The notes below the pieces were generated by a model that saw only the letters and a program-made list of their open reading frames with translations, had not been told where the DNA came from and searched no databases. A stretch of DNA of 64,000 nucleotides from the NCBI GenBank assembly GCA_041664165.1, contig JBAYLH010000003.1, forward strand, positions 3,247 to 67,246, written 5' to 3'. The stretch comes from Candidatus Buchananbacteria bacterium (lineage in GTDB: Bacteria > Patescibacteriota > Patescibacteriia > Buchananbacterales > UBA6539). Each line of letters opens with the position of its first letter. Positions within the stretch are counted from its first letter, which is position 1. The translations under genes and the position numbers were made by a program. Below are positions 1 through 64,000 of this stretch, in pieces.

Positions 1-122
1 AAAAAGTGCTATTTTTTTCCACCATAGTTATGGCCGGAATAATGCTTTTAAAAATTATTCTCTAAATTTCGTCATCTGATTCAAGCAACAAATTGTCAGC
101 TTCAAAGGAGCTGATTTTTTGG

Positions 123-150
123 CAATAAAAAAAAGACCACTGGTAAAACC
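123..150 (-). terminator. rho-independent terminator for the 185..673 gene (stem AGACCA/TGGTCT followed by a T-run on the minus strand)
   Basis: Inverted repeat agaccactggtaaaaccaaatggtct flanked by a poly-A run on the plus strand (poly-U on the minus transcript). Confidence 0.5.
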
Positions 151-184
151 AAATGGTCTAAACAAAGGTCAGTGACGGAGCGGA

Positions 185-673
185 CTAATCCGTTTCGCGG
201 GTACAAATTGTCCGGGAGTCGGAGTACGTTTGGTCGCTACGACTGACCGTGATATGGTCAATCTGTTCCACCTCTTCCAAGAGCTTACTGGCGCAAGAAT
301 CATGGACGAGTTCTCCATCTTCAGATCCGCCAGCCAAGTACACCGTCGCCAGAAACTCAGATGCCATCAGCGGTTTCCCGCAGACAGGACATACGCCTAC
401 CTGCTCGTCGCCAAGTTTGGCGAGAAGGTCTACCGCCCACACCGTAATGGCGGTTACTTCACTTGCAATTACTTGGCGGCGGAGTTCTTCTTCCGTAGCA
501 GCCAACTGTCTGCCATTACCGAACTGAATCCGATAAAATTCGGGGGCATCAATGGTGCTAACGATAGTTACCGTTTGGCCGTCGTATTGCTTATACCGCG
601 GGTCGTTATTTGGAAGAAAAACGAATTTTCTTCGGTCTCCAACATTTATTCCCATACCTCGTACCTCCCTCAA
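185..673 (-). CDS. hypothetical protein with CPVCG zinc-ribbon-like motif
   Basis: 162-aa ORF with a single CxxC motif (GVCPVCGKPL). No recognisable family. Confidence 0.3.
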   Translation of the reverse strand: MREVRGMGINVGDRRKFVFLPNNDPRYKQYDGQTVTIVSTIDAPEFYRIQFGNGRQLAATEEELRRQVIASEVTAITVWAVDLLAKLGDEQVGVCPVCGKPLMASEFLATVYLAGGSEDGELVHDSCASKLLEEVEQIDHITVSRSDQTYSDSRTICTRETD

Positions 674-1011
674 CTCGTCAGTTGACTTTTGCCTCTACTT
701 GGTGACAGGCTTCTCTCTCCGTTGTTGTGCACCTCTATACTGACAACATTCCAAACTGCTTGATTGGCTCTAAATATAGACAATAATTTATCACTATTTA
801 GAACCAATCAAACAAATCTGGGTAGGGTCAAAGAGCGACATTATATAATCGCATATATTTCAACCTCTGTCAACCCTTTTTAAAAATTTTCCAGCCGGCC
901 ATTATGACGCCTCACCGGGCAAAATTTTTAGCGACAAAAAATTGCCCTCCAAGGCAATTCCTGCTAAAATGTAACTAGGTTTAATTAATTAGTCTGGCAA
1001 AAAAATATTTT

Positions 1012-1485
1012 ATGTATTTAACGATTCATGCCGCGGCCGGAGTTTTGATCGGCAGTTACATTGATAACTCTTTTGTCTCGTTTCTCCTGGGCTTTTTTTC
1101 TCATTATTTCCTGGATATGCTGCCTCATCGCGACGGCAATATCCCTAAAGCAGGACATACTCCGAAATCATTAAGAAAAATGTATTTTAATAAAATTATT
1201 GGCCTGATTTATTTTGATATTTCTTTAGCCATTATTGTCGCCGGGGCTTTGCTGACTAATCACGTTAATTTTTTAGCCCACCCGATCCTTTGGGGCATGG
1301 TTGGTTCAGTCTTGCCTGATGTTTTTCAAGCCGGCAGTTTTTTCCGGCCGAAAAGCCGAGTTCTAAAAAAATTAAACGAATTTCATAATTTCCTTCATTA
1401 TCCCAATCAAAATCAAATTTCCCTGGTCTTGGGAAATCTAACTCAGCTGCTCACTCTTATCATCTTGGTTCATCCTTTGGTCTAG
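1012..1485 (+). CDS. polytopic membrane protein, His-rich motifs (YdjM/DUF457-like putative metal-dependent hydrolase), paralog 1
   Basis: 157 aa, hydrophobic, HAAAG..SH..D..PH motifs. Tandem paralog of the next gene with collinear motifs. Confidence 0.35.
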   Translation: MYLTIHAAAGVLIGSYIDNSFVSFLLGFFSHYFLDMLPHRDGNIPKAGHTPKSLRKMYFNKIIGLIYFDISLAIIVAGALLTNHVNFLAHPILWGMVGSVLPDVFQAGSFFRPKSRVLKKLNEFHNFLHYPNQNQISLVLGNLTQLLTLIILVHPLV

Positions 1486-1516
1486 CAAGGTGGAATAAAG
1501 AGTATTTGACCATTTT

Positions 1517-1987
1517 ATGTTTTTAACCGTTCATGCCGCCGCCGGGGTTTTAATCGGCCAAGCCACCGACAATGTTTGGCTGGCTTTTATTTTTAGCCTG
1601 GCTTCCCATATCTTGATTGACATCATTCCTCACGGTGATACTGATTTAATCAAAGATAGTTCAAATATTACTAAGCCGGAAATTGAGCGGCTAAAAAAAA
1701 TTGCCGCTTTAGACGGTTTGGTGATGCTACTAATTTTAGCCCTGCTTTACTTTTACGGTTTTATTCATCCGGTCTGGCCGGTTTTAGCCGGAATTTCTGG
1801 CGGTTTACTCCCCGATTTTTTAACCGGCGTTTATCTTTTGACCAAAGCCCGTTGGCTGGAAAAAATTGTCGCTTTTCATCCTCACCGGCTCCATCTAATC
1901 CTTGATAAATTTAGGGTCTCTTTTTTTGCCGGTATAATTATCCAGATTATTTTTTTGGCTGTCTTGTCGGCTTTGATTATTTTTTAG
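1517..1987 (+). CDS. polytopic membrane protein (YdjM/DUF457-like), paralog 2
   Basis: 156 aa. N-terminus MFLTVHAAAGVLIG matches MYLTIHAAAGVLIG of the upstream gene, and SH..D..PHGD motifs are conserved. Confidence 0.35.
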   Translation: MFLTVHAAAGVLIGQATDNVWLAFIFSLASHILIDIIPHGDTDLIKDSSNITKPEIERLKKIAALDGLVMLLILALLYFYGFIHPVWPVLAGISGGLLPDFLTGVYLLTKARWLEKIVAFHPHRLHLILDKFRVSFFAGIIIQIIFLAVLSALIIF

Positions 1988-2069
1988 CTTAAAAATTAAC
2001 ATTTTAAAAACCTTGCTCAAACAAGGCTTTTCAAATATCTAAATTAATTTTTACCGTTGCTATTTGTTT

Positions 2070-3338
2070 TTAAAACTTTAATTGCTTCAAAAAAGGCTTG
2101 GGATTTTTAAACGGCCCGATCAAAATCAAATTGAGCTTTTTTTCTAAAATTATTTCTTTGGCGACATTTTTAATTTGCTCGGCCGTTACAGCCATAATTT
2201 TTTTCAGCTTCTGATCCGGGGATAAAATTTTATTAAGCAATAATTCCTGTTTGCCGTACCAATCAGCGACATTTTCGGAATCCTCCAGTTCTAAAACTAA
2301 TTTGCCTTTCAAAAATTCCTTGGCTGATTCCAATTCTTTAGCCGTTATGCCTGAATTTTTAATTTGTTTCAATTCTGCCAAAATCAGCTTAATTGCCTGA
2401 TTAACTCTTTTTTTGTCCAGGCCGGCCTGAATTAGAAAAGCGCCGGTGTCTTGATAGGCGGCAAAATCCGCCTTGATATAATAAGCCAAACCGTGTTTTT
2501 CCCGAACCGTGGTAAAAAGCCGAGAGCTCATATTACCGCCTAAAATCACTGCCAATAGATAAAGCGGCATAATTTTTTGGTCAAAAATCGAATAGCTGGG
2601 AAAACCCAAGCCGATTTGGACTTGTTCGGTGTTTTTATAGACTAAATTAACTTTTGGCTTAGCCTGCTTAATTTTAGTTTTAATAAAGGAAAAACTATTT
2701 TGATGGCCGAAATTTTCGCCAAAATATTTTTTGGTCAGCTCATTAACCTTTTTTTCATTAAAATTGCCGGAAACGGCCACAATCATTTTGGCTGGCTGAT
2801 AAAATTTGTTTTTGTAATCTAAAATTTGGTCGCGGGAAATATCTTTAATTACTTTTTTCGGGCCGGAAATCAACCAGCCCAAAGAACTGCCGCTAAAAAC
2901 GACTTCTTCGAACAATGCACCCAAATAAATCATGGGGTTGTCCTGATACATATTAATTTCTTCAATAATCACTCCCCTTTCCTTTTCAATCTCATCGGCC
3001 GAAAAAACCGAATTGAAAATCATATCCGACAAAATATCAAAAGCCAATTCGATCTTATCAGCGGCAGCTTTAACGTAATAGCCGGTATGATCTTTGGCAG
3101 TGAAAGCATTATACTCGGCGCCGACTGAATCCAAGGCCTTGCTGATGTCTAAACTCGTCGGCCGTTTTTTCGTCCCTTTAAACATCAAATGCTCGATAAA
3201 ATGGGAAACGCCGTTGATATTTTTTGCTTCATAGCGCGAACCAACCGGCAGCAAGACTAAAACAGTCACCGCTTTGGTTTCCCGAAGCGGTGCTAAAATT
3301 AACTTTAAGCCATTTTGTAACTTGGTTTTGCTAAACAT
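2070..3338 (-). CDS. M16 family zinc peptidase (insulinase/pitrilysin-like)
   Basis: 422 aa. The inverted zinc-binding motif HFIEH (HxxEH) near the N-terminus is typical of M16 peptidases. Confidence 0.8.
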   Translation of the reverse strand: MFSKTKLQNGLKLILAPLRETKAVTVLVLLPVGSRYEAKNINGVSHFIEHLMFKGTKKRPTSLDISKALDSVGAEYNAFTAKDHTGYYVKAAADKIELAFDILSDMIFNSVFSADEIEKERGVIIEEINMYQDNPMIYLGALFEEVVFSGSSLGWLISGPKKVIKDISRDQILDYKNKFYQPAKMIVAVSGNFNEKKVNELTKKYFGENFGHQNSFSFIKTKIKQAKPKVNLVYKNTEQVQIGLGFPSYSIFDQKIMPLYLLAVILGGNMSSRLFTTVREKHGLAYYIKADFAAYQDTGAFLIQAGLDKKRVNQAIKLILAELKQIKNSGITAKELESAKEFLKGKLVLELEDSENVADWYGKQELLLNKILSPDQKLKKIMAVTAEQIKNVAKEIILEKKLNLILIGPFKNPKPFLKQLKF

Positions 3339-3343
3339 TATTT

Positions 3344-4732
3344 TTAAAATTTTAACTTGGTTTTAAAATAATCAATTAACTCGCTACTTTTAATTCTTTC
3401 CTGCTTCATCGTATCGCGATCGCGCACCGTAACCGCCTGATCTTTTTCCGTTTCAAAATCCACCGTAACGCAATAAGGCGTGCCGATTTCATCCTGACGG
3501 CGATAGCGGCGGCCGATACTTTGGGTTTCATCGTAATTGACTGAGAATTGCTGGCGGCAATCTTTAGCGATTGATTTGGCAATGGCAATCAAAGGCTCTT
3601 TTTTAGATAAAGGCAAAACTGCCAGCTGATAAGGCGCCAAGTCATGAGGCAACTTTAAAACGACGCGCGTTTCTTTGCCGCCGTCGGCCGTTGGCGCTTC
3701 TTCTTCGGTGTAAGCCGCGGCTAAAACCGCCAAAACCGTCCGATCAACGCCCCAGGTCGGTTCAATCACGTGCGGGACAAATTTTTCGCCGGTAACCGGG
3801 TCAGGAAAAGTCAATTCAACGCCGCTTTTTTCGGCATGGCGCCGCAAATCAAAATCAGTCCGATAAGCCAAGCCATAAAGTTCGTCAGTACCGAAAGGAA
3901 ATTTGTAATCAATATCAATCGTGCGCTTGGAATAATGAGCCAATTCATCCTTGCCGATTTCCCGATAAACAATATCTTTTTGCGGAATTCCCAGCGAATC
4001 AAGCCAGCTTTTCATTTCTGCCAGCCAATGTTCGAAATATTTCCGCCAGTCTTTTTCTTTAATAAAATATTCGATTTCCATCTGTTCAAACTCCCGAGTC
4101 CGGAAAGTAAAATTACCGGGGGTAATCTCGTTGCGGAAGGCTTTGCCAACTTGAGCAATGCCGAAAGGAAAGCCGGTTCGGGTTGAATCAACCACATTTT
4201 TAAAATCAACAAACATCGCTTGCGCCGTCTCCGGCCGCAAATAAGCCACCGAAGTCTCGTCTTCGACCGGCCCGACAAAAGTTCTGAACATTAAATTAAA
4301 TTTCCGGACAGCTGTCAAATCACCGCCGCATTCCGGACATTTGGTTAATTCTTTCGGCGTTTCTTTCATCCGGCCCAATTCCGGCTTAATCCCGGCGGCG
4401 GCCAGCAAATGATCGGCTCGGAAGCGCTTGCGGCATTTCTTGCAATCAACCAAGGGATCAGTAAAATTTTCTAAGTGGCCGGAAGCTTCCCAAACCCGGG
4501 GATTCATTAAAATTGAAGCGTCAATACCGACGATATCATCGCGCTGATGGACGAACCGCCGCCACCACTTCCGCTTGACGTTATTTTTTAATTCAACGCC
4601 AATCGGGCCGTAATCCCAGGTATTGGCAAAACCGCCATAAATTTCCGAGGACGGAAAAATAAAGCCCCTTTGCTTGGTCAAAGAAACAAGCTTTTCCATT
4701 AAATTTTCTTGGCCTTTTGCTTTTTGAGTCAT
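3344..4732 (-). CDS. glyQS: glycine--tRNA ligase (alpha2 homodimeric class II GlyRS)
   Basis: 462 aa. N-terminus KQRGFIFPSSEIYGGFANTWDYGPIGVELKNN is the canonical GlyQS signature, and class II motifs continue along the protein. Confidence 0.9.
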   Translation of the reverse strand: MTQKAKGQENLMEKLVSLTKQRGFIFPSSEIYGGFANTWDYGPIGVELKNNVKRKWWRRFVHQRDDIVGIDASILMNPRVWEASGHLENFTDPLVDCKKCRKRFRADHLLAAAGIKPELGRMKETPKELTKCPECGGDLTAVRKFNLMFRTFVGPVEDETSVAYLRPETAQAMFVDFKNVVDSTRTGFPFGIAQVGKAFRNEITPGNFTFRTREFEQMEIEYFIKEKDWRKYFEHWLAEMKSWLDSLGIPQKDIVYREIGKDELAHYSKRTIDIDYKFPFGTDELYGLAYRTDFDLRRHAEKSGVELTFPDPVTGEKFVPHVIEPTWGVDRTVLAVLAAAYTEEEAPTADGGKETRVVLKLPHDLAPYQLAVLPLSKKEPLIAIAKSIAKDCRQQFSVNYDETQSIGRRYRRQDEIGTPYCVTVDFETEKDQAVTVRDRDTMKQERIKSSELIDYFKTKLKF

Positions 4733-4924
4733 AAAGATAGTTTACCTAAATTATGATTTTTTTTCAAGCCAATTTCTAGCTAAGAAACCCGACACCCGTG
4801 CCGTTCTCTCAAGACAATTTTCGTTTATAAAACCGAGGGTGGAAAGCCTCGGCTACTTAGTTACTTGATCGCTTGATTAACTTAATCACTTATTTTTTAA
4901 TTTTTTTCAAGCCATCGTCAGCCA

Positions 4925-5494
4925 TTAAACAATCTTGGAAAAAAACATCACCAGCGCGCTGGAAACCGTTACCGAAACATTGTCATTTAATCGCAAGGGC
5001 AAGCTTTCAACAATCGCCGCGACCAGCGTCGCTTTCAAACTGACGGAAATTGCCATCGTACCGCTGATTTCCGGCAGCATCCATTTTAATAAAATAAACG
5101 AGCCCAAAGTGCCGAAAACTAAAAAGGCAACGCTGCCGGCGTAGCTTTTCTTCCGGTTCCAGGGTAATTCTTTAACCTTGAAATTCTTGCCGATCAAAGT
5201 CGCACTGCCGTCGCCCAAGGCCAAAATCGCCCAGGAAGCGGCAACAACGGGCAAAGGAAAAACTATCACTAAAAGCAACAAAATAAAAAAATATAAAACC
5301 GCACCTTCGCTGTATTTGCGCTCCACTCGGCGGTAAAAATAAGATTTCATTTTCAGCCTGGGAACGACAAAAAGCGTAATCAGCAGTAAAAACAAAAGTA
5401 AAATCACCGCTTGCCAGCGACTGATAAAACGCAGCAAAAATGCCAATAAAAATAAAAGGATGTGAACAATTTGGCGCTTTTCTTCAGAAAACAT
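4925..5494 (-). CDS. CTP-dependent polyprenol/dolichol kinase or CdsA-like membrane protein
   Basis: 189 aa, polytopic. Motif GDGSATLIGKNFKVKELPWNRKKSYAGSVAF resembles the SEC59/phytol-kinase/CTP_transf_1 family signature. Confidence 0.45.
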   Translation of the reverse strand: MFSEEKRQIVHILLFLLAFLLRFISRWQAVILLLFLLLITLFVVPRLKMKSYFYRRVERKYSEGAVLYFFILLLLVIVFPLPVVAASWAILALGDGSATLIGKNFKVKELPWNRKKSYAGSVAFLVFGTLGSFILLKWMLPEISGTMAISVSLKATLVAAIVESLPLRLNDNVSVTVSSALVMFFSKIV

Positions 5495-5548
5495 AATTTT
5501 AAAAACATTAGGCGTGCGACAAGGAATATGCCACTTGTCGCTAAACTA

Positions 5549-8500
5549 TTAACCAAAGATACTTTTCTCTTTATTTGGTTCGTCAGCTTTCGGCTCAGCT
5601 GGTTTTTCCATTTTTTCAATTTCAACCGGCGGCACCGATGGTTCCAGCTTAGTTTCAACCGGCGGCACCTGAGCCGTTGCCGAATCAATGTTTGTTTCAA
5701 TATTTTTAACTTTTTCTTCAAGCTGTTCTAAATCCTCTTTTTTCTCCTCAATGTCATGTTTAAGCTGCTCGGCTTGCTGCTTGGCCTTCATTAATTCCTC
5801 CAAAGAATCACGGCCGACTCCCGATAAACTTGGCAGCGGAGTTTGGACTGGCGGAGTCGGTGGCGCCACTGGGGTGATCGGCGGGGTTAAAATAGGTGCC
5901 GACGGCGGAGTCTGGACAGGCGCGGCTGGCGGGCTGCCGGCTTTAGCTTTTTGTAAACCAATATCCAAACTGACTACCGCTTCCTTGTCTTTGCTTAATA
6001 AATCAATCTCATTACTTTTGAAAGGATGATAGCCAAGTTTTTCGGCCGTCACATAATAAATATTGTTATTCACTAAAAACGAATACCGACCCTTGCCATC
6101 AGTTACACGGGTATCCAAAAGCTTATTATATTGCTTATCGTAAATGCGCAAAATCGCCCGCGAAACCGGCTTTCGGTTAGTGTGATCATAAACCATGCCC
6201 CAGTTGCGCGGCGGTTTTTGGTAGCCCAGCCGGCGGAATAAAGCATAAAGCAAACAATGAAAACATAGCATCACCAAAGTAAAAAGGCCGGGACTGATGA
6301 TTAAGGAAATGGTTGCCAACGGAATAGCGGCAAAGGCAGCCAAATATTGGAGCTTGCGCAAATAATATTGGAGGATAATTTTCGCCGCTGGTTTTTCTTC
6401 AATTTGCGGATCAATGGGAATATTGGCAGTAATATCGGCGCGCTGGCCCGTAACTTCAATCGTGCCGCCGTGATACAAGTCCAAATAGCTGACATCTTCT
6501 TTTAAATTTTGGAGATAAGCCGTTGGAAAATCAAATTTCGGCTTAGTCACGGTCAAATAATACCGGCCCGGATCAATCAAAAAGCTGTAACGGCCGAGCT
6601 TATCAGTTACCCGCGACTGGATTAGCCGGTTATTTTCCTTCTGATACAGCCGGACAATCGCCAAATCAACCGGCTGCTTGGTCAGGGCGTTGTAAATCAC
6701 GCCCCATTTTTTGCGACGGCGGCGGAACAGTACCGCAAACGGCTGAGTGATAAAATACTGCAAATAGGAAAAGAAATTAATAAAGGAAAAAGAAGCGAAG
6801 GTATTGACGACAACCGTGGCCACCAAGACCGGGGCGGCGACGGAAACATTGGCCTGCTCAACTTGCGGATTATCAATCACTTTCTCCACAACCTGATCGA
6901 TTATTTCTTTTTGAATAAATTTTTGAATATTTGCCGCTATCTCGGCCGCGCTAATCTCGCTATTATCCAATGGTTTTGAGCAGCCGGAATCGGCCGGGTA
7001 ATCAATTAAACCGTCTCGGTCGTTATCAATGCCATCAAGACACTGAGGTAAGTTAATTTTAAATTCCGGCGGCACGCCGCAGTCGGCCGGACAAGACCAA
7101 GTATTTTCACCGGTTTCGCAAAGCCGGTTGCCGCAGCAAGGCGCCGTCGCCAAACAGCTGCAGCTTGATAAACTGATCTGCTGGCAAATTCCGCAGGCTA
7201 CCTCGCAGCCGGGCTGGCACGAAATTACTTCCGCCGGCCGCCCGATATTTAAATCGCATTTATTAACATCGTAGCATTCGCGCTTTTGCAGCCCATTTTC
7301 GCAAGCGCCCCAGCCTAAGCAGGTCCAGCTTGGCGTACACGGCGTAACGCAGTCTTGCGGGCATGAATTGTTGCTTTCGCCGGTAGCGCAAATACCGTCG
7401 CCGCAGCACGGGATCATTTGTTCGCAAACGCACTGTTCCGCGTTAATCTGCTGGCACTGGCCGCAGCTTAATCCCTGGCAATTGCCATTTGGCCCGCCGT
7501 TGCAAACTTGCTGACTGGCCGGCGGATTAATCGGAACTTGGCAGCCGTTACTGTCAAAACATTGCCGGGTTTGCACCCCGCCGGCCGGCGGACAAACTGC
7601 CGGAGACCATGGCGTGCATTCCCATTGCGAGAGACAGGCAACGTGGCAATCAACGGAACAATTATAAGGATCTTCTCCCGGCGCTTCACAAACGGTATTG
7701 CCGCAACAGTTATTGGTGGCAACGCATTCGCAAGTAACCGGGTTTAGCTGCTGGCAGGTTCCGCAACTGACGCCGGGACAAACCTGGCAGCTTTCCGTGT
7801 ATTCGTAATTGGGCCGGCAAGGCGGAACGGTTTTGTCAACGCAACTTACGGTCAAAGTATCATTTGGCTGGCAAACCCCCGGCGTACAGGAAAAATTCGG
7901 CGTGCAGCTGCAAGCCGGATCACCCGGCGTTGAGCCGTCCGTACAAGTAGAGGCCGGGTAATCACAAAAACCATTGTGGTTGTCATCAAGGCCGTTAGTG
8001 CAATTTTCCACGCCGCCAGTGGTAACGAAAGAACCGGTATGAACCGTCTGTAAAGAGCCGGCACTGGCCGTAATCCGATAATAATAAACCGTATTTGACT
8101 GTAAACCGGTAATATTGTGGCTGAAATTGGTACCCGACAAACCACTGACTGAGCCGTCGCCAACTGCCGGCGTACTCCCCCATTCTAAAATATCAGCGGT
8201 CGGCTGGCATAAAGTTGACCAGCTGACGTTGCCGCTGGTTTGAGCCGCCGCAATTGAAACATTGCTAATCAATAGCTCAATTTGGCAAACTGAAGAACAG
8301 CAATCGCCGGAAACGGTATTGCCGTCATCGCAAGCTTCCCCGGAATCGATAATGCCGTTGCCGCAGCCGACTTCTAGCTGGCAAGCGCCTGAACAGCCAT
8401 CGCCGGAAACGGTATTACCATCATCGCATTCCTCTCCCGAATCTCTAGTCCCGTTGCCGCAGACGGCAATATAACAAGATTGGGTTGACGGCCAATTAGA

Positions 8501-9148
8501 ACAGCCATTGGTGCAAACGCCGCTCTGAACGCCATTAATACATGACCCGTAGCTGCAAACCGTTGCGGTCGGAACACAGACTGGCGTACCGGCTATTTCA
8601 CAAACGCAAGTACTATTGCAAAAATAGCCCGAAGAACAGTCGCCATCGCTCTCACAGCCTTCGCCAGCGTCGATTGTCCCGTTGCCGCAAACCGGACAGG
8701 TACAATTGCTGTTGCAATAATTGTTATAGCAACCGCCGCTAGCCGCATCACTGCCATCGCAGGCTTCTCCGCATTCAGCAATATTATCGCCGCAGACACT
8801 ATCTGCCCGGCTGCAAGTATTATTACAGCCGTCGCAGGAAACGCCATTGCCGTCATCGCAAACTTCGCCGGTGTCGATTGTGCTATTGCCGCAAACCGGA
8901 CAGGTACAATTGCTGTTGCATTGGCCGTTATAGCAGCTACTAGCACCGTCCGTGCCGTCGCAGGTTTCGCCGGTTTCTTTGATGCCGTTGCCGCAAATCG
9001 TTCCCGCCGCTGGCACCGTCGCATTAATGTTAATGGTCGCCGCCAAGGCCTGCTGAACCGAAGGTAAAGCTAAATAAAGAAAAATTAACCCGCCAAGACA
9101 AGTTAAAATAAAACCAAAAAATAAAAATCTTTTACTATCTTTGCTCAT
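5549..9148 (-). CDS. giant cell-surface protein (1199 aa)
   Basis: Long ORF with a signal peptide. It has repeated Cys-rich units of the Myxococcus-type (CGNG-x-D-x-GE-x-CDDGN...DGC). It also has an FN3-like segment and a hydrophobic C-terminal half. That half carries two repeats of TM helix + [10 protein letters not shown](K/G)GRYSF, a carboxypeptidase-regulatory-like fold. A Pro-rich linker and an acidic coiled-coil tail follow. Confidence 0.7.
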
Positions 9149-9152
9149 CAGC

Positions 9153-10118
9153 TTAATTATTAGCTTTCTTGTTTTTTAACTTTTTTATTTTAGAATTGAT
9201 TTTAATTAAAATAATCAAAACGACCAAACCAAAAACCGAAGTAATCAATAAATTAACCGGAATAAACCAGAAGTCCAGCTGAGCCGTTACGGTTTGCTGA
9301 GGCACTAGGCCGTAAGTCAGATTTAAAGTCGCCGTATATTTACCGAAAGTAAAATGATCGATTTCGTTTTTCAGCGCTGAAAAATATTTTTGCCAAAAAT
9401 TGCCGGCAAAACTGCCGCCCCAAAGAGTTTCAAATCTTCTAATACTGCCAGGCAAAACATTTTTTTTATCGGCATTGACCGGCAAAATTTCGGTCTGCCC
9501 CAGCCAATTTTTTAACGTAATATTACCCTCGGGTTTGAGGTGGACATTGCCGGTATTGGCAAACCGGACTAAAAAATTTACCGGAAAGCTGAATAAATAT
9601 TTACTTTCTGAAACTGTCTTAAATTCAGCTAAATTGCCGGACTCGACAACTTCGCCCTTAACTTTCAAAAAAACCAGCGTCCCGACTTGGCTGCTGATGC
9701 CAACCGCCGGGTTTTCCTTGGCCGCCTGAGGCGCGGTCTGCCAAAAAATTACGGCATAATAACCACCCGGCACCGCGTCAAGCGGCACCGTCACTGCAAA
9801 AGGGACAACCAATCCCTGCTTTGACGGCAAAAGCAAAAAATCCTTACTGAGCTTAAACCAGCCTAAATAATCCGTTTTTTCGCGGCCGGTAAGATAAACT
9901 GGCGTACCGGTTTCATCACCCGCGGCAAAAGCTTCGATATTGGGAGTCAAATAAAGCGGCTCGGCGGTTTCATTATAAATTTTTAAAATGCCATTTTGGC
10001 TTTCACCCGGATTGGCTTCCATTTCCAAAATCGGCGAAATAACCGTAACCGCTGAAGACTTGCCGGCGGTTAACAAGGAAAAAAGACAAACTAAAATTAT
10101 AAAAAAAATCTTTTTCAT
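9153..10118 (-). CDS. secreted protein with C-terminal membrane anchor and basic tail (DUF916/DUF3324-like architecture)
   Basis: 321 aa. N-terminal signal peptide, a central beta-rich region, and a C-terminal TM helix followed by KIKKLKNKKANN. Confidence 0.4.
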   Translation of the reverse strand: MKKIFFIILVCLFSLLTAGKSSAVTVISPILEMEANPGESQNGILKIYNETAEPLYLTPNIEAFAAGDETGTPVYLTGREKTDYLGWFKLSKDFLLLPSKQGLVVPFAVTVPLDAVPGGYYAVIFWQTAPQAAKENPAVGISSQVGTLVFLKVKGEVVESGNLAEFKTVSESKYLFSFPVNFLVRFANTGNVHLKPEGNITLKNWLGQTEILPVNADKKNVLPGSIRRFETLWGGSFAGNFWQKYFSALKNEIDHFTFGKYTATLNLTYGLVPQQTVTAQLDFWFIPVNLLITSVFGLVVLIILIKINSKIKKLKNKKANN

Positions 10119-10124
10119 TGACTC

Positions 10125-10853
10125 TTAAAAATTAGCCGTGGTCGAATAAGTTAAAGTGGTCGTATAGGTGCCGGCCGCCGTGCTTGAAGAAATATTAACA
10201 ATATAAGAAACAGTAAAAACCGTTGAGTTGATGTCGGTCGCCGCCGAAGCGACGGTATCACCGCTTTGATAAGCAAACTGGTTAGCCGTATTATACTGGC
10301 TAGCCGCCGAAGCGATCGGCGCTGTCCCGCTGGGATTAGCACCAACGCTCGGCGTCGTATTGGCGGCTAAATTAATGCCGAATTGGGCCGTACCAGCGGC
10401 CGAAGCGGCGGCGGTTCCGCCAATCGCGGCAATGGTATTAACGCCGCTAGTCAAAGTATTGCCGGTAACTTTAATCGTAAAGCCCTTGGCCGCGTTAGTA
10501 TCAACGGTCAAGGTGTGGCTGCCGGAATTAGTCGAAGCGGCGGTTAAAGTGTCTAAATCAACAGCCGTGGCGCCGGCCGAAAGACTCAGGTATTGATCAG
10601 GGTACATTTCGGCAAAGCCGGCTTTCAGGCCGTAGCTAGCCGAAGTCGAACTAGCCGACAAAATCATCCCCTCGCCGATCGTATCCTGCAACAAATAGCT
10701 GGCCGAAGCGCTATTTTCACTTCCGCCGGCGCTGAAATCGTCGGCCCAGATAATATAATTAGGGCTTTGCGTTCTGGCCCAAATCCCGCCGACGGCCAAA
10801 AAAGAAACGAAGATAATTATTAGCAACAAAATAGAATTGAATTTCTTTGGCAT
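10125..10853 (-). CDS. secreted Ser/Thr/Ala-rich surface protein
   Basis: 242 aa with an N-terminal signal/anchor. The composition is low-complexity STA-rich with a C-terminal beta-strand-like TYTTTLTYSTTANF. Confidence 0.4.
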   Translation of the reverse strand: MPKKFNSILLLIIIFVSFLAVGGIWARTQSPNYIIWADDFSAGGSENSASASYLLQDTIGEGMILSASSTSASYGLKAGFAEMYPDQYLSLSAGATAVDLDTLTAASTNSGSHTLTVDTNAAKGFTIKVTGNTLTSGVNTIAAIGGTAAASAAGTAQFGINLAANTTPSVGANPSGTAPIASAASQYNTANQFAYQSGDTVASAATDINSTVFTVSYIVNISSSTAAGTYTTTLTYSTTANF

Positions 10854-10960
10854 CTTTAAAAAATAAGTCTTAATTTACTTTAATTATACTAAAAAATCCA
10901 CCTTAAAGCAAAAGCTGGCCACTTGAAACGGCCAGCTTTTTTAAATTCGAATGATTTTGC

Positions 10961-11533
10961 TTATTGAGCGGCCGGAGCTGTGGGTTCTGGCGTCGGCTGA
11001 TTTTGTTTTTTCAGATAATCGGTAATCGCCTGAACCACCCGAGAATCATTTTTCAAATCCTCAATTAAAACTACATGCTCCCGGTTGATTTTCATTTCAT
11101 CAAGCGGCCCATGGATTTCATTGCCCATCTTGATTAAAGTCAGCCTTTGCTCCGGCTGAGTCTGAACGTCTGCCGGCTGGCCGATCGTATCCTGCAAATT
11201 CACCACTTGGAGATAATAAATATTTTTTAAAATGACGAAATCTTTATTAATTTTGGCTACTTTGCCGAAATAAACTTGACCATTGGCCAGAAAAACTGCC
11301 TGCCATTCGGCTTTCGATGAAGCTAGCCCGGGAATTAAACTGCCGCCGACGCCGGTGTAGCTGGCGATCAGATAAATACCGCCGCCGATAATAATCAAAA
11401 CAACGATCAGAGTGACTAAACCTTTCAGCCAAGATTTTTTGCCGCCTGATTTTTTTTCCGTACCGGCAACTCCTAAACTACCGCCGGGCAGACCCGGAGT
11501 TTTAGAGTTATGGTTGATCATTGGATATGCCAT
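10961..11533 (-). CDS. N-terminally anchored hypothetical protein
   Basis: 190 aa, Gly-rich N-terminus, one TM helix, then a soluble domain. Confidence 0.35.
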   Translation of the reverse strand: MAYPMINHNSKTPGLPGGSLGVAGTEKKSGGKKSWLKGLVTLIVVLIIIGGGIYLIASYTGVGGSLIPGLASSKAEWQAVFLANGQVYFGKVAKINKDFVILKNIYYLQVVNLQDTIGQPADVQTQPEQRLTLIKMGNEIHGPLDEMKINREHVVLIEDLKNDSRVVQAITDYLKKQNQPTPEPTAPAAQ

Positions 11534-11595
11534 AATTATTAACCTCCAAGACTTAGAAATTTTTTCTTTCGTCTGATAAATTATTTATTTATTAT

Positions 11596-12684
11596 TTAAG
11601 TTAGTTTATTATTCGAATTCTGCTTGGCCGCTAGCGGTTTGCCATTTTTTAATCCCGAATTGCTAAAAATATCTTTAATAATGACGCTGATAACAATTGT
11701 AATTGGGATAACCAAAATTATTCCTACGATGCCGGCAATTTTAGCACCAATTAACATGACGATAATCGTCACAATCGGATTTATTCCAACCTGCCTTTTC
11801 ATTACTTGAGGCACAATCACATTATTCTCCAATTGCTGAATCACAATATATAGGATTAAAACGCCAATCCCCCGCCAAATTGAAAAGTCCGGAACCGTAA
11901 AACCTAAAAAAACAGCGGGAATCGCTCCCAGGATTGGACCAACATAAGGAATGATTTCAGTAACACCGGCAACCAAAGCTAAAACTAAGGCATACTTTGG
12001 TAAAAAATAAAGCAAGCCGACAAAAGACAAAAAACCAATAATAAAACTGAGAATCAACTGCCCCCTGGCCCAGTCACCAACCTTTTTGGCGACAACCGAA
12101 AAAACGCCAACTAAATAATCATGATAACGGCTCGGCGCAATCACTTGAAAAAAGTCATGAACTAGATTTTTTTCAATCAACAAATAAAAAGTGATAACCA
12201 AAATAAAAATTAAATTAATTAAATTACTAAAAAGATAAACTGTAACTGAATATAAGCCAGAAGCGGCTCGCTGTAAGCCAGCTTGCCAAACCTGTAAATT
12301 TTGCTGAATATTGCTAACAAAATTCTGCTCCTGGGCATACTGGCTAAAACTACTGAAATTTTCCGCCATTTTTTCCCAAAGATAAGGAAAATTAACCGTC
12401 AATAATGACACTTGTTCGGCAATCGGCGGAATTATCAATCGAACTGCTAAAACTATGAACAAAAGCAAAATAACATAAACTAAAACAACCCCTAAAAATC
12501 GGGGTACTCGATATTTCTCTAAAAAGCTGACAACTGGTTCAATCAAAGCGGCGAAAATAATCGCCAAAAAAACCATCAAAATAATATCGCGGATGAAATA
12601 GGCGAAAAACAAAAGCAGCAAAATTCCGACAACTTTCAAAATTGTAACCGTCGAAATATTAATTGTCAGATTTTTGTTTTCCAT
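11596..12684 (-). CDS. AI-2E family transporter (UPF0118/PerM-like)
   Basis: 362 aa polytopic protein. N-terminal region ...FFAYFIRDIILMVFLAIIFAALIEPVVSFLEK and overall topology match the AI-2E family. Confidence 0.75.
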   Translation of the reverse strand: MENKNLTINISTVTILKVVGILLLLFFAYFIRDIILMVFLAIIFAALIEPVVSFLEKYRVPRFLGVVLVYVILLLFIVLAVRLIIPPIAEQVSLLTVNFPYLWEKMAENFSSFSQYAQEQNFVSNIQQNLQVWQAGLQRAASGLYSVTVYLFSNLINLIFILVITFYLLIEKNLVHDFFQVIAPSRYHDYLVGVFSVVAKKVGDWARGQLILSFIIGFLSFVGLLYFLPKYALVLALVAGVTEIIPYVGPILGAIPAVFLGFTVPDFSIWRGIGVLILYIVIQQLENNVIVPQVMKRQVGINPIVTIIVMLIGAKIAGIVGIILVIPITIVISVIIKDIFSNSGLKNGKPLAAKQNSNNKLT

Positions 12685-12846
12685 AAATTTTGCCTCCTTA
12701 AACTGCTTAAATTATACTAAATATAAACTTAGACTGTCAATAAAGAAGTATTTGACTCCGGAGTTTTTTCTGAAGTTGTGCGGTGCATTCTTTTTGCCTC
12801 GCTCGCTCAAAAATATGCTATACTATTTACGGGCTAAAGCCGCTAT

Positions 12847-13299
12847 ATGCCAACGCTGTCAACCAATAAAAAAGCTTTAAGCGATTATCAGGTTCTAGAA
12901 AAACTGGAAGCGGGAATTGTTTTGTCAGGCGCGGAAGTAAAATCAGTCAAAAACGGCCAAATCAACCTCAAAGGCAGCTATGTTACGATTAATAACCAGG
13001 GCGAAGCCTGGTTAATCGGCGCCCATATTTCCGCTTATAAAGCCGCCAGCGCCGGCCGAGCGACTTATCAGCCAGACAAAAGCCGCAAGCTTTTACTACA
13101 CCAAAAAGAAATTGATTACCTTTTAGGCAAAACCAAAGAAAAAGGCTTGACAATTATGCCTATTTCTGTATATACTAAAGGCAGTCTGATAAAACTCAAC
13201 ATCAGTTTAGTTAGGGGCAAAAAGCTCTACGACAAGCGGGAAAGCATTAAAAAGCGCGAAATAGACCGCCAAATCCGCCAAAAATTGAAAAGATTCTAG
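12847..13299 (+). CDS. smpB: SsrA-binding protein SmpB
   Basis: 150 aa. Motifs SGAEVKSVKNGQINLKGSYV..AWLIGAHISAY..KLLLHQKEIDYLLG are SmpB hallmarks. An extended -10 promoter (TGcTATACT) lies upstream. Confidence 0.9.
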   Translation: MPTLSTNKKALSDYQVLEKLEAGIVLSGAEVKSVKNGQINLKGSYVTINNQGEAWLIGAHISAYKAASAGRATYQPDKSRKLLLHQKEIDYLLGKTKEKGLTIMPISVYTKGSLIKLNISLVRGKKLYDKRESIKKREIDRQIRQKLKRF

Positions 13300-13386
13300 A
13301 TCCGAAGCTCTAAATCCGAAACCAACTATTTTCGAATTTAAAGTTTGGGATTTCCCCAAAATTTGCCAGCCAAATTTTGGGGCCAA

Positions 13387-13839
13387 GGGGATGTTTAAAA
13401 ATCGATAGAATCCAAATTTAAAGTTCTCAGATCAAGCATTGAAAATTTGGCTTGTTAATCTCAAATTTTCACCATGATAAGTGCCAAATCACTTGTCGCT
13501 CGAGTAAAAAGTGCTTTCAGTACTTTTGCTCTAGCACCCGTAATGGCCTAAAACCCATTACCATCAGCCCGGCGATACCTAATAACCGGTCACCCGCTTC
13601 GACTCGCGTCGAACTAGGTGCGCCCGCTAAGTCCTAACCGATGAAGCGAGGCGAGCTGGTGTCATAAATTAGGCACGGCAAATTAGTGTCTCACTGACTT
13701 GCTTAAACACCCGAGACTTTGGTTTTAAAGACTTTTGTTAATTTTATACTTTAAAACCGAAACAAAAAAATTGACTACACCTGTAAACCAACTTTGAATT
13801 TCTTTCTAGACAGGGGTGCAATTCCCCTCATCTCCACCA
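13387..13839 (+). ncRNA. ssrA: tmRNA (ssrA), putative
   Basis: It sits immediately downstream of smpB in a 780-bp non-coding gap. The 5' GGGGATG pairs with the 3' CATCTCC-ACCA as a 7-bp acceptor stem that includes the alanine-identity G3:U70 wobble. The T-arm is AGGGG-tgcaatt-CCCCT. CCA is encoded. A helix-2a-like pairing links AAATTTAAAG (13416-13425) with CTTTGAATTT. The hairpin GTAATGG-cctaaaac-CCATTAC places a TAA in its loop, as expected for the tag stop codon. Confidence 0.55.
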
Positions 13840-14077
13840 TTCGACTCGGCTGCCTTCGGCAGCCTCGCTCATGGTCTTTGACCACTTGAAGCCGGCTGAG
13901 TCGAATGGTGCCCCAAGCGACTCTGACCTAGATAAAAAATCGTTTATACTAAAAAATATAACATCTAGATGCCCGCCGAAGAGAGCTACAAATAAAGAGG
14001 CGACCAAAAATAAAAAAAATCTTATTAAATACAAACAGCTAACAAAATTAATAATTAAAAATTAATCAACAAAATCC

Positions 14078-14629
14078 GTGAGAATTTCCCGAAGAAAACC
14101 AAATTATCATCAAAAAGCAAGCTATCGCTACAAAACAAATCAATTCATCAAATCGCCACAACTAAGATTAATTGACGAAGACGGCCAGAACCTTGGCGTT
14201 ATGGATACCGTCGACGCCGTCGCTTTGGCTCAAGAACGCGGCTTGGACTTAGTTGAAGTTTCACCGCTCGCCAATCCGCCGGTGGCAAAAATCACTAATT
14301 ACAGCAAATTAAAATACCAGGAAGAAAAAGAACGGCGCAAAGAAAAGGCCAAACAAAAAAAAGTTGAAGTCAAAGGCATTAGATTGTCTTTGCGAATCAG
14401 CGAACATGATATTGAAATCCGGGTCAATCAGGCAATCAAATTTTTAAACCAAGACGACAAAGTAAAACTGGAACTATTGCTGAAAGGTCGGGAACAGCAG
14501 CATGTTAATTTAGCCCGAGACATAATCAATCAATTCATCAAATCAGTTGACTCAGTCGTGCCCGCCCAGATCGAACAGCCATTGAACCGGCAAGGCGGAA
14601 AACTTTTCGTGATTATTGCCAAAAAATAA
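14078..14629 (+). CDS. infC: translation initiation factor IF-3
   Basis: 183 aa. LRLIDEDGQNLGVM and the C-terminal KGIRLSLRISEHDIEIR are characteristic of IF-3. The true start may be a non-ATG codon downstream of the reported ATG. Confidence 0.9.
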   Translation: MRISRRKPNYHQKASYRYKTNQFIKSPQLRLIDEDGQNLGVMDTVDAVALAQERGLDLVEVSPLANPPVAKITNYSKLKYQEEKERRKEKAKQKKVEVKGIRLSLRISEHDIEIRVNQAIKFLNQDDKVKLELLLKGREQQHVNLARDIINQFIKSVDSVVPAQIEQPLNRQGGKLFVIIAKK

Positions 14630-14776
14630 TTTTTGCAATTTTTGCAGCTCAAGCTGTTTTTTAATTAACGCGATACTAATCTACCAATTCATACGAATTT
14701 ACTAATATTCGTAGATTAGTATAATTCGCTCACCTCGCTTCGCTCCGGCGAAGCGGGCAGATTAGCATTATACTCT

Positions 14777-14989
14777 ATGAAACTGAAAACTCACCAAGCC
14801 ACCGCCAAAAAAATTAAAATTACTAACGGTAAAAAAGGCCAGGGCGGCAAAAAATATTTTACCCGCCATGCCGGCCAAGATCATTTTAATGCCCGAGAAA
14901 CCGGCAATACCACCCGACACAAAAGAAAAGACACCCAAGTCAATCACGTCGATTTAAAAACAATCAAAAAAGCCTTACCTTATTCCTAA
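14777..14989 (+). CDS. rpmI: 50S ribosomal protein L35
   Basis: 70-aa basic protein (MKLKTHQATAKKIKIT..G..K) in the conserved infC-rpmI-rplT order. Confidence 0.75.
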   Translation: MKLKTHQATAKKIKITNGKKGQGGKKYFTRHAGQDHFNARETGNTTRHKRKDTQVNHVDLKTIKKALPYS

Positions 14990-15023
14990 TTTTTCTTATT
15001 TCTTATTACTTATTACTTAATCT

Positions 15024-15371
15024 ATGCCTAGAGTTAAAAGAGGAAAAGCTCATGTTGCCAGACGAAAAAGACTTTTAGCCAAAACTAAAGGTTACCGCTG
15101 GAGCCGAAAAAGCAGCATCAAGGCCGCGAAAACCGCCATCCGTAAAGCCGGAGTTCACGCCTATACCGATCGCAAGAAAAAAAAACGGGTCAACCGCGCT
15201 TTGTGGCAGATTCAAATTAACGCTGCCAGCCGAAGCAATGGTTTAAGCTATTCAAAATTTATTAATTTGCTAAAAGTTAATAAAATCGAATTAGACCGGA
15301 AAGTCCTGGCCGAACTGGCCGGAAAAAATCCGAAAGCTTTTGCCGTCATGGTCGGCCAAATCAAAAAATAA
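15024..15371 (+). CDS. rplT: 50S ribosomal protein L20
   Basis: 115 aa. MPRVKRGKAHVARRKRLL...YTDRKKKKRVNRALWQIQINAA...SYSKFIN matches L20 throughout. Confidence 0.9.
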   Translation: MPRVKRGKAHVARRKRLLAKTKGYRWSRKSSIKAAKTAIRKAGVHAYTDRKKKKRVNRALWQIQINAASRSNGLSYSKFINLLKVNKIELDRKVLAELAGKNPKAFAVMVGQIKK

Positions 15372-15413
15372 TTAGCAATTAAAAAAACTAAATACACAAA
15401 AAAGTTCCAAAGC

Positions 15414-15487
15414 GGAGGCGTAGCTCAGTTGGTTAGAGCGTCTGCCTGTCACGCAGAAGGTCGTGGGTTCGAGCCCCATCGTCTCCG
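15414..15487 (+). tRNA. tRNA-Asp (anticodon GTC)
   Basis: The cloverleaf folds by hand: acceptor GGAGGCG/CGTCTCC, D-arm GCTC-AGTTGGTTA-GAGC, anticodon loop CTGTCAC, T-arm GTGGG-TTCGAGC-CCCAT, discriminator G. CCA is not encoded. Confidence 0.9.
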
Positions 15488-15512
15488 CTTTGGAACTTTT
15501 TTAATTCTTATA

Positions 15513-15754
15513 AGGGCGAAGGCTCAGTTGGTTAGAGCGTCTGCCTGCGCGCCCCGCTTCAATTCAAATAACTAAACTAATCTTTAAAAAATTTGCGAGC
15601 CACAGGCGACTCCGCGCCAGCTAAAAAAATCTTTCGCCAAAAGCACATCGCGAAATTGAGGCGGGGTCACGCAGACCCGCCCGAACAACGGTGATATATT
15701 TAAGTCGTTCAGTCGGGCGGGAGGTCGAGGGTTAGAATCCCATCGTCCCCGCCA
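15513..15754 (+). tRNA. second tRNA-Asp-like copy interrupted by two insertions (intron-containing tRNA or pseudogene)
   Basis: 15522-15547 is identical to positions 10-34 of the adjacent tRNA-Asp (through CTG of the anticodon loop). TCACGCAGA (the rest of the anticodon arm) reappears at 15668-15676, after a ~120-nt insert that ends in G. The variable loop, T-arm and acceptor 3' strand, with encoded CCA, are at 15721-15754. A further ~45-nt hairpin insert (CCCGCCCGAAC...GTTCAGTCGGGCGGG) lies between them. The 5' acceptor strand does not pair well with the 3' strand, and the T-stem has an A:A mismatch. Confidence 0.4.
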
Positions 15755-15891
15755 GATGTCCAAGTTTGAACCCAAATAAAATAAGGGTTTTATACGATTG
15801 AAAAGCCGGTATCCGAACAAGATGCCGGTTTTTTAAACGCTTATCAATAGTTAAGAAAGCTGGTATAATATAAGTAATATAAAATAAACCT

Positions 15892-17691
15892 ATGGATATT
15901 AAATTCAAGGAAAAAATAATCAAGCTTTTCAGAAATGACGCTCGTTTTTGGGATACGGAAAAAGAAGAGCTTAATCAAACTTTACTAAAAGATGCAGTAG
16001 ACAAGTTTGGCGAAAAAGTTATAGAAACTCTTTTGGCTGACTCAGAAGCCAAAAAACAATTTTTTGTAAAAGTTAAAGATGCTTATATTTTTAAACCAAA
16101 TGATTTTAAGTTTTTTCTTGATGAAAACAAACTTGATAATTCATATACTCAACTAGCTAATAAAATCGGACTTGCCACGGAAGAAATTTCCAGCGAAAAG
16201 GTGGTTTTGAATTGGCCGTTTAAGGATTGCGTGCTTGAAGGTGGAATGACCAAGGAAGATGCGATGGATGTTTACTTCAAATATGACACTAAAATCGGTG
16301 AATGGAAAGAAGAAAAAGCCAAAAGAAAAGAAATATTTTTTAATGAGGTATTGGCTCGCGACGAAATAGACAGACTAGAAGAACCGAAAACTTTCTATAA
16401 ATGGAAAAGATTTACAGAAAAGAATTATCAAAAAGGTGAAGATGTTAAAGAAATAAAAAGAGATAAAGACGGAAACATAAAAGAAAATCTTGTTATTAAA
16501 GGCAATAATTTACTCGCCTTGTATTCTCTAAAAGAACAATTTGAAGGAAAAATTAAATTAATTTATATTGACCCTCCTTATAATACTGGCAGCGATAGTT
16601 TTTCTTATAATGATAATTTTAACCATTCTTCTTGGTTAACATTTATGAAGAATAGGTTGCAAGTCGCAAGAAATTTACTTGCAGACGACGGGCTTATTTT
16701 TGTTCAGATAGGACACAATGAACAGGCTTATTTGAGAGTTTTAATGGATGAAGTTTTTAGCCGGGCCAGATTTGTTAATGAAATTACTTGGAAAAAATAT
16801 AGTGGTGTAAAAAATCAAGCAAGCAAAAAGCTTACAACTCAACAAGAAACGATATTCTTATACTCAAAAACTGAGAATTATTCAATTAACATGGTTTATA
16901 ATGAGTTATCTGAAAAATATGTTAAAGATGAATATAAATATATTGATGAAAATGGAAGAAGGTATGCGAAATTAAGAGGTAGAGGATATCAGGGTGGAGG
17001 CAAAGGAACAAAAATAAAATATTTAGATGAAAATTTAGGATCCCCAATAACAACTTTATGGGACGAAGATTTTTTGCAAATCAGCACATCATCTTCAGAA
17101 AAAATTGCAGATTTTGTCGGGCAAAAACCAGAGTCCTTGTTAAAGAGAATAATAGAATTAACAACTAATCCCGGAGATGTGGTTCTAGATTATCATGCCG
17201 GCACGGGAACAACTTGTGCGGTTGCCCATAAAATAGGACGTCAATGGATTGGTGTGGAACAATTGGATTATTCAGAAAATAATCCTGAGGAAAGAATGAG
17301 AGGTGTGATTGCTGGTGATAAAAACGGAATTTCCAAAGGGGTAAATTGGAAAGGTGGCGGTGATTTTATTTATATTCAACTCGCAAAATGGAACGAGGAG
17401 GCAAAAGAGAAAATTGCTGAAGTAAAGTCATATGACGAACTAACAAAACTTTTTGCCAATTTGTATGAAAAATATTTTCTTAACTACAACGTCAAGGCAA
17501 AAGATTTTAAAGAAAATGATATAAAAAGTGAGGAATTTAAAAAAATATCTTTGTCTGAGCAAAAAAAGATGGTCGCCCGCATGCTTGATCTCAATCAGAT
17601 GTATATAAACTTTAGCGAGAGGAAAGATAAAAAGTACAACCTTTTAAAAGATGATATTGCTTTGAGTGAGGAGTTTTATGATAAGAAATAG
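15892..17691 (+). CDS. mod: type III restriction-modification DNA methyltransferase (Mod), beta-class N6A/N4C MTase
   Basis: 599 aa. Motif IV IDPPYNTG precedes motif I (VLDYHAGTGTTCAVA), the circular-permuted order typical of type III Mod. It is translationally coupled to the downstream Res gene (stop/start 2 nt apart). Confidence 0.85.
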   Translation: MDIKFKEKIIKLFRNDARFWDTEKEELNQTLLKDAVDKFGEKVIETLLADSEAKKQFFVKVKDAYIFKPNDFKFFLDENKLDNSYTQLANKIGLATEEISSEKVVLNWPFKDCVLEGGMTKEDAMDVYFKYDTKIGEWKEEKAKRKEIFFNEVLARDEIDRLEEPKTFYKWKRFTEKNYQKGEDVKEIKRDKDGNIKENLVIKGNNLLALYSLKEQFEGKIKLIYIDPPYNTGSDSFSYNDNFNHSSWLTFMKNRLQVARNLLADDGLIFVQIGHNEQAYLRVLMDEVFSRARFVNEITWKKYSGVKNQASKKLTTQQETIFLYSKTENYSINMVYNELSEKYVKDEYKYIDENGRRYAKLRGRGYQGGGKGTKIKYLDENLGSPITTLWDEDFLQISTSSSEKIADFVGQKPESLLKRIIELTTNPGDVVLDYHAGTGTTCAVAHKIGRQWIGVEQLDYSENNPEERMRGVIAGDKNGISKGVNWKGGGDFIYIQLAKWNEEAKEKIAEVKSYDELTKLFANLYEKYFLNYNVKAKDFKENDIKSEEFKKISLSEQKKMVARMLDLNQMYINFSERKDKKYNLLKDDIALSEEFYDKK

Positions 17692-17693
17692 TT

Positions 17694-20462
17694 ATGCCTG
17701 AAAAATATCTTTACGAAGAATTAAAAGAAAAGGCTTTTGATTATGGTATCTCAAAATCGCAGATACCTGATTTTATTGTTGATAATTTGAAGTATCCTTT
17801 ATTTGCTTGGCAAAAAAATGCCATAGAAAATTTTTTAACTTATGAGGAAATTAGAAAAGAAGAAGGTGGTTTGAAGCCACTGCATTTAATGTTTAATATG
17901 GCTACGGGTACTGGAAAAACATTGGTTATGGCGGCCCTGATCTTGTATTTTTATAAAAAAGGGTATAAGAATTTTATATTTTTTGTAAATCAAAACAATA
18001 TTGTTGATAAAACAGAAAATAATTTTATTAACAAAAGCCATAGCAAATATCAATTTAAACAGAATATTGTCATAGATAATAAAACAGTGCAAATAAAAAA
18101 AGTTGATACTTTTTTATCGAAATCGGAAGATATTCAAATAAAGTTTACTTCTATTCACAAACTCCATAATGCCGTATATTTAGCAAAAGAAAACTCTGTT
18201 TTTTTGGAGGAGTTGCAACGACAAGATTTAATTATGTTGGGAGATGAAGCTCATCATTTTAATGCTACTACTAAGAAGAATAAACCCGTCCAGTTAAGCT
18301 TATCCGGTGAATTGTCGGAGAGCGCAAGTCAGGAAGAAATTGAAAAGAGTTGGGAAGATACAGCTATTAATAAAATTTTAAAAAGGGGCAATAATAATAA
18401 AAATAAGCAAAATAATAACGCCCTTTTGGAGTTTACGGCGACAATACCGAGAGATCAGAGTGTAGACGATAAATATAGAGATAAAATTATTTATAAGTTT
18501 ACTCTAGAAAGCTTTCTTGACGCTGGTTATACCAAAGAAATCAATCTGGTCTCTTCAACTCTTAATAAAAAAGAACGAATTTTGTCGGTTTTATTATTGA
18601 ATTGGTATCGGCATAGTATAGCAGTAAAAAATAACCTACCGAATTTTAAGCCGGTTATTTTGTTTAGAAGTAAAACAATTGAAGATTCTAGAAAAGATTT
18701 TGATGAATTTTTGGATATTGTAAAAAAGCTTTAAAAAGACGATTTTAATTTTTTAAACTCAATAGACAAAAATTTCTTTGAGGGTGGAAATTTGTTTGAT
18801 AAAGGGAAGAGTAAAATTTTGGCAATGACCAGATTTATCAAGAATGAAAATATTAAATTCCCTGAAATCATTAACTGGATAAAATATTCATTTGCGGATA
18901 GAAATTGTTTGATAACCAACTCAAAAGATAATAAGAAAAAAAATAAAGAAGAAACCGATGAAGATCAAGATAGATTGCTTAACAGCTTGGAAGATCAAGA
19001 TAATCATATACGAGCAATTTTTACTGTTAAAAGATTGACTGAAGGGTGGGATGTTTTAAACTTATTTGACATAGTTCGTCTTTATGAAGGCCGTGATGAG
19101 TGGCATGATAAAAAAACTGGCGAAAGGAATGCTGGGGATTCCACCATCTCAGAGATTCAGTTAATTGGTAGAGGCGTGCGATATTTCCCTTTTAAATACC
19201 AAGACAAAGAAGCAAATAAGAGAAAATTTGATAATGATTTAGACAATCCGATGCGAGTATTGGAAGAATTTGACTTTCATTGTTTTGACGATAATCGTGG
19301 ACACTTTATAGATGAGCTTAAGCGTGAATTGAAACGTAAGGGGTTTATAAAAGAAACTAAGGTTAGAAAAAAGTTTGAATTAAAAACAGATTTTAAGAAT
19401 TCTGAGTTTTATAAAACAGTTAAAATTTTTTTAAACCATAAAATTGAAAATGTTAACAAACGTAAAAACAGTCTCAAAGAAATAAGGAGTGGCTTGAATT
19501 TTGAATATAGGTTAAAAACTTTCTCAATTAAAGAAGAACAAGTTAAATTAGGGAACAAAGAAGATGCGACACTTTTGGAAACCATAGGTGATGAAATGAA
19601 AACTCTGACCGTGAAATTAAATAGTTTTGAAAAAAATATCGTATATAAAGCGCTGAATATACATGCGAAAAAAGATAACTCGCTATATCGTTTCGATCAT
19701 CTTGCTTCCGAGTTTGAAGTTGAAAGTATTGATGAATTATTCAAAGAGGACATTTTAGGTGATATAAAAATAAATCTGGTCACATCTTCCAGTGTAAAAA
19801 AATTAGATAATGTTAATCAAGGCGAAAAATTAGGTATCCTACTCGCTTTTTTTGAGAAGTTAGAGGCTGAATTAAAGACAGTAAGTAATCCATATCTCGG
19901 CACAGAATTTAATGGTGTAAAATTTTCTGAAATTTTTGGAGGTACAAAAGAAAAAGCCGTAGAAATAGATGAGGAGAGCGAAAGAATAGAAAAAGAGTTA
20001 AAAGAACAAGACTGGTATGTCCTTAGTGGTTTTAATGGTACAAGCGAAGAAAGGTGTTTAATTGATTTTTTGAAAGAAAAAATTGGTAATCTAAAATCAA
20101 AATACGAAGAAGTATATTTACTCAGAAATGAAGAGATATACAAAATTTATGATTTTGAAAGAGGACGCGGTTTTCAACCGGATTTCTTACTGTTTTTAAA
20201 ACGTAGTAAACAAAGATTATATTACCAAGTTTTCATTGAGCCAAAGGGTTCGCAGTTCGCTGATAGAAGTGGTATTTTTGTAGAAAGTAAAGAGGCATGG
20301 AAAGAAGATTTTTTGAAAGAAATTACTAGGAGATATTCTGAAAAAGAAGTACTAAAAATGGAAAATAATCAGTACAAACTCATTGGCTTACCACTGTTTA
20401 ATGAGAGAATAAAAACAGATTTTGACAATGAATTTAATAGGCAGGTTTTGGAAGCTATTTAA
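17694..20462 (+). pseudogene. res: type III restriction enzyme Res subunit, interrupted by one in-frame TAA (18732-18734)
   Basis: ORFs 17694..18734 and 18792..20462 are in the same frame and are separated only by TAA at 18732-18734, which I checked codon by codon. The N-terminal half has helicase motif I (NMATGTGKT) and the DEAH box (LGDEAHH). The C-terminal half has motif VI (LIGRGVRY) and a PD..EPK nuclease motif (QPDF...FIEPKG). Combined length is ~922 codons, typical for Res. Confidence 0.75.
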
Positions 20463-20610
20463 TCGAATAATCCACCTCATTTTTGCCTTTAATTGACTTT
20501 GGCTTGGGTGTCTCAAACCATTCAGGATGAACTTTGAAGATACGCCTTAATTCCTGTATACTATTATCAATATCCTTGAATTTGAGCCACTTTTTCGGTT
20601 CAAAGTTGCG

Positions 20611-20627
20611 GGACATCGTCTCCGCCA
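20611..20627 (+). repeat. degenerate direct repeat of the tRNA-Asp 3' end (possible island att-site remnant)
   Basis: GGTTCAAAG...GGGACATCGTCTCCGCCA matches the tRNA-Asp T-loop/acceptor 3' end (CATCGTCTCCGC, 12/12). It lies just past the R-M genes and is followed by a terminator hairpin CGCCTAACCGGCG-T7. Confidence 0.4.
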
Positions 20628-20677
20628 TTCAAAATAATCGCCTAACCGGCGATTTTTTGTTTTTTTTATTTGTCTAA

Positions 20678-21565
20678 CTATTCTTTATCAGTAAAGACCA
20701 CTAACCGGTTGGGATAATTTTTGGAAATTTGATTCCAAACTCCGTCACAGGTAATAATGTTCAGATGTGCTTTTCCATCATTTGAGTCAAATATGTCTGA
20801 AGCATCCGCATCCGAATCATACCTTCGACTTTCGCGCACCACAAAGGCTGTAATCACCCCTTTATCATCTTCAACATATAATTTATCACCTTGGCGTAAT
20901 TTATATAAATTATCAAACACTGATGCTCTCCCGTTTTCCCTTCCATCATAGTGTCCAGCGATGACGGCGCTGCCATTCTCCCCGGGGCGCGGCCCGAGTT
21001 CAAACCAAGCTACATTTTCCTGGCTTTTAGATATATACATTGCTCCCTCGGGAGTAAGACACACAGGTTCAATAACAGAATCAACACTAATCCCTGGAAT
21101 TTTAAGACGCACCGGCAATCCAAAAACTGCTTGTCCTGGTTTTAAGAAAGAGACTTCATTTCCAACAAGTGGCATTGAGCTAATATGAATTGAATTTTTG
21201 GGAATAAAATCAATAATAGCGTTGAGCCTTATCAAAGTTTTGGGTCCTACCCGGCCATAGCCGGTAGTTTCAGGCGTTCCGTTAAAAACGATTCTCTGCG
21301 CCGTTTGAAATTTCTGCATTGCCGATTGGGTTAGAGAATCAAAGCATCCGGTAATAAAACCTGAAGGATAGATATCGGCATTTGTCGCCAGATATGCCTG
21401 AAGCTCAACCACATCCGATCCGCTTGAACCGAAATCCAACTGGCTGGTTATTGTGGCACTGGCGTTCTGAATTCCAATAAACAAAACAAAAAATATTACT
21501 ACCATCATTACCCCAAAAAGAAGGCCTTTTTCCGACATACTTTGTAGATTGATTGTTTTGTTCAT
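20678..21565 (-). CDS. sortase-family transpeptidase fused to an N-terminal peptidoglycan-binding (PG_binding_1-like) domain
   Basis: 295 aa with an N-terminal TM anchor. The GSSGSDVVELQAYL...GCFDSLTQSAMQKFQ segment is PG-binding-like. The C-terminal domain carries a sortase catalytic-triad layout: His (VIAGHYDG), then ~67 residues to Cys (LNIITCDG), then 14 residues to Arg (NRLVVF). The LKIPGISVDSVIEPV strand is also sortase-like. Confidence 0.5.
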   Translation of the reverse strand: MNKTINLQSMSEKGLLFGVMMVVIFFVLFIGIQNASATITSQLDFGSSGSDVVELQAYLATNADIYPSGFITGCFDSLTQSAMQKFQTAQRIVFNGTPETTGYGRVGPKTLIRLNAIIDFIPKNSIHISSMPLVGNEVSFLKPGQAVFGLPVRLKIPGISVDSVIEPVCLTPEGAMYISKSQENVAWFELGPRPGENGSAVIAGHYDGRENGRASVFDNLYKLRQGDKLYVEDDKGVITAFVVRESRRYDSDADASDIFDSNDGKAHLNIITCDGVWNQISKNYPNRLVVFTDKE

Positions 21566-21782
21566 ATTATTTTTATTAGACTAAACTCAAATATTTTAAA
21601 TAGATCTTATTATTAATTGGCTCAGAATGTTACTGGCCCAGTGACACTCAATATGGTTTTATTAGACATGTCAATACGAAAAGAACAGATAAAGCCATAA
21701 GCAAAAATCCGAACAACGATGATGCTATTGGTTATTAATTTTTTTAATATTAGATTGGTGCAACTAAATCTTTACGATGCTA

Positions 21783-22148
21783 TTACTTGACCTTCTGTTC
21801 TTGCTCGTCAAGCTTAGCTGCGGCTTCTGGCGTTGATACGGTTTTACTCATCAAAAATAGTTTGACAATTGCGAAGGCAATCATAAAATATACCGCCATC
21901 GCCAAAATGGTTGTCCATTCAAAGATGCTGCCTTGCACCGTGGTCATTGGAAATACTGCCAAAAAAGGAGCAGTAAATGGCCAGGTAATGAGGTAGATAA
22001 AATTCGTAAACCCCGCTTCAGGATTCGCTCCTGTTAGCTTGAGTGCCAGGCGGAACACTAATAATACCTCAAGTAGTGAAAGAAGGTACCACACAATTTG
22101 GGTGCCCTTAAATAGCGGTTTTGTCGTGGGAGAGTTGTATGAATCCAT
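21783..22148 (-). CDS. YggT/Ycf19-like small membrane protein
   Basis: 121 aa with two hydrophobic segments and R..L.L.GANP...FT.FIY..T.PF motifs. Confidence 0.4.
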   Translation of the reverse strand: MDSYNSPTTKPLFKGTQIVWYLLSLLEVLLVFRLALKLTGANPEAGFTNFIYLITWPFTAPFLAVFPMTTVQGSIFEWTTILAMAVYFMIAFAIVKLFLMSKTVSTPEAAAKLDEQEQKVK

Positions 22149-22179
22149 AATCGTAAATGTTAATTAATTAGAAGTTGTT

Positions 22180-22428
22180 TTAACGCCGCACTGCTCTCAC
22201 AATGGCAATAAGTATACATGCCCCAAGCAAGGCGACCAGAAAACTGTACAAGTCAAATCCCCCCACTCCGCTTTTTCCAATAACGCTCATGATCCAACCG
22301 CCGATAACTGCCCCGACCACGCCGACAATGATATTCAGTAACACTCCCTGTTGCCCATCAGTCTTCATAATTAAAGAAGCGACCCAACCGACGATTGCCC
22401 CAAAAATGATCCAAAGGATAATTCCCAT
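22180..22428 (-). CDS. GlsB/YeaQ/YmgE family (transglycosylase-associated) stress membrane protein
   Basis: 82 aa. GAIVGWVASLI...GVLLNIIVGVVGAVIGGWI is the family signature. Confidence 0.75.
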   Translation of the reverse strand: MGIILWIIFGAIVGWVASLIMKTDGQQGVLLNIIVGVVGAVIGGWIMSVIGKSGVGGFDLYSFLVALLGACILIAIVRAVRR

Positions 22429-22504
22429 AGAGTTGTAGTTAAATTATTAATAATTTGTTCGCCAAAAGTGTTTTGACCGCGGGCGGATTAAACGAATCCT
22501 AAGA

Positions 22505-22738
22505 TTAAGGAGTCGGAGGCGAAGCGTTTACCGCTGGCAACGCAACATTAACATTTGGCAAATTAACTTTCACGTCAATATTGCCGTTTTGAGGCGTAAC
22601 ACGGCTAGACCGAATTGCCGGCAGAGCATAGACAAAAAACAAGCCAACCACCACCAGCAACACAACCACGCCAATTATTATGCCAACGCCGGAACCCGAT
22701 CCTTCCCCGTTTCCGGGATTATTAATTACTGTTGTCAT
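22505..22738 (-). CDS. small Gly-rich membrane protein, hypothetical
   Basis: 77 aa with a single TM helix. No family recognised. Confidence 0.3.
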   Translation of the reverse strand: MTTVINNPGNGEGSGSGVGIIIGVVVLLVVVGLFFVYALPAIRSSRVTPQNGNIDVKVNLPNVNVALPAVNASPPTP

Positions 22739-22857
22739 AAATTTGAATTAATTTCAATTTTTTTTAATTATGTTTTTTCTTCCCTTTCGACCTAAAATTG
22801 GGAAAAATTATTTTACAAACTTGCTATTTTTCTTACTCTAATTTATATCGCCGATAT

Positions 22858-23100
22858 TTAAGAATTACTCTTGGCTGCTTGCTTGTCAGCTTGATCCTTA
22901 TGCTCCTCAGCAGCAGCATTATGAGCATCGGCAGCTTTAATTTCTGCCTGATGCGCTGACTTATCTTGTCCGGCTGCGACTTCATCTTTTTGTTTTAAAT
23001 CATCTGTCATATTGTTTTTCATTATTGAATTAAAGAATAAATTATATAATCTTTTTGTCTTCTTATTTTGATTGGAGAAACTATTTACGAACAGTTTCAT
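22858..23100 (-). CDS. small hydrophilic Ala/Lys/Asp-rich protein (general-stress-like), hypothetical
   Basis: 80-aa ORF. An internal Met (MTDDLKQKD...) would give a ~50-aa, CsbD-like composition. Confidence 0.3.
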   Translation of the reverse strand: MKLFVNSFSNQNKKTKRLYNLFFNSIMKNNMTDDLKQKDEVAAGQDKSAHQAEIKAADAHNAAAEEHKDQADKQAAKSNS

Positions 23101-23238
23101 AAACCTGCCAAAGAGGCTAAAGGTACTCCCGTTGGCCTTGATACAGGTCTCGATTTATACCTGCCTCAAGTTTCTAAGGTTTTAATTTGCGCTTAGATAG
23201 GCTTGAATTATTGGTCCGAAATTCCCCCCAAACCAAAA

Positions 23239-24414
23239 CTATTCTAAGTTGTTACCAAACAGCAAGCCGGCAGTGCCCAAATTATTAAACTCTTTAATGA
23301 TTTTATTCCAGCTGGAACCAAAATGCTTTGCCGCCGCCAGTTCATTGATGATCCAGTGAAGTTTGTGGCTGGCGTCGACGAAAAATACTTCGACGGAATT
23401 CTTACTTTTTACCAGCCAGTCGGTTTGGATATCGGAAATGGAGTAGCCGGTTATAAACTGCTGGCCAAAATCCGAAGCTGGAGGGGCTAAAGGAGCTGCC
23501 TGCTGAGCTAACACTGCGTTAGAACAATCTTGCTGGTTGTTGAATGTTTGCAACCCCAAATACATATATGTACCACAAAATTCTTTTTGTGATTGGCAGG
23601 TTGTATTTGTATTATCAAACCAATAAAGATTCGAACATGTTAGTTGTGGCGTTGGCGGCAAAACGGCAACAGTTGGCATAGCAACCGCGTTAGAATCCAG
23701 CGTCACTGCGGTCTGAGCCAAAGCTCTGCCGTTTAAGGTTGCACCAGTATCTAAGACAATTGCTGTTTGGTCCAATATATTTCCATTAAAGACTGACGTT
23801 GTTCCAAGTGTCGTCTGTCCGGCAACAACCCAGAAAATATTACTCGCCTGGGCGCCACCGGCCAAAATAACGTGCGCCGCGGAACTCACAATAAGATTTT
23901 GGGCTATCTGAAAAATCCAAATTTCATTGGCTCCGCCCGAAAGCGTGACATCGGTTGGGATGATCAAACCAGTACCCCATTTATAAACACCAGAAGCAAG
24001 CGTCAATCCGCCGATATTTCCGGCGCCCAATTCAGTCACGCTCGGCGCCCGTCCCATGGTATCGGTGTATGCGGTTTGCATATCAAGTACCGCCGTGGTT
24101 AAGTTGGCAGGCGTTCGATTAGCATAGTCAGACGCATAGACTTTTCCCGTAATTAAAGCTGATGTGGAAAAGGCACTTGCCGCCGGCAAAATTAACGCAA
24201 ATCCGGTGATGTAACTTGCGGCGGCCGGACTCAATCCAATATCTCCAGTAATTGAGGTGGATCCGGTAGTTGAGATTCCGGTTTTTGCTAAAATCACAAA
24301 ATTACCTGAATCGCCGAGATTTACTGTTGCTACGCTTGCAACACTTGACCCAGCTAAGCCAAGTGTAAACACGGTAACCAATATAGCAACCAAAACTTTG
24401 TCAAACATTTTCAT
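23239..24414 (-). CDS. secreted ice-binding-like protein (DUF3494 family) with extra C-terminal Cys-containing domain
   Basis: 391 aa. Signal peptide, then NLGDSGNFVILAKTGISTTGSTSITGDIGLSP...ANEIWIFQI...ASNIFWVVAG...FNGNIL...TLNGRALAQTAVTL, which matches the DUF3494/IBP-1 fold signature almost motif for motif. Confidence 0.8.
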   Translation of the reverse strand: MKMFDKVLVAILVTVFTLGLAGSSVASVATVNLGDSGNFVILAKTGISTTGSTSITGDIGLSPAAASYITGFALILPAASAFSTSALITGKVYASDYANRTPANLTTAVLDMQTAYTDTMGRAPSVTELGAGNIGGLTLASGVYKWGTGLIIPTDVTLSGGANEIWIFQIAQNLIVSSAAHVILAGGAQASNIFWVVAGQTTLGTTSVFNGNILDQTAIVLDTGATLNGRALAQTAVTLDSNAVAMPTVAVLPPTPQLTCSNLYWFDNTNTTCQSQKEFCGTYMYLGLQTFNNQQDCSNAVLAQQAAPLAPPASDFGQQFITGYSISDIQTDWLVKSKNSVEVFFVDASHKLHWIINELAAAKHFGSSWNKIIKEFNNLGTAGLLFGNNLE

Positions 24415-24432
24415 AATTATTAGTTAAATTTA

Positions 24433-25032
24433 TTAGTATGCTTTCTTTTTAAGTCCATTAATTTCTTTTTCTAATTTTTTAATATAAATCTCCAGTTTCT
24501 GTGTTCGTTCTATGAGCTTAGCCTCTAACTGCTTTGAGTGACCGGCCAGTGTTTCGGCGACAACCATCATTTCTGTGATGTCTTCGATTGCTAAAAGAAT
24601 AATAGGTGAAAACAGTTCTGAAGCCATATCCTCTTTTTTAAAATGAATCTGGCGGGCATTTAAAATCATGGCCTTATGTCCGATGAAAGGAAACTCATGA
24701 ACAACTTCAAAACCATTAAAAAATGTATTCTTGGGCAAAATATCTTCAAGCAGTTTTCGTAAGCCAGGAATATTCCATTGACCATTCCCAAGTTCATACA
24801 CAATCTTGCCCTCGGTATCTTTTGATTCGACCTGAAATGTTTGATAGAAAGGTTCATTGGCCACCAGTACGCGAAAATTTTTATCAAGAATTAAAATTGG
24901 CTCCCGCAAGACATCAACCATGGTTTTAATGTATGCCCAGCTTTCTTCCCATAAACGTTCAAAAAAATGCTCATAAGAATTAGGCCCGATTGGTTTAAGA
25001 GTTTGTTTTATACCATTTTTTGTTATTTCCAT
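24433..25032 (-). CDS. PAS-domain protein with C-terminal coiled coil
   Basis: 199 aa. ILILDKNFRVLVANEPFYQTF...GKIVYELGNGQWNIPGLRKLLE is PAS-like. The C-terminus is a heptad-like KLIERTQKLEIYIKKLEKEINGLKK. Confidence 0.5.
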   Translation of the reverse strand: MEITKNGIKQTLKPIGPNSYEHFFERLWEESWAYIKTMVDVLREPILILDKNFRVLVANEPFYQTFQVESKDTEGKIVYELGNGQWNIPGLRKLLEDILPKNTFFNGFEVVHEFPFIGHKAMILNARQIHFKKEDMASELFSPIILLAIEDITEMMVVAETLAGHSKQLEAKLIERTQKLEIYIKKLEKEINGLKKKAY

Positions 25033-25264
25033 ATTATGTAGCCGCTAGATAATTTGAATTATTACAGCCTTGCTACAAGATGCGCAACCTGTTATGCTTA
25101 AAGACCAAGTATACTTATTACTGGAATGCCGGTGTAATATGGCAAAACCAAATCGACGTGACTATAAATGCCGGAAATATAGATATATCTCCATTATTAC
25201 ATGATTATCACCGTACCGCTGTAATAATTACGTAATATAACATTGCCACTTCCGGCTTAAATAT

Positions 25265-25786
25265 ATGGCTCCAAAACAAGAGACACAGCTACAAACAGAA
25301 CTAACCATAGCCCACCACCGCTACGAGAAAAGGCTTAATGCCTACGCATTTTTCAAGGTCAATAACCGTGTAATTGGCGAAGATTTAGTGCAGGACACCT
25401 TCATAAAAACCTGGACCTACCTGGTCAGACGGGGAAAAATTGACATAATGAAAGCTTTTCTCTATCACGTCCTTAATGACTTGATCGTGGATGAATATCG
25501 AAAACATAAAACAATCTCACTTGATGCCCTCCTGGAAAAAGGTTTTGAACCGAGCACTGACAATTCCGGGCGTCTTTTCAATTTCTTGGATGGCAAGACC
25601 GCACTTCTATTAATTTCGCGCCTCCCCGAAAAATATCAAAAAGTGATGCAGATGCGGTATGTGCGAAATCTATCGCTTAAAGAAATATCCCTTATCACTG
25701 GACAGTCAAAAAACACCGTTACCGTGCAAGCCTATCGGGGACTAGCCAAGCTTAAATTATTATACAATTCCCCGGGCGTAATATAG
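25265..25786 (+). CDS. ECF-type RNA polymerase sigma factor (sigma-70 regions 2 and 4)
   Basis: 173 aa. Region-2-like VQDTFIKTW and a region-4 HTH (LSLKEISLITGQSKNTVTVQAYRGLAKLK). Confidence 0.8.
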   Translation: MAPKQETQLQTELTIAHHRYEKRLNAYAFFKVNNRVIGEDLVQDTFIKTWTYLVRRGKIDIMKAFLYHVLNDLIVDEYRKHKTISLDALLEKGFEPSTDNSGRLFNFLDGKTALLLISRLPEKYQKVMQMRYVRNLSLKEISLITGQSKNTVTVQAYRGLAKLKLLYNSPGVI

Positions 25787-25910
25787 AAACTAATCCTGTT
25801 TGTACATATATAACCATAAAAATCTGCCCATCAAATTAAAATCGCAACTCCAATAAAATACCTCGCTTTCGGGCGAGGTATTTTATTATCACTTCTTCTT
25901 GCATAATTCA

Positions 25911-27239
25911 CTATATAGATGATAATCCTGAGAGAACAACGATAGTGTCTGCCGCAATTGTTTTCTCATTATTATTTGCAGTTCCGCGAATTCGTACCGT
26001 ACTACCAATGGCGATGTTACTCCAGCTCCCAAGTTTTCCATCCACATATATAGTGGTCGAGTCATTAGTGCTAATCGTCCAGGTCTTGTCAGTATTATCT
26101 GTCTTAAAAAGCACAACTGTTAAGGTCTTCGCCGTACTGTCAATTGCCATGACTGAACCCAAGCGATGCGCCACGCCGAGCCGTTGAATCGAATCATCTT
26201 TGATTACTCGCGCCACAAGATGACCAGTGACCTCATCGCGCCGACCAATAATACGAATGGAGTCGCCCTCGCTCAATTCGTTTAAGAGCGCTTTCCCGTA
26301 GTATCTTCGCACCAGCATCGTATCACTTGTGATGTCAATCATAATCTTGGTTCCTGGAGCGCCGATCAGGTTATTGACATCGTTTTTTTGATAAAATTTT
26401 GAATCAGCAACTGTTGCCTCAATAGTAATTGGCACTGCTAGGTCTTGCGGGATCATGGTTATAGTTGCGGGTACCACCCATCGTGTCACGCGCATAAAAA
26501 GATCATTACCGCGACGCAGGACAACTAAGATACTGGCATTCCAGGTCAACCGATTACCGTCGTTATTATCAGTAACTCGTGCACGAATACGATCACCCAC
26601 CTGTAAATCAGTGATACTGGCTGGATTCTTAGTACCAGCGACCATATTTGCATTAGTTAAATTCAACGTGAGGGTATCAGTGCCCCATAAAACGTCGACT
26701 TTATTCGTATCTGTGTGGATTGCCGTAATCCAGCCATTAATTCCCTTATGCCCGGGTTTAAAAGCATTATTGCCGAGCCGAATTGCAACCAGCTCATCAC
26801 TATTTATAAAGTGCCGCGCCGTAAAAGTGATAGGATCTCCGGCGATCCAATCGCTGAGGCTCGCTTGGGCGCCGCCATTAGTAGTAATTCTGGTACTACT
26901 ATCAATTTCAAAGGTGTTGTCTTTAGTAACCCCATCAGAATTGGTTGTACGAATAATAATCGTCGTATTCTGGGCTGTCGTGTTGCCGATTTCAATCAAA
27001 GTGCCGGTACCAGACACTACTTCAATTGCTTCAGAGGTCGCTTCATTAATAGTACTTTCTTTTGCCCCGATCATCTCCGCTTTTACGTCAATATTTACAT
27101 CGGTGCTCACATGTTCGCCAATCCTTAAATTTTCATAGAGATTCAGGCCTAATGCACTAGCCGGTATTGGCGGACAGACTGCTATCATAAGTAGCCCAAG
27201 AACCAAAAATATTGTTTTCATTTTTCTCATATACTTCAT
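25911..27239 (-). CDS. secreted repeat protein (DUF5666-like beta repeats), hypothetical
   Basis: 442 aa with a signal peptide. Recurrent units of the type D.I.V.G....DE..G.L.A..I. Confidence 0.4.
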   Translation of the reverse strand: MKYMRKMKTIFLVLGLLMIAVCPPIPASALGLNLYENLRIGEHVSTDVNIDVKAEMIGAKESTINEATSEAIEVVSGTGTLIEIGNTTAQNTTIIIRTTNSDGVTKDNTFEIDSSTRITTNGGAQASLSDWIAGDPITFTARHFINSDELVAIRLGNNAFKPGHKGINGWITAIHTDTNKVDVLWGTDTLTLNLTNANMVAGTKNPASITDLQVGDRIRARVTDNNDGNRLTWNASILVVLRRGNDLFMRVTRWVVPATITMIPQDLAVPITIEATVADSKFYQKNDVNNLIGAPGTKIMIDITSDTMLVRRYYGKALLNELSEGDSIRIIGRRDEVTGHLVARVIKDDSIQRLGVAHRLGSVMAIDSTAKTLTVVLFKTDNTDKTWTISTNDSTTIYVDGKLGSWSNIAIGSTVRIRGTANNNEKTIAADTIVVLSGLSSI

Positions 27240-27295
27240 ATTTCTATTAGTTAATTATTATAATGATCGGCTTAAATAAAGCCTGTTAAAATTCG

Positions 27296-27625
27296 CTAAC
27301 GACCAAGATAGCCGGAGCCGGTGTCGATGTAGGCACTGATAGCTTGGCTCGGATAGATAACGACCGGCACGACTTGATTGGTTTCAATCGTCTCGGTGGC
27401 GATCGGCCTCGCACCGACGTTCAAAAAGTACTGGAGCGAACGCAGAGTTATAACCAAGGCCAAAACTACTAAAAAAACACCAAGCAAATTAATCACTAAT
27501 TCATAATTGGTTTGTTTGCGTGTTAATGCTTGCGTCTGTGATGAGCTACTAAACAACGACACCACATCGTAGCCAGGGTATATCACTTTCATATTATTTG
27601 TAGTTAAATAGATTTGCGTTATCAT
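27296..27625 (-). CDS. hypothetical single-pass membrane protein
   Basis: 109 aa with a central TM helix. Confidence 0.3.
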   Translation of the reverse strand: MITQIYLTTNNMKVIYPGYDVVSLFSSSSQTQALTRKQTNYELVINLLGVFLVVLALVITLRSLQYFLNVGARPIATETIETNQVVPVVIYPSQAISAYIDTGSGYLGR

Positions 27626-27723
27626 TGCTATATTAATGCCGTTTCAAAAACAAATATATTACAACTAAAAACTGACAGGGATTAGTAAAAAGGTATATAA
27701 TCAAAGTAACAAAACCTAATTTT

Positions 27724-28698
27724 ATGAAAAAAATCATTTTTATTGTCGCTTTAATATCAATATTAGCCACGGGCTGTCTGATTGACAGTACTCCCCCAAC
27801 CCGACCAGTCGCCTGCACGACGGAAGCTAAACTTTGCCCCGATGGCAGCTATGTAGGTAGAACTGGGCCAGGTTGTCAATTTAGGGCCTGTCCCACTCCA
27901 ATTCAAGCCACTTCGACACCGACAAGTTTAGATATAAATTGTAAATTAGACGCTGATTGTCCAACATCTGCCTATACTTGCCAAGCGATTGAAGGTTCAG
28001 GCACAGTTTATCCAAATAACACTAAACCGCCGTCTTACACGATTACTAAAGGAGTATGTAAAATTAAACTAGGATATAAATGCAACCTTGACGCTGAATG
28101 CCTGCCAGGCTTAATTTGTCATAATCGTTTATGCACTAATCCGATCGGTTCAAGTTGTAACGGCGCCGATGATACCAGCTGCCCAAATGGTTACAAATGT
28201 ATCCAAAGTTGCGGACCACCGATAGCCAGAAGTGGGGAACCACCGCCGCCATGGTTTTGTGAATTAAATGAGATTGCCGATAAACCAAAAAATTGTCCGA
28301 TTTGCCTTGCTTCTAACACAAAAATTTCTACCCCAAACGGGGAGGTAAATATCAGAGATATTAAAATCGGCATGCCAGTTTGGTCTTTGGACAGCAAAGG
28401 TAAAAGAATAGTCAGTAAAGTCATTACTGTTTCGCATACTCCAACGCCTAAGACACACAAAGTCATTCACTTAGTTTTGAATGACAAAAGAGAAGTTTGG
28501 GCTTCCTTTAATCATCCGACCGTAAATGGTTTGCCAATCGGCAGTCTAAAAATGGGTGAAACTTATAATGGCGGTCAAATAATAAAAACTGAGTTGATAC
28601 TATACTGGGATACGGCAACCTATGATTTATTGCCGAATAGCGACACTGGCTATTATTGGGCTAATAAAATTTTACTTGGCAGTACGTTAGGGCTATAA
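27724..28698 (+). CDS. lipoprotein with Cys-rich repeats and C-terminal Hint/BIL (bacterial intein-like) domain
   Basis: 324 aa. The lipobox is LATGC. Three or four CxxxxC-rich modules follow. The C-terminal region CLASNTKISTPNGEVNIRDIKIGMPVWSL...NHPTVNG...YDLLP..GYYWANKILLGS has the N-terminal Cys block and the C-terminal block of a Hint domain. Confidence 0.5.
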   Translation: MKKIIFIVALISILATGCLIDSTPPTRPVACTTEAKLCPDGSYVGRTGPGCQFRACPTPIQATSTPTSLDINCKLDADCPTSAYTCQAIEGSGTVYPNNTKPPSYTITKGVCKIKLGYKCNLDAECLPGLICHNRLCTNPIGSSCNGADDTSCPNGYKCIQSCGPPIARSGEPPPPWFCELNEIADKPKNCPICLASNTKISTPNGEVNIRDIKIGMPVWSLDSKGKRIVSKVITVSHTPTPKTHKVIHLVLNDKREVWASFNHPTVNGLPIGSLKMGETYNGGQIIKTELILYWDTATYDLLPNSDTGYYWANKILLGSTLGL

Positions 28699-28957
28699 AA
28701 TTAATCAAAAATAAAAGTCGCTCCGAGCGACAAAAAGTATTTCTAAAGAGGAGCCGAGGGGCGGTTTTTTGGTATAAAGAAAAACCACTTCATTTTTCGC
28801 CCGCTCGCCATGATTATCTTTCGCGCTTAAACGTGCGGCGGAAAAAAATGGATTACTGTTGAAAGTAAAATTTGGTATAATTAAAGTTGTTATGAAAAAC
28901 ACTATGAAAAAATCATTTTTGTGATATAATAAAAATAGGCGTAAATTTATTAACTTT

Positions 28958-29515
28958 ATGGTAAATAACAATACAATCAATAATGATGATATTTTGACTC
29001 GGAGAGATCAAAATCAAAATGCGCCACAGCGCCAACCGATTATTAGAAAGGGCTTTATACTATCAATAGTGTGTTCAATGATGATGCTTGCTGTCGTTAT
29101 TTGGATCATTAATTTTGGCATAAATATTTATCCTTGCGGTTATACTACTGAGGAATATAACAATAAGAATCTGATTCCGGGAAATAATATGATTATCAGC
29201 GGAATCGATACGGACTCAGTCCATTTAATTCCTAAAGGAAATCTTGGCAGTAATTTCCATGCCTTCTCTTGTCCTTATACAGTTCAACCGAAATTTGATT
29301 TTTTTATTTCTGATATTAATTATGGTTCTTTTGCCGGAGAAATCCCTAATGGAAAAGAATTAGAAATAGTTAGCAGCTATAGGATGATAAAACATGGAGT
29401 TAATGGCTTAAGTGAAAGTGGCACTTATGAATCTTATGTCTTATTAAAAGATGAAGGCGGCATCTATTATATGGCAGATTCTAATCTTTTTGTTAAATCT
29501 GTTAACTCTAAATAG
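28958..29515 (+). CDS. hypothetical N-terminally anchored protein (AT-rich gene)
   Basis: 185 aa. One TM helix, then a soluble domain. The surrounding ~0.8 kb is much more AT-rich than its neighbours. Confidence 0.35.
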   Translation: MVNNNTINNDDILTRRDQNQNAPQRQPIIRKGFILSIVCSMMMLAVVIWIINFGINIYPCGYTTEEYNNKNLIPGNNMIISGIDTDSVHLIPKGNLGSNFHAFSCPYTVQPKFDFFISDINYGSFAGEIPNGKELEIVSSYRMIKHGVNGLSESGTYESYVLLKDEGGIYYMADSNLFVKSVNSK

Positions 29516-29672
29516 TGTTAAATAATTTATAGCAAAAATATCACTCTTAAATTGGAAAAAATAAAAGTCGCCTAACCGGCGGTTTTTTGCTTGCTCGCCC
29601 TGCCTGACGGCAGTCAGGGCAGATAGGCTCCTTGGCTCGCCATCCGGCGGCTGGCGGGGTATAATTAAAACT

Positions 29673-30176
29673 ATGAAACTCCTCAAAACCATCCAATTCA
29701 AAAACTTAACCGCCGAACAAATAGCCAGGTTTGAAAAACGTAATGCGGCTCGGGCAATCGTTACTGATAATAACGACAATATCGACTTGTTACACGTTAC
29801 CAAACAAAATTATCATAAGCTGCCCGGCGGCGGAATCGAAGCCGGCGAGGATAAAATAACCGCGGTTCACCGGGAATGTTTGGAAGAATTAGGCTGCCAG
29901 ATCCAAGTTACCGGAGAAATTGGCAGTATTATTGAGTTTCGGGACAAATTGCCGCTTAAGATGAAATCATTTTGCTATGCCGCTAAACTCAAAGGAAAAA
30001 AAGGAAAACCAACTTTTAACCAAAATGAAATAAGCGACGGCTTCAAAATCAAATGGACCAATCCGCAAAAAGCGGCTCAGCTGATGGAAAACGACACGCC
30101 AAGGGATTATAACGGAAAATTTATTCAAATCAGAGATTTAACTTTTTTGAAAGAATTTCTAAAGCTACAAAAATAA
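29673..30176 (+). CDS. NUDIX hydrolase
   Basis: 167 aa. The Nudix box is GGGIEAGEDKITAVHRECLEELG. Confidence 0.8.
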   Translation: MKLLKTIQFKNLTAEQIARFEKRNAARAIVTDNNDNIDLLHVTKQNYHKLPGGGIEAGEDKITAVHRECLEELGCQIQVTGEIGSIIEFRDKLPLKMKSFCYAAKLKGKKGKPTFNQNEISDGFKIKWTNPQKAAQLMENDTPRDYNGKFIQIRDLTFLKEFLKLQK

Positions 30177-30295
30177 TTCTAATATTTTCTTTTCTTCCCG
30201 GCTATTTGATCAATCGCCAAACCGACGATTTTTTGCCTGCCCGCCTCTGGTGGGGTATAATTAGTATAAGTTTTATTAAGGTTTAAATTAAACAA

Positions 30296-30619
30296 ATGCC
30301 ACTTAAACAATTACACGTCGTAAAAAAAATAAAATTTCTGGCATCTAGTATTTTTATCACCAAAAAACAAATAGTCGACGAGGTAGAAAAAAATGCTCAA
30401 AAACATCACCTAATCAATCAGAGGCAAGAAGAAGAAGACGATGCCAGAGTTGACCATGCTCAAAAGGAGCTAAAAAAAGAAAATGAAATAGCAAACTCTA
30501 ACTATTATTCACTAATATTTAAGACCTTAGTAATAAGCGTTTTTGTTAATTTAATTTTTTTAGCCGCTTTGGCGTTAGTTATAATTTTTTTTATAAACAA
30601 AAATAATTACTATGGCTAA
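30296..30619 (+). CDS. hypothetical protein with C-terminal TM helix
   Basis: 107 aa, charged N-terminal half, hydrophobic C-terminus. Confidence 0.3.
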   Translation: MPLKQLHVVKKIKFLASSIFITKKQIVDEVEKNAQKHHLINQRQEEEDDARVDHAQKELKKENEIANSNYYSLIFKTLVISVFVNLIFLAALALVIIFFINKNNYYG

Positions 30620-31361
30620 AAAAATAAAAAAATCCCACTTGCTATCAATATTAGTAATTATTTTTTTAATGCTGGCCTGGATTGTATTTGAATTGTCGCT
30701 TGATGACCCCAAAGGAAAGGTGAATGTGGTTAAAAAAATTTATTACCAGACCGTCCGCATTATTATCCCAATTAAACCCGCCATTAGGCTGGCTGTCCCC
30801 TACCACCGCCAGGAACATGCTCTCTCTTGCGAAGTTGCTTCGTTACTGATGGCTTTACAATACCGCGGCGTCAAGATAACTGAAAACGAACTGATTCAAC
30901 AACTACCCGTTTCCGACCCAGGCCCGCGCCAAAAAAACAATACTTGGGGTGATCCGAATTCAGGCTTTGTCGGTAATATCAATGGCACCATGCCCGATAC
31001 CGGCTACGGCGTTTACCAGCAGCCGATTTATGATTTAGCGGCCAAATATCGCCAGGCCAAAATTATTACCGACGGGACAATAACTGACTTAATAACCGAA
31101 TTGGGCAACAATAACCCAATTGTGGTTTGGGGCGTAGTAGTCGGCAGAAACAAAGATATTTCCTGGAAAACGCCGGCCGGCAAAATTATTACGGCGCAAT
31201 TGGACGAACACGCTCGGACTTTAATCGGTTTTACCGGCAAATCGGATAATCCGGAATTAATGATTCTTTTGGATCCGCTTTATGGTGAAATCAGGCTGAA
31301 GGTCGCGGATTTTGTAAAAAATTGGGAACTGATGGGGAAAAAAGCCGTGGTCATTTACTAA
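30612..31361 (+). CDS. peptidase C39-like (papain-fold) domain protein, membrane anchored
   Basis: 249 aa with an N-terminal TM. YHRQEHALSCEVASLLMALQYRG resembles the catalytic Cys block of C39_2/BtrH-like peptidases. Confidence 0.45.
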   Translation: MAKKIKKSHLLSILVIIFLMLAWIVFELSLDDPKGKVNVVKKIYYQTVRIIIPIKPAIRLAVPYHRQEHALSCEVASLLMALQYRGVKITENELIQQLPVSDPGPRQKNNTWGDPNSGFVGNINGTMPDTGYGVYQQPIYDLAAKYRQAKIITDGTITDLITELGNNNPIVVWGVVVGRNKDISWKTPAGKIITAQLDEHARTLIGFTGKSDNPELMILLDPLYGEIRLKVADFVKNWELMGKKAVVIY

Positions 31362-31732
31362 CTATATTTACAATCGATAATAATTTTATGACTAGTATCT
31401 ACGAAAAAATTTTCGGCAAGGTAAAAAACAGTAGCAATTACTCAAACAAAGATAACTATGGCGGCTCCTACAACGCGGCCAGTCTCAGTTCTTCAATGAA
31501 CAAATTCCGAAACGCCGTCTATACCGGGGTGGCCGGAAAAAATTTATCCAAACAAGACGCCGATTTAATCATCGCCGTCATTGAGCCCCACTTAAAAGCT
31601 CTGCCGATCGGCGGCAAGCTGTCTTATTCGACTAAAATGTCAATGCGGGAAAAACTCTATCGGTATGTTTTAGCCGGCAAACTCAGCAAAGAAGACTTTG
31701 AAGACGCCAAACATGTTATTGAATTATTTTAA
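31322..31732 (+). CDS. hypothetical protein (start more likely the internal ATG near 31388)
   Basis: 136-aa ORF. No family recognised. Confidence 0.3.
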   Translation: MGTDGEKSRGHLLTIFTIDNNFMTSIYEKIFGKVKNSSNYSNKDNYGGSYNAASLSSSMNKFRNAVYTGVAGKNLSKQDADLIIAVIEPHLKALPIGGKLSYSTKMSMREKLYRYVLAGKLSKEDFEDAKHVIELF

Positions 31733-31749
31733 GCCTAAAATTTTATTTA

Positions 31750-32355
31750 ATGAAAAAATTGATAATTTTATTAGCTACCAGCTTTTTCCTAATTTCCGGC
31801 TGTACGGTTATAAATAACCAAAAAGACGGACTACCGCCAATTAAAACTGCTAACACCTACATTAACGACCAATACAATTTTTCCATTCAGTACCCCGATG
31901 ACCTGGCGCCGACATCAACTTTTCAGGTTTCTTACATTGTTTCCGATGCCTGGAGCTTGCTGGCCAGTCCGACTGGCACTGGCGATAAAATTGTCGCTTT
32001 TGTCGTTTCAGGCTCAAATAATATCACCAGCGCCGAACTGCGAATTGGCGCTAACCGCGACCAAACCGAAGTCAGCAAATGTACTAAGGCGCCGGATTTT
32101 GTCATCCCCAACGTTAAAAATGTTACAATTAACGGCACCAATTTTATCGATTTTGAATGGAACGACGCGGCGATGAGCCACTACAATTTCGTCCGAGCCT
32201 ACCGCACGGTAAAAAATAATGTCTGCATCGCCGTTGAGCTTTTTGTTGCCGGGACTAACCCGCAAGTTTACGACCCACCGGCCACGCCGCCATTTACCCA
32301 AGACTATGCTTTTGCCCAACTCGAAAAAATTCTGCAGACGCTGACTTTTCACTAA
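31750..32355 (+). CDS. lipoprotein, hypothetical
   Basis: 201 aa. The lipobox is LISGC. A rho-independent terminator (CCCCGG...CCGGGG + T-run) follows at ~32365-32400. Confidence 0.45.
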   Translation: MKKLIILLATSFFLISGCTVINNQKDGLPPIKTANTYINDQYNFSIQYPDDLAPTSTFQVSYIVSDAWSLLASPTGTGDKIVAFVVSGSNNITSAELRIGANRDQTEVSKCTKAPDFVIPNVKNVTINGTNFIDFEWNDAAMSHYNFVRAYRTVKNNVCIAVELFVAGTNPQVYDPPATPPFTQDYAFAQLEKILQTLTFH

Positions 32356-32504
32356 AAAAATTACTTCCCACCCCGGTTATTCGCCGGGGCTTTTGTTTTA
32401 CTGTTTATAATCGCTTTCTAATTTCAGTCCGCCCAAGTCTTTTATTGGTCTATGGCGAGTAACCGGACAAAAAAAAGGATACTCAATTTTTTGAATATCC
32501 TTGA

Positions 32505-32792
32505 CTAAACACCGCTGGACACAGCTTGTCGCTCACTGAAGACTACTCTTTGGCATTCACGACAGCGGTACTCCCTGAATACCAAAACTGTACTCTTGAG
32601 GAATATAACTCCAAAGTCGACTTCCTCATGTTCAGTCACTTCTAATCTCCCCCCACATTTAGGGCACTTCCCACCCTCTACTACCTTCCAATTCCACCTG
32701 GCCCTTCTTTTTACTTCAGACATCGAGAAGCAAAGAAGTAAACCAATGCCAAACAATGCTGCCCCCGACCCTACCCAGATCCAATTTTCCAT
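32505..32792 (-). CDS. small membrane protein with C4 zinc ribbon (CPKCGG...CRECQ)
   Basis: 95 aa, an N-terminal TM helix and two CxxC pairs. Confidence 0.35.
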   Translation of the reverse strand: MENWIWVGSGAALFGIGLLLCFSMSEVKRRARWNWKVVEGGKCPKCGGRLEVTEHEEVDFGVIFLKSTVLVFREYRCRECQRVVFSERQAVSSGV

Positions 32793-32903
32793 TTCTTGCT
32801 CCTCTCAAAACCGCTCCAAGAGCGGCTGTGGTTTCCTTACTTTTTACTCCGATTCGAATAACTTGTCAATATATATAGCTGGCTATTTTTTTGTTAACTT
32901 TGA

Positions 32904-34298
32904 TTATTCTTTCACCGGCTCGCTGTGAACGACCACTCTTTTAATCGCCGGCTTATGCTGGCGAGCCAAATACTCAATCTGGCTGGAAATATTGTGAGCG
33001 GCTTCCAAAGACAAATCGTTATTGAAACTGGCATGAATGGCGATAAAATAATTTTCACCAAATCGTTTGATGGAAATTTCGTGAAGATTTTTGACCAAAG
33101 GCAAATCATTTTTTATTTTGGCAAACAACCGGTTAATTTCTTCAATTTCGGTTTGGCCGACTGGCTGGCCAATCAGCGTCTTTTCGTCAACTGGCTCGAT
33201 GTGGGTATTAATCGTTACTTCTTCGGCTAATTCTTTTCTGATTTGGTCTTCCAGTTGGCTGGCAATTTCATGGGCTTTTTCAACCGAAAAAGCCTGGCTG
33301 ATTTCTAAATCAAAACTGACATCAAGCTTACCAGCCAAGGATTGAACCGAGATATCGTGAACCGAAACATCATAATTAGCCGCCACCAGCTGGACTTTTT
33401 CCGCAATCGTTTCACTGTCAATTCGCATCGGCTTAACGCTAACTGACAAATCAGCCTGGGGTAAATATTTTTTTACTTCCGCTTCAATATTTTTGATAAT
33501 TTGCTCAACTTTAGCTTGCGGTAATTTCCGGTTGACGCCAACCAATAAATCAATGAAAAGCGCCGATCCGGCCGGCCGGACTCTTAGTTTTTCGATATTC
33601 AAAACTCCGTCAACCTGAATGACGATTCCGGCAATTTTTTCCGCTGTCCCTTCCGGCGCCGCGTCAATTAAAACATCAATGGTTCTTTTGCCTAAGCGCC
33701 AGCCGGCAACAATCACCAAAACGGCCACCGCCAAAGCGGCAATCGCATCAGCGCCATTGACGCCAAAACTAACCAAGGCCAAACCGACTAAAACTACGGC
33801 TGAGCTCCAAATATCGGAGCTGAAATGCAAAGCATCCGCTTCCAAAGCCTGGCTTTTGGTTTGTTTGGCGACTTTAGCTAAAGCCCGAGACCGGGAAAAA
33901 TCGACGACGATGGAAATAACGATAATCGCAAAAGCATACCAAGTCGCTTCGACTTCGACTGATTCAAAAAACAAACGCTTGATGCTTTCGTAAATAATCC
34001 AGCCGCTGGTTAGAAAAAGCAGGCCGGTTTCAATTAAGGCTGAAACGCTTTCGGTTTTAGTGTGGCCGAATTGATGGCGCTCGTCCGCCGGTTTGTCCGA
34101 CACCCGGACGGCAAAATAGGTCAATAACGCCGCGCCTAAATCCAAAGCCGAATGAACGGCTTCCGAAATTATGCCCAAACTCATGGTAACAACACCCACC
34201 ATTAATTTGCCGCCCGTCAAAAACAGGCTGGCAAAAACCGAGCTTAGAGCGACTGATTCTTTTTGGTTAATTTTAGCCATAAATATTATTCTTGTCAT
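32904..34298 (-). CDS. cation diffusion facilitator (CDF) family metal efflux transporter with extended C-terminal cytoplasmic region
   Basis: 464 aa. The N-terminal TM domain carries CDF motifs (SEAVHSALDLGAALLTY...HQFGHTKTESV). The long C-terminus has duplicated alpha/beta regions. Confidence 0.8.
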   Translation of the reverse strand: MTRIIFMAKINQKESVALSSVFASLFLTGGKLMVGVVTMSLGIISEAVHSALDLGAALLTYFAVRVSDKPADERHQFGHTKTESVSALIETGLLFLTSGWIIYESIKRLFFESVEVEATWYAFAIIVISIVVDFSRSRALAKVAKQTKSQALEADALHFSSDIWSSAVVLVGLALVSFGVNGADAIAALAVAVLVIVAGWRLGKRTIDVLIDAAPEGTAEKIAGIVIQVDGVLNIEKLRVRPAGSALFIDLLVGVNRKLPQAKVEQIIKNIEAEVKKYLPQADLSVSVKPMRIDSETIAEKVQLVAANYDVSVHDISVQSLAGKLDVSFDLEISQAFSVEKAHEIASQLEDQIRKELAEEVTINTHIEPVDEKTLIGQPVGQTEIEEINRLFAKIKNDLPLVKNLHEISIKRFGENYFIAIHASFNNDLSLEAAHNISSQIEYLARQHKPAIKRVVVHSEPVKE

Positions 34299-34383
34299 TA
34301 TAGCATAACGGCAAAAAACTTAAATAGCCAGCCATTTACTTATTTTTCTTCACTTAAAACTGATAAAACGGTATAATAAACCC

Positions 34384-35643
34384 ATGAAGAAAACCAAAAA
34401 AGAAAATTTATGGCAAAAATTGGGGCCGGGTTTTATCACCGGCGCGTCCGACGACGATCCGTCCGGAATTGCCACTTACACCCAGGTCGGAGCTCAGTTT
34501 GGCTTCGGCCAAATTTGGTCGGTGATTTTTTTATGGCCGTTAATGTCAGCGATTCAAGAAATGGTTGGCCGGATTGGCATGGTGGCTGGCCGCGGCTTGG
34601 TTGGCGTGATTAAAAATACTTATTCAAAATGGGTGGTTTATGTTTTCATTATTCTAATTTTAATCGCCAATACCGTTAATATCGGCGCGGACTTAGGCGC
34701 CATGGCAGCTTCAACGAATTTAATTGTCCCACAAATCCCTTTCCCGGTTTTAGCCATCGGCTATACGGTTTTAATTTTATTTTTAGAAATATTTTTAAGC
34801 TACAAAGTCTATGCCAAAATTTTAAAGTGGCTGGCTCTAAGCCTTTTCAGCTACCTGTTGACTCTGATTATCGTTACCAGCAACTGGGGCGAAATTTTAG
34901 CCCGGGTTTTAGTGCCGACGATTATTTTAAGCAAAGAATTTGTCATTGCTTTAACCGCGGTTTTTGGCACGACCATTTCACCTTATCTTTTTGTCTGGCA
35001 GTCAAACGAGGAAGTTGAGGAAGAAATTTCTTTAGGCCGCAATACGCTTAAAAAAAGGCTTGGCGCCACGGCCAAAGAGATTAAGACCATGCGCCGCGAT
35101 ACTTTGGTTGGCATGGCTTTTTCCCAAATTATCACTTTCTGTATTATCGGCACCGCGGCTAATACTTTTTTTAAAAATGGCATTTTTGACATTCAAAGCA
35201 CCGCCCAGGCGGCTCAAGCCTTAGAACCGCTAGTCGGCCGCTTTGCTTCTTTGGTTTTCAGTATCGGCGTCGTCGGTACCGGCCTTTTAGCCGTACCGGT
35301 TCTTTCCGCTTCCGCCGCTTATGCTTTAGCCGAAGCTTTTGACTGGTCAGAAGGGCTTAACAAAAAATTCCGCCAGGCCCACGGTTTTTATGGCATCATT
35401 ACCATTTCGACTTTGATTGGCTTATTGATAAATTTTGTCGGCCTTAACCCGATTAAAGCCTTGTTTTGGTCAGCGGTTTTAAATGGCTTAGTCACTCCCC
35501 CGCTTTTAGCCATAATTTTAAAAACCGCCAATAATCCGAAAGTGATGGGAAAGCTAACCAATAAAAATTTAGCCAATATTTTAGGCTATGTTACTCTCAT
35601 CTGCACTACCGCTTGTGCGATTTTAATTTTTGTCCTAAATTGA
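34384..35643 (+). CDS. mntH: NRAMP-family divalent metal (Mn2+/Fe2+) transporter
   Basis: 419 aa. LGPGFITGASDDDPSGIATYTQVGAQFGFG is the NRAMP signature. About 11 TM helices. Confidence 0.85.
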   Translation: MKKTKKENLWQKLGPGFITGASDDDPSGIATYTQVGAQFGFGQIWSVIFLWPLMSAIQEMVGRIGMVAGRGLVGVIKNTYSKWVVYVFIILILIANTVNIGADLGAMAASTNLIVPQIPFPVLAIGYTVLILFLEIFLSYKVYAKILKWLALSLFSYLLTLIIVTSNWGEILARVLVPTIILSKEFVIALTAVFGTTISPYLFVWQSNEEVEEEISLGRNTLKKRLGATAKEIKTMRRDTLVGMAFSQIITFCIIGTAANTFFKNGIFDIQSTAQAAQALEPLVGRFASLVFSIGVVGTGLLAVPVLSASAAYALAEAFDWSEGLNKKFRQAHGFYGIITISTLIGLLINFVGLNPIKALFWSAVLNGLVTPPLLAIILKTANNPKVMGKLTNKNLANILGYVTLICTTACAILIFVLN

Positions 35644-35650
35644 AAAAACG

Positions 35651-35881
35651 ATGATTATAAAAATTCTGGGCTCCGGCTGCCCCAATTGTAAAAAACTAGA
35701 AGCCAATACCGAAAAAGCTTTGGCTAATTTGGGTCTTGTCGCCAAAATCGAAAAAGTCACCGACTTTGCAGAAATTATGGCCTATGGCGTATTAGGGTTA
35801 CCGGCCATAGTTATTGACGAGGAATTAAAATCTTTCGGCCGGGTTTTGAAAACCGAAGAAATTGAAAAAATCATCAAATAG
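35651..35881 (+). CDS. thioredoxin-fold redox-active disulfide protein (CPNC active site)
   Basis: 76 aa. MIIKILGSGCPNCKKLE resembles the TM0487 / redox-active disulfide protein 2 family. Confidence 0.75.
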   Translation: MIIKILGSGCPNCKKLEANTEKALANLGLVAKIEKVTDFAEIMAYGVLGLPAIVIDEELKSFGRVLKTEEIEKIIK

Positions 35882-35883
35882 CT

Positions 35884-36837
35884 ATGCTGCAAAATTTTAG
35901 CCATTACTTAACTTACCAAATTCTAGGAATAAAAAATGCGCTTTTGGCCGAAAGCGTAAATTTTTTTATAGCTGACAGCATCAAAATCATCGCTTTGCTT
36001 ATTATTATTACCCAGCTAATGAGCTTGGTTCGCTATTATTTGCCAATTCAAAAACTAAAAAACTTTTTAACGAGTAAAAAACTTTACGGCTTGGATTATT
36101 TTTTGGCGGCGATTTTCGGGGCGATTACCCCATTTTGCACCTGTTCTTCAATCCCGATTTTTATCGGTTTTTTACAGGCTCAAATTCCGCTCGGGGTAAC
36201 TTTTGCCTTCTTGATAACTTCGCCCCTGGTCAACGAAGTGGCCGTGATAATGCTTTTCGGCATCTTCGGTCTGAAAGTAGCCATTATCTACGCAGCGGCG
36301 GGCATTTTAATCGGCGTGATTGGCGGCTATTTATTGGGTCGGCTCAAAATGGAAAAGTACGTAGCGGCATATATCAGCCAGCCGAAAAACCAGCCGGAAA
36401 ATATTACAAAAGAAAACTTAAAATTCAAAAAAGTTTTAGTGATTACTAGTGCCGAAGCCTTTGGGATTATTAAACAAGTAGTTCCTTATCTATTAATCGG
36501 CATTGCTTTGGGAGCGGCAATTCACGGCTTCGTGCCTCAAGGCTTTTTTGAAAAATATATTACCAAGCAAAACATCTTTGCCGTTCCCTTGGCCGTAATT
36601 TTCGGCGTTCCTTTGTATTCTAACGCCACCGGCGTAATCCCGATTATTCAAGCCTTGGTTGCCAAAGGCATACCTTTGGGTACGGCTTTGGCTTTTATGA
36701 TGGCCACTGTTGGCTTGTCTTTGCCGGAAGCCTTGATTTTAAAAAAAGTGATAAAATTACCGCTCCTATTGGCTTTTTTCGGCTTAGTCAGCGGCGGCAT
36801 AATCTTACTCGGCTATTTCTTTAATTTTATCTTTTAA
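35884..36837 (+). CDS. predicted permease (COG0701/ArsP-like) partnered with the thioredoxin-like gene
   Basis: 317 aa polytopic. A conserved CxC (PFCTCSS) sits in a TM region. The gene order thioredoxin-like + permease is a recurrent pair. Confidence 0.6.
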   Translation: MLQNFSHYLTYQILGIKNALLAESVNFFIADSIKIIALLIIITQLMSLVRYYLPIQKLKNFLTSKKLYGLDYFLAAIFGAITPFCTCSSIPIFIGFLQAQIPLGVTFAFLITSPLVNEVAVIMLFGIFGLKVAIIYAAAGILIGVIGGYLLGRLKMEKYVAAYISQPKNQPENITKENLKFKKVLVITSAEAFGIIKQVVPYLLIGIALGAAIHGFVPQGFFEKYITKQNIFAVPLAVIFGVPLYSNATGVIPIIQALVAKGIPLGTALAFMMATVGLSLPEALILKKVIKLPLLLAFFGLVSGGIILLGYFFNFIF

Positions 36838-36866
36838 ATTTCCTTAAACCATGATAAAATACTCTC

Positions 36867-37799
36867 ATGCTATTCAGTTTCATTATTATCATTTTAGGCC
36901 TCTGTCTTTTTGAAATAATCAGCAGCGTTGACAATGCCGTCATCAATGCCCATGTCTTGAAGACAATGCCGGAAAAATACCGCAAGATTTTTTTATTTTG
37001 GGGCATTTTATTTGCTGTCTTTATCGTCCGCGGCATTTTGCCTTTTGTAATTGTCTGGATTGCCAATCCTCAGCTTTCGATAATTGAGGTTTTCACTTTT
37101 GCCTTTTCTTCCGGCAAAGAAATAGAAGCTTACGTTGAACAATCAAAACCGCTGCTGCTTTTGGGCGGCGGCATTTACCTATTTTTTGTCTTTTTGGCCT
37201 GGCTGTTTTTGGAAGAAAAAAAATACGCTTTTTTGGCGGAAAATTTCATCCACCGCCAGGGTATCTGGTTTTACGCGATTTCTTCAATCACTCTGACGAC
37301 GATTATCTTTTTAAGCTTGAAAGAAAATCCCTTCTTGGCGCTTTCGGCTTCGATTGGCGCCACGGCTTTCTTTATTACCGACGGTTTCAAAAAAAACGCC
37401 GAGGATCAGGAAAAAAAGCTGCTTGATCCGAATAACAAGCTGAGTGCCTGGAGCAAAATTTTATATTTGGAAATTTTAGACGCTTCCTTTTCGATTGACG
37501 GCGTCATTGGCGCTTTTGCCTTTACCATTTCCGTGCCGTTGATTCTTTTGGGTAATGGCTTGGGCGCCGTGGTGGTTCGGCAATTAACGGTTAAAGGCAT
37601 TGATCAAATTGCTAAATTCGCTTTTTTGAAAAACGGCGCCATGTACGCTATCGGCGTTTTGGGCGGGATTATGATTTTGGAAAGTTTCGGCCGCGAATAT
37701 CCTTTCTGGCTGGCGCCGGTAACCACGACCGGACTTTTGGCTTTCTTTTTGTATATCTCCCTCAAAGAAATGAAAAAAAATCCAGCCAACAATAGCTAA
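36867..37799 (+). CDS. TerC/DUF475-like integral membrane protein
   Basis: 310 aa. EIISSVDNAVINAHV and a second ..DASFSIDGVIGAFAF repeat are typical of the TerC/DUF475 family. Confidence 0.55.
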   Translation: MLFSFIIIILGLCLFEIISSVDNAVINAHVLKTMPEKYRKIFLFWGILFAVFIVRGILPFVIVWIANPQLSIIEVFTFAFSSGKEIEAYVEQSKPLLLLGGGIYLFFVFLAWLFLEEKKYAFLAENFIHRQGIWFYAISSITLTTIIFLSLKENPFLALSASIGATAFFITDGFKKNAEDQEKKLLDPNNKLSAWSKILYLEILDASFSIDGVIGAFAFTISVPLILLGNGLGAVVVRQLTVKGIDQIAKFAFLKNGAMYAIGVLGGIMILESFGREYPFWLAPVTTTGLLAFFLYISLKEMKKNPANNS

Positions 37800-37888
37800 G
37801 GGGGAATAAATAACACTCTGTAAAAAAAATCCGGGGGATACCATTTCCGCCGGTTTTTTGGTAAAATTATAGAAAAGCCGGACTAATT

Positions 37889-39928
37889 ATGAATAAAGTC
37901 ATTAACTTTTTAAAACAAAAAAAACTGGCCTCAATCCTAATAATTTTGGTTTCGGCCGTTTTGGCTTACTCTAATATTTTTGGCAATGATTTTGTCTGGG
38001 ACGACCCGGATTTTTACCAAAACTGGCCGGCCCTTTACAGTTTTGATAATGCCGGGCAGCTTTTAGCGGGCGAAACGCCGCTGCAGCACCAAGGAGTCTT
38101 TCGGCCGCTGCGCAGCATTATCCAACTAGTCTTATTTCAGCTATTCGGGCCGAATAGCACCTGGCCTTATCACCTGATTTCTCTTTTAATCCATCTTGCC
38201 GGTATTATTGCCGTTTACTTGATTATTGAAATCATCACTAAAAAACGCACCATCGCCTTTCTGACGGCCTGGTTTTTTGCCCTTCATCCCCTGCACACCG
38301 AAGCGATCAGCTATATCACCACCAGTATTGACGTCGCCGGCGCGGCTATGATGCTTTGGTCGCTTTATTTCTATTTAGCTTTCCGTTTTTTGGCCCGACC
38401 TAAAATTTATTTTTTCAGTTCAATAATTCTGGCTTGGCTTTCTTTTTTCACTTACGAAATAACTTTGATTTTGCCGCTATTGATTTTACTGATTGAGTGG
38501 TATAAAGCCGGCTTTAATTACCAGATAATTTTTACCAAAATCAAAACCCTTTGGCTTTTTTGGCTGGGCATTTTAGCTTACATTTTTACCCGCTTGTCTT
38601 TGCATATCGGCGGGCGGCTTTTAGCTTCGGATCCAACCCAAAATTCTTTACCCGTCAGGCTGTTAACGATGGGTAAAGCGATTGTCAAATACATTTATCT
38701 GCTGATAATCCCCTGGCCGCTGAATGTTTACCATAAAATTGACGCCAGTTTTTCCTTGGCCGAACCAAAAGTCTTACTAGCCTGGCTGCTAATCTTGGCA
38801 ATAGCGGCCGTAACAATTTTAAACGCCAAAAAATTAAAACTGGCCTGTGTCGCCCTGCTTTGGTTTTTTGTTTGCCTACTGCCGGTATCCAATGTCTTTC
38901 CGACCGGAACTATAATGGCGGAAAAATATATCTATCTGGCTTCGGTCAGCATTTGCCTGCTATTGGCTTTACTGATTGATTATTTAATCAGTCGGCCGAA
39001 AGTTGTTTGGCAGGTCGTTGGCTTAATTACGGCATTAATTATTGCCGGGTTTTACGGCGCGGCGACTTACGCCAGAAATTTTGACTGGCGGGATAATATC
39101 ACGCTTTGGCAAAAAACTTTATTAGTCCGGCCGGACTATGGCCGGGTTTATAATAATTTAGGCTTCAGCTATTACTTAAAAAAAGATTACCAAAAGGCTT
39201 TGGCTAACTTTTTGCAGGCGGAAAAGCTCGAACCGAACCTGCCCTTAATCTACCATAATTTGGGTAATACCTATGACGAACTCGGCCAAAGCCAGGAAGC
39301 GATTGGCAGCTACCTTGAGGCGATTAAAATTGACAAGGAAAATACTTTTTATAACTACGCGGAAACTTACAATAACCTCGGAACGGTTTACCAAAAAATC
39401 GGCGAATACCAAAAAGCCGAAGAAAGCTATCAAAAGGCAATCACGGCCGACGAAAGCTATTTCCGCGCTGATTCCAACTTGGGTTTTATTTCTTTATTAG
39501 CTAAAGATTATAGCCAAGCCAAAGAATTTTTTGAAAAAGCCCTGGCGATTAATTCTAACTTTGCCCCCGCCTGGCACGGTTTGGCTGTTACCGATTTTAA
39601 TTTAGGCCAAACCCAAGAAGCCGTTGACAGCTACCTTAAATCAATCGAGCTCGGCCCGGACATAATCGATAATTATAGCCACTTGGCTTCAATTTATATG
39701 CAAAATGGCCAAACCCAAAAAGCCGTTGAAATCCTGGAAAAAGGCGCGGCCAATAATCCTCAAAACGCCGAAATCCAAACTAACTTGGCGATTATTTTAG
39801 CCAACAGCGGCCAGCTGGAAAAAGCCGTGGCGGGTTTAAAAAAAGCCTTAACCATTAACCCTAATTATTTACCGGCTCAAAAGACTCTGGCCGAGATTTT
39901 AAAAAAAATTAACGCCATAAAAAACTAA
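37889..39928 (+). CDS. polytopic membrane protein with C-terminal TPR repeats (TMTC/PMT-like glycosyltransferase family)
   Basis: 679 aa. The N-terminal ~400 aa has multiple TM helices and a VWDDPDFY motif. The C-terminal ~270 aa are 6-7 TPR units (..YNNLG..Y...G.Y..A...Y..A...). Confidence 0.55.
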   Translation: MNKVINFLKQKKLASILIILVSAVLAYSNIFGNDFVWDDPDFYQNWPALYSFDNAGQLLAGETPLQHQGVFRPLRSIIQLVLFQLFGPNSTWPYHLISLLIHLAGIIAVYLIIEIITKKRTIAFLTAWFFALHPLHTEAISYITTSIDVAGAAMMLWSLYFYLAFRFLARPKIYFFSSIILAWLSFFTYEITLILPLLILLIEWYKAGFNYQIIFTKIKTLWLFWLGILAYIFTRLSLHIGGRLLASDPTQNSLPVRLLTMGKAIVKYIYLLIIPWPLNVYHKIDASFSLAEPKVLLAWLLILAIAAVTILNAKKLKLACVALLWFFVCLLPVSNVFPTGTIMAEKYIYLASVSICLLLALLIDYLISRPKVVWQVVGLITALIIAGFYGAATYARNFDWRDNITLWQKTLLVRPDYGRVYNNLGFSYYLKKDYQKALANFLQAEKLEPNLPLIYHNLGNTYDELGQSQEAIGSYLEAIKIDKENTFYNYAETYNNLGTVYQKIGEYQKAEESYQKAITADESYFRADSNLGFISLLAKDYSQAKEFFEKALAINSNFAPAWHGLAVTDFNLGQTQEAVDSYLKSIELGPDIIDNYSHLASIYMQNGQTQKAVEILEKGAANNPQNAEIQTNLAIILANSGQLEKAVAGLKKALTINPNYLPAQKTLAEILKKINAIKN

Positions 39929-39966
39929 TTTTAATTTTGATAGCTTAAAAAATTACCTTTAAACTT

Positions 39967-40374
39967 ATGGCTGGCTTAGTCTATCTTTTCTCTCTAATTT
40001 ACACGGCGATTGCTAATACCGCCGGTTTAAGCCTCAATTCTGAAATCGACTTATTTTTAAACACCGCTTTGACTCTCAACCGATGGCTCTTTTTTATCGT
40101 TTTAGACTTGGCCGCGGCGATTTTTTTAGTCGGCATAATTATTACCGTTATCAGCATCGCCCGCGGCAACAAAAAATTCATCTGGGATAAATTCAGCTTC
40201 GGTTTTTCCTGCACGACCTGCCTGACTTTGCCTTTGCTTTTTTTACCCGTGGCTCAGGGTTTGGTTTATTGGGCTAATTTTTTGATGGCTAATTCTTTTT
40301 CAGCGGCAGGCATAATTGATCCGTTTAAATTTTGGTTTGGCCTGGTTTTGACGGTCTTGCTGATTTGGGGCTAG
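39967..40374 (+). CDS. hypothetical polytopic membrane protein
   Basis: 135 aa with four hydrophobic segments. Confidence 0.35.
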   Translation: MAGLVYLFSLIYTAIANTAGLSLNSEIDLFLNTALTLNRWLFFIVLDLAAAIFLVGIIITVISIARGNKKFIWDKFSFGFSCTTCLTLPLLFLPVAQGLVYWANFLMANSFSAAGIIDPFKFWFGLVLTVLLIWG

Positions 40375-40384
40375 ATAGTCTTGT

Positions 40385-40512
40385 CGGAGACCAACACTTG
40401 TGTTGGCGCTAAACTAATATTACAAAAACCAGTTTTACTCGCCGGGCTGCGTCGCGGAGACCAACACTTGTGTTGATGCTAAGTTAGTATTGCAAAACCA
40501 GTTTTACTCGCC
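40385..40512 (+). repeat. two tandem ~58-nt direct repeats, each containing the palindrome CCAACACTTGTGTTGG
   Basis: 40385-40443 and 40455-40512 are ~90% identical (cggagaccaacacttgtgttgg/a(c/t)gctaa..ttacaaaa(a)ccagttttactcgcc). They are followed by a bidirectional terminator. Confidence 0.8.
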
Positions 40513-40529
40513 ATGACAGGTGCGGGGTA

Positions 40530-40600
40530 AAGAAAAAGCGGACCAATCACCTTTCTAGCAATGCTTGCGCATAACTAGGGTGATCGGTCCGCTTGTATTT
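40530..40600. terminator. bidirectional rho-independent terminator
   Basis: A long stem AAGCGGACCAATCACC...GGGTGATCGGTCCGCTT with T-runs on both flanks. It sits between convergent genes. Confidence 0.6.
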
Positions 40601-40618
40601 TCGGCTCTTCCGCGCCGG

Positions 40619-41623
40619 TTAGGGTGCGGCAGGAGCACTGGTTGCCGGAGGGGCAACCGGGGGTTTAGGAGCAGGAGCTGGCGCAGGAGCCGGCTTGTTA
40701 ATCAACCCCTTTACCAGAGTCGGGTCGATTCCGGCGACACCCATATCCGCCGCTGAATTTTCCAGGCTCTTTTTGATTGCCTGGTATAACGGCGAGTCGG
40801 GGCCAGCCTGAATGGCATGAATTGCCATCCTATCCCAGGAAATATCCTTGGGAATACCAATGGCCGGTTGTCCCTTTGGGGTGCCGTTTACCACAACCGG
40901 AACCACGGTATCGGCTTGAGTGGTAGCGATTGCCGAACCACCTGTCGCCGGCGCAGGTGCCGAAGTGGCGGAACTGATCGGATTTTCCGATTCTTCCGCC
41001 AGCTTTCCCTTCGGAGACAGAATCTCCCATGCCCAGAATATCCCTAAAACAATAACCAGGGATACCAAGAGTACTACCGCGGCTCTTACCAAGCTACCCC
41101 GAATACGTTGTTCACGATTCGGCGTAGTAGGCGTAGTGGGCGCAGGAGTCGGTTCAGGCTGGACGTCGTCAAACCATAACGGCACACTGCCTCCATCACT
41201 AAACGGGTCGACCACTGGAGGTTCTGTTCCAGGGGTTGCGGCCGACGCACGCGCAGGAGTGGGAGCCGGTTCAAAAACCGGTTCCTCAAGAAGAGCAGAC
41301 AGATCCTGATCCTCATTTACTCCGCCACCGTCGCCGAAAGACTCAAGCGGCGGCAAACCATCAGGACCATCTACGGGTTTCGGGTTGGGCGAGAATTGAT
41401 TGATCAACTCGACCAGGGCGTTTCCATCGACTTGAATGGATCCGCTTTGCAGCTGCGCCAAGGCAAGATCAAAAAACTCTTTCCGAGGTAAAACATCTTC
41501 GTACCGCAGCCACGAAAGGCCAAGGTTGCGAAGATTTTCTTCGAGATTGGCGTCATTTAGGACGCCAATTAGGCCGGCGGCATCTAAAACAGCAGTCGCC
41601 TGTCTGATTTCCTGAAGAGTCAT
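40619..41623 (-). CDS. Pro/Ala-rich single-pass membrane protein, hypothetical (GC-rich operon, gene 3)
   Basis: 334 aa. The N-terminal cytoplasmic region is Pro-rich with acidic patches. A TM helix at ~175-195 is followed by a C-terminal (PA)n tract. The gene overlaps the upstream gene by 4 nt (ATGA). Confidence 0.45.
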   Translation of the reverse strand: MTLQEIRQATAVLDAAGLIGVLNDANLEENLRNLGLSWLRYEDVLPRKEFFDLALAQLQSGSIQVDGNALVELINQFSPNPKPVDGPDGLPPLESFGDGGGVNEDQDLSALLEEPVFEPAPTPARASAATPGTEPPVVDPFSDGGSVPLWFDDVQPEPTPAPTTPTTPNREQRIRGSLVRAAVVLLVSLVIVLGIFWAWEILSPKGKLAEESENPISSATSAPAPATGGSAIATTQADTVVPVVVNGTPKGQPAIGIPKDISWDRMAIHAIQAGPDSPLYQAIKKSLENSAADMGVAGIDPTLVKGLINKPAPAPAPAPKPPVAPPATSAPAAP

Positions 41624-42612
41624 GACTCTCCTCCTTCTCTAATCCGTCGGATTTTGACTTCCAGCGGACTACCGGTTAACAACTTGAACCGCAGTACTTC
41701 TCCCAGCAGGCTACCGGTAGAAAAATGCACCCGGGCACACCACTGGTTATCGGCTAATTGAACCGGGTTGAGTGGCCCAAATAATCCGTCACCCGATCTC
41801 ACCCGCAGCCGCTTCACGTCGTTTTCCGAATTCAATGGTCCGAATTCGAAAATTTCGTCTTTACAAACGACGACGTTGGTCGGCGTCCACCCTTGGGGGT
41901 CAGATCCAGCCATTGTGGCTAAAACCATCCCTTCTTTGGGTCGCGCCGCCTTGGATAGCGACAACAACGGTTTAACTGCGACAGCCAATTCCACTTTTAC
42001 TTCCTTTTGACTAGGAATTGGGCCAAGACAGCCATGCCAGACGTAGCCCAAAATCCAGCTGGCGCCGTCTGTCTTCAATTGCTGAACCGGCACCAGAGAC
42101 TCGGCCATACCGCCGGTTTTGAAGGCCAAACGGTAACAGGCCTTGACCGGACGACTTTGGTCCAAGACCTGATCGTCCATCGGTGCCCAGCCGCCTTCTT
42201 TGACCTGCATTAGCGGCGCTGGTGAGCGGACGATTATCCGTTCAGTCCAGTCCGTAACGCTAGCAAAGCCTTCGGCTAGCCGGTTGCTTGCCGCTGCGAT
42301 TTGCTCAATATCAATGAGCTGCTTCGTCATCGCCGCGGCGTTAGGATTTATGTTGTTTGGTCCAGGCAACTGAACCTGGAAATCCTTGACATTGATTGAT
42401 GCAACTACCGGCTTTACTTTTACTCCCCAAAATATCTTGCCGGGGACAAAAGTATTGGCCAGCAGCACTGCCAGGGGTATTACTACCAGCAGCACCCACT
42501 TCCAACGAGATTGCCAGAAGAGAGCCACTGCCAAAACCGCGACAGCCACGCTTGCTATTGGATAAAACATCCAGCTAAGCGCCGCTAACACCACCACCAG
42601 AAAAATTCTCAT
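41620..42612 (-). CDS. hypothetical membrane-anchored protein (GC-rich operon, gene 2)
   Basis: 330 aa, two N-terminal TM helices, then a soluble domain. No recognisable motifs. Confidence 0.4.
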   Translation of the reverse strand: MRIFLVVVLAALSWMFYPIASVAVAVLAVALFWQSRWKWVLLVVIPLAVLLANTFVPGKIFWGVKVKPVVASINVKDFQVQLPGPNNINPNAAAMTKQLIDIEQIAAASNRLAEGFASVTDWTERIIVRSPAPLMQVKEGGWAPMDDQVLDQSRPVKACYRLAFKTGGMAESLVPVQQLKTDGASWILGYVWHGCLGPIPSQKEVKVELAVAVKPLLSLSKAARPKEGMVLATMAGSDPQGWTPTNVVVCKDEIFEFGPLNSENDVKRLRVRSGDGLFGPLNPVQLADNQWCARVHFSTGSLLGEVLRFKLLTGSPLEVKIRRIREGGES

Positions 42613-42623
42613 CTTCCATTCTC

Positions 42624-43673
42624 CTACTTGGAGGCCTTAGCGGGCCTCTCCGGTTTGCTTTCTTCGGCTTCAGGTTTTTCTTTGGCCGGCTTTTCACCCC
42701 CACCGGTGAACCCACCAAACTTCAATGTCATTTCGGGAAAAGCCAGTCCACTGTGACCACTGCCAATCACGCCTTCTAGTGCCTTCATTATCGGGAAGGC
42801 GATGTTTGCCCAATGTTTATCAGGTAATCCGGTTACAGCCCGAATTTCCTTGATTGCCCTGGCCTGATGGACAGCAGCACGAGCACCAAACTCAGCTGCC
42901 TTGACGCTGGCCATGGCCGCCAGAACTTCCTTGAGAGGATAGATATTTTCGATCCGCACTTCCACTTTAAGACCGAAGTCTTTAAAGAAGTGCGTGCCAT
43001 TTACTAAGTCGGTCGCGGCCCGAGCCATCGCTAGGAGCTTAGCCGTTGGTAAATCGACCAATTCAGTATCCTCAAATCCCGCCGTCATATAATTAAGTAA
43101 GGCGGACATGAACTGCTCAACAATCCCTCTTACATCCTCCTTAATCGTGATTGCTGCTACGACCGGATTTTCCGTTGGCCAAACCGTTACCTGGCTATCA
43201 ACGACAACCGGGTTACTTCGGGTGTTAACCTGCCTTTGCAGCAGGTTAATATTAATCGGCCGGCAATCAAACAGCTTGACCGTTTCGAACAATAACCGGG
43301 GAAACCAGATTATTCGCCAACCGGATCTTTTGGCATAAAAGCCGGTCAGCGACTTTTCGTCAGCACCCCTAGTTCTCCGAACCACCCACGCAAAATTGGG
43401 CGGTATGTCTCGAATTTCGCACAGCGCGAGGATGATAAACCTCAAATACTTCTGATCACCCTCGACTATTTCTGAGCGCTCCCACCAGGGAACCTTCAGA
43501 AACTTCTGACTTATCACCCACCAGCCCGCCATGGCTGCCGAAATAATCACCAAGGTGAAAATCAAGGCAAATAACGGCGTCAGTGAGGCAATAAAAATAA
43601 ACACCACCAAACTGAGCAGCACCATTGCTGCCACCAACAACCATTCCCATCTGTTAAAATCCATGTCGCGCAC
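42624..43673 (-). CDS. SPFH/band-7 (stomatin/prohibitin-like) domain protein (GC-rich operon, gene 1)
   Basis: 349 aa. An N-terminal TM hairpin is followed by VVRRTRG...GW.I.FP.L....K.D.R......L, which fits the SPFH core. The C-terminus is a Lys/Glu/Pro-rich tail. Confidence 0.55.
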   Translation of the reverse strand: MRDMDFNRWEWLLVAAMVLLSLVVFIFIASLTPLFALIFTLVIISAAMAGWWVISQKFLKVPWWERSEIVEGDQKYLRFIILALCEIRDIPPNFAWVVRRTRGADEKSLTGFYAKRSGWRIIWFPRLLFETVKLFDCRPININLLQRQVNTRSNPVVVDSQVTVWPTENPVVAAITIKEDVRGIVEQFMSALLNYMTAGFEDTELVDLPTAKLLAMARAATDLVNGTHFFKDFGLKVEVRIENIYPLKEVLAAMASVKAAEFGARAAVHQARAIKEIRAVTGLPDKHWANIAFPIMKALEGVIGSGHSGLAFPEMTLKFGGFTGGGEKPAKEKPEAEESKPERPAKASK

Positions 43674-43873
43674 CTCCCGTATTTATTGAGGGAAAATACC
43701 CTCTTTACTCTTTTACTCTAATTTTCAAGGCTCATATTACTAGACCAGGAGGGTCTAATAACAACTCTATATAATAGCACATTTTACATTTTTTGTCAAA
43801 ACTAAACAAAAAACCCCTTTTAGCAGGGGTAAAATTTTACCTAAATTTAAATAAAATCCTATTAAAACTTGAT

Positions 43874-44269
43874 TTACTGCGACGTTGCAGAACTCCCCGG
43901 TTGAGTGGTAGCGCCGCTCGTACTATCCCCGCCAGCCACCGCATTGATGACAAAAGTGACCAAAGCGTAAGAAGTGAAAATCACCGCTAGACCGAAAGAA
44001 GCCCAAATAATTATATCTTTGCCTTTTTTGATTTTTTCGTCGTTACCCGAAGAAATCACCCACATAAAACCGCCCAAAATAAACGCCCCCAAAGCCAGGG
44101 AGCCGACAATGCCCAAAGCCGCTTTAATCACCCGGCCGACAATCACTCGCGGATCGTCTGTGCCCAAAGGATTATCCAGCTTGGTTTGGGCTAAGACCAC
44201 GCCGACATCAGCCAAAAATAAAAATAATAGCGAGGCGATTAAAATAAATTTTTTGGTCTTTTTTGGCAT
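43874..44269 (-). CDS. small secreted two-helix membrane protein (TrbC/VirB2-pilin-like architecture), hypothetical
   Basis: 131 aa. A long signal peptide, two hydrophobic helices separated by a KIKKGKD loop, and a Ser/Thr/Gly tail. Confidence 0.3.
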   Translation of the reverse strand: MPKKTKKFILIASLLFLFLADVGVVLAQTKLDNPLGTDDPRVIVGRVIKAALGIVGSLALGAFILGGFMWVISSGNDEKIKKGKDIIIWASFGLAVIFTSYALVTFVINAVAGGDSTSGATTQPGSSATSQ

Positions 44270-44347
44270 ATCACTAGTTTAAGTATAAATCAGGCGGCTT
44301 GAGGTGTCAAACCAGCCGAGCTGGGAATTATGTTAGGGATTAGGAAT

Positions 44348-45364
44348 TTAGGTTTTAGGTTTTAGTCTATGGATAATTAAACTTAGGCTGACAATAATTA
44401 TTCCCAAACTGACTAAAACCGGCAGCCGGACGCCAAAAATTTCCGGCGTTTGGTCAATTCGTAGAAATTCCATCGCCAGCCTGATTAAAGAATAGTTAAT
44501 TAAATAAACTAAGCTAACCAGCCCGCCAGCTTGCTGCTTTTTATAAAGCCAAAAAAACAAAACCAACAAAATCAAAAAATTGACCAAATCCAGCCCGGAT
44601 TCATACAAAAACGTCGGTTGAAAATACTGATAATTCAAATACCCGGCCGGCCGGTTGGCTAATTCAATGGGAATACCCCAGGGCAAAGCTGTCGGCTTAC
44701 CAAAAATTTCCTGGTTAAAATAATTGCCCCAGCGGCCGATCGCCTGCCCCAGCGGCAACGCCACGGCTAATAAATCCGCCCAAAGCCAAAAGCTATTTTT
44801 TTGCCCGCCGCCTACTCTTAAGCTTCCCCTCTCCCCCTTGGGGGAGAGGGTTAGGGTGAGGGGGTGAGGGGTGTTTAGCTTCAGGCATCTGAGGGTGAGG
44901 GGGTGGGTAGTGAGGGGGTGAGTATAAATAAGTAAAGTAATAATCCCGGCAATAATCGCCCCGTGAATCGCCAGCCCGCCATGCCAAACCGCGGGAATTT
45001 CCCAGGGGTTGCTAAAGTAATAAGGCCAGTCCAAAAAAATCGCATAAATCCGCGCGCCCAAAAAACTGAAAATAATCAGATAGAAAGCCAGGTTATAAAC
45101 CCCCCCACTTTCAATTAAAGGTTCCTGCAAACTTAATAATTTTTTATGCTCATCATCTTTTGTTTGTTTGGCCTGCCTGTTTTGAAAAAAAGTGGGGGGG
45201 TAAACTTCGTCGTCTTTAATTTCCCAGTATTTCGCTAATTGCAAAACCACAGCTAAACCGGCAACCACGCCGAAAACAACAAAAAGTCCATACCAATGAA
45301 TTTGGACAAATCCCAGCTGAAACAAAATCGGCTGCGGCATAAAGTTGTGCAAAAAGTTGATCAT
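44348..45364 (-). CDS. lgt: prolipoprotein diacylglyceryl transferase carrying an in-frame ~45-aa insertion encoded by a G-rich palindromic repeat
   Basis: 338 aa. The Lgt signature GRWGNYFNQEIFGKPTALPWG is present. The extra segment THPLTTHPLTLRCLKLNTPHPLTLTLSPKGERGSLRVGGG maps exactly onto repeat copy A (44826-44921). Confidence 0.8.
   Translation of the reverse strand: MINFLHNFMPQPILFQLGFVQIHWYGLFVVFGVVAGLAVVLQLAKYWEIKDDEVYPPTFFQNRQAKQTKDDEHKKLLSLQEPLIESGGVYNLAFYLIIFSFLGARIYAIFLDWPYYFSNPWEIPAVWHGGLAIHGAIIAGIITLLIYTHPLTTHPLTLRCLKLNTPHPLTLTLSPKGERGSLRVGGGQKNSFWLWADLLAVALPLGQAIGRWGNYFNQEIFGKPTALPWGIPIELANRPAGYLNYQYFQPTFLYESGLDLVNFLILLVLFFWLYKKQQAGGLVSLVYLINYSLIRLAMEFLRIDQTPEIFGVRLPVLVSLGIIIVSLSLIIHRLKPKT
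44826..44921. repeat. G-rich palindromic repeat, copy A (inside lgt)
   Basis: The copy contains the hairpin CTCTCCCCC-TT-GGGGGAGAG followed by tandem GGTTAGGGTGAGGGGGTG-like units with G3-G5 runs. Confidence 0.8.
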
Positions 45365-45392
45365 AGTTTTTCCCCTCTCCCTCTTTGCTAAT

Positions 45393-45436
45393 CTCCCCCT
45401 CTCCCCTTGGGGGAGAGGGTTGGGGTGAGGGGGTGC
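45393..45436. repeat. G-rich palindromic repeat, copy B
   Basis: CTCCCCCTCTCCCCTTGGGGGAGAGGGTTGGGGTGAGGGGGTG lies immediately upstream of the lgt start. Confidence 0.8.
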
Positions 45437-45465
45437 TTATTTTAAGACGATGAAGACTCTTAGTT

Positions 45466-45490
45466 TTCCCCTCCCCTCGGGGAGAGAGCC
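45466..45490. repeat. G-rich palindromic repeat, copy C (short)
   Basis: CCCCTCCCCTCGGGGAGAGAGCCCACGCTAATC contains the CTCCCC/GGGGAG hairpin. The ACGCTAA tail is shared with copy D. Confidence 0.7.
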
Positions 45491-45801
45491 CACGCTAATC
45501 TCATTCTACCATACAATTTTTGGATAAAAAAACAGGTTCAGCAAGCGCTGAACCCGATGAATAAATACACAACAAAGGACGGAAATTTACGCCGCCAGAC
45601 AACGTGGAAAGAAATGACGGCGACGCGGCACCTGGTTGCGACTGCGATCATCAGAACTTTCGCCGTTGCCAGGGCGATACCGGCAGCGGAAACGAACGCC
45701 CAACTTGCGGGCTGCCTGCTGAGCGGTTGCCAGCTCTTCGGGCGTGCGACAAACGCGAATAACCTCTACTCCATCCTACGAATAACTCACCTCCGTTACT
45801 C

Positions 45802-46374
45802 TCATACCTCTTTCTCCTTTTGGTTCGCCCATCTACCCACTATGCTACCTTCAGCGGCAAGTTCACCCTCGCTGCCATCCGGTTTGCAACGGTAAATCTT
45901 ACCGCTAGCGCGACAACCTTGACTACCACAATATTCAACATCAACTTTAACAAAAAGTCTGGTGCTAGGCAAAACAATTTGCCGACACTCCCCGGAATAT
46001 CTTAGTAGCTGCGGTAGTCGCCCATTGGCACCGTATGCAAACTTAACGGCTACCGCCTGGGCAATCACTTCCGCGAAGAGACACCCCGGCACGATCAGCT
46101 TACCTGGGAAATGACCCAGGCTGAAAACTCTGGCCAAAAAAGGATTAATCCCGACCAAAAATGTCGGGATAACCGCCACGGCCGTAACCTTTCTGAGTTG
46201 GGGATACGACTTGTTATACCCAGAGCAAAACCTGGCTTGCCGTAAAAACCGCCAAGGCCAGCCGTGCGGCAATAACCGATTGATCCCCCGCCGGTCAAGA
46301 GTAATCAGAGTATCTTCTAAGTCTTCCATAATCTTCCTCCTTTCGTTTCTCCATTTTTCTCCTCTGACTTTCAC
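45802..46374 (-). CDS. FabZ/FabA-family hotdog-fold (3R)-hydroxyacyl-ACP dehydratase-like protein
   Basis: 190 aa. LLPHGWPWRFL matches FabZ LPHRYPFLLVD. SLGHFPGKLIVPGCLFAEVIAQAVAV matches the FabZ GHFPxxPVMPGVLxxEAxAQ motif. The C-terminal DG.LAAEGSIV also fits. The gene lies in a GC-rich cassette flanked by repeat copies C and D. Confidence 0.55.
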   Translation of the reverse strand: MKVRGEKWRNERRKIMEDLEDTLITLDRRGINRLLPHGWPWRFLRQARFCSGYNKSYPQLRKVTAVAVIPTFLVGINPFLARVFSLGHFPGKLIVPGCLFAEVIAQAVAVKFAYGANGRLPQLLRYSGECRQIVLPSTRLFVKVDVEYCGSQGCRASGKIYRCKPDGSEGELAAEGSIVGRWANQKEKEV

Positions 46375-46433
46375 CGATGCTTTACCTTAAGCCAAAAACT
46401 GCCAATTGTCAAGGATATAATTTGCCATTTTCC

Positions 46434-46490
46434 CATCTCCCTTAGGGAGAGGGACTACGCTAAATTTCAGTGGGTGAGGGGGGGGGAGGA
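46434..46490. repeat. G-rich palindromic repeat, copy D
   Basis: CATCTCCCTTAGGGAGAGGGACTACGCTAAATTTCAGTGGGTGAGGGGGGGGGAGG. Confidence 0.7.
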
Positions 46491-46494
46491 CATC

Positions 46495-48888
46495 TTATCT
46501 GCTCTTGAGCCGCTTTTCTTCGGCTAATATATCTAAAGTCGTTTTGATTACGGTATCGGGATTGAGCGAAATACTATCAATTCCCTGCTTGACCAAAAAC
46601 CGGGCAAAGTCGGGAAAATCCGACGGCGCCTGGCCGCAAATGCCGATTTTGCAATTTTTCTTTTTGGCAATTTTGATTACTTGGCTGATTAATTTTTTCA
46701 CCGCTTCGTTTCGTTCATTATAAACATGGGCGACCAAAGCCGAATCGCGGTCAACGCCCAAAGTTAACTGAGTCAAATCGTTAGAACCGATGGAAAACCC
46801 GTCAAAAATTTCGGCAAACTCTTCGGCTAAAATCACGTTGGACGGAATTTCACACATGACATAAATCTCGAGATTGTCTTTACCCTGCTTCAAACCGTTT
46901 TTAGCCATGATGGCAATCACCTTTTTGCCTTCTTCAGCTGTCCGGCAAAACGGCACCATGATTTTGATATTTTTAAAGCCCATGACTTCGCGGGCTTTTA
47001 GCATGGCCTGGCATTCCAAAACGAAAGCCTTTTGGTAATTTTCCGAATAATAGCGCGAAGCGCCCCGCCAGCCGATCATCGGATTTGATTCAACCGGTTC
47101 AAATTCCTTGCCGCCGATTAAATTGGCATATTCGTTTGATTTGAAATCCGACAGCCGGACAATGACATCTTTGGGATAAAACGCCGCGGCAATCTGAGCC
47201 ACGCCTTCGGCCAGCTTATCAATAAAATACCCCGACTTGTCGTGATAGCCAAAAGTAATTTCGGCAATTTGTTTTTTGGCCTTTTTATCTTTTAACTTTT
47301 GAAAATTAAGCAGCGCTAAGGGATGGATTTTGATGTGTTCGTTAATGATAAATTCTTCCCTTGCCAAGCCGCAGCCGTCGTTAGGAATAAATGACGAGGC
47401 GAAAGCGACATCCGGCGAACCGACATTCATCATAATTTTAGTCTTCGGCCGCTTGATGCTTTTTAAATTAGTCTTTTTAATTTTAAACGGTAAGCTGCCG
47501 TCATAAACAAACCCGGTTTCACCTTCGGCGCAAGAAATCGTTAAGTGCCTGCCGGTCTTAATTTGTTTGGTGGCCGTTTCCGTCCCGACCACGCAAGGAA
47601 TGCCCAGCTCGCGGGAAACAATGGCGGCGTGGCAAGTCCGGCCGCCTTTATTGGTTACGATGCCGGCGGCAATTTTCATAATCGGTTCCCAGTCGGGGTC
47701 AGTCATGTCGGTGACCAATATTTCACCCGCTTTGAATTTTTTAATTTCCGAGGCACCGGAAATCACGTTGGCAACGCCAGAGGCAATTTTAGTACCCACG
47801 GGCGAACCGGTCGCAATTACCTTACCCCTTTTAACCAGCTGGTATTCTTCTAAAACTTTGACTTCTTTGTTGCCAAAAACGGTTTCGGGTCGGGCCTGGA
47901 GGATAAAAAGTTTTTTCGTCCGGCCGTCTTTAGCCCATTCAATATCCATCGGTTTGCCGTAATGCTTTTCAATTAAAATCCCCCACGCCGCCAGTTTCAA
48001 AATTTCTTTATCAGTTAAAACATACTTTTGCTGAGCCGTTTTGGTGGTTTTAATATTTTTCGTGGTTTTGCCATTTTCAACGGTATAAATCATCTTAATT
48101 TTTTTGCTGCCTAATTTTTTGGCAATAATCGGTTTAAAACCGTCAGCCAAAGTATCTTTAAAAATATAAAATTCATCAGTGTTGACCGTACCCTGGACGA
48201 TATTTTCGCCCAAGCCCCAAGAGCCGGAAATTAAAATAGTTTTTTCAAAACCAGTCTCGGTGTCAATGGTAAACATCACGCCGGACGAAGCTAAATCGGA
48301 CCGAACCATTTTTTGAACGCCGATTGACAGGCCGACTTTAAAATGATCAAAGCCTTTGTCAACTCGGTAAGAAATCGCCCGATTGGTAAAAAGCGAGGCT
48401 AAGCAATGGCGGCAAGCGTTGATTAAATCCGCTTCGCCACGGATATTCAAAAAACTTTCCTGTTGCCCGGCAAAAGACGCATCGGGCAAATCTTCGGCCG
48501 TGGCGGAAGACCGAACCGCGACGTCAACGCGGCGGCCGTATTGATGTTCCAGCTTCCGATAAGCGGCAGTTATCTGATTGCTTAAATCTTTGGGCAATTC
48601 CGCGTTTAAAATCAGCTCCCGAATCTGCCGGCCGCGGCTTTCCAGATTAACCATGTCTTTAGTGTTTAAATCCTGCAGCGCTTTTCGGATTTGCTTCATC
48701 AAGCCGGACTTTTTCAATAAATAAAAATAGGCTTGCGCGGTTACGGCAAAGCCATTAGGAATACTGACTCCCTGCGGAGCCAGCTTTTGGTACATTTCTC
48801 CCAGCGACGCATTTTTTCCGCCGACTTTGGGAATGTCTTTGATGGTCAATTCCTTAAACCACAAGATGAACTTTTTTTTGAATGGCAT
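46495..48888 (-). CDS. ppsA: phosphoenolpyruvate synthase (pyruvate, water dikinase)
   Basis: 797 aa. The N-terminus ...IKDIPKVGGKNASLGEMYQKL..GVSIPNGFAVTAQAYFYLL is the PEP-utilising-enzyme nucleotide-binding signature. The central phospho-His domain (GGRTCHAAIVSRELGIPCVVG) and a C-terminal TIM-barrel domain follow. Confidence 0.85.
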   Translation of the reverse strand: MPFKKKFILWFKELTIKDIPKVGGKNASLGEMYQKLAPQGVSIPNGFAVTAQAYFYLLKKSGLMKQIRKALQDLNTKDMVNLESRGRQIRELILNAELPKDLSNQITAAYRKLEHQYGRRVDVAVRSSATAEDLPDASFAGQQESFLNIRGEADLINACRHCLASLFTNRAISYRVDKGFDHFKVGLSIGVQKMVRSDLASSGVMFTIDTETGFEKTILISGSWGLGENIVQGTVNTDEFYIFKDTLADGFKPIIAKKLGSKKIKMIYTVENGKTTKNIKTTKTAQQKYVLTDKEILKLAAWGILIEKHYGKPMDIEWAKDGRTKKLFILQARPETVFGNKEVKVLEEYQLVKRGKVIATGSPVGTKIASGVANVISGASEIKKFKAGEILVTDMTDPDWEPIMKIAAGIVTNKGGRTCHAAIVSRELGIPCVVGTETATKQIKTGRHLTISCAEGETGFVYDGSLPFKIKKTNLKSIKRPKTKIMMNVGSPDVAFASSFIPNDGCGLAREEFIINEHIKIHPLALLNFQKLKDKKAKKQIAEITFGYHDKSGYFIDKLAEGVAQIAAAFYPKDVIVRLSDFKSNEYANLIGGKEFEPVESNPMIGWRGASRYYSENYQKAFVLECQAMLKAREVMGFKNIKIMVPFCRTAEEGKKVIAIMAKNGLKQGKDNLEIYVMCEIPSNVILAEEFAEIFDGFSIGSNDLTQLTLGVDRDSALVAHVYNERNEAVKKLISQVIKIAKKKNCKIGICGQAPSDFPDFARFLVKQGIDSISLNPDTVIKTTLDILAEEKRLKSR

Positions 48889-48911
48889 ACTTAGTAATTA
48901 GGAAGTTAGTC

Positions 48912-49010
48912 CCGCACCTATTTTACTGATTACCATTAAGCTTAAAAAATATTTTATTTAATAAAAAGTTTGATTTCAATTATAGATTGATTAATAAAAT
49001 AGGTGCGGGA
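48912..49010. promoter_or_regulatory. 19-bp perfect inverted repeat TAGTCCCGCACCTATTTTA ... TAAAATAGGTGCGGGACTA between pyk and ppsA
   Basis: The arms are at 48912-48930 and 48992-49010, separated by ~60 nt of AT-rich sequence. They share the core CACCTATTTT/AAAATAGGTG with the hairpin upstream of groES. Confidence 0.6.
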
Positions 49011-50498
49011 CTAAATCGTTTCCACTTTAACCAAATTGGTCTGGCCCAAAAAGCCAAAAGGATGGCCCGCGGCGATAACCACAATATCGCCTTTGCTAAC
49101 CAGCCGCTTGCTGATTAACAAATTCTTAATTTTAGCCATTAAGTCATTAAACGAGGAAACAAAAGGCAGATAATAGGAATTGACGCCCCAGCTTAAGCAA
49201 AGCTGATTTTTGGTTTTTTCCGAAGCCGCCAGCGCGACTACGGTGATATTGGGTCGGTATTTGGCAATTGACCGGGCGGTGAAACCGGAAGTCGTGGCGC
49301 AGACAATCAATTTGGCGCCAGTCTCGGCGGCAATTTTTTCCACCGCAAAGCTGACCGTTTCGGTAATTCCGCCGATTTTTTTTAAGCTATTTTCAATTTG
49401 CTGATGCTCTTCAATTTCGGTTTTTTCCACTTCATTGGCGATCCGCGTCATCACTTGCACCGCCTTGAGCGGGTACTTGCCGGTGGCGGTTTCCCCTGAA
49501 AGCATGATCGCGTCCGTGCCGTCTAAAATCGCGTTAGCCACGTCGGAAACTTCCGCCCGGGTTGGCACCGGATAGCGGATCATTGAATCAAGCATTTGCG
49601 TCGCAACAATGACCGGTTTGGCTTCCTGAACGCAGCGCCGGACAATTTTTTTCTGAATTAATGGCAAATCCTCCAGCGGAATTTCCAAACCCAAATCGCC
49701 GCGCGCTACCATAATGCCGTCGGCCACTTTCAAAATTTCTTCAAAATGAGCCACCGCTTCCGCCCGCTCGATTTTGGCAATGACTTTGGTCTGAGTTATC
49801 GGCACGCTCCCGCCGCGGTTGGGCTTTTTGAAATCTTTGTCTTTGCGGCCGAGCCTTGATTCAAGCCGGTGAATATTTTTTTTCAATTCGATAATATCCG
49901 ATTCATCTTTGACAAAAGACAGGGCAATAAAATCAACTCCTTGTTTTAAGCCGAACCTCAAGTCTTCCATGTCTTTTTGAGTTACCGGTTTGGCTTTAAT
50001 TTCCGACTTCGGAAAATTCATTCCTTTGTGGGCATAAATAATATCGCCAATTTTAACTTTGCAGCGAATCGCTTTATTTTTTATCGCAACTACCTCCAAT
50101 TCAATTTTGGCATCATCAATTAAAACCGGATTGCCGGGTTTTAAATCACGGTACAAACCGGGGTATTGAATCGGAATGAAAGCTGAAACATCTTTGAGGG
50201 AAATCCGAAAATTTTCCGGCACCAAATAGATAAACTCGCCGGCTTCGACTTTAATGCCTTCGGCGGCAATGTTGCCGGTGCGAATCCGCGGCCCCTGCAA
50301 ATCCTGCAAAATAGCGACCGGCTGGCCGGTTTTAGCCGCTACCTTTCTGAGATTATTAATCAGCAAGGTATGGTGTTTGTAAGTGCCATGGGAAAAATTA
50401 AGCCGGGCAACATTAAGCCCGGATTTAACCATCAGTTCGATTTTACTTTTGGTCTCCGAGGCCGGACCGATCGTGCAGACGATTTTGGTTCTTTTCAT
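49011..50498 (-). CDS. pyk: pyruvate kinase
   Basis: 495 aa. MKRTKIVCTIGPAS...NVARLNFSHG...QDLQGPRIRTG is canonical. Confidence 0.9.
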   Translation of the reverse strand: MKRTKIVCTIGPASETKSKIELMVKSGLNVARLNFSHGTYKHHTLLINNLRKVAAKTGQPVAILQDLQGPRIRTGNIAAEGIKVEAGEFIYLVPENFRISLKDVSAFIPIQYPGLYRDLKPGNPVLIDDAKIELEVVAIKNKAIRCKVKIGDIIYAHKGMNFPKSEIKAKPVTQKDMEDLRFGLKQGVDFIALSFVKDESDIIELKKNIHRLESRLGRKDKDFKKPNRGGSVPITQTKVIAKIERAEAVAHFEEILKVADGIMVARGDLGLEIPLEDLPLIQKKIVRRCVQEAKPVIVATQMLDSMIRYPVPTRAEVSDVANAILDGTDAIMLSGETATGKYPLKAVQVMTRIANEVEKTEIEEHQQIENSLKKIGGITETVSFAVEKIAAETGAKLIVCATTSGFTARSIAKYRPNITVVALAASEKTKNQLCLSWGVNSYYLPFVSSFNDLMAKIKNLLISKRLVSKGDIVVIAAGHPFGFLGQTNLVKVETI

Positions 50499-50532
50499 AG
50501 TAAATTAAGTCAAGATAAACCCAGATAAAGTC

Positions 50533-50595
50533 AAGATAAAGTCAAGATAGGAAGTTCTTATCTGGACTTTATCTGGGCTTACTCACTTTATCTTG
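50533..50595. promoter_or_regulatory. array of direct and inverted AGTCAAGATAA-like motifs upstream of pyk
   Basis: Three direct copies (agtcaagataa) precede inverted copies (cttatctggact, ttatctgggct, ttatcttggct). Together they form the palindrome CCCAGATAAAGTC...GACTTTATCTGGG. Confidence 0.55.
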
Positions 50596-50599
50596 GCTG

Positions 50600-50923
50600 T
50601 TATAATTTTAGCGTTTTAATAATCCAATCGCCAAAAGACTTCGCCCAAACGCCGACAACCGGCAACTCCCACTTTTCTCCCTGCAAGGCTTTGATGATAC
50701 CAACGATCGCGGCGACACCGACTAAGACATTTAAAAACCAGCCTAAGACCGGAATAAAGCAAAAGACGACGGAGATCACAAAGAGCAAAGCGCCCTGGCT
50801 GGCGTGAAACTTAACAAATTCATTGTCTTTGCGCGCGGCTAAAGCGACTAAGCTTAAAATCCAAAGGTAGCCAACGGCCGCCCAGATCTTTTTTTCCTGC
50901 GGGTTAATTTTTGTTTCCGTCAT
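50600..50923 (-). CDS. DUF4870-like small membrane protein
   Basis: 107 aa. IWAAVGYLWILSLVALAARKDNEFVKFHASQGALLF fits the DUF4870 pattern. Confidence 0.5.
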   Translation of the reverse strand: MTETKINPQEKKIWAAVGYLWILSLVALAARKDNEFVKFHASQGALLFVISVVFCFIPVLGWFLNVLVGVAAIVGIIKALQGEKWELPVVGVWAKSFGDWIIKTLKL

Positions 50924-51047
50924 AAGTTTGGTGTTAGTTATTAGGGATTAGGTTTTAGGTGTTAGTAATTTAGGTTTATTATACCACAAAAACCAATTGA
51001 CAGCCAACAAAAAAAGAAGCTCTTTCAACTTCTAGTTTACTCAAGCT

Positions 51048-51482
51048 TCAAACAGCCTCCAAACCGATGCGGCCCATTCGGCCGACTTCGGCGACTCTAA
51101 CCACCATGAGATCACCAACGGTAAAGGGTGTCTTCGGGTAACGGGAATAATGCAAAAGGCCTTCATGACCATGAACAGTCAAGGCCAGAAAAGTACCAAA
51201 GTTCAGATCCCTGGCAACCAAGCCAAGAAAAATCTCACCTTCTCCGACCGTTTTACCAAAGTTATTCTCTAGCCATTTGGCCAGCCGTTGGCCGTATGCT
51301 TCATCCGCGGAATAAACCCGAAACGCCCCATGAGACTGGATAATGATGATTGCCTCAAGCGGACAACAGATGATCGTTCTTGGCTTTCCCTTCAGGAACT
51401 TCTGTACTTGTTCTGCTTCCAATTGGCCATCAGTTTTTATTGGCCGCCACGGTTTCTTTTCCCTTTGGTTTGGTCTTGTCAT
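51048..51482 (-). CDS. hypothetical protein
   Basis: 144 aa. No confident family. Confidence 0.3.
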   Translation of the reverse strand: MTRPNQREKKPWRPIKTDGQLEAEQVQKFLKGKPRTIICCPLEAIIIIQSHGAFRVYSADEAYGQRLAKWLENNFGKTVGEGEIFLGLVARDLNFGTFLALTVHGHEGLLHYSRYPKTPFTVGDLMVVRVAEVGRMGRIGLEAV

Positions 51483-51623
51483 TACTTTGCCTCCTAGTTA
51501 AACAGCAACTTTACCAAAACATATCAATCTAATCAAAATTTAACAACAAAGTCAAGCCTAAACTGAATGCTAAAACAAAGCCGAGGCGTGAAAGCCTCGG
51601 CGATGATTTTAAAAACAATTTAC

Positions 51624-52535
51624 TTATGATGATACCTTTTTCGACTGATCCCAGATTACGACAAACTGGCTTTTCATCATTTCAGCTAGCTCTGAACTTT
51701 CCACTAAAAATCCAAAGTTTTCTCGACTGGAAGAAATAAATCTGACCGTATTGCCATAAATTGAATAACCTAAAGTAAAATCAATACCCACGGGTGCAAT
51801 CCGCACTTCTCTTTTTAAATTTTGGCTGGCTAGTAAAAATGGATATTTTTTTAAATCCGGGATTTGGGCTTTGGGCCAAATTACTTTTAAGCTAATATTT
51901 TGCTCCAGTCGTTTTTGATGAAATTCTTTGATAAAATCTGACCCTAAAAGTCCCAGCATTTTTTTAATCGGCCAATACGCGAAGACGGTAATATCGCGAT
52001 AAAGCAGCATATCTTTCATCATTTGCCGCAGTTCTCTTTGGCCGTCAAAAAGCTGAAGTTTTGGCCGGAAAAAATTATCCTGGTTTTGTTGCATTTTTTT
52101 TAAACTTTCCAATTCTTCATTGGCGGCTAAAATCTCCTTTCGCTTTTCTTCAACCAAAAGTTGGATTTTCTCAACTGACGATGCAACAAAAAACTTGGCA
52201 CCTCCTTTTAAAGTTTCGCTCACTAAACCAACTTCAATCAGATGCTTAAGTAAATCATAAACCGAAGTCCGGCTGATACTGGCTTGTTTGGCTAATTGGC
52301 TGGCGCTCATCGGACCACTGGCAAAAAGCTGGCTGAACAGATTAGCCTCAATTGGCCTTAGATTAAACAAAGCTAAAAGTTTATTGGGTTTCATAGAATT
52401 TCCTAAGTGTCGTCGGATTTTCACGACATAGTTTACAATACTCCCCTTTTGATGCAAAGTCAAGAAAGAAAGAAGGAAGGAGGGCAAGATGCTCCTTACA
52501 ACCGATAAGGGAGGTAATGTAATGTCAAAACTCAA
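51624..52535 (-). CDS. TrmB-like transcriptional regulator (N-terminal winged HTH plus C-terminal effector domain)
   Basis: 303 aa. LFASGPMSASQLAKQASISRTSVYDLLKHLIEVGLV is a wHTH. The coiled-coil linker and ~200-aa C-terminal domain resemble TrmB. Confidence 0.5.
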   Translation of the reverse strand: MSFDITLPPLSVVRSILPSFLLSFLTLHQKGSIVNYVVKIRRHLGNSMKPNKLLALFNLRPIEANLFSQLFASGPMSASQLAKQASISRTSVYDLLKHLIEVGLVSETLKGGAKFFVASSVEKIQLLVEEKRKEILAANEELESLKKMQQNQDNFFRPKLQLFDGQRELRQMMKDMLLYRDITVFAYWPIKKMLGLLGSDFIKEFHQKRLEQNISLKVIWPKAQIPDLKKYPFLLASQNLKREVRIAPVGIDFTLGYSIYGNTVRFISSSRENFGFLVESSELAEMMKSQFVVIWDQSKKVSS

Positions 52536-53082
52536 TCAAAAAAGTTGGGGTGTCAAGTTTGAATATGATATGAAAAGCCTAGGAGATTACACTCATTGCG
52601 CATATGAGTCCTGCGGTTATCATCAAAAAACTGGATTTATTAGTTGTATCGTAGGCTACTATAAAGACTCTAACTTATTGGTAGTCAGGTGTCCGGCCTG
52701 CTCGCGGCACTCTACGGTACACGGGTTAGAAGGGGCTTTCCATCTCCTTGAGTCAAATGCTGGCACCAGACAATTTGAGAAAGAAGCGGCCTTGAGATGG
52801 CTAAGATACCCTGAGACCTACGAAGCAATGCGTCAGTGCATCGAAGAAATACTCAAGGAATATGAAAACCTGCTTAGGCCTTACTTAGAAAGGCTCAAGT
52901 CTAAGTTGGGTCATATCCCAGAAGTTAACTTTGACTCTTCCTGGAATTTGGGCGATGAACGACTTGATTGTATGTCCACGGCCAATAACCTTGAAATGTT
53001 ACAAGGCATTTTGGAGATCTCTGACTCAGAGGCAGAAGAGATAAGAAGAAAGGTAACGAAAGAGCTAATGACAAAAGCCTGA
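52489..53082 (+). CDS. hypothetical Cys-cluster protein
   Basis: 197 aa with CxxC...CPAC motifs. A convergent terminator hairpin follows. Confidence 0.35.
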   Translation: MLLTTDKGGNVMSKLNQKSWGVKFEYDMKSLGDYTHCAYESCGYHQKTGFISCIVGYYKDSNLLVVRCPACSRHSTVHGLEGAFHLLESNAGTRQFEKEAALRWLRYPETYEAMRQCIEEILKEYENLLRPYLERLKSKLGHIPEVNFDSSWNLGDERLDCMSTANNLEMLQGILEISDSEAEEIRRKVTKELMTKA

Positions 53083-53202
53083 CTCGAAGCCGAAATAATA
53101 ACCCTCGGCTTCTTTTTTTATTACTATTACCGAAAGCCGAGGCAACTTGCCTCGGCTTCAATATTCGTAGATTCGGATTTATTAGTAAATTCGCATCGCG
53201 CT

Positions 53203-54858
53203 TTACATCATGCCCATGCCGCCCATACCCGGATTCATCCCGCCGTGGTCATGGCCTTCTTTTTCCGGCAAATCAGTGACCAAAGCTTCCATGGTAATCA
53301 AGGTCGTGGCAATTGAAGAAGCGTTCTCCAAGGCCGTTCTGGTAACTTTCATCGGATCGACAATCCCCGCCTCCAACATATCAACTTTTTTCATCGTGTT
53401 GAAGTCATAACCGGAATTGGCGTCATTAATTTCTTTAATTTCATTTAAAATCAAGGAAATATCTTTCAAGCCGGCGTTAGCCGCGATTTGGCGTAATGGC
53501 GCCGTTAAGGCCTGCTGGATAATTTTCGCGCCGACTTTTTCGTCATCGGTTAATTCAACTTTATATTCTTTGAGTAAATCATTCAAAGCATTGGCGACTT
53601 TGACTAAGGCCGCGCCGCCTCCCGGGACAATTCCTTCGGCCACGGCGGCCTTGGTCGCGTTGAGTGCGTCTTCAATTTTGAATTTCTTTTCTTTCATTTC
53701 CGTTTCCGTCGCCGCGCCGACTTTGATGACGCCGACCCCGCCGGAAAGTTTCGCCAGTCTTTCCACTAATTTTTCTTTATCAAATTCCGAATCGGATTTG
53801 GCAATTTCATTTTTGATTTGAGCCACCCGCGCTTCAATCTTTTTCTTGTCGCCTTTGCCGTCAATAATCGTCGTGTATTCTTTGGTCGCAACCACTTTTC
53901 TGGCCTGGCCTAGCTGTTCAATTTCCGTTTTTTCCAGTTTTAAACCTAAATCTTCGGAAATTACCGTACCGCCGGTCAAAGCCGCGATATCATTTAGCAT
54001 TTCTTTGCGGCGGTCGCCAAAGCCCGGAGCTTTAACGCCCAAGACATTAAAAGTACCGCGGAGTTTATTAACCACAAAAGTGGCTAAAGCTTCGCCTTCA
54101 ATTTCATCGCCGATAATTACCAGCTCTTTTTTGCCGCTTTGGGCGATTTTTTCCAAAAGCGGTAAAATATCGCGAACAGCGGAAATTTTTTGGTCGGTAA
54201 TTAAAATGTAAGGTTCTTCAAAATCCGCTTCCATCCGTTCGGGATTGGTAACCATGTAGGCGGAAACAAAACCTTTGTCAAACCGCATGCCCTGAACCAC
54301 TTCTTTTTGCAAGCCGAAAGTCGGGCTTTCTTCAACTGTTACCACGCCGTCTTTGCCGACTTCGGTCATAATGTCGGCAATCATCTGGCCGACTTCCGGG
54401 TCTAGCGAAGAAATCGTCGCGACTTGGGCGACTTCTTTTTGATCCTTAATTGGCCGGGTAATTTTTTTCAAGCCTTCAATAACGACTTTGACGGTTTTTT
54501 GAATTCCGGTTTTCAAAGCTACCGGATCGGTACCGGCCGCCACGTTTTTCAAGCCCTCTTCAATAATCGCCTGGGCCAAAACCGTCGCGGTCGTAGTGCC
54601 GTCGCCGGCAACGTCATTGGTTTTTTCCGCCACTTCCTTGATCAAAGAAGCGCCGATATTTTCAAATTTGTCTTCCAATTCGATTTCTTTGGCAATCGTC
54701 ACGCCGTCGTTAGTAATTATCGGCGAACCAAAGCCTTTGTCCAAAACCACGTTTCGGCCTTTCGGGCCCAAACTGACTTTAACGGCATCGGCGACCTGGT
54801 CGATCCCCTTTTTGACCGCCGCACGAGCCTTTTCATTAAAAAGTAATTGTTTTGCCAT
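53203..54858 (-). CDS. groL: chaperonin GroEL
   Basis: 551 aa. [27 protein letters not shown], the [11 protein letters not shown] motif and a C-terminal GGM repeat tail. Confidence 0.95.
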
Positions 54859-54971
54859 ATAATTTTGATTATTTATTAATTTAAGTTGTGTGTTTGATTC
54901 TAATCTACAAATTATGGATGCGAATCTGCGAATATTTGTAGATTCGGATGTATTCGTAGATTAGTATTGCG

Positions 54972-55247
54972 CTATTCAATGACGGCTAAAACGTCTTCGT
55001 CGCTTAAAATTTTGTATTCCTGGTCATCGACTTTGACTTCTTCCCCGGCATATTTGCCGAAAATTACTTTGTCGCCGGTTTTTAAACCCAGCTTAGTGAT
55101 TTTTTCGCCGTCGCCGATGGCCAAAACTTTGCCTTCCGCTTTTTTTTCTTTATCAATGGTGTCCGGCAAGATAATGCCGGATTTAGTGGTTTCTTCTTCG
55201 CTTAAAGCTTCAACCACGATTCTGTTGCCCAAGGGTTTTAGTTTCAT
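54972..55247 (-). CDS. groS: co-chaperonin GroES
   Basis: 91 aa. MKLKPLGNRIVVE...GIILPD...GKVLAIGDG. Confidence 0.95.
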   Translation of the reverse strand: MKLKPLGNRIVVEALSEEETTKSGIILPDTIDKEKKAEGKVLAIGDGEKITKLGLKTGDKVIFGKYAGEEVKVDDQEYKILSDEDVLAVIE

Positions 55248-55336
55248 ACTTTTTATCTCCTTATTTTTATCCGCGCAGGCGACCCTTTATGGATCACCGA
55301 ACCCCAAAAAGTCCAGCTACGCGAAATGTTTATTAA

Positions 55337-55399
55337 TTAACCCCCACACCTATTTTTTTATATATTCTACACCGTCTAAAAAATAGGTGTGGGGGTTAA
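55337..55399. promoter_or_regulatory. 22-bp inverted repeat TTAACCCCCACACCTATTTTTT...AAAAAATAGGTGTGGGGGTTAA in the groES leader
   Basis: A perfect stem with a ~20-nt loop, located between CIRCE and the groES start. Its core CACCTATTTT/AAAATAGGTG is shared with the pyk-ppsA inverted repeat. Confidence 0.6.
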
Positions 55400-55400
55400 A

Positions 55401-55427
55401 CTAGCACTCCATAATTCAGAGTGCTAA
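55401..55427 (-). promoter_or_regulatory. CIRCE operator (HrcA binding site) for groES-groEL
   Basis: CTAGCACTC-N9-GAGTGCTAA matches the consensus TTAGCACTC-N9-GAGTGCTAA (one mismatch). It lies ~155 bp upstream of groES. Confidence 0.85.
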
Positions 55428-55604
55428 TGATACTTTATCTTAGAAAATTTTACCCCGCCTGTCAACCCTTGACAAAATAGACAATTTATGCCAAACTTAC
55501 ACGAATGCTCTTACCTACCCTCATTATTTGGTTAACCCTAATTGGCAAATAAACCATAGTTGCTAGCTAGGGATAACCAAGAATTAACGGGAGGACTAGG
55601 CACG

Positions 55605-55691
55605 ATGAAAAGAATTATAGTAGCATTGGTACTAATCATACTGGCGGCTATTGCTGGCTGGTTGGCTGCTGGCAGAGTCGACCTAACGTAG
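55605..55691 (+). CDS. small hydrophobic peptide (28 aa) with strong SD and own terminator
   Basis: GGGAGG lies 10 nt upstream of ATG. The peptide is MKRIIVALVLIILAAIAGWLAAGRVDLT*. A rho-independent terminator (CCGCCAATCT...AGATTGGCGG + T-run) is at 55727-55775. Confidence 0.4.
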   Translation: MKRIIVALVLIILAAIAGWLAAGRVDLT

Positions 55692-55789
55692 ATCCTCGCA
55701 GCAATAGCCTGCTCACACAACTTAAACCGCCAATCTGAAACCAAACGGTGTAAGATTGGCGGCTTTTTCTTTTTTGGCAAAACTTAAAT

Positions 55790-57166
55790 TTATTTTCTCT
55801 CTAACTGCTTTAAATTCAGCCCTAGAATTATCCAAAAAATCATTACCCCAGTCCAAAGCGTCCAAAAATAATGGTCAACCAGGCTGATAAATAAAACCAA
55901 GAATAAACAAAGCAAAACAATAATTATCCTCAGCGGCCGGCGCGAGTCGCCCGCCTCGCCGAGTCTGGCCGGGCGGCTCGCGCCGGCGTGTTTAACCAGC
56001 TGATAAACAAGCAAAACTAACATCAAACCAAAAACCAAAGCCCCGAAAATCCCCAGCTCGGCTAAGACCAAAAAATAAATATTATGAACCGGCTGATAAT
56101 AATAGCCCGGCCAGCCGGCGTTAATTTTTTCAAACACGCCCAAGGTGTAGTTGCCAATCCCTGTCCCCTGCCAAGGGTTAGCCGAAATCAGCTGCCAGGC
56201 TTGCTGGGTAAAAGCGACTCGCAGATAAATTGAAGCCACTTCCAAATCCTGTTCGCCGGAAATCCGAGTAATTAGCGGCGCCCAAAAAATAGTACCCAAA
56301 ACCGCAAAAATTATAAAAATCAGCAGGGAAATTTTTAGAAATATTTTTTTTAAAACCAAATCCCGTTTTTGATAAATTACCAGACCTAAAGCTATTAAAC
56401 TAAAAATCAAAGCCAGCCAGGCCGAACGGGAAAAAGAAAAAAATAATGCCGGGGCAATGCAAACCAAACCGGCCAAGACAAAAAATCGCTGGCGGCTTTT
56501 TTGGGCGATAAAAGCCAAATAAAATAAAAATAATAAGCCAATGGCTAAAAACCCGCCTAAAATATTAGGGTGAGGAAAGCTGCCATAAGCCCGCAGCCAC
56601 CGCTCGCTATCGGTTTGTAAAATTATCGAACCGCCGACATTCGGCAGGTGTTCGGCTAAGCCAAGCCATTTGTTGGGAAAAACATATTGGCTGAAAAATT
56701 GCCAAATTCCAAAAACTCCCTGAATTGCGGCTGAAGCGACCCAGCTTTTGGCGATTTTTTCTAGTTTAAAATCAAAAACTGAAATTAACGAAAATAAAGT
56801 TACACCCTCAATCAAAGTAAACCAGCGCCAATAAGCCAGCTGGCTGTTAAGCGACCAAACTACCGAAAGGCCGGCTAATAATAAAAATAAAATCACCAGC
56901 CAATAAATTAAAACCGGCGGCTTTTTTAACCGATTTAAAATCTGACGAAAATTTATTCGCTTCAAATGGCGGCCAGCAAAAACCCAAAAACCATAAAACC
57001 ATAAAACTAGCCACAAAAACAGCTCCGTACCGTAAAGGCTTGCTCGCCCGTATTCCCAGACAAAGCCGTTTAAATAAGCCTCCTGCCAAATCAGTCTGGT
57101 CTGCCAGGGCAAAAGAAAAATAAAAAGGTAAAAACCGAATTCAATTAATTTTTCTATTTTGGTCAT
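55790..57166 (-). CDS. O-antigen ligase/polymerase-like (Wzy_C) polytopic membrane protein
   Basis: 458 aa with >10 TM helices. FSFSRSAWLALIFSLIALGLV resembles the O-antigen ligase domain core. Confidence 0.5.
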   Translation of the reverse strand: MTKIEKLIEFGFYLFIFLLPWQTRLIWQEAYLNGFVWEYGRASLYGTELFLWLVLWFYGFWVFAGRHLKRINFRQILNRLKKPPVLIYWLVILFLLLAGLSVVWSLNSQLAYWRWFTLIEGVTLFSLISVFDFKLEKIAKSWVASAAIQGVFGIWQFFSQYVFPNKWLGLAEHLPNVGGSIILQTDSERWLRAYGSFPHPNILGGFLAIGLLFLFYLAFIAQKSRQRFFVLAGLVCIAPALFFSFSRSAWLALIFSLIALGLVIYQKRDLVLKKIFLKISLLIFIIFAVLGTIFWAPLITRISGEQDLEVASIYLRVAFTQQAWQLISANPWQGTGIGNYTLGVFEKINAGWPGYYYQPVHNIYFLVLAELGIFGALVFGLMLVLLVYQLVKHAGASRPARLGEAGDSRRPLRIIIVLLCLFLVLFISLVDHYFWTLWTGVMIFWIILGLNLKQLERK

Positions 57167-57779
57167 TGATTTTTTGAATAAATTTTGGCCGCTGACGATA
57201 AAGATAAATAACTACCGTCGCCAAGATGGCGCCAATGGTATTATAAAATAAATCAAAGGCATTGTTATAGTAATCACCGACTTGCTGGGCGGCGTTTAAA
57301 TACAAAGCGGCAAAAAGTTCGCAAAGTTCAATAATGGTTCCTAGCCCCATCGCCATCAGCACTAGAACAAAAGCAAAAATAAAATACTTTTTTTTAACTC
57401 GGTCGTCAATGTAATTACTCAACAAACTATAAAGAGCCAAAGTCGCGATAAAACTGCCGTAAGTATGGATAAAATTATCATAATGCCAGGGCAAGCCAGA
57501 AATCAGGGCAAAATCATATAGCCGATGATCATTGACCCGCAAATTACCGCCCAAAAGATGGAAAAACCCCAGCAAAGACAGATTAAAAAGGATAAAAAAA
57601 TCCAAATCCAAACGCTTGTTGATAATGATAATAATGACAATCAAAATCAGAATCAAAAAAGTATAATATAAAAATTCATAGTTAACACTTGACAGGGCGT
57701 TGATGGAAAAAGCGACCGTATAAGCCAGCGTAAAAAACAAGGCCAGATAATTCCGGTTTTTGACTAAAAAATTCAGCAT
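57141..57779 (-). CDS. hypothetical polytopic membrane protein
   Basis: 212 aa with 5-6 hydrophobic segments. AT-rich. Confidence 0.35.
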   Translation of the reverse strand: MLNFLVKNRNYLALFFTLAYTVAFSINALSSVNYEFLYYTFLILILIVIIIIINKRLDLDFFILFNLSLLGFFHLLGGNLRVNDHRLYDFALISGLPWHYDNFIHTYGSFIATLALYSLLSNYIDDRVKKKYFIFAFVLVLMAMGLGTIIELCELFAALYLNAAQQVGDYYNNAFDLFYNTIGAILATVVIYLYRQRPKFIQKINDQNRKIN

Positions 57780-57783
57780 AAAT

Positions 57784-58743
57784 TTAAAGCCCTAAATTAG
57801 TTAATCTTTCCCGCCAGGCAACCCGGTACTCAAGCCGTTTATCGTTTTCATGAAATTTCAGCATTGAATCATTAATGACAATTTTAGTGTCAGTTTGGCC
57901 GGCGGAAAAATTATGCTTTTTTTGCATTTTTTTAAGCTGGAAAAACCGGGTCAAGCTTTCCAAATAATTTCCGATAAAACCAAAAAGCAAAGTTTCGTCT
58001 AAGGCTTTGAAAAATTTAACCGCAGGACTGTCAAAAACCCGGCGGCGGCAGCTGAGATTGGTTTGGAAAAAATTCGGCAGATATTTTCTCAGCCAGCTGT
58101 TGGCGATAAAAAATCGGTGATAATCGCCATTATCGTAAATCGGCGCTAGAATTGCCAGCCAATAAATTAAGTAGGGATCTTCAGGCTTTAAGGCGATGTC
58201 GGCCAAATTCAAATGATTGTCGGCAATGTAAAAACTTAAGCAGACCCGGTTGGCAATTTTTTTGGCGTGGCGGCGAATTCCCAAAACGGAAACCAATAAG
58301 GTAATAATCAACCGGCTATACCAAAGCCGGCCTTTTTTAATCACGATAAAAAAATCAATATCGCTGTCTTTGGCGGCATTATTATAGCCGGCGTTGTTAC
58401 AGACGGCGATAAACCGGATAAAGCCCAGCCAGCGCAGCCACCAAACCGTTTTTAAGGCAATTTTAAATTTCTTTTCGGCAAAATGGTAGCGGCTCAGCCG
58501 GCTGGTAATTATCGCCTCCCGGCCGGTTAAATAATAAAAGCCATTTTTGTATTCAATCGCTCCCTTTAAATTATCGCCGGCCAAAGCCGAAAAAACATCA
58601 AAAAGCTGGTACGGCTTTTGCGGCTGGTAAAGCCACTTATAAATTTCCACCGCTGTCAAAGGATAATTAAAAATGTCAAAAAAAGCCAAAACGGAAAGCA
58701 TGGCCTTTTCCAAGTCATCGAATTGTTGGCCTTGGCTATTCAT
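57784..58743 (-). CDS. predicted nucleotidyltransferase-fold protein
   Basis: 319 aa. GYNNAAKDSDIDFFIV fits the Pol-beta-type NTase G[SN]...DhD motif. Confidence 0.4.
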   Translation of the reverse strand: MNSQGQQFDDLEKAMLSVLAFFDIFNYPLTAVEIYKWLYQPQKPYQLFDVFSALAGDNLKGAIEYKNGFYYLTGREAIITSRLSRYHFAEKKFKIALKTVWWLRWLGFIRFIAVCNNAGYNNAAKDSDIDFFIVIKKGRLWYSRLIITLLVSVLGIRRHAKKIANRVCLSFYIADNHLNLADIALKPEDPYLIYWLAILAPIYDNGDYHRFFIANSWLRKYLPNFFQTNLSCRRRVFDSPAVKFFKALDETLLFGFIGNYLESLTRFFQLKKMQKKHNFSAGQTDTKIVINDSMLKFHENDKRLEYRVAWRERLTNLGL

Positions 58744-59788
58744 CGTGTTTAGGCTTATCCAGCCTCATTGGTTCAATCGTACTTTCACCGCCGGCGATTT
58801 TGACGACGTCTTTGTCAATCTTTTTCAATTCAGCGGCCGCGGTATTATATGAATTAACCGTAGTGCCTAAATTATTGCCGATTTTTTTGAAATAATCATC
58901 ATAAGCCGCAAGGTGTTTTTGCAGCATCTCAACGCGCTTGATAATTTCCTTAGTCTGATCTTCAATCTTCAAGGCTCGGAGTCCCTGTAATACTGTCTGC
59001 AGATAAGCGGCAAAAGTCGTCGGCGAAACAATAATCACCCGTTTTTCCCGGAAAGCATAATCCATCAAATTCCTAGTATTAACTTTGACCGCGCCGACTT
59101 CGTTAACCAATAAATCATAATAAATCGCCTCGGCCGGAATAAACATAAAAGCGAAGTCCATCGTACCTTTGCTCGGCTTGATATATTTTGCAGTTTCATC
59201 AATTCTTTTTTTCAAGTCGTTTTTAAATTCTTTTTCATACATTTCCCGTTTTTCGGCATTGGTTTCAGCCGCCACCCGGTTATAATTTTCCAAAGAGAAC
59301 TTGGCATCGACTGGAATAATTCCGTCTTTGGTAATAATGGCGGCATCCACTTTGTCGCCATCGTCGAACTGATACTGCAGTTTAAAAGCCGTCGGTGGCA
59401 GGATATTTTCCAAAACTAATTTTAAACTGGCTTCGCCTAAATTTCCTCTCTGCTTCTGCGAGGTCAAAACTTTTTCCAAATTCTTGAGCTGCTCGGAAAA
59501 TCCCATGACTTGCTTGTTGGTTTCGTGAAGCTCAGTCACCTTTTCGGTTACTCCCCGAATGACGCTCATACTCTGGGAAAATTGGGTCTGCATTTGCTGC
59601 GTTGATTGGCCCAGTTTAGCATCCAAGGTCTTATTAACCTCATTAATCTGATTTTGCAGCATTAAAAACGACTGATCCCCTTTTTGGCTTTTGGCAATCT
59701 CGCTGATTTTTTTGTTAAAAAGATAAGCCATCACCAAAAAACCGGCAGCGACTAAGGCTAAAATTGATATTAGAAGGTAAGTAATCAT
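58736..59788 (-). CDS. rmuC: DNA recombination protein RmuC
   Basis: 350 aa. An N-terminal TM helix and coiled coil. QKQRGNLGEASLKLVLENILP is the RmuC signature. Confidence 0.8.
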   Translation of the reverse strand: MITYLLISILALVAAGFLVMAYLFNKKISEIAKSQKGDQSFLMLQNQINEVNKTLDAKLGQSTQQMQTQFSQSMSVIRGVTEKVTELHETNKQVMGFSEQLKNLEKVLTSQKQRGNLGEASLKLVLENILPPTAFKLQYQFDDGDKVDAAIITKDGIIPVDAKFSLENYNRVAAETNAEKREMYEKEFKNDLKKRIDETAKYIKPSKGTMDFAFMFIPAEAIYYDLLVNEVGAVKVNTRNLMDYAFREKRVIIVSPTTFAAYLQTVLQGLRALKIEDQTKEIIKRVEMLQKHLAAYDDYFKKIGNNLGTTVNSYNTAAAELKKIDKDVVKIAGGESTIEPMRLDKPKHDE

Positions 59789-59875
59789 AATATTAATTTA
59801 GCATAATTTTCAACTTAAATCAATTGACACTCGGGGTGTTTATGTGGTATTTATATAGATATATTTCTAATTTTT

Positions 59876-61207
59876 TTGCAAAAAAATATTAGGGTTAAAT
59901 TGAAAAATTTTCTCATCAAAGCACTGGCGATTACTTTAAAAGGCTTGGCTTACCTTAAAGACAAACTCCCCTTTTTGGCTAGGCTGCTAAGCAAGCCCTT
60001 GGAAAAAATCGGCCGGCTTTTTTTGTTTTTTTTAATTCTGCCAATTTACAAAATTTATCTGACGAGCAAAAAACTAGCCAATAAATTCTATGCTCCGCAT
60101 AAAATCAGAAACCGGATTTTGCATCCTTTTTCCCGCCGCTATCTCACCCACCTCATCATCATCGTCATTTCAATTTTTACTATCGCTTCCAATTTGAATG
60201 CTTATGAAACCAGGTTGGATGAGCTCAATCAAACCAGCGTTATTGCCAGTTTAAACACCGAGGAAGACTTGGGGGCGATTGTCGAGGAAGGGCCGATCAG
60301 CATTAGCAACAAAGTTACCCACTACCTGGGTCAAACCAGCGTTGCCGTCAAACAACAGCTGGGCGAAGGCGATTTTACCCAGGAAACGATTACGCCGACT
60401 GTTTCCGGCGGCAGTGCCATTGTCCGGCCGATTCTTTCGCCGGCCGAAGAAAATTTGCGCCAGCGGGATAAAATCGTCTATTACACAATTCAAATCGGCG
60501 ATACGATTTCTGATGTTGCGGAAAAATTCGGCATTTCCGTCAGTACTATTTTATGGGAAAATAACCTGACCGCTTACAGCCTGATCCGGCCCGGGGACAA
60601 ACTGACAATTCTGCCGACTTCCGGCATCAAATACAAAGTTGTCAAGGGAGACACGATTGCCAAAATTGCCAAAAAATACGATGTTGAACCGGGAAAAATT
60701 GTTGAATTTAATAAATTAGCTTCGGAACAGGATATTGCCGTCGGCGAAGAACTTCTAATCCCCGGCGCCAAAAAGATTTCTACCGCGCCAACCTATACTG
60801 TCCGCAGTCTGGCTCAAACCGCCCCGGCCGCCAGAGTTGCTTCTTCGGGAAAAATGAACTGGCCAAACAGCTGCCGGCGAGTCACTCAGTACTTTACCTG
60901 GCGGCATTCCGGCGTTGATATTGCCTGCCCCTTCGGCTCAACAATTTATGCCGCGGCGGCCGGCGTAGTGATCAAAGCTCAGGGCGGCTGGAATGGCGGC
61001 TATGGTAATTACATTATTATTAACCACGGCGGCACTCAAACTTTATACGGCCATCTCAGTCGAATTTTTGTTGAAGTCGGCCAAGTCGTCAATCAAGGCA
61101 CCGCCATTGGCGCCGAAGGCTCAAGTGGCCGATCTACCGGGCCGCACCTGCATTTTGAGGTCAGATCCGGCGGTGTTAGGCGCAATCCGTTTAGTTATGT
61201 CCGATAA
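59876..61207 (+). CDS. LysM-domain M23 family metallopeptidase
   Basis: 443 aa with two LysM repeats (YTIQIGDTISDVAEKFGISVSTI; YKVVKGDTIAKIAKKYDVEPGKI). The C-terminal M23 domain has HSGVDIACP...GNYIIINHG...HLHFEV. A terminator hairpin follows. Confidence 0.85.
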   Translation: MQKNIRVKLKNFLIKALAITLKGLAYLKDKLPFLARLLSKPLEKIGRLFLFFLILPIYKIYLTSKKLANKFYAPHKIRNRILHPFSRRYLTHLIIIVISIFTIASNLNAYETRLDELNQTSVIASLNTEEDLGAIVEEGPISISNKVTHYLGQTSVAVKQQLGEGDFTQETITPTVSGGSAIVRPILSPAEENLRQRDKIVYYTIQIGDTISDVAEKFGISVSTILWENNLTAYSLIRPGDKLTILPTSGIKYKVVKGDTIAKIAKKYDVEPGKIVEFNKLASEQDIAVGEELLIPGAKKISTAPTYTVRSLAQTAPAARVASSGKMNWPNSCRRVTQYFTWRHSGVDIACPFGSTIYAAAAGVVIKAQGGWNGGYGNYIIINHGGTQTLYGHLSRIFVEVGQVVNQGTAIGAEGSSGRSTGPHLHFEVRSGGVRRNPFSYVR

Positions 61208-61286
61208 AAAGCACTGATTTTAGTTTTAATTCAATCCACAAAACCGGCCGCCGGGAGGCGGCCGGTTTTATAATTAAGCGAGCGGC

Positions 61287-61487
61287 CTAGACTTTTTGGC
61301 CTTTCTTGAGCGTGGACAAAAGAACGTGGTAGAGCGGCTGTTTTTTCTTTTCCTCTTCGCTCCAATTTTTGTTCTTGAAAACCACGACTCGCTGGTCATT
61401 AATAATGCCAGTCAGAACCGGACCGCGTTCGCTTTTAGGCTGATTGGCCCAAAGCGCGCCAAGTTTGGTTGAACTTTGCTGTTCCAT
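61287..61487 (-). CDS. small hypothetical protein
   Basis: 66-aa ORF with no family. Its coding status is uncertain. Confidence 0.25.
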   Translation of the reverse strand: MEQQSSTKLGALWANQPKSERGPVLTGIINDQRVVVFKNKNWSEEEKKKQPLYHVLLSTLKKGQKV

Positions 61488-61838
61488 ATATTTAAATTAA
61501 GAATAAGCGATGTTATTAATTCGCCGGCTCGGCAAAACGCCTCACCCCGAAAAAAGGTTGGTCAAAAGCGACCCTAAAGTCACCGTATTTTGCTAATTTG
61601 ACAACAAAAAACGCCCAAAAAAAGGCGCTATGTTGATCCCGTTGTTCGCTAACGACCGGGAATTTTGATTAGTTTTTTTACTTCTTTTTCCAGCTTAGCA
61701 AAACAGGATAAAGCTGTCAAATCGCGATTAAGGATGAACGCAAATCTAAAAAGTTACTTCGCCAATGCTTCATTGCGAGGATCCCAACCAAAAAAATGAA
61801 CATCAGAAGACAAAGCAATCCCTAAAACTACGAGGGTG

Positions 61839-62219
61839 TTATTTATTTTTTTGCCGATCCAAAACTTCTCTGATCTTAGCCACCACGCTGTTGATCGCAA
61901 TATTGGATTTAACCAAATAATCCTCGGCACCAAGCTCTTTGCCTTTTTTAATGTCGTCTTCCTGGCCTAAATTAGAAAGAATAATTACTGGAATGCTTTT
62001 GGTCTCGCTATTTTGTTTTAATTCAGCCAAAGCTTCGAAGCCGTCAATTTTTGGCATCACTAAATCTAATAAAATTATATCGGGTTTTTCCGATTTGGCT
62101 TTAGCAATCGCTTCTTCACCATTTGCCACTAAAATCGGCTCAAAGCCTTCTTTTTTCAATTTAACTTCATAGGCTTTGCTTAAGAACCGGTCGTCTTCGG
62201 CCACTAAAACTTTGATCAT
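61839..62219 (-). CDS. single-domain response regulator (receiver, CheY-like) 3
   Basis: 126 aa. ...VLVAEDD...DIILLDLVMP...SNL...K matches the receiver-domain acid pocket, phospho-Asp and conserved Lys. Confidence 0.8.
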   Translation of the reverse strand: MIKVLVAEDDRFLSKAYEVKLKKEGFEPILVANGEEAIAKAKSEKPDIILLDLVMPKIDGFEALAELKQNSETKSIPVIILSNLGQEDDIKKGKELGAEDYLVKSNIAINSVVAKIREVLDRQKNK

Positions 62220-62238
62220 ATATTATTTGATTAAATTA

Positions 62239-62619
62239 TTATTCCGCTAAAACTTTATTAATTTTTTCGGCCACTTCCTCCAAAGAATAATTGGTTTTGA
62301 TTAAATAATCATGGCTGCCTGACCGCAGAGCTTCGCTGAGCTTTTCATCGCTGGATAAATTAGAAAGAATAATCACCGGCACGTCAGAAGTTTTTCGCAA
62401 TTCTTTGAGCATCGTCAAACCATCCATTACTGGCATGATAATATCAAGCAAAATCAAATCGGGATTCTCCGACCTTGCCTGCCTTAGACCTTCTTCTCCA
62501 TTAGCGGCCGTCACAACTTCAAAACCGAGCTTAACTAATTTTGTTTCAATTGCCTTCACCAGCGTCGGCTCATCTTCGACAACGAGAATTTTTTTGGCTT
62601 TTTTCATATTGTTAGCCAT
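62239..62619 (-). CDS. single-domain response regulator (receiver) 2
   Basis: 126 aa. ILVVEDEP...DLILLDIIMP...ILSNL...K. Confidence 0.8.
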   Translation of the reverse strand: MANNMKKAKKILVVEDEPTLVKAIETKLVKLGFEVVTAANGEEGLRQARSENPDLILLDIIMPVMDGLTMLKELRKTSDVPVIILSNLSSDEKLSEALRSGSHDYLIKTNYSLEEVAEKINKVLAE

Positions 62620-62634
62620 TAAAAAAATTAATAT

Positions 62635-63027
62635 TTATTCACCTTTTTTTAAAAATTCTGCAATATCACCGATAATTTGTTCCAAGCGATAGTCAGCTTT
62701 AGTGTAATATTTACTAGCTCCTAGCTGCAAATAGCTTTTAACCTTATCGGGGCTGGCAGTATTAGAAACCACAAAGATTGGAATATTTTTCCAGGCCGAA
62801 CCGTCCATTTTCATTTTAGCCACCAAATCTAAACCATTTTCTCTACCTAACAAATAATGATCCAACCAAATCACATCAATTTTCACCTGATCTTCAAGGT
62901 AATTTATGGCCTGTTCAACCGACCGGGCCGTTACGGCTTCAAAACCCATCTTTTCTAATTTAATCTTAATTGCTTCCTGCAGCGGCAATTCGTCTTCAAC
63001 TATTAAAATAGTGTATTTTTTTGTCAT
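62635..63027 (-). CDS. single-domain response regulator (receiver) 1
   Basis: 130 aa. ILIVEDELP...DVIWLDHYL...VVSN...K. Confidence 0.75.
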   Translation of the reverse strand: MTKKYTILIVEDELPLQEAIKIKLEKMGFEAVTARSVEQAINYLEDQVKIDVIWLDHYLLGRENGLDLVAKMKMDGSAWKNIPIFVVSNTASPDKVKSYLQLGASKYYTKADYRLEQIIGDIAEFLKKGE

Positions 63028-63054
63028 AAATTATGATACTTATTCATTAGTTAC

Positions 63055-64000
63055 CTAACCTAAAGACTTAGTCCCCTCTTTTTTCTGCATCCCGCTTAAA
63101 GGTAAGGTAACATAAAAAGTCGTGCCTTTACCTTCTTGCGACTCAAACCAAATTTTACCACCGGAATGATCAATAATCATTTTAACAATGTAAAGTCCGA
63201 GACCGGTTCCTTCGGTTTCCTTTTCTCTAACATTATCAGCCCTAAATAGTTTTGTAAATATCTTGTCCTGCTGAGCTTTTGGTATGCCATAACCGGTATC
63301 AGCGACTTTAAAGGTAAAATTATTTTTATCCTTAGAGATGACAAACCCCAACTGGCCTTTTTCCGGCGTATATTTAACCGCATTGGATAATAAATTTTGA
63401 AAAACAATAGTTAACAATTTTTTATCAACTGACAATTTGGGTAAACCCTTAGCAAAATCCTTAACTAATTTTAATTTCTTTTGTTCTATCGATGGGATTA
63501 ATTCTTTGATGATACTGTCGGCTAATTCCGTAACATCGGCTAATTCCGGCTCAATCATAAAAGTGCCCAGTTCCAGGCGCGAAACATTAAGCAAGGCATT
63601 GACTAAATCAACCATCCGCTTATTACTGGCATAAACCTGATCCAAATATTGCTTTTGTTCAGGCAAAAGTTTGCCCGCATCGCCGGCTAAAAGCATTTCC
63701 GTGTACCAATTAATCGCCGAAAGTGGCGTCCGCAATTGATGGCTGGCTAAAGAAACAAATTCAGTTTTTACCTTATCAATTTCTTTTTCTTTGGTAATGT
63801 CCAAAGCAATGCTGGAAGCACCAATAATTTTACCGCTCGCATCAGTAATCGGCGAAATAGAGACTGAAACATCAACCGAGCTGCCATCTTTCTTTAATCT
63901 AGTGGTTTGAAGATGCCCGACATTTTCTCCTTTAACTATTTTTTTCAAGATATTATTGAATTCATTTTGACGGTCTGGCGGCAGAATTATTTTTATCGAT
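63055..64000 (-). CDS. sensor histidine kinase (PAS + HisKA + HATPase_c), 5' end beyond window
   Basis: The H-box is SHQLRTPLSAINWYTEML. N, G1 and G2 boxes are present (...GTGLGLYIVKMIIDHSGGKIWFESQEGKGTTF). The reading frame stays open upstream through coordinate 64000, so the reported TTG start at 63948 is probably internal. Confidence 0.8.
   Translation of the reverse strand, partial: SIKIILPPDRQNEFNNILKKIVKGENVGHLQTTRLKKDGSSVDVSVSISPITDASGKIIGASSIALDITKEKEIDKVKTEFVSLASHQLRTPLSAINWYTEMLLAGDAGKLLPEQKQYLDQVYASNKRMVDLVNALLNVSRLELGTFMIEPELADVTELADSIIKELIPSIEQKKLKLVKDFAKGLPKLSVDKKLLTIVFQNLLSNAVKYTPEKGQLGFVISKDKNNFTFKVADTGYGIPKAQQDKIFTKLFRADNVREKETEGTGLGLYIVKMIIDHSGGKIWFESQEGKGTTFYVTLPLSGMQKKEGTKSLG

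Follow-up and report, generated by a model that had tools for sequence, protein, structure and literature searches.

In the window, by which is meant the whole stretch of 64,000 nucleotides analysed here, the plus-strand frame at 27724-28698 encodes a Cys-rich protein that ends in a Hint domain of mini-intein size. The domain stands last, behind a modular cargo. Judging from its conserved residues, the protein is fairly likely to be a surface protein that cleaves itself at I193|C194, as B-type BIL and Hedgehog domains do. The limits of the frame are exactly those of the original prediction, with an ATG start and 324 residues. The product is 100% identical to P0001, which NCBI lists as a 'Hint domain-containing protein' from a Patescibacteria MAG, and the Hint label for this exact protein is already in public annotation.

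27724..28698, plus strand: coding sequence of the 324-residue Cys-rich Hint protein, ATG start, stop codon included
28303..28683, plus strand: Hint domain, C194 to S320 (127 residues), seen by HMM, alignment, AlphaFold and Foldseek; of mini-intein size, without an endonuclease insert

Conservation was counted in 120 homologues and in 148 family representatives, the latter sharing at most 50% identity and drawn from the 1.84e9 library.

Identity and fold of the Hint domain

The intein_Nterm model TIGR01445 matched the protein with 27.0 bits (E = 6.5e-6), above its cut-off of 24.5. The best Pfam match was Hint_2 (PF13403, E = 6.5e-4), limited to positions 1-42 of the profile; its 20.5 bits lie below the gathering threshold of 28.4, a point against the proposed self-cleaving Hint. 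Among the relatives, Hint_2 was the top Pfam match in 119 of the 120 homologues and in 110 of 126 representatives (E <= 0.01 or 0.001), the strongest match at the family level reached E = 6.7e-11, and many relatives bear a precomputed PF13403 assignment. The Pfam Hint model of Hog type gave E = 0.28 with this protein, and PT-HINT matched weakly in two of the 120 homologues. The family profile matched PDB inteins and one BIL domain.

In the AlphaFold model of the Hint protein (pLDDT 89.5) the predicted fold is the horseshoe-like all-beta Hint fold of the HINT superfamily. A Foldseek comparison of the model gave 58 PDB matches at E <= 1e-3, with E = 6e-8 and probability 1.00 to mini-inteins, and with TMt values of 0.66-0.79 to inteins, BIL domains and HhC. 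The probability was 1.00 for the Ssp DnaB mini-intein, gp41-1, BUBL BIL2, the Cth BIL 2lwy and HhC 1at0. The similarity to Hint domains is far above chance. Profile search and structure prediction had been named beforehand as the checks on the Hint assignment, and both came out in its favour. A missing Hint-family HMM match together with a fold of another kind would have counted as refutation, and the reverse was seen. The original prediction had given the domain the C-terminal ~140 residues with a Cys first; the Cys start was right, but the length is 127 residues with a tail of four. The two strings it quoted are present, LASNTKISTPNGEVNIRDIKIGMPVWSL after C194 and YDLLPNSDTGYYWANKILLGSTLGL at the end of the protein. 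Of the two splicing blocks to which it had matched them, the N-terminal one holds, while block G holds in part, lacking the His-Asn.

Anchor and Cys-rich cargo

27724..27777, plus strand: signal peptide and lipobox L-A-T-G|C18, residues 1-18, by sequence pattern
27814..27891, plus strand: module M1, residues 31-56, CTTEAKLCPDGSYVGRTGPGCQFRAC, four Cys, by Cys pattern and comparison of homologues
27940..28134, plus strand: modules M2 and M3, residues 73-137, eight Cys; M3 (120-137) has weak local similarity of knottin/EB/Dickkopf type
28156..28302, plus strand: module M4, residues 145-193, six Cys, ending in the junction motif C191-P192-I193

The N-terminus, MKKIIFIVALISILATG|C18, reads as a positive n-region followed by a hydrophobic core, and ILATG|C18 meets the PROSITE-type lipobox pattern [LVI][ASTVI][GAS]C, in agreement with the LATGC lipobox proposed earlier. 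From this reading the protein is probably exported by Sec and lipid-anchored at the cell surface. Lipobox-like N-termini occurred in about 11 of the 120 homologues, the others having a plain hydrophobic anchor or signal; by this pattern the lipobox is a trait of this protein and of about one tenth of its close homologues, and not of the family at large.

Apart from C18, the protein has 18 Cys in residues 31-191, followed by C194. The 18 fall into four groups (31/38/51/56; 73/79/86/112; 120/126/132/137; 145/153/159/163/179/191), and the expectation of three to four Cys-rich modules was borne out. In the 120 homologues the modules behaved as three units, M1, M2+M3 and M4. M1 is repeated up to five times in the homologue P0076 and was also found in an unrelated lipoprotein of locus L015; it had no match among Pfam and NCBIfam models. 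M2 and M3 are jointly missing from about 30 short forms among the homologues, and M4 is present in all. M4, in which C153, C159, G164, P166, C179, C191 and P192 are invariant in the homologues, is the constant companion of the Hint domain in the CPR branch. The Cys-rich cargo modelled separately (pLDDT 86.8) gave nothing at E <= 1e-3 when compared with the PDB by Foldseek (best E = 0.087), and only local similarity of knottin/Dickkopf type was seen.

Putative catalytic residues and the C-terminal end

28303..28305, plus strand: TGC codon of C194, which is the block A nucleophile at position 1; 119 of the 120 homologues have Cys here (the other has Ser), as do 147 of 148 representatives
28456..28458, plus strand: CAC codon of H245, a family-specific conserved His; 120 of 120 homologues and 142 of 148 representatives
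28504..28515, plus strand: block B, S261-F-N-H264, the TxxH equivalent; S261 and H264 in 148 of 148 representatives
28618..28626, plus strand: block F, T299-Y300-D301; T299 and D301 in 148 of 148 representatives
28681..28698, plus strand: S320 (position of the terminal Asn), T321 (+1), L322, G323, L324 and stop; Ser, Thr and Leu in 146, 144 and 142 of 148 representatives, respectively

S261 and H264 align to the TxxH or SxxH motifs of gp41-1, BIL and the Cat intein, with Ser replacing Thr, and the 'YDLL' of this Hint aligns to the block F motif 'YDLL' of inteins. H245 is predicted to face H264 across a beta-hairpin, because the model strands E246-252 and E257-260 set the register. The near-invariant C194, S261, H264, T299, D301 and H245 were counted in favour of catalytic competence. 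It is unlikely that the Hint is instead a structural or binding module that stays attached and catalyses nothing. The low Hint_2 score of the protein itself and the missing C-terminal catalytic motif would suit such a role, but near-invariance falls exactly on the residues of the N-S acyl shift (C1, SxxH and the Asp of block F), across phyla and at no more than 50% identity, and this is hard to square with a mere scaffold.

The register at the C-terminal end was taken from the alignment to gp41-1, in which ANDIL-THN (the chain end) stands against ANKIL-LGS of this protein. At position 320 the representatives have Ser in 146 of 148 cases and never Asn, and the residue before it is Gly, Lys, Ala or Asp and not His. 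The original prediction left a C-extein of about 10 residues; the actual tail, T321-L-G-L, has four. In the family the tail is one residue in 79 of 148 representatives and two in 32, and past L322 it is at most five residues long in 130. Because Gly-Ser replaces His-Asn and only four residues follow, neither splicing nor C-terminal cleavage driven by Asn is expected from the sequence, and only N-terminal (thio)ester chemistry would be. The ligation of flanking polypeptide that had been envisaged is not expected for the same reason. A conserved nucleophile at the C-terminal junction, which had been proposed as a further check, does exist in T321 at the +1 position, Thr being found there in 144 of 148 representatives.

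This +1 Thr, a sequence and fold like those of mini-inteins and the weak PT-HINT matches in the two homologues are what might be seen in a genuine intein that joins the cargo to a few C-terminal residues, or in a pre-toxin HINT freeing a downstream toxin. Both are very improbable. There is no terminal Asn, Gln or Asp and no penultimate His, the protein stops four residues later without a C-extein or toxin domain, there is no homing endonuclease, no conserved host protein surrounds the Hint and no conserved neighbour resembles an immunity gene. These readings were rejected for want of the Asn, a C-extein and a downstream domain.

The junction and its Cys residues

Among the 148 representatives the junction has Cys at position -3 in 140, Pro at -2 in 135 and Cys at position 1 in 147, and the C-P-I of positions -3 to -1 is kept across unrelated cargos. 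C191-P-I-C194 is formally a CXXC motif, which could lock C194 in an extracellular disulfide, and this weighs against self-cleavage. It also allows a scheme in which a C191-C194 disulfide traps the precursor outside the cell until a reductant triggers cleavage. The conservation of the three junction positions fits such a gate, and a disulfide between C1 and C143 of Hedgehog is formed in the ER (PMC12054796). Among the Foldseek matches of the Hint model was PDB 3nzm, an intein precursor with an engineered CPGC 'redox trap', which would be a precedent for the gate.

In 114 of the 148 representatives the cargo has an odd number of Cys ahead of C(-3), which would give C(-3) a partner within the cargo, and in loci L043 and L049 C(-3) and the equivalent of C163 are both missing. 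Members with the junctions PRPI|C and PHPI|C lack C(-3) and retain all other motifs. From the odd parity and the joint loss of the C163 equivalent, C191 is probably disulfide-bonded within the cargo and C194 unpaired. The odd Cys count and the joint disappearance of C163 and C191 place the redox trap low in the ranking, and we regard it as quite improbable.

Proposed self-cleavage

The analysis establishes what the domain is, its fold, its conservation and the modular layout of a cargo with a terminal Hint in the family; the occurrence of cleavage, its site and its acyl acceptor we infer as follows. After export and folding, the free thiol of C194 would attack the carbonyl of I193 in an N-to-S acyl shift, with help from S261/H264 of block B and D301 of block F. 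The (thio)ester would then be resolved, most simply by water, parting the 131-residue Hint piece from the Cys-rich cargo. The cargo, with its new end ...C191-P-I193, would be kept on the membrane by the N-terminal anchor. By analogy T321 may transiently carry a branched ester, because S320-T321 occupy the Asn/+1 positions as Ser142-Cys143 do in Hedgehog. An extracytoplasmic setting is indicated by the N-terminal hydrophobic signal or anchor found in 124 of the 148 representatives and by cargo domains such as dockerin and Kazal. Counting against self-cleavage, the N-terminal anchor means that it is the Hint, rather than the cargo, that cleavage would set free.

Comparison with known Hint systems

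B-type BILs have every intein motif except the C-terminal one, undergo N-terminal cleavage and occur in variable secreted proteins (PMC7765530). The protein described here resembles them, and Hint_2, in keeping blocks A, B and F without the C-terminal His-Asn, in its occurrence in secreted, variable, non-conserved proteins and in the N-terminal cleavage to be expected (PMC7765530). It differs in that its family has a junction/H245/R256/STL signature of its own and no domain ever follows the Hint; the B-type is taken here as described in that review. A-type BILs end in a conserved His-Asn, whose Asn drives cleavage at the C-terminus, and have no +1 nucleophile (PMC7765530). The A-type BIL4 of Clostridium thermocellum (PDB 2lwy) gave the top TM-score (TMt 0.79, rmsd 2.2 Å over 139 columns) and its blocks A and B align with this Hint, but Gly-Ser-Thr stands here in place of His-Asn.

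Class 1 mini-inteins (gp41-1, 6qaz; Ssp DnaB, 1mi8) are alike in size (about 125-140 residues), fold, Cys1, block B His, the block F 'YDL', the block G 'ANxIL' and a hydroxyl residue at +1. Unlike these, this Hint lacks the terminal Asn, the penultimate His and a C-extein, is extracytoplasmic and does not sit in a conserved housekeeping protein. PT-HINT is a Hint autopeptidase of secreted bacterial proteins and polymorphic toxins (PMC3482391). [quoted passage not shown] A group of bacterial C-terminal Hint-like domains described by Bürglin in 2008, with Myxococcus MXAN_6253, Photorhabdus plu1731 and others, is likewise secreted and has conserved Cys residues ahead of the domain (PMC2362128). 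Its junctions, G|CIAEGT and S|CMAAGT, differ from the CPI|CLASNT found here, as does its taxonomic range, and by sequence it is probably a subgroup separate from this family.

Hedgehog HhC (PDB 1at0) shares the layout, in which a Hint with a leading Cys forms the C-terminal part behind a secreted cargo, a block B of TxxH type and N-terminal chemistry only (Foldseek E = 3e-5, TMt 0.66). It also has Ser and a nucleophile at the Asn/+1 positions (S142-C143 against S320-T321), a correspondence made through the intein register with an uncertainty of one residue. In Hedgehog a branched intermediate is formed by C143, which corresponds to +1 (PMC12054796). This Hint differs from HhC in having Thr instead of Cys at +1 and no sterol-recognition region, and it is structurally nearer to mini-inteins and BILs. 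In the ungapped HMM alignment to 6tyy/1at0, Hedgehog D46 falls on residue 238, with the invariant H245 seven residues later. The equivalence to D46 was rejected, as the aligned residue is variable (Lys, Ser, Arg, His).

The shared layout and the Ser-Thr at the Asn/+1 positions could also point to acyl transfer of Hog type, in which the C-terminal thioester of the cargo, perhaps relayed to a branched ester on T321, is passed not to water but to another acceptor. This could be a lipid, an amine or hydroxyl of the cell envelope, or a partner or host molecule, and the cargo would end up covalently modified or doubly anchored, as in Hedgehog. The extra near-invariant H245 predicted beside H264 and the retention of C-P-I across unrelated cargos fit this, and plain hydrolysis would bring an N-terminally anchored protein no obvious benefit. 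The variable D46 position tells against it, as do the poor match to the Hog-type Pfam model and the absence of a conserved partner gene. Past the Hint there is a tail of 1-4 residues and no sterol- or adduct-recognition region.

The cell envelopes of CPR, Chloroflexota and the archaea-labelled groups differ, and because of this no acceptor common to the hosts of the family is evident. We hold it improbable that the cargo-CPI|C-Hint-STL proteins are a prokaryotic counterpart of Hedgehog/Hog processing, with a relay through a Thr321 branched ester and transfer to an envelope or host acceptor. If it were true, episymbiotic CPR, Chloroflexota and Thaumarchaeota would have a sortase-independent means of covalently fixing or lipidating surface proteins.

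Family and distribution

The protein is one of a large family with at least 1315 clusters at 50% identity. The common architecture is a secreted 'cargo-CPI|C-Hint-STL-end', with cargo domains that are unrelated to each other and that elsewhere in the family include dockerin, PG_binding_1, PKD and Kazal, among others. The Hint is always the last domain and forms the final ~130 residues. The signature consists of the junction C-P-I|C-L-[AS], the near-invariant H245, the invariant R256 and an S-T-L with about one basic residue at the end. Its members come from numerous CPR lineages, from Chloroflexota and from MAGs with a Thaumarchaeota label. A search of a plasmid collection gave as its only match, a weak one, the Hint of an RHS protein, which was of no use for defining the motifs of B-type BILs. 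Among the papers of the library searched, none connected Hint domains with CPR/Patescibacteria.

The single gene changes little, since its Hint call is already public and the expected chemistry is of the known BIL/Hedgehog type. The family merits the attention of specialists for its size and wide range and for its fixed C-P-I|C junction and S-T-L plus basic ending. Its layout of Ser and a nucleophile at the Asn/+1 positions is the one recently shown to carry the branched intermediate in Hedgehog. The compact Hint of 127 residues could be a tractable prokaryotic system for the resolution of thioesters by non-splicing Hint domains, and the family can be used to ask whether acyl transfer of Hedgehog type has prokaryotic relatives. 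It may also account for the maturation of some of the disulfide-rich surface proteins of CPR.

Surroundings of the gene

27672..27701, plus strand: promoter-like CTGACA-18 nt-TATAAT, matching at 11 of 12 positions and separated from the ATG by 22 nt; a consensus match only
28717..28731, no strand assigned: GC-rich hairpin GTCGCTCCGAGCGAC, beginning 19 nt past the stop codon

Whether the hairpin is a terminator of the Hint gene is uncertain, because its T-run sits on the minus-strand side. The downstream gene (28958-29515) has a GC content of 32.8% against 42.1% for the window and had no match in a Pfam search, consistent with the earlier description of the next gene as AT-rich and of unknown function. 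When the ORFs lying up to 4 kb from the Hint gene at 81 loci were clustered by blastp, no family was found in more than six loci, and the neighbours in the window were not common to the other loci. The AT-rich gene was rejected as an operon partner and is taken to be unrelated to the Hint gene because no neighbour is conserved across the 81 loci. No paralogue of the Hint gene was detected in the window by tblastn. A second lipobox-bearing ORF is located in the window at 31750-32355.

The Hint gene and its product

The Hint protein is the product of a single ORF, followed by a hairpin:

27724-28698, +, Hint-protein ORF, ATG start, 324 codons (ORF calling)
28717-28731, GC hairpin GTCGCTCCGAGCGAC, just 3' of the Hint-gene stop codon

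A strong sigma-70-like site, CTGACA-18-TATAAT, fits the consensus at 11/12 positions, and 22 nt separate its end from the ATG. The hairpin carries a T-run on its minus-strand side, yet no minus-strand gene runs into it. The N-terminus, MKKIIFIVALISILATG followed by C18, combines a basic n-region with a hydrophobic core and carries, as predicted, a lipobox-type LATGC ending at C18. The 20 cysteines of the protein comprise C18, C194 and 18 between residues 31 and 191, the latter grouped 4+4+4+6 in keeping with the Cys-rich modules of the original prediction, whose quoted strings were also found as written, LASNTKISTPNGEVNIRDIKIGMPVWSL directly after C194 and ...YDLLPNSDTGYYWANKILLGSTLGL at the protein end. 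Another lipobox-type N-terminus (MKKLIILLATSFFLISGC) belongs to an ORF at 31750-32355 (+), in keeping with the use of lipoprotein processing by this organism.

The C-terminal part of the protein is a Hint domain, on which several independent lines agree.

Profile and structure comparisons of the Hint protein and its family
NCBIfam TIGR01445 (intein N-terminal splicing region): residues 194-265, 27.0 bits against a cut-off of 24.5, E = 6.5e-6
Pfam Hint_2, Hint protein: E = 6.5e-4, 20.5 bits, under the 28.4-bit gathering score
Pfam Hint_2, close homologues: match in 119/120
Pfam Hint_2, distant representatives: match in 110/126, best E = 6.7e-11
Family profile against PDB sequences: consensus DnaE-type intein, E = 2.9e-6; sub-significant (E 0.006 to 0.84), gp41-1, C. 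thermocellum BIL domain and Hedgehog HhC (1at0, 6tyy)
AlphaFold2 model (120-sequence alignment): mean pLDDT 89.5, Hint part 93-98
Foldseek against PDB: 58 matches at E <= 1e-3; all of the 50 matches listed are Hint proteins

The Foldseek matches included the Ssp DnaB mini-intein (E = 6e-8), gp41-1, Tetrahymena BUBL BIL2, the Cth BIL domain 2lwy (TMt 0.79, rmsd 2.2 Å) and HhC 1at0 (E = 3e-5). The domain-level interpretation made from the sequence is thus correct: TIGR01445 exceeded its cut-off, Hint_2 was the best Pfam family, though sub-threshold for the Hint protein itself, and the model resembled inteins, BIL domains and HhC and not an unrelated fold. The Hint call itself is already in the public annotation, where the identical protein is named 'MAG: Hint domain-containing protein [Patescibacteria group bacterium]'; the locus was also found on contigs of 59 and 258 kb.

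Predicted catalytic residues and the C-terminal end

In the family alignments the near-invariant positions were those that act in the opening step of Hint chemistry. The position-1 residue C194 was Cys in 147/148 distant representatives and in 119 of the 120 close homologues (Ser in 1), and block B (S261-x-x-H264) as well as the T and D of block F (T299-Y-D301) were kept in 148/148 representatives. R256 and Y311 were likewise invariant. In the model, strands 246-252 and 257-260 form a beta-hairpin whose register should place a family-specific histidine, H245 (142/148), opposite H264.

The C-terminal register was set by alignment with gp41-1, in which the intein end ANDIL-T-H-N corresponds to ANKIL-L-G-S320. 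S320 thereby occupies the terminal-Asn position, G319 the penultimate-His position and T321 the +1 position. S320, T321 and L322 were conserved in 146, 144 and 142 of the 148 representatives, so that the C-terminal junction does hold a conserved candidate nucleophile, T321. The tail beyond L322 is short (1 residue in 79/148, 2 in 32/148, five or fewer in 130/148), usually begins with Lys, Arg or His, and is G-L in the Hint protein. Instead of the predicted C-extein of about 10 residues there are 4 (T321-L324), which make no meaningful C-extein. Of the suggested ability to autocleave or ligate, the first part is in agreement with the intact N-terminal catalytic set, but splicing is not expected with the terminal Asn replaced by S320. 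Succinimide-driven C-cleavage and splicing need the Asn by the established intein mechanism (summarised in PMC12054796), and because it is absent neither route is available.

The Hint protein is a member of the HINT superfamily, closest to Hint_2 and the B-type BIL domains, from which its clade differs by a signature of its own: CPI/CL[AS] (slash before C194), H245, R256 and the STL end. B-type BIL domains contain every intein motif but the C-terminal one and are described as undergoing N-terminal cleavage (PMC7765530), the behaviour proposed here. The protein is not a canonical intein (no Asn/His and C-extein), an A-type BIL domain (no His-Asn), a Hog domain (no SRR and D46) or a PT-HINT, the defining feature of which is a downstream toxin (PMC3482391) that is missing here. 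Bürglin's group of bacterial proteins with a C-terminal Hint-like domain (PMC2362128) has different junctions. Arguably, the clade may be described as a new BIL subtype.

The Cys-rich cargo and the predicted cleavage junction

Among the 120 homologues the four Cys modules (M1-M4) formed three evolutionary units:

Residues 31-56 (27814-27891), M1, CTxEAKxCPDGSxVGRxGPxCEFxxC, 4 Cys
Residues 73-137, M2+M3, jointly absent from about 30 short homologues
Residues 145-193, M4, found in 120/120 homologues

No Pfam or NCBIfam model matched M1 (CTxEAKxCPDGSxVGRxGPxCEFxxCP). It is reused in CPR proteins, with five tandem copies in the homologue P0076 and two in each of the relatives' loci L043 and L049, and a single copy directly follows the lipobox of an unrelated lipoprotein at another locus (L015, about 5380-5790), which gives it the appearance of a generic module close to the anchor. 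Cargo residues 28-193, modelled separately and with confidence (pLDDT 86.8), had no significant neighbour in the PDB, the best Foldseek match being the Dkk4 N-terminal region (E = 0.087), and M3 showed local knottin-like similarity, with further HMM matches of sub-threshold score to EB, Squash and Dickkopf. The lipoprotein assignment holds for the Hint protein but is not a conserved family feature, since a lipobox was present in about 11/120 homologues and most others have a plain N-terminal hydrophobic helix. Many CPR homologues (P0002, P0003, P0004, P0008, P0017, P0020, P0027, P0032 and others; also loci L066 and L069) begin with M-x(1-6)-[KRQN]-G-F-[AISV]-P before a hydrophobic helix, resembling a class III (pilin-like) signal but without the Glu at +5.

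The junction C191-P192-I193 was conserved nearly as well as the Hint domain (C 140/148, P 135/148, I 118/148), even in proteins with unrelated upstream domains. Formally, C-P-I-C makes a CXXC motif, which could serve as a redox trap. Against this stands the count of cargo cysteines preceding C(-3), odd in 114/148 representatives and 17 in the Hint protein (C18 excluded). Furthermore, the rare PRPI/C or PHPI/C variants (L043, L049) also lack the equivalent of C163 (QSCGPP to IDASP), and this co-loss suggests a C163-C191 disulfide. Together, the odd count and the variants argue that C191 would be bonded into the cargo and C194 free.

The sequence thus joins a signal of Sec or lipoprotein type to a disulfide-rich ectodomain and a mini-Hint at the end, the latter with its N-terminal catalytic set intact and the C-terminal Asn absent, and by analogy the protein most likely behaves like a BIL or Hedgehog-type self-cleaving Hint. 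In the folded precursor, after export, C194 would attack the I193 carbonyl, as in the first step of Hedgehog processing; hydrolysis would be the simplest way to resolve the thioester, after which the Hint piece of about 131 aa would depart and the cargo would remain anchored with its C-terminus ...C-P-I disulfide-stapled. In Hedgehog, recent work showed that the acyl group passes to C143 as a branched intermediate, this residue being 'equivalent to C+1 in intein splicing' (PMC12054796). Because the conserved Ser-Thr at the Asn/+1 positions mirrors Hedgehog Ser142-Cys143, a branched ester on T321 is a reasonable possibility, if clearly the lesser one; the register relative to Hedgehog is uncertain by one residue. 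A Hog-like acyl transfer in place of plain hydrolysis is kept alive by the lack of an obvious benefit of mere Hint shedding to an N-terminally anchored protein; it is improbable, as the protein has neither a region for adduct recognition nor a partner gene, and the position aligned with D46 shows no conserved base of that type.

Family size and distribution

In a full phmmer scan with residues 191-324, the cluster representatives numbered 1315 at E <= 1e-3, of which 983 reached <= 1e-10 and 197 reached <= 1e-30. Hint was the last domain in the best 150, preceded by 14 to 863 residues. The cargo domains recognised by Pfam were all of extracytoplasmic types (Dockerin_1, PG_binding_1, PKD, FGE-sulfatase, Kazal, beta-helix, Gmad2, DUF5666 and others), and the majority of cargos had no Pfam match. 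A scan of species-representative genomes gave 344 relatives.

Record titles, as given, of the best 80 of the 344 relatives' loci
Patescibacteria/CPR lineages: 42
Chloroflexota/Anaerolineae: 14
'Uncultured Gammaproteobacteria': 12
Unspecified 'bacterium': 5
Thaumarchaeota: 2
Bacteroidota, Binatia, Gemmataceae, Methylomirabilota, Sulfotelmatobacter: 1 each

Several of the 'Gammaproteobacteria' loci are suspected to be mis-binned because of their CPR-type architecture. NCBIfam WING-49 was detected in the cargo of members from Thaumarchaeota-labelled MAGs (L055, 5362-6414, E = 1.6e-22; L080, 2903-4192, E = 6.8e-18). By eye, another stretch of the cargo of these two also occurs in some CPR members, e.g. 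L066 and L069, which suggests that the Hint cassette, or whole genes, may have moved between phyla. No paper linking Hint domains with CPR bacteria was found in the library searched. What is added here is the view of the family as a whole: the 'secreted cargo plus terminal Hint' proteins form a large and uncharacterised family that crosses phyla and ends in a Hedgehog-like Ser/Thr pair.

Genomic neighbourhood

The Hint gene is a stand-alone gene. No neighbour was conserved across 81 Hint loci, the best neighbour family occurring in 6/81, and the 64-kb window contained no paralogue. The surrounding features are:

13387-13839, +, tmRNA gene (Rfam RF00023, 98.1 bits)
15414-15487, +, tRNA gene
20678-21565, -, sortase fused to PG_binding_1 (domain search)
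23239-24414, -, Ice_binding-like protein (254.8 bits)
25265-25786, +, sigma-70 family factor, regions 2 and 4 only, ECF-like (domain search)
25911-27239, -, 442-aa secreted repeat protein (weak sub-threshold CusF-like match, 22.3 bits)
27296-27625, -, 109-aa membrane protein
28958-29515, +, 185-aa predicted membrane protein (32.8% GC against 42.1% for the window)
30612-31361, +, Peptidase_C39_2 protein (domain search)

The next gene, 28958-29515, is AT-rich and without a Pfam match, as originally described, but is irrelevant to the Hint gene given that no neighbour is conserved. It has promoter-like -10 elements upstream and may have been acquired separately. The sortase, Ice_binding-like, sigma factor and Peptidase_C39_2 genes make up a cell-surface/regulatory cluster near the Hint gene, none of them being conserved beside Hint genes elsewhere. 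The genes at 25911-27239 and 27296-27625 are divergent from the Hint gene and adjoin the sigma factor gene; the three could make up one sigma / anti-sigma / surface-protein unit.

Follow-up and report, generated by a model that had tools for sequence, protein, structure and literature searches.

The three-gene operon on the minus strand between 40619 and 43664 is probably a membrane-scaffold operon that is specific to one Patescibacteria (CPR) lineage and has been passed on vertically within it. By analogy with better-known systems, its function would most likely be that of a stomatin-like oligomeric membrane scaffold with dedicated partners that are not NfeD proteins, possibly tied to the adjoining pilin and envelope genes. 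In what follows, the window denotes the whole 64-kb stretch of DNA that was analysed.

Anatomy and control of the operon

As described in a first-pass annotation of this DNA, the operon comprises three minus-strand genes, which encode an SPFH protein (g1), a 330-aa partner (g2) and a 334-aa Pro/Ala-rich bitopic protein (g3). In the list of open reading frames these occupy 42624-43673, 41620-42612 and 40619-41623, respectively. The first-pass annotation had read g1 from a GTG start, as a protein of 349 aa, but this GTG falls within the ribosome-binding site. Translation instead begins at the ATG at 43664, which follows by 8 nt a GGAGG read from the sequence; the protein therefore has 346 aa, in agreement with the public annotation. 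The 4-nt overlaps proposed for the two junctions were found between g2 and g3 (ATGA) but not between g1 and g2, which are spaced by 11 nt; within this junction, an AGGAG spans the g1 stop codon. Across all loci, the spacing of the SPFH gene and g2 lies between an overlap of 4 nt and a gap of 36 nt. The features of the region are as follows.

44348..45364, minus strand: Lgt, prolipoprotein diacylglyceryl transferase (Pfam LGT, E=1.3e-58); synteny anchor
43874..44269, minus strand: VirB2-like T4SS_pilin, 131 aa (Pfam PF18895, E=1.6e-9)
43813..43830, minus strand: terminator-like hairpin and T-run; closes the upstream pilin gene and sets it apart from the SPFH operon
43771..43799, minus strand: sigma-70-type promoter of the operon (TTGACA, 17-nt spacer, TATTAT, extended -10 TG)
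43665..43770, minus strand: 5' leader of about 100 nt, with a 5'-proximal hairpin, a conserved box and the GGAGG ribosome-binding site (43673-43677)
42624..43664, minus strand: g1, divergent stomatin-like SPFH/Band 7 protein, 346 aa (Pfam Band_7, E=4.6e-8)
41620..42612, minus strand: g2, 330-aa partner, with homologues directly 3' of the SPFH gene in relatives
40619..41623, minus strand: g3, 334-aa bitopic protein, whose start overlaps the g2 stop (ATGA)
40529..40601, no strand assigned: bidirectional terminator, common to the operon and the convergent 135-aa gene

These signals predict three tightly coupled genes driven by one conserved promoter. The promoter agrees with the consensus at 11 of 12 positions; its TTGACA box is invariant across eight aligned orthologous intergenic regions, and its -10 region is mostly so, with 9 of 11 aligned positions of TGCTATTATA identical. 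Two elements of the leader recur in the aligned relatives: a box, CYTTGA(C/A)AAYT, and a hairpin, which is found at the same position with a different sequence. In the window, this hairpin (UUAUUAGACC...GGUCUAGUAA) has a folding energy of -13.3 kcal/mol (z=-2.7). The hairpin and T-run at the end of the pilin gene are likewise present at the equivalent place in the aligned relatives, and the pilin gene, though always adjacent to the module, is a separate transcription unit with its own promoter at 44282-44310.

At the other end, the strong bidirectional terminator and the tandem 58-nt repeats noted in the first pass are both present. The arms of the terminator (40529-40551 and 40579-40601) are 23 nt long and 83% complementary, with an A-run on one side and a T-run on the other. 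The two direct repeats, of 58 and 57 nt (40385-40443 and 40455-40512, period 70), lie in the 3' UTR of the convergent gene. There are just these two copies in the window, where the chance expectation is zero.

Base composition, synteny and origin

The operon had been singled out as GC-rich, compositionally foreign and horizontally acquired. It is indeed GC-rich, at 0.50-0.55 against 0.42 for the window, but it is not the only such stretch, since 7-9 kb reaches 0.52-0.55. Between 40500 and about 43500, 200-nt windows have a GC of 0.50-0.61; the 3' flank (39000-40300) is at about 0.42, with a dip to 0.33-0.35 in two windows at the 39.9-kb intergenic gap, and the 5' flank (43600-44300) is at 0.32-0.48. 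The values for g1, g2 and g3 are 0.552, 0.526 and 0.498, versus a mean of 0.417 (sd 0.048) for 50 other ORFs. Synonymous codon choice in the operon genes is deviant (z=-4.7 to -6.3), while that of the immediate neighbours is near 0. Lysine codons shift from AAA to AAG (0.63 versus 0.22), and the operon also stands moderately apart in its tetranucleotide signature. The background for these comparisons is the 64 kb of genome in the window.

Together with the sharp compositional borders, one at the terminator and one where g1 starts, such deviations are consistent with recent acquisition of the three genes as a foreign island, which would have entered between the pilin gene and the convergent gene for the 135-aa protein. 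The excess in GC, however, is largely a matter of protein sequence: the module has a GC content of 0.526, of which 0.503 is expected from amino-acid composition, over a background of 0.423. That is, about 78% of the excess is explained by amino-acid composition. The GC3 of the operon (0.50-0.565) also overlaps that of its neighbours (0.48-0.53). Furthermore, the module as a whole is GC-poorer than its flanks in none of the seven relatives compared, so the GC offset belongs to the module itself; in the L009 and L010 modules, some individual genes are not above every flanking gene. GC-richness is thus mostly a product of amino-acid composition and is common to the orthologous modules. A residue of atypical codon usage and tetranucleotides remains, but on balance the composition of the operon does not seem to mark it as foreign.

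A search for the gene neighbourhood of the SPFH protein and its partners in other taxa recovered the same arrangement at eight independent loci of related Patescibacteria. The order is (PEP synthase)-Lgt-VirB2-like pilin-SPFH-g2-like-low-complexity bitopic gene(s), and the SPFH proteins of these relatives are only 27-41% identical. In the window, the genes flanking the operon region encode Lgt, the pilin, a TPR membrane protein and the 135-aa membrane protein. Lgt is found at the equivalent position in seven relatives. Whether PPS, Lgt, pilin or SPFH is compared, the nearest relative is in each case that of the L006 locus, and the distances of Lgt and SPFH co-vary (Mantel r=0.55, p=0.0135). 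Because the module occupies the same chromosomal position in related ultra-small Patescibacteria, it reads as an inherited, lineage-specific envelope module and not as a recent import.

The surroundings of the operon also speak against an island. No integrase, transposase or tRNA lies at its borders, and nothing brackets it on both sides; the sole repeats (40385-40512) are one-sided, and the only tRNA in the window is at 15.4 kb. Searches of phages and plasmids with the module proteins by tblastn gave no matches, all 41 motif matches in IMG/VR are attributable to chance, and PHROGs contained no match for the module proteins. In PADLOC-DB, at E<=0.1, no defence family was found for g1, g2, g3, the pilin or the 135-aa protein. 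A type III R-M system at 15.9-20.5 kb is a far better island candidate in this window. Judged from the syntenic loci, the near-invariant promoter and the congruent divergence of Lgt and SPFH, recent acquisition appears largely refuted, and we regard it as very unlikely.

Plain vertical inheritance does not, however, explain the deviant codon usage and the raised GC3 found in four or five orthologous modules. The GC3 of the module exceeds that of its flanks in L018 (0.44-0.45 versus 0.24-0.30), in L020 (0.66 versus 0.40-0.47), in L009 and L017, and slightly in the window. A module native to the clade but repeatedly exchanged or converted among relatives, through in-situ replacement from GC-richer lineages or GC-biased gene conversion, would account for both features. 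The switch in lysine codons fits this explanation, and the conserved flanks and promoter would permit homologous recombination. Against it, the distance matrices of Lgt and SPFH are positively correlated, albeit for few sampled taxa, and no recent donor is visible, since the nearest SPFH relative is only 40% identical. We consider such exchange rather doubtful, and retain vertical inheritance within the clade as the preferred explanation.

The three proteins and their proposed roles

The assignment of g1 to the SPFH/band-7 proteins is borne out by Pfam: Band_7 scores 33.8 bits, relative to a gathering score of 23.6, and the match to PF01145 spans profile positions 3-175 of 176 (E=4.6e-8). It is the sole domain detected, with no match to flotillin, YqiK or another SPFH subfamily in Pfam or NCBIfam. 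The best solved match of the g1 family profile is the PH stomatin 3bk6 (E=1.1e-6), followed by the SPFH and coiled-coil region of HflC (E=1e-5). The protein consists of two hydrophobic helices (about 8-28 and 31-52), the SPFH domain (90-274), a helical region and the Lys/Glu/Pro tail seen in the first pass; an Ala-rich helical segment aligns with the coiled-coil region of stomatin. Most members of the family have two TM helices, and P0008/L012 has one. The SPFH sequence is so divergent that just 26 clusters, among 1.84 billion cluster representatives, were found at E<=1e-3, and a search of 5.8 billion proteins returned nothing beyond the query itself. By these searches, the SPFH clade of g1 appears to be rare, small and divergent.

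For g2, the first-pass description of a 330-aa protein with no known domain stands, as no family was found in Pfam, NCBIfam, PADLOC or PHROG, and no match in the PDB. Its two TM helices are not clear, however; the AlphaFold2 model shows three hydrophobic N-terminal helices, at residues 2-15, 17-32 and 38-55. These are followed by a poorly predicted middle region of about 170 aa and by a beta-rich C-terminal domain (approximately residues 230-325), modelled with about nine strands. This domain is the only confident part (pLDDT 71-89 per 10-residue block) of a model that is mostly of low confidence (mean pLDDT 54; 38 for a single-sequence prediction). Homologues of g2 lie directly 3' of the SPFH gene in L004, L005, L006, L009, L010 and L013. 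The g2 HMM also finds ORFs in L020 (1e-20), L018 (4e-12) and L012 (7e-7), three loci absent from the set used to build it, and the family is seen in ten loci in all. Thus far, g2 appears to found a small family of its own, whose members are always encoded directly 3' of an SPFH gene of this clade. Relatives of g2 carry 1 to 4 TM helices. Because the family has either 1 or 3 TM helices, the C-terminal domain is probably on the outside, and could thereby be across the membrane from the SPFH domain.

It is conceivable, albeit improbable, that g2 is an NfeD homologue diverged beyond recognition, with a 170-aa insertion, and that the operon contains an ordinary stomatin-NfeD pair. NfeD partners consist of about three hydrophobic stretches and an all-beta domain, 140-150 aa in total (PMC2636767), and the three N-terminal helices and C-terminal all-beta domain modelled for g2 resemble this generic layout. 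The PH stomatin, the closest solved relative of g1, has an NfeD partner, and YuaF was recognised as an NfeD protein only once its structure was solved (PMC2636767). Nevertheless, none of seven members of the g2 family matches Pfam NfeD, PF01957, even at E<=10. Nor does the family profile match any NfeD structure at E<=10 in the copy of the PDB searched, which may not include, for example, 2EXD/PH0471, one of the solved NfeD structures (PMC2636767). The modelled domain has about nine strands, versus five in NfeD; Foldseek detects no significant structural neighbour and no NfeD, the top matches being CBM, jelly-roll or Ig-like folds. In addition, g2 is twice the size of NfeD and lies downstream of the SPFH gene. 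Lastly, the single-TM members of the family imply an extracytoplasmic domain, unlike that of YuaF, whose soluble domain is cytoplasmic. As g2 and g3 also lack a Band_7 domain in Pfam, the earlier view that these partners are neither NfeD/YqiJ-type proteins nor an HflK/HflC pair is upheld.

The Pro-rich region, single TM helix and (PA)n tract ascribed to g3 were all found. Its Pro-rich N-terminal half begins with a helical region of about 80 aa, followed by a Pro-rich linker; the TM helix is at 178-196, and the outside region is Pro/Ala-rich, bears an 'I.PKdISw...GPDSP' motif and ends in the (PA)n tail. No family in Pfam or NCBIfam matches g3, and a homologue could be detected in L004 alone, as the third gene there (E=2-3e-6). 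The third position in other loci is nonetheless occupied by genes with g3-like architecture. This slot thus seems always to be taken by single-pass membrane proteins that evolve fast and are rich in Pro, Ala and acidic residues; there are one to three of them per locus, and in the window only g3. In g3, the architecture appears to be kept while the sequence evolves very fast.

In the scaffold mechanism that we propose, g1 would oligomerise into a ring or cage at the cytoplasmic membrane, as do other SPFH proteins (stomatin, flotillin, HflK/C). Because of the tight translational coupling, g2 would be a stoichiometric client or adaptor of g1, functionally analogous to NfeD in stomatin and flotillin operons, or to YdjG/YdjH for YdjI. 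With its cytoplasmic N-terminal half and its Pro/Ala-rich outside half, g3 may be a transmembrane connection between the complex and the cell wall or surface. That Lgt and the VirB2-like pilin are constant neighbours suggests that the module might organise or quality-control envelope and surface proteins.

A more specific version of this scaffold explanation, compatible with it, is that the operon is an accessory module of a VirB2-like pilin or surface apparatus. The SPFH ring would be a platform for storing, sorting or assembling pilin, for episymbiotic contact, and would perhaps also serve Lgt-dependent lipoproteins. In the window, as in seven relatives (L006, L009, L010, L012, L017, L018 and L020), the SPFH gene is directly preceded by a PF18895 gene, and three pilin copies flank the rearranged module of L005. 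VirB2-like pilins are widespread in Patescibacteria, often away from virB4 (PMC12102498), and T4SS components of Agrobacterium are reported to reside in SPFH-associated detergent-resistant membranes (PMC8656257). Nonetheless, the pilin gene carries a separate promoter and terminator, its distances do not co-vary with those of SPFH (Mantel r=0.08), and PF18895 genes are multicopy in CPR genomes. No VirB4, VirB6 or VirD4 was found in the window ORFs compared with Pfam, a set of about 30 out of some 53 that takes in every flanking gene at 32.9-61.2 kb except an ORF of about 600 aa at 52.5-53.1 kb. Because the cases of synteny share descent, the link to the pilin rests on one lineage and the rearranged L005, and genes that adjoin within a single clade may simply have inherited that order, with no functional link. 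We therefore view a pilin platform as a tentative possibility. Less probable still is an undescribed, Patescibacteria-specific trans-envelope complex, in which the SPFH ring, a novel-fold g2 and a hypervariable, wall-spanning g3 would form a platform for the VirB2-like pilin and a host-contact surface apparatus. If this were true, the locus would be one of host interaction, and diversifying selection or recombination there would be the source of both the hypervariable g3 and the persistently raised GC of the module.

Comparison with known SPFH systems

Flotillin operons (FloT/YuaG-YuaF and YqiK-YqiJ; SPFH2) resemble the present one in combining an SPFH scaffold and a small membrane partner. 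Their partner, however, is NfeD2, and flotillins are longer, with extended coiled-coil flotillin repeats; in Pfam and NCBIfam, g1 matches neither flotillin nor YqiK. HflK/HflC-FtsH is similar in that HflC is the second-best solved match of g1 and is part of an SPFH cage built around a client membrane protein. Here, by contrast, there is a single SPFH gene and no paralogous pair, and no ftsH was found in the Pfam-scanned ORFs. Also, the two N-terminal TM helices suggest that the SPFH domain of g1 is cytoplasmic rather than periplasmic.

Stomatin/NfeD operons (SPFH1; PH1510/PH1511 of P. horikoshii and E. coli QmcA(YbbK)-YbbJ) share with this operon an SPFH protein anchored in the membrane by its N-terminus, a tightly coupled membrane partner with N-terminal hydrophobic helices and a C-terminal all-beta domain, and, by analogy, the oligomeric scaffold function expected of g1. 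They differ in that g2 has no NfeD signature, ClpP-type protease domain or OB fold, is about 330 aa long instead of 140-150 aa and sits downstream of the SPFH gene; in that a third, low-complexity bitopic gene belongs to the unit here; and in the high divergence of the g1 SPFH domain. The absence of an NfeD neighbour has precedents, namely in SPFH subfamilies 6-12 (PMC2636767).

Such a precedent is also provided by pspA-ydjGHI (samGHI) of B. subtilis, where the SPFH protein YdjI has the membrane partners YdjG and YdjH (PMC8581546). YdjI is soluble and recruited by its partners (PMC8581546), whereas g1 has TM helices of its own; the gene order is reversed, and the operon described here has no PspA gene. 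Neither Pfam nor NCBIfam contains a family that matches g2 or g3, which sets them apart from YdjG and YdjH at the level of family searches. What the two systems have in common is an SPFH protein with two membrane partners that are not NfeD, and a theme of envelope stress or organisation (PMC8581546).

Operon structure, promoter and leader

The GC-rich stretch is filled by three minus-strand genes, as the first-pass annotation had described: g1, encoding an SPFH/Band 7 protein; g2, encoding its 330-aa membrane partner; and g3, encoding a 334-aa Pro/Ala-rich bitopic protein. The operon consists of one conserved promoter, a 5′ leader, these three coupled genes and a terminator.

42624-43664, minus strand: g1, ORF, SPFH protein, 346 aa
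41620-42612, minus strand: g2, ORF
40619-41623, minus strand: g3, ORF
40529-40551 and 40579-40601, both directions: arms of a bidirectional terminator, from the sequence
40385-40443 and 40455-40512, plus strand: two direct repeats of 58/57 nt, period 70

The start codon of g1 is the ATG at 43664, with GGAGG 8 nt before it; the resulting 346-aa protein is the same as in the public annotation. The GTG chosen earlier, which gave 349 aa, lies within the ribosome-binding site; the assignment to the SPFH/Band 7 proteins stands. Four-nucleotide overlaps had been proposed at both junctions, and one is present: g2 and g3 overlap by ATGA (4 nt), whereas a gap of 11 nt lies between g1 and g2, and an AGGAG spans the g1 stop codon. 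The terminator and the tandem repeats are real. The repeats, each of which contains the hairpin CCAACAC-TT-GTGTTGG, occur in two copies only in the window; they precede the shared terminator in the 3′ UTR of a convergent gene for a 135-aa membrane protein (39967-40374), outside the SPFH operon. Rfam gave no match in the repeat and terminator region. In NCBI the window proteins carry the locus tags WC768_00080 and WC768_00085 and are assigned to a Patescibacteria group MAG, and the same contig (257.6 kb) is found in ENA, JGI and Logan assemblies.

The intergenic region before the SPFH gene could be aligned in 8/8 loci (the window and relatives L006, L009, L010, L012, L017, L018 and L020). In these alignments the terminator hairpin and T-run of the upstream pilin gene are followed by the SPFH promoter, whose TTGACA box is invariant, whose 17-nt spacer ends in ...ATATGC, and whose extended -10 element (TGCTATTATA) is identical at 9/11 aligned positions. 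A TTGACA-N17-TATTAT promoter with extended -10 is almost invariant in eight genomes (promoter and leader together: 43665-43799, minus strand, in the window). A conserved CYTTGA(C/A)AAYT box follows the -10 element at a distance of about 45 nt, and each of the eight genomes has a 5′-proximal hairpin after the promoter, at the same position and of differing sequence (z=-1.2 to -3.6). RNAalifold found no consensus structure in the 5′ leaders, because these hairpins share no alignable sequence. The leader may be an mRNA-stabilising or regulatory element.

The SPFH protein and its partners

The Band_7/SPFH domain of g1 is recognized by Pfam above the gathering score (E=4.6e-8). An exhaustive phmmer search of 1.84 billion cluster representatives returned 26 proteins at E<=1e-3 and 21 at E<=1e-10, the closest being 40% identical. 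In a word-indexed search of 5.8 billion proteins, g1 and g2 each matched themselves alone, and a profile of the 21 SPFH sequences retrieved 3 proteins only, probably because the Lys/Glu tails saturated the index. A strict degenerate motif, D-x-R-x10-VNTxxNPVxxD, was found in 2/185,579 GTDB species genomes and in one metagenome contig (Hainich groundwater), all on contigs already known; a scan of the GTDB genomes with a single protein gave no matches, and the 41 matches of a loose motif in IMG/VR were all by chance. Two SPFH alignments contained no conserved stretch of 7-10 columns. Several clade members have no precomputed Band_7 match, and standard annotation often misses the clade. Against solved structures, the family profile is closest to the stomatin of P. 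horikoshii (3bk6, E=1e-6), followed by HflC (E=1e-5). Judged from these profiles, the g1 clade is a small, highly divergent, stomatin-like SPFH group. Its members share N-terminal hydrophobic helices, the SPFH domain, an Ala-rich helical region and a Lys/Glu-rich tail. A cytoplasmic SPFH domain is probable, since most of them show two transmembrane helices flanked on either side by Lys/Arg; one member has a single such helix.

Neither g2 nor g3 belongs to a family in Pfam, NCBIfam, PADLOC or PHROG. The homologues of g2 are the genes directly after the SPFH gene in other loci, and the SPFH-g2 junction is tight in all of them, from a 4-nt overlap to a 36-nt gap. The partner in L009 is 30% identical to g2 over 313 aa; those in L006, L004, L013 and L010 are linked to it by their C-terminal domains and by transitive matches, and a seven-member HMM detects ORFs outside its build in L020 (1e-20), L018 (4e-12) and L012 (7e-7). 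An AlphaFold2 model of g2 was computed from an 8-sequence alignment, the single-sequence model being poor (pLDDT 38). Three helices form the N-terminal part of the model; a middle of low confidence follows, and the C-terminal domain (about residues 230-325), of approximately nine strands, has pLDDT of 71-89 by 10-residue block. The first description gave g2 two transmembrane helices, against the three N-terminal ones of this model. The view that g2 has no known domain and does not look like an NfeD protein holds: members of its family gave no NfeD match in Pfam and matched no other family consistently; neither a solved NfeD domain nor any other PDB entry was matched by the family profile; and Foldseek found no significant PDB or viral neighbour for the C-terminal domain, its best, non-significant matches being to CBM, jelly-roll or Ig-like sandwiches rather than OB folds. 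In the relatives of g2 a Lys-rich N-terminus is followed by one or three transmembrane helices, which suggests that the predicted beta domain is extracytoplasmic.

In g3, an approximately 80-aa helical region is followed by a Pro-rich linker, a transmembrane helix (residues 178-196) and, on the outside, a region rich in Pro and Ala that closes with a (PA)n tract, in agreement with the first description. The protein is single-pass, probably with its N-terminus inside and its C-terminus outside. Its sole detectable homologue is encoded third in L004 and shares an 'I.PKdISw....GPDSP' motif with it (E about 2e-6); phmmer and iterated HMM searches revealed no others. In the other loci this position is occupied by one to three genes that share its architecture and composition (P 5-15%, A 3-15%, or acidic). 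Some are interrelated, for example the third downstream genes of L006 and L009 (E=3e-13). Thus g3 is conserved in position and architecture and hypervariable in sequence.

Base composition and inheritance

The first-pass annotation had regarded the operon as compositionally foreign and as a candidate horizontally acquired module. The GC step on which this view was based is confirmed: 200-nt windows between about 40,500 and 43,500 have a GC content of 0.48-0.61, compared with a window mean of 42.1%. The 3′ flank (39,000-40,300) is at about 0.42, except for two windows of 0.33-0.35 in the intergenic gap at 39.9 kb, and the 5′ flank (43,600-44,300) at 0.32-0.48.

Base composition of the operon genes, with comparison sets
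Total GC: g3 0.552; g2 0.526; g1 0.498; 50 other window ORFs 0.417 ± 0.048
GC1: g3 0.66; g2 0.59; g1 0.53; 50 other window ORFs 0.465
GC3: g3 0.50; g2 0.565; g1 0.553; genes at 36.9-50.5 kb 0.48-0.53

These values show that the first codon position holds most of the GC excess. When the operon's amino acids were re-encoded with the codon preferences of the window, the predicted GC was 0.503, compared with 0.526 observed and a background of 0.423; about 78% of the excess therefore reflects amino-acid composition, the proteins being enriched in Ala, Pro, Val, Arg and Trp and depleted in Lys, Ile, Asn and Tyr. A codon deviation remains (operon versus background: AAG 0.63 vs 0.22, CTG 0.31 vs 0.15, GGC 0.31 vs 0.52), and in a leave-one-out codon likelihood the operon scores z=-4.7 to -6.3, with its direct neighbours at about 0. 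By tetranucleotide signature the operon is a moderate outlier (z=-1.8 and +2.4); three other stretches of the window are atypical too, one of them more strongly. Total GC, codon choice and tetranucleotides thus depart from the 64-kb background; however, most of the GC excess is driven by amino acids, and the offset is common to orthologous modules, whose GC is at least equal to that of their own Lgt (prolipoprotein diacylglyceryl transferase), pilin and PEP synthase flanks. L010 shows a small offset, and some downstream genes of L009 match the module; the ranges overlap in both loci. Since the anomaly is inherited with the module, it is no trace of recent import.

The offset extends to third codon positions in four or five loci, the window among them, and is there not accounted for by amino-acid composition; within-clade exchange, GC-biased gene conversion or selection are possible causes.

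GC3 of module and flanks in relatives
L018: module 0.44-0.45; flanks 0.24-0.30
L020: module 0.66; flanks 0.40-0.47
L009: module 0.67-0.72; flanks 0.43-0.59
L017: module 0.44; flanks 0.34-0.36

The strongest tetranucleotide outlier in the window is a type III restriction-modification island (15892-20462, plus strand; GC 0.29-0.32, GC3 0.26), directly 3′ of tRNA-Asp (15414-15488) and tmRNA (13387-13839). It encodes Mod (PF01555 and PF12564), a Res-type helicase (PF04851) and a 556-aa ORF without Pfam match. As a product of horizontal acquisition, this island is far more plausible than the SPFH operon. Synonymous codons also deviate (z=-2.4 to -5.5) at 20678-27239, a block that contains unknown ORFs and the genes for a sortase carrying a PG-binding domain (20678-21565) and for an ice-binding-like surface protein (PF11999, 23239-24414). 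The 7-9 kb part of the ORF at 5549-9148 (minus strand), a 1199-aa surface protein with CarboxypepD_reg, SdrD_B, DUF4215 and bMG3-like domains, equals the SPFH operon in GC (0.52-0.55); high GC in this genome therefore tracks envelope proteins rich in Ala, Gly, Pro and Thr.

A gene-neighbourhood search for the SPFH gene and its partners, proposed along with the claim of acquisition, recovered the same order in relatives. Contigs encoding ten relatives were compared, and the order was tabulated for loci having upstream sequence.

Gene order around the SPFH gene (upstream genes; downstream products)
Window: PK (49011-50498), PEP synthase (46495-48888), FabA-like, Lgt, pilin, g1; g2, g3
L006/L007: PK, PEP synthase, Lgt, T4SS_pilin; 393, 268, 275 aa
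L009: Lgt, pilin; 338, 264, 183 aa
L010/L011: PEP synthase, Lgt, pilin; 293, 272, 281, 180 aa
L012: Lgt, pilin; partial ORF
L017: Lgt, pilin; partial ORF
L018/L019 (GCA_018818885.1, Patescibacteria): PEP synthase, Lgt, pilin; 305, 290 aa
L020: Lgt, pilin; partial ORF

Every locus with upstream sequence has the order of the window. The contigs of L004 and L013 start at the SPFH gene and match in their downstream pattern; the most distant locus, L005, keeps the SPFH gene and the partner, with three pilin genes on the opposite side. Identity to the window is 70-79% for PEP synthase, 41-50% for Lgt, 46-64% for the pilin and 27-41% for the SPFH protein, with L006 the closest in each case. Pairwise distance matrices of Lgt and SPFH from eight genomes are correlated (Mantel r=0.55, p=0.0135). 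From the shared synteny, this correlation and the conserved promoter, we conclude that the module is an old, vertically transmitted transcription unit of the clade. These same observations, with the inherited composition anomaly, speak against horizontal acquisition; that claim, the source of much of the initial interest, is unsupported, and a sharp GC step with deviant codons is insufficient to call horizontal transfer. The inheritance and anatomy proposed here for an SPFH scaffold-partner operon are likely to be correct.

Two of the compared contigs, CAZHUO010000008.1 (L006/L014) and CAYHQU010000010.1 (L010/L015; also AABZ06_09095), carry the public labels 'uncultured Gammaproteobacteria bacterium' or 'Bdellovibrionota bacterium'. 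Both have the CPR-type (Patescibacteria) synteny PEP synthase-Lgt-PF18895 pilin-SPFH, and are probably mis-binned or mislabelled Patescibacteria contigs. The lgt gene of the window (44348-45364) has a local GC-rich insert (44700-45000, 0.56-0.57) encoding a repetitive HPLT/PHPLTLTLSPKGERG segment, which makes this Lgt longer (338 aa) than those of relatives (265-283 aa).

Proposed role and comparison with known systems

SPFH proteins are universal membrane organisers. To our knowledge, few dedicated SPFH partners have been defined apart from NfeD, FtsH and the Ydj proteins, the clients of bacterial SPFH proteins are mostly unknown, and CPR envelope biology and host attachment are poorly understood. 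The present analysis defines a rare, divergent SPFH clade with an obligatory, co-inherited partner that has no significant structural neighbour, at a fixed site in a constant neighbourhood of envelope genes, beside Lgt and a VirB2-like pilin. The three genes are a concrete target for structure prediction, and for genetics in cultivable CPR relatives.

By analogy with other SPFH proteins, g1 would probably form an oligomeric ring or cage at the membrane; g2 could be its dedicated client or adaptor, and g3 a flexible connector that crosses the membrane towards the wall or surface. This mechanism is tentative; taken together with inheritance and anatomy, the reading as a whole is somewhat favoured. 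Other identities were rejected: a defence system (no PADLOC match) and a prophage or plasmid remnant (no match in PHROGs or by tblastn). In a full-text literature search, three papers named both SPFH and Patescibacteria, one of them a cyanobacterial thylakoid study that is not on the SPFH-g2-g3 module.

A functional tie to the adjacent pilin is possible. VirB2-like pilins are widespread in Patescibacteria, often away from virB4, and the survey of type IV secretion systems in this group does not mention SPFH (PMC12102498). However, the pilin gene is a separate transcription unit, pilin divergence does not track SPFH divergence, and no further T4SS gene was seen among the Pfam-scanned ORFs of the window; since these lack VirB4, VirB6 and VirD4, the reading as a T4SS gene cluster was rejected.

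Stomatin, flotillin and HflK/C form ring or cage oligomers, and operon-encoded membrane partners such as NfeD and YdjG/YdjH are known (PMC2636767; PMC8581546). As an SPFH-partner unit, the module resembles both stomatin/NfeD and YdjGHI. It does not belong to the NfeD-containing operons or to HflK/C: the early impression that its partners are not the usual ones holds, given the NfeD null results and the single SPFH gene, which also led us to reject an HflKC pair. Hinderhofer et al. described small SPFH subfamilies, 6-12, without an NfeD neighbour or a characterised member (PMC2636767). The g1 clade is of this kind, and what is new is its defined partner family and its fixed CPR context.

Follow-up and report, generated by a model that had tools for sequence, protein, structure and literature searches.

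The two longest inverted repeats of the window (the whole 64-kb stretch of DNA analysed here), IR1 in the spacer between pyk and ppsA and IR2 between CIRCE and the start codon of groES, in the minus-strand groES leader, are probably gene-less and non-autonomous members of a family of dispersed selfish palindromes, the full-length form of which carries a GIY-YIG nuclease gene in its loop. The arms of the proposed element bear the signature CCC-N(1-2)-CAC(C) with an AT-rich stretch after it, and in full-length members they close a stem around the GIY-YIG gene placed in the loop. Across the copies of the family the arms are conserved and the interior is swappable.

IR1 and IR2 have in common CCC-N-CACCTATTTT, which is longer than a 10-mer, and the alignment of their arms (TTAGTCCCG-CACCTATTTTA versus TTAACCCCCACACCTATTTTTT) outruns the core reported for them earlier. 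The 14-mer CCCNCACCTATTTT has exact matches in the window at the four arms only, and the hairpin pattern CACCTATTTT-N-AAAATAGGTG matches the window four times (two sites, both strands) versus 0.00 times in shuffled sequences. The earlier note had described two related perfect inverted repeats near ppsA and groES and suggested folding them as RNA; the relationship is borne out by this common 14-nt signature, and both hairpins are much more stable than shuffles (-36.8 and -33.8 kcal/mol, z = -8.9 and -6.6, for IR1 and IR2, respectively). As for the dimensions given there, the arms of 19 and 22 nt stand, the spacer of IR1 measures 59-69 nt according to where its arms are taken to end, and the loop of IR2 proved to be 19 rather than 20 nt (Table 1). 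Since four assemblies made independently for this species have identical sequences at IR1 and IR2, the hairpins are not an assembly artefact. Pfam confirms pyk, ppsA, groES and groEL, and a gene of a TrmB-family regulator lies between groEL and pyk. Further long intergenic hairpins of the window (50516-50581 and 54897-54967) are unrelated in sequence.

Table 1. Coordinates of IR1, IR2 and adjacent features in the window
Feature	Sequence	Position	Strand	Details
ppsA start codon	ATG	48886-48888	minus	
IR1, whole		48907-49013		in pyk-ppsA spacer
IR1 promoter-distal arm	TAGTCCCGCACCTATTTTA	48907-48925		perfect 19 nt; signature TCCCG-CACC-TATTTT
IR1 interior		48926-48994	minus	69 nt, AT-rich
IR1 pyk-proximal arm	TAAAATAGGTGCGGGACTA	48995-49013		perfect 19 nt
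IR1 arms, two mismatches allowed		48906-48930 / 48990-49014		25 nt each, 59 nt between
Sigma70-like site inside IR1	TTGAAA-17-TAAAAT	48979..48951	minus	directed at ppsA
pyk stop codon	TAG	49011-49013	minus	
groES start codon	ATG	55247	minus	
IR2, whole		55337-55399		in groES leader
IR2 left arm	TTAACCCCCACACCTATTTTTT	55337-55358		perfect 22 nt; signature CCCCCA-CACC-TATTTT
IR2 loop		55359-55377		19 nt
IR2 right arm	AAAAAATAGGTGTGGGGGTTAA	55378-55399		perfect 22 nt
CIRCE	TTAGCACTC-N9-GAGTGCTAG	55401-55427	minus	HrcA-type operator, conserved, separate from IR2
groES promoter-like site	TTGACA-17-TAAGAT	55437-55465	minus	

All genes around IR1 are on the minus strand. The repeat overlies the stop codon of pyk, which falls within its outer arm, and it supplies a promoter-like sequence oriented toward ppsA. 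IR1 is flanked by TA, and taking out IR1 with one TA would leave TAA as the stop codon of pyk. Its interior can be aligned to the interiors (~72 nt) of IR1-type copies from other Patescibacteria and other MAGs. IR2 has TTAA on both sides of its CCCCCA...TGGGGG. The position of the groES promoter-like site places IR2 within the transcribed 5' leader, where its stem of -34 kcal/mol separates CIRCE from the ribosome-binding site of groES; its loop is too short to have room for a gene or a promoter. Any effect of the two hairpins on groES or ppsA would be an incidental side effect.

Several known types of elements were considered for the two hairpins and rejected. Neither is found by a terminator scan, their loops being 19 and 69 nt long with no U-tract after the stems. 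IR2 is not CIRCE, as it has no match to TTAGCACTC-N9-GAGTGCTAA, and CIRCE itself is a distinct intact site kept in relatives. In Rfam, the window at the gathering score gives tmRNA and tRNA only, and the E-value mode gives only sub-threshold generic miRNA-hairpin matches. Both lie between protein-coding genes and thus are not rRNA intervening sequences.

The gene order is kept in the closest relatives, and the gene of the TrmB-family regulator is kept in all relatives, with the hairpins present or not. The earlier note proposed to look for conservation at the groES and pps loci of relatives, and the hairpins are not conserved there. In particular, the two closest syntenic relatives (L005 and L006) lack IR2, the distance from CIRCE to the groES ATG being ~38 nt in their leaders, and in a third (L007/L008) the left arm of IR2 remains, with the right arm decayed and no compensation. 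IR1 was found in the pyk-ppsA spacer of none of the relatives; these spacers hold other, species-specific hairpins. L005 carries an IR1-type copy at another site, and L124 has such a copy between homologues of other genes of the window. The copy at L005:2996-3086 is followed by U-tracts on both strands. Only two copies are present within the 64-kb window, and neither the source species nor the ~20-kb stretches of its close relatives have yielded a full-length, gene-carrying copy.

The search for further copies proposed in the earlier note identified many of them in metagenomes and species genomes, in unrelated contexts, so that IR1 and IR2 represent one sequence family with at least hundreds of members elsewhere; its statement that they are not coincidental terminators thus holds. 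The counts from both scans are lower bounds, and the sampling was arbitrary. In the metagenome pattern scan only the 10-nt core was forced, yielding at least 121 distinct elements, and 68 of those listed have at least four further complementary nucleotides outside the core. The non-forced position -4 is occupied by C in 77 of the 121 listed elements, and between 72 and 78% of the listed elements have a paired base at each of the positions from -1 to -5, the identity of the pair being variable. Some matches, among them the high-GC family AAAATAGGGACAG-N-CACC, may come from other hairpin families that have nothing but the searched core in common with this one. The viral collection gave background matches only, with no stem extension, and served as a control.

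The hosts among the matches listed comprise Patescibacteria (many, including a Buchananbacteria genome with at least three copies), Planctomycetota, Omnitrophota, Cloacimonadota and Desulfurellales. Multi-copy MAGs among these matches are those of Desulfurellales (at least ~30 copies), 'Gammaproteobacteria' (at least ~10) and Planctomycetia (at least ~9); in the one from Desulfurellales, flanks of the same types are joined to the interior in either orientation. The copies are mostly intergenic (109 of 130 hairpins at non-rRNA loci) and often directly follow stop codons, with 44 of 104 hairpins at non-rRNA loci being at most 60 nt from the 3' end of a long ORF and several lying between convergent genes. 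Copies are also found within 23S rRNA genes.

The link to a nuclease comes from at least nine longer versions, in which the same kind of arms tightly enclose the gene of a single-domain GIY-YIG nuclease. The bracketed ORFs are 77-85 aa long (77-93 aa for all family ORFs), PF01541 is their sole domain (E-values 1e-12 to 1e-17), and perfect arms with the same signature lie within a few nucleotides of the ORF at L165 (two copies), L180, L233, L213, L010 (two copies), L246, L256 and L266. The L165 arm, CCCGCACCTATTTT, is the same as the IR1 arm over 14 nt. Moreover, L165 also has an ORF-less hairpin that retains the sub-terminal sequence of full-length copies, and at least this copy is, as judged from its sequence, an internal-deletion derivative of a full-length element. 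The interiors of copies without the ORF are often unlike the nuclease gene, and thus the stem could be a landing pad for varied cargos rather than the end of one transposon. The family GIY-YIG proteins cluster apart, on their own, but are nearer to the SRM-associated type than to YhbQ: their scores are 34-54 bits (43% identity) with an SRM-flanked homologue from Azospirillum and 27-37 bits with YhbQ/UPF0213. No recurrent neighbour gene other than GIY-YIG was found around the family hairpins. A six-frame hmmsearch found no GIY-YIG nuclease in the window or in L001-L008, and, with no nuclease encoded in the window, IR1 and IR2 are passengers there.

Family hairpins reside within 23S rRNA genes at no fewer than eight loci, replacing or extending 23S helices, the classical helix-25 site among them; stem-loop members inserted at the tips of rRNA helices have been identified at L165, L180, L159, L068, L058, L199, L030, L107 and L010. 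The 23S rRNA gene at L165 is 3548 nt long versus 2925 nt in the model, with three elements inside. Clear target duplications are absent from most family copies, and a subset has flanking direct repeats of 4-5 bp that may be such duplications: direct repeats of at least 4 bp at one fixed offset flank 17 of 143 hairpins versus ~0.6 expected by chance. About ten of the 17 are non-palindromic, e.g. CAAG, TTCG, CTTTG, TAAA, GTATA, TATAA and CGAGA. The remaining seven (six ACGT and one TTAA) are self-complementary and, like TA at IR1 and TTAA at IR2, are therefore indistinguishable from an extension of the stem. We know of no mechanism by which a GIY-YIG nuclease makes duplications of 4-5 bp.

Other explanations of the two hairpins have to be weighed against this one. 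The earlier note favoured a shared operator or regulatory RNA, responding to heat, stress or carbon, in the groES leader and upstream of ppsA, which is consistent with the same 14-nt motif being near two stress/carbon genes, with the TrmB-family regulator gene between the two sites and with a promoter-like site flanked by the arms of IR1. However, syntenic relatives retain the regulator gene, CIRCE and both targets but do not conserve the hairpins, one arm in L007 has decayed without compensation, and the same hairpin occurs in unrelated contexts, rRNA included, in many phyla. This proposal, for which there is also no Rfam match and whose operator half-sites would be far exceeded by perfect arms of 19-22 bp, is thus largely refuted and very improbable. 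A chance for IR1 being an inverton, with the arms as recombination sites and the flipping of the interior switching ppsA on and off, is slimmer still. Here the promoter-like sequence facing ppsA and the two interior orientations in the Desulfurellales MAG stand against the 19-nt loop of IR2, the constant orientation of the IR1 interior in all four independent assemblies, the lack of an associated recombinase and the 69-bp length, very short for recombinase-mediated inversion; moreover, the promoter-like side of other IR1-type copies is not consistently directed toward a gene start. Least credible of all is a chance likeness of two independent hairpins (terminators or attenuators) in an AT-rich, hairpin-rich genome. 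While the unrelated long hairpins elsewhere in the window and the differing hairpins in the pyk-ppsA spacers of relatives would agree with it, it is refuted by the common 14-mer, which is in the same register in both stems and nowhere else in the window, and by the match of both to an external family set by non-forced positions and by the association with a nuclease gene.

Domestication of the repeats by the host, as terminators or mRNA stabilisers, RNase III sites, or substrates of an Ssn-like ssDNA nuclease acting in trans, is unlikely, though less so than the preceding explanations. It agrees with the prevalence of intergenic copies and of copies near the 3' ends of long ORFs or between convergent genes, with the U-tracts on both strands of some copies such as that at L005:2996-3086, and with the Ssn/SRM precedent (PMC11893778). 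On the other hand, neither IR1 nor IR2 has a U-tract or was classed as terminator-like, IR2 is in a 5' leader and not after a gene, the positions of copies are not kept between close relatives, and the window has no nuclease gene. Domestication concerns the present function of the repeats, not their identity, and fits a selfish origin too.

If IR1 and IR2 are gene-less copies of a selfish element, the nuclease would work in trans and on a hairpin that is probably extruded or single-stranded, in the manner of SsnA on NTS/SRM, and would drive copying or insertion. The long perfect stem may make the insert tolerable, or a cut of the RNase III type may trim the transcript, as in rRNA intervening sequences (IVS); in either case it would be understandable that copies persist in rRNA and in a 5' leader. 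More tentatively, the family could be an undescribed cross-phylum class of selfish elements, with an Ssn-like GIY-YIG gene in the loop of its own hairpin and MITE-like gene-less spread with duplications of 4-5 bp, which would also account for the unexplained short non-intron insertions, and for the GIY-YIG insertions, in 23S rRNA genes of CPR and Planctomycetota; there the perfect stem would be tolerated through mimicking or extending a helix or through trimming by RNase III. This is possible but somewhat less likely than not, and, if true, it would mean that a solitary GIY-YIG nuclease of ~84 aa, by acting on hairpin DNA, can drive transposition or homing.

Among known systems, Ssn/SRM (Chenal et al., Nat Commun 2025, PMC11893778) comes nearest. 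In the cited passages of that paper, a single-domain GIY-YIG protein (94 aa in Neisseria) is flanked by hairpin repeats in an IS-like layout, the repeats also have many gene-less copies in the genome, and with NTS in Neisseria SsnA is an ssDNA nuclease restricting incoming single-stranded DNA. The family described here is similar in having a small single-domain GIY-YIG gene between hairpin repeats and gene-less copies elsewhere in the genome; moreover, the SRM stem CCCCGC...GCGGGG resembles the outer arm here (CCCCGC-ACCTATTTT...AAAATAGGT-GCGGGG), and the Azospirillum gene is flanked by four exact SRM matches. However, the published SRM motif, HGTCWYN(0-2)YYVSBRHN(0-5)WNVSBRGN(0-2)RNCYNB (PMC11893778), has no matches in the window, IR1 and IR2 included, nor in the 300 nt around any of ten GIY-YIG elements, although the same expression finds the positive controls (an NTS test sequence and the four sites around the Azospirillum gene). 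The flanks here are two halves of one long hairpin, whereas SRMs are separate 28-nt hairpins on each side, and the loop holds the gene or other cargo of 15-75 nt, unlike in Ssn/SRM. The hosts here are mainly Patescibacteria, Planctomycetota and other uncultured phyla, in contrast to Pseudomonadati for Ssn, and copies lie within rRNA genes; the passages of Chenal et al. cited here mention neither rRNA nor Patescibacteria (PMC11893778).

Insertions in CPR rRNA genes, as covered by the cited passages of Tsurumaki et al. (J Bacteriol 2024, PMC11270868), include GIY-YIG ORFs in insertions that are neither group I nor group II introns, as well as numerous short insertions, uncharacterised and lacking an ORF, where classical IVSs are found, and these passages make no mention of conserved arms or dispersed intergenic copies. 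Like 23S IVSs, which are removed by RNase III, family members are located at 23S helices; unlike them, the window copies are outside rRNA, and cutting of the family by RNase III would be an extrapolation. With REP/REPIN-RAYT systems the family shares short extragenic palindromes with long hairpins, often after genes, and a tie to one small repeat-flanked gene of the nuclease type, but the arms have no GTAG/CGTC tag, the enzyme family is another one, and no HUH/Y1 transposase was found near the family hairpins. It differs from MITEs in that the partner gene encodes a GIY-YIG nuclease and no DDE or other known transposase, in that putative target duplications (4 or 5 bp) are seen in a subset only, and in that the arms differ in sequence from copy to copy with their pairing maintained. 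Otherwise the likeness to MITEs is close: a length of 62-108 bp, terminal inverted repeats around a short non-coding segment, multiple dispersed and mostly intergenic copies, presence or absence between relatives, origin by a deletion inside a longer element that carries a gene, and possible side effects on neighbour genes through promoters or RNase III.

The inverted repeats IR1, between pyk and ppsA, and IR2, in the groES leader, are in our judgment quite probably passengers, copies of a hairpin element that is dispersed and associated with a nuclease. Both are real and lie where the earlier note had placed them. They are the two longest inverted repeats of the 64-kb window, their sequence is identical in four independent assemblies of the same species, and the hairpin pattern is expected zero times in shuffled sequence. 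The word CCC-N-CACCTATTTT is common to the arms of both and absent elsewhere in the window, and the note was right to regard the two hairpins as related. IR1 fills the pyk-ppsA spacer, with the pyk stop codon inside its outer arm, and carries TTGAAA-17-TAAAAT directed at ppsA. IR2 is part of the transcribed groES leader and follows a promoter-like site (TTGACA-17-TAAGAT) and an intact CIRCE, the HrcA-type operator (55401-55427). Its stem has a folding energy of -34 kcal/mol, and the leader folds into three successive hairpins, namely CIRCE, IR2 and a third, species-specific one.

Inverted repeats and neighboring genes of the window, and arms bracketing GIY-YIG genes in comparison loci
Feature	Position	Strand	Arm sequence	Remark
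IR1 arms, perfect 19 nt	48907-48925 / 48995-49013			25 nt with two mismatches allowed
IR2 arms, perfect 22 nt	55337-55358 / 55378-55399			19-nt loop
ppsA	46495-48888	minus		Pfam
pyk	49011-50498	minus		Pfam
groEL	53203-54858	minus		Pfam
groES	54972-55247	minus		Pfam
L165 (copy 1)			CCCCGCACCTATTTTTG	
L165 (copy 2)			TCCCGCACCTTTTTG	
L180			TCCAGCACCTAATTCA	
L233			CCCAGCACCTATTTTT	
L213			CGCGCCCCCACACCAATTATGTT	
L010			CCCAGCACTAACTTTGG	two copies
L246			TACCCGCACACTAACTTTCATTT	
L256			ACCCCCACACCAAAT	
L266			CACCCCCACACCTAATTGG	

The third hairpin of the groES leader (55264-55322), a strong one, separates IR2 from the ribosome-binding site; none of the relatives has it, and no similar sequence occurs in any comparison locus. 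The leader is about 150 nt longer in the source species than in the relatives and ends in a canonical AAGGAG, while groES of the relatives is not preceded by a Shine-Dalgarno sequence. A 28-codon ORF (55606-55692, plus strand) located upstream of the groES promoter has a GGAGG ribosome-binding site, encodes the hydrophobic peptide MKRIIVALVLIILAAIAGWLAAGRVDLT and is followed by a hairpin (55724-55765); gene callers do not call it in related contigs.

Longer pairs of the same arms surround a small ORF, and all ORFs tested encode a GIY-YIG catalytic domain (Pfam, E 1e-12 to 1e-17), being 77-93 aa long with no second domain. Perfect arms bracket this ORF within a few nucleotides in the comparison loci L165, L180, L233, L213, L010, L246, L256 and L266. 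The signature common to the bracketing arms, CCC-N(1-2)-CAC(C) followed by AT-rich sequence, is exactly the one found in IR1 (TCCCGCACCTATTTT) and IR2 (CCCCCACACCTATTTT). L165 also contains an ORF-less hairpin, both sides of which still show the sub-terminal sequence found in full-length copies, and which is thus an internal-deletion derivative. A protein search yielded hundreds of homologues of about 84-86 aa, mostly from CPR genomes; no NCBIfam family scores above its cut-off for these ORFs, and a PDB search returned nothing beyond two UPF0213 NMR structures. As a six-frame profile search revealed no such nuclease gene in the window, the same-species loci or the relative loci, IR1 and IR2 are considered non-autonomous. 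The association with GIY-YIG emerged only from the longer arm pairs: all-against-all BLAST of ORFs near metagenome hairpins, aimed at a recurrent neighbor gene, found no transposase, and arm pairs 400-4000 bp apart around a transposase gave nothing convincing.

Arms are missing around some small GIY-YIG genes (L176:700-1100; L266:2370-2760; L213:3270-3620), which are flanked instead by duplicated tRNA gene segments, as if inserted in or beside a tRNA. They may represent a second insertion mode of the same nuclease family, and might be related to the partial tRNA copy of the window. There, a tRNA-like 5' half (GGGCGAAGGCTCAGTTGGTTAGAGCGTCTGCCTG, 15515-15560), uncalled by ARAGORN, lies about 30 nt downstream of a tRNA-Asp gene (15414-15488). 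An inverted repeat of 23 nt with 96% complementarity (AAAAAAGTTCCAAAGCGGAGGCG / CGTCTCCGCTTTGGAACTTTTTT, 15398-15502) encloses the tRNA-Asp gene and continues its acceptor stem into leader and trailer for about 14 bp; CCA is not encoded.

Outside the window, a scan of a metagenome collection for inverted pairs of the 10-nt core, with nothing else forced, identified at least 121 distinct elements. Among the matches listed, the stem continues at least 4 nt beyond the core in 68 of 121, position -4 is C in 77 of 121, and 72-78% have paired nucleotides at positions -1 to -5, though the identity of the pair varies. Further copies are present both in metagenomes and in species genomes. Among the species-genome matches listed, many copies occur in single MAGs (at least about 30 in a Desulfurellales MAG, about 10 in a 'Gammaproteobacteria' MAG and about 9 in a Planctomycetia MAG); copies were also listed for Pirellulales, Sedimentisphaerales, Omnitrophota, Cloacimonadota, Treponema, Saccharibacteria and many Parcubacteria-type lineages, with at least three in one Buchananbacteria genome. 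The metagenome and species-genome counts are lower bounds, and the source genome is represented by the 64-kb window. A recurrent size class has an interior of about 72 nt, alignable with that of IR1. The complete viral-contig scan gave 36 matches, almost all lacking the stem extension and none with the CCC signature; this is the picture of chance matches, and the family belongs to cellular genomes.

Some metagenome groups may be separate hairpin families having only the searched core in common, e.g. the high-GC AAAATAGGGACAG-N-CACC type, which was not relied on for conclusions. Its hairpins have the form AAAATAGGGACAG-N-CACCTATTTT...AAAATAGGTG-N-CTGTCCCTATTTT with GC of 0.5-0.69 (L019, L035, L041, L054, L064, L073, L074, L079, L082, L111, L112, L117, L118, L121). 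The arms are small palindromes in their own right (AAAATAGG / CCTATTTT), and the full hairpin resembles a two-way terminator, often between convergent genes, with two copies on some contigs and a nested copy in L111; no GIY-YIG gene was seen near these hairpins in the 14 metagenome loci. In the Planctomycetia MAG CAZQVU01 (L148, L163, L183, L198, L207, L214, L233, L240) the repeat extends far beyond the central hairpin, to about 270 nt, with a further small hairpin on each side, whose stem sequence varies between copies while pairing is kept. Its central loop is occupied by one of at least three cargos, namely type A of 94 nt, type B (L217) or a GIY-YIG gene (L233). In the Desulfurellales MAG CAZFWO01 (L133-L242, about 30 copies) the outside sequences are of about six recurring types in varied pairs, and a 38-nt interior is found in either orientation within a given pair of flank types (e.g. 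A-C: three forward, one reverse).

Copies among the matches listed are mostly intergenic: in non-rRNA loci 109 of 130 hairpins are outside long reading frames, several of them between convergent genes, and of the 104 that have an ORF end upstream or converging on them, 44 are no more than 60 nt from the point where a long ORF terminates. In at least eight loci the hairpin is within a 23S rRNA gene. The LSU rRNA of L165 is 3548 nt long compared to the 2925-nt Rfam model, the excess being three elements of the family, one at the helix-25 position, the classical site of intervening sequences; in L180 helix 25 is replaced by one element. Immediately beyond the CCCC termini, at one fixed offset, 17 of 143 hairpins have direct repeats of at least 4 bp (about 0.6 expected by chance). 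About ten of them are non-palindromic, including CAAG (L012, L213), TTCG, CTTTG, GTATA, TATAA, CGAGA and TAAA, and neighboring offsets add TTGA, TTTAC and three more TAAA. The other seven (six ACGT and one TTAA) are self-complementary and hence indistinguishable from stem extension. The flanks of IR2 (TTAA) and IR1 (TA) are palindromic, and thus uninformative on target duplication; without IR1 and one TA, pyk would end in TAA, with a spacer of 17 nt to ppsA. We know of no mechanism connecting a GIY-YIG nuclease to such duplications.

The note had taken the shared core for a common RNA structure or operator of groES and ppsA, and this regulatory interpretation is not supported by the relatives. 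GroEL comparison places the source organism in Patescibacteria, near Candidatus Buchananbacteria, and the gene order Wzy-groES-groEL-...-TrmB-...-pyk-ppsA-lgt is kept whole in three relatives (GroEL identity 87-92%). Of the closest syntenic relatives, L005 and L006 lack IR2, with about 38 nt from CIRCE to the groES ATG, while in L007/L008 the left arm is recognizable after CIRCE (TTTATCCCCACACCTAATTTTTT) and the right arm has decayed with no compensating changes. IR1 is absent from the pyk-ppsA spacers of the relatives compared; the hairpins or word repeats in these spacers are of quite another kind and specific to each species. An IR1-type copy does occur elsewhere in L005, between convergent genes beside a LysM peptidase gene, where the window has none, and the metagenomic relative L124 has one between homologues of the window genes 11596-12684 and 12847-13299. 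Presence, absence and decay among syntenic relatives form a pattern of insertion rather than that of an operator; the shared motif therefore does not mark a groES/ppsA regulon, and a tempting false lead is removed.

An integron attC site is rejected, since just one R-box-like heptamer fits, the stems are perfect and an integrase is lacking. Also rejected is a translational hairpin mimicking the anti-Shine-Dalgarno sequence: AGGTG is 29 nt away from the ppsA ATG and in IR2 near no start codon, although in L124 the distance to a start codon is 9 nt. Support for a promoter cassette is weak: the motif TT[CG]AA[AG]-17-[TA]A[TA]AA recurs in IR1-type interiors, but faces a gene start in only about three of five copies checked. 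The L239 interior resembles a Cas12a repeat, but its sister copies do not, and the resemblance was set aside.

Established for the family are conserved paired arms, a swappable interior, a nuclease gene in the full-length loop, dispersal, presence or absence between relatives, and residence in rRNA helices. The closest described system is Ssn/SRM, where 94-aa single-domain GIY-YIG nucleases cut ssDNA at NTS/SRM hairpin repeats, which flank the Ssn gene and number hundreds of copies (PMC11893778). With an Azospirillum GIY-YIG gene, around which the published SRM motif has four exact matches, the GIY-YIG ORFs share 43% identity, and they score higher against this homologue than against E. coli YhbQ/UPF0213. 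However, the SRM motif has no matches in the window or around the bracketed GIY-YIG genes, the gene here is inside one hairpin, and the proteins of the hairpin element cluster on their own. Considering both, we suggest that the element may work like Ssn/SRM, without filing it as a member. By analogy with SsnA, the nuclease would recognize the hairpin as single-stranded or extruded DNA and so promote its spread, presumably with a transposition step. The perfect stem could render insertions harmless in structured RNAs and leaders; alternatively, RNase III might remove stem insertions, as with rRNA intervening sequences.

A literature search found no description of these arms, and core and arm sequences used as text queries matched only unrelated primers. 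A CPR rRNA survey already reports GIY-YIG ORFs within rRNA insertions that are not introns, alongside many short, uncharacterized insertions without an ORF; its passages on these insertions that were consulted mention neither conserved arms nor intergenic copies (PMC11270868). The hairpin element would join three topics treated separately in the literature found: Ssn nuclease/hairpin-repeat systems, MITE-like intergenic palindromes of uncultured phyla, and the puzzling CPR rRNA insertions, non-intron and either GIY-YIG-bearing or short and ORF-less. It may be a new way for DNA to move; if the nuclease does act on its own hairpin, about 84 aa and arms of about 16 nt would make a compact, biochemically testable pair. 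An element that lands in a leader, as IR2 did, or on a stop codon, as IR1 did, could rewire expression.

Several other features of the window were observed. A TrmB-family regulator gene (51624-52535) lies between groEL and pyk, a position kept in all syntenic relatives; independently of the hairpins, it could plausibly regulate pyk/ppsA in response to sugar. The tmRNA gene at 13387-13839 (98 bits with Rfam) directly follows a 150-aa ORF (region 12847-13839), which we take from its position to be probably smpB, and whose L124 homologue abuts the IR1-type hairpin. A second family of shared hairpin words includes the exact 16-mer ATTCGTAGATTAGTAT at 14707 and 54952 and the related ATT[CT]GTAGATTCGGAT at 53166 and 54934, forming hairpins after groEL (53166-53200), between groES and groEL (54897-54967) and near 14.7 kb (14673-14722); it contains GTAG, the tag of REP-type repeats. 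Short-word intergenic hairpins are represented by GATAAAGTCAA repeats in the window (50516-50581), TAAATTGTTA in L005 (17654-17767) and four TAGCTTG in L007 (16335-16403), and the fact that they are wholly different at the same position in close relatives suggests fast turnover.
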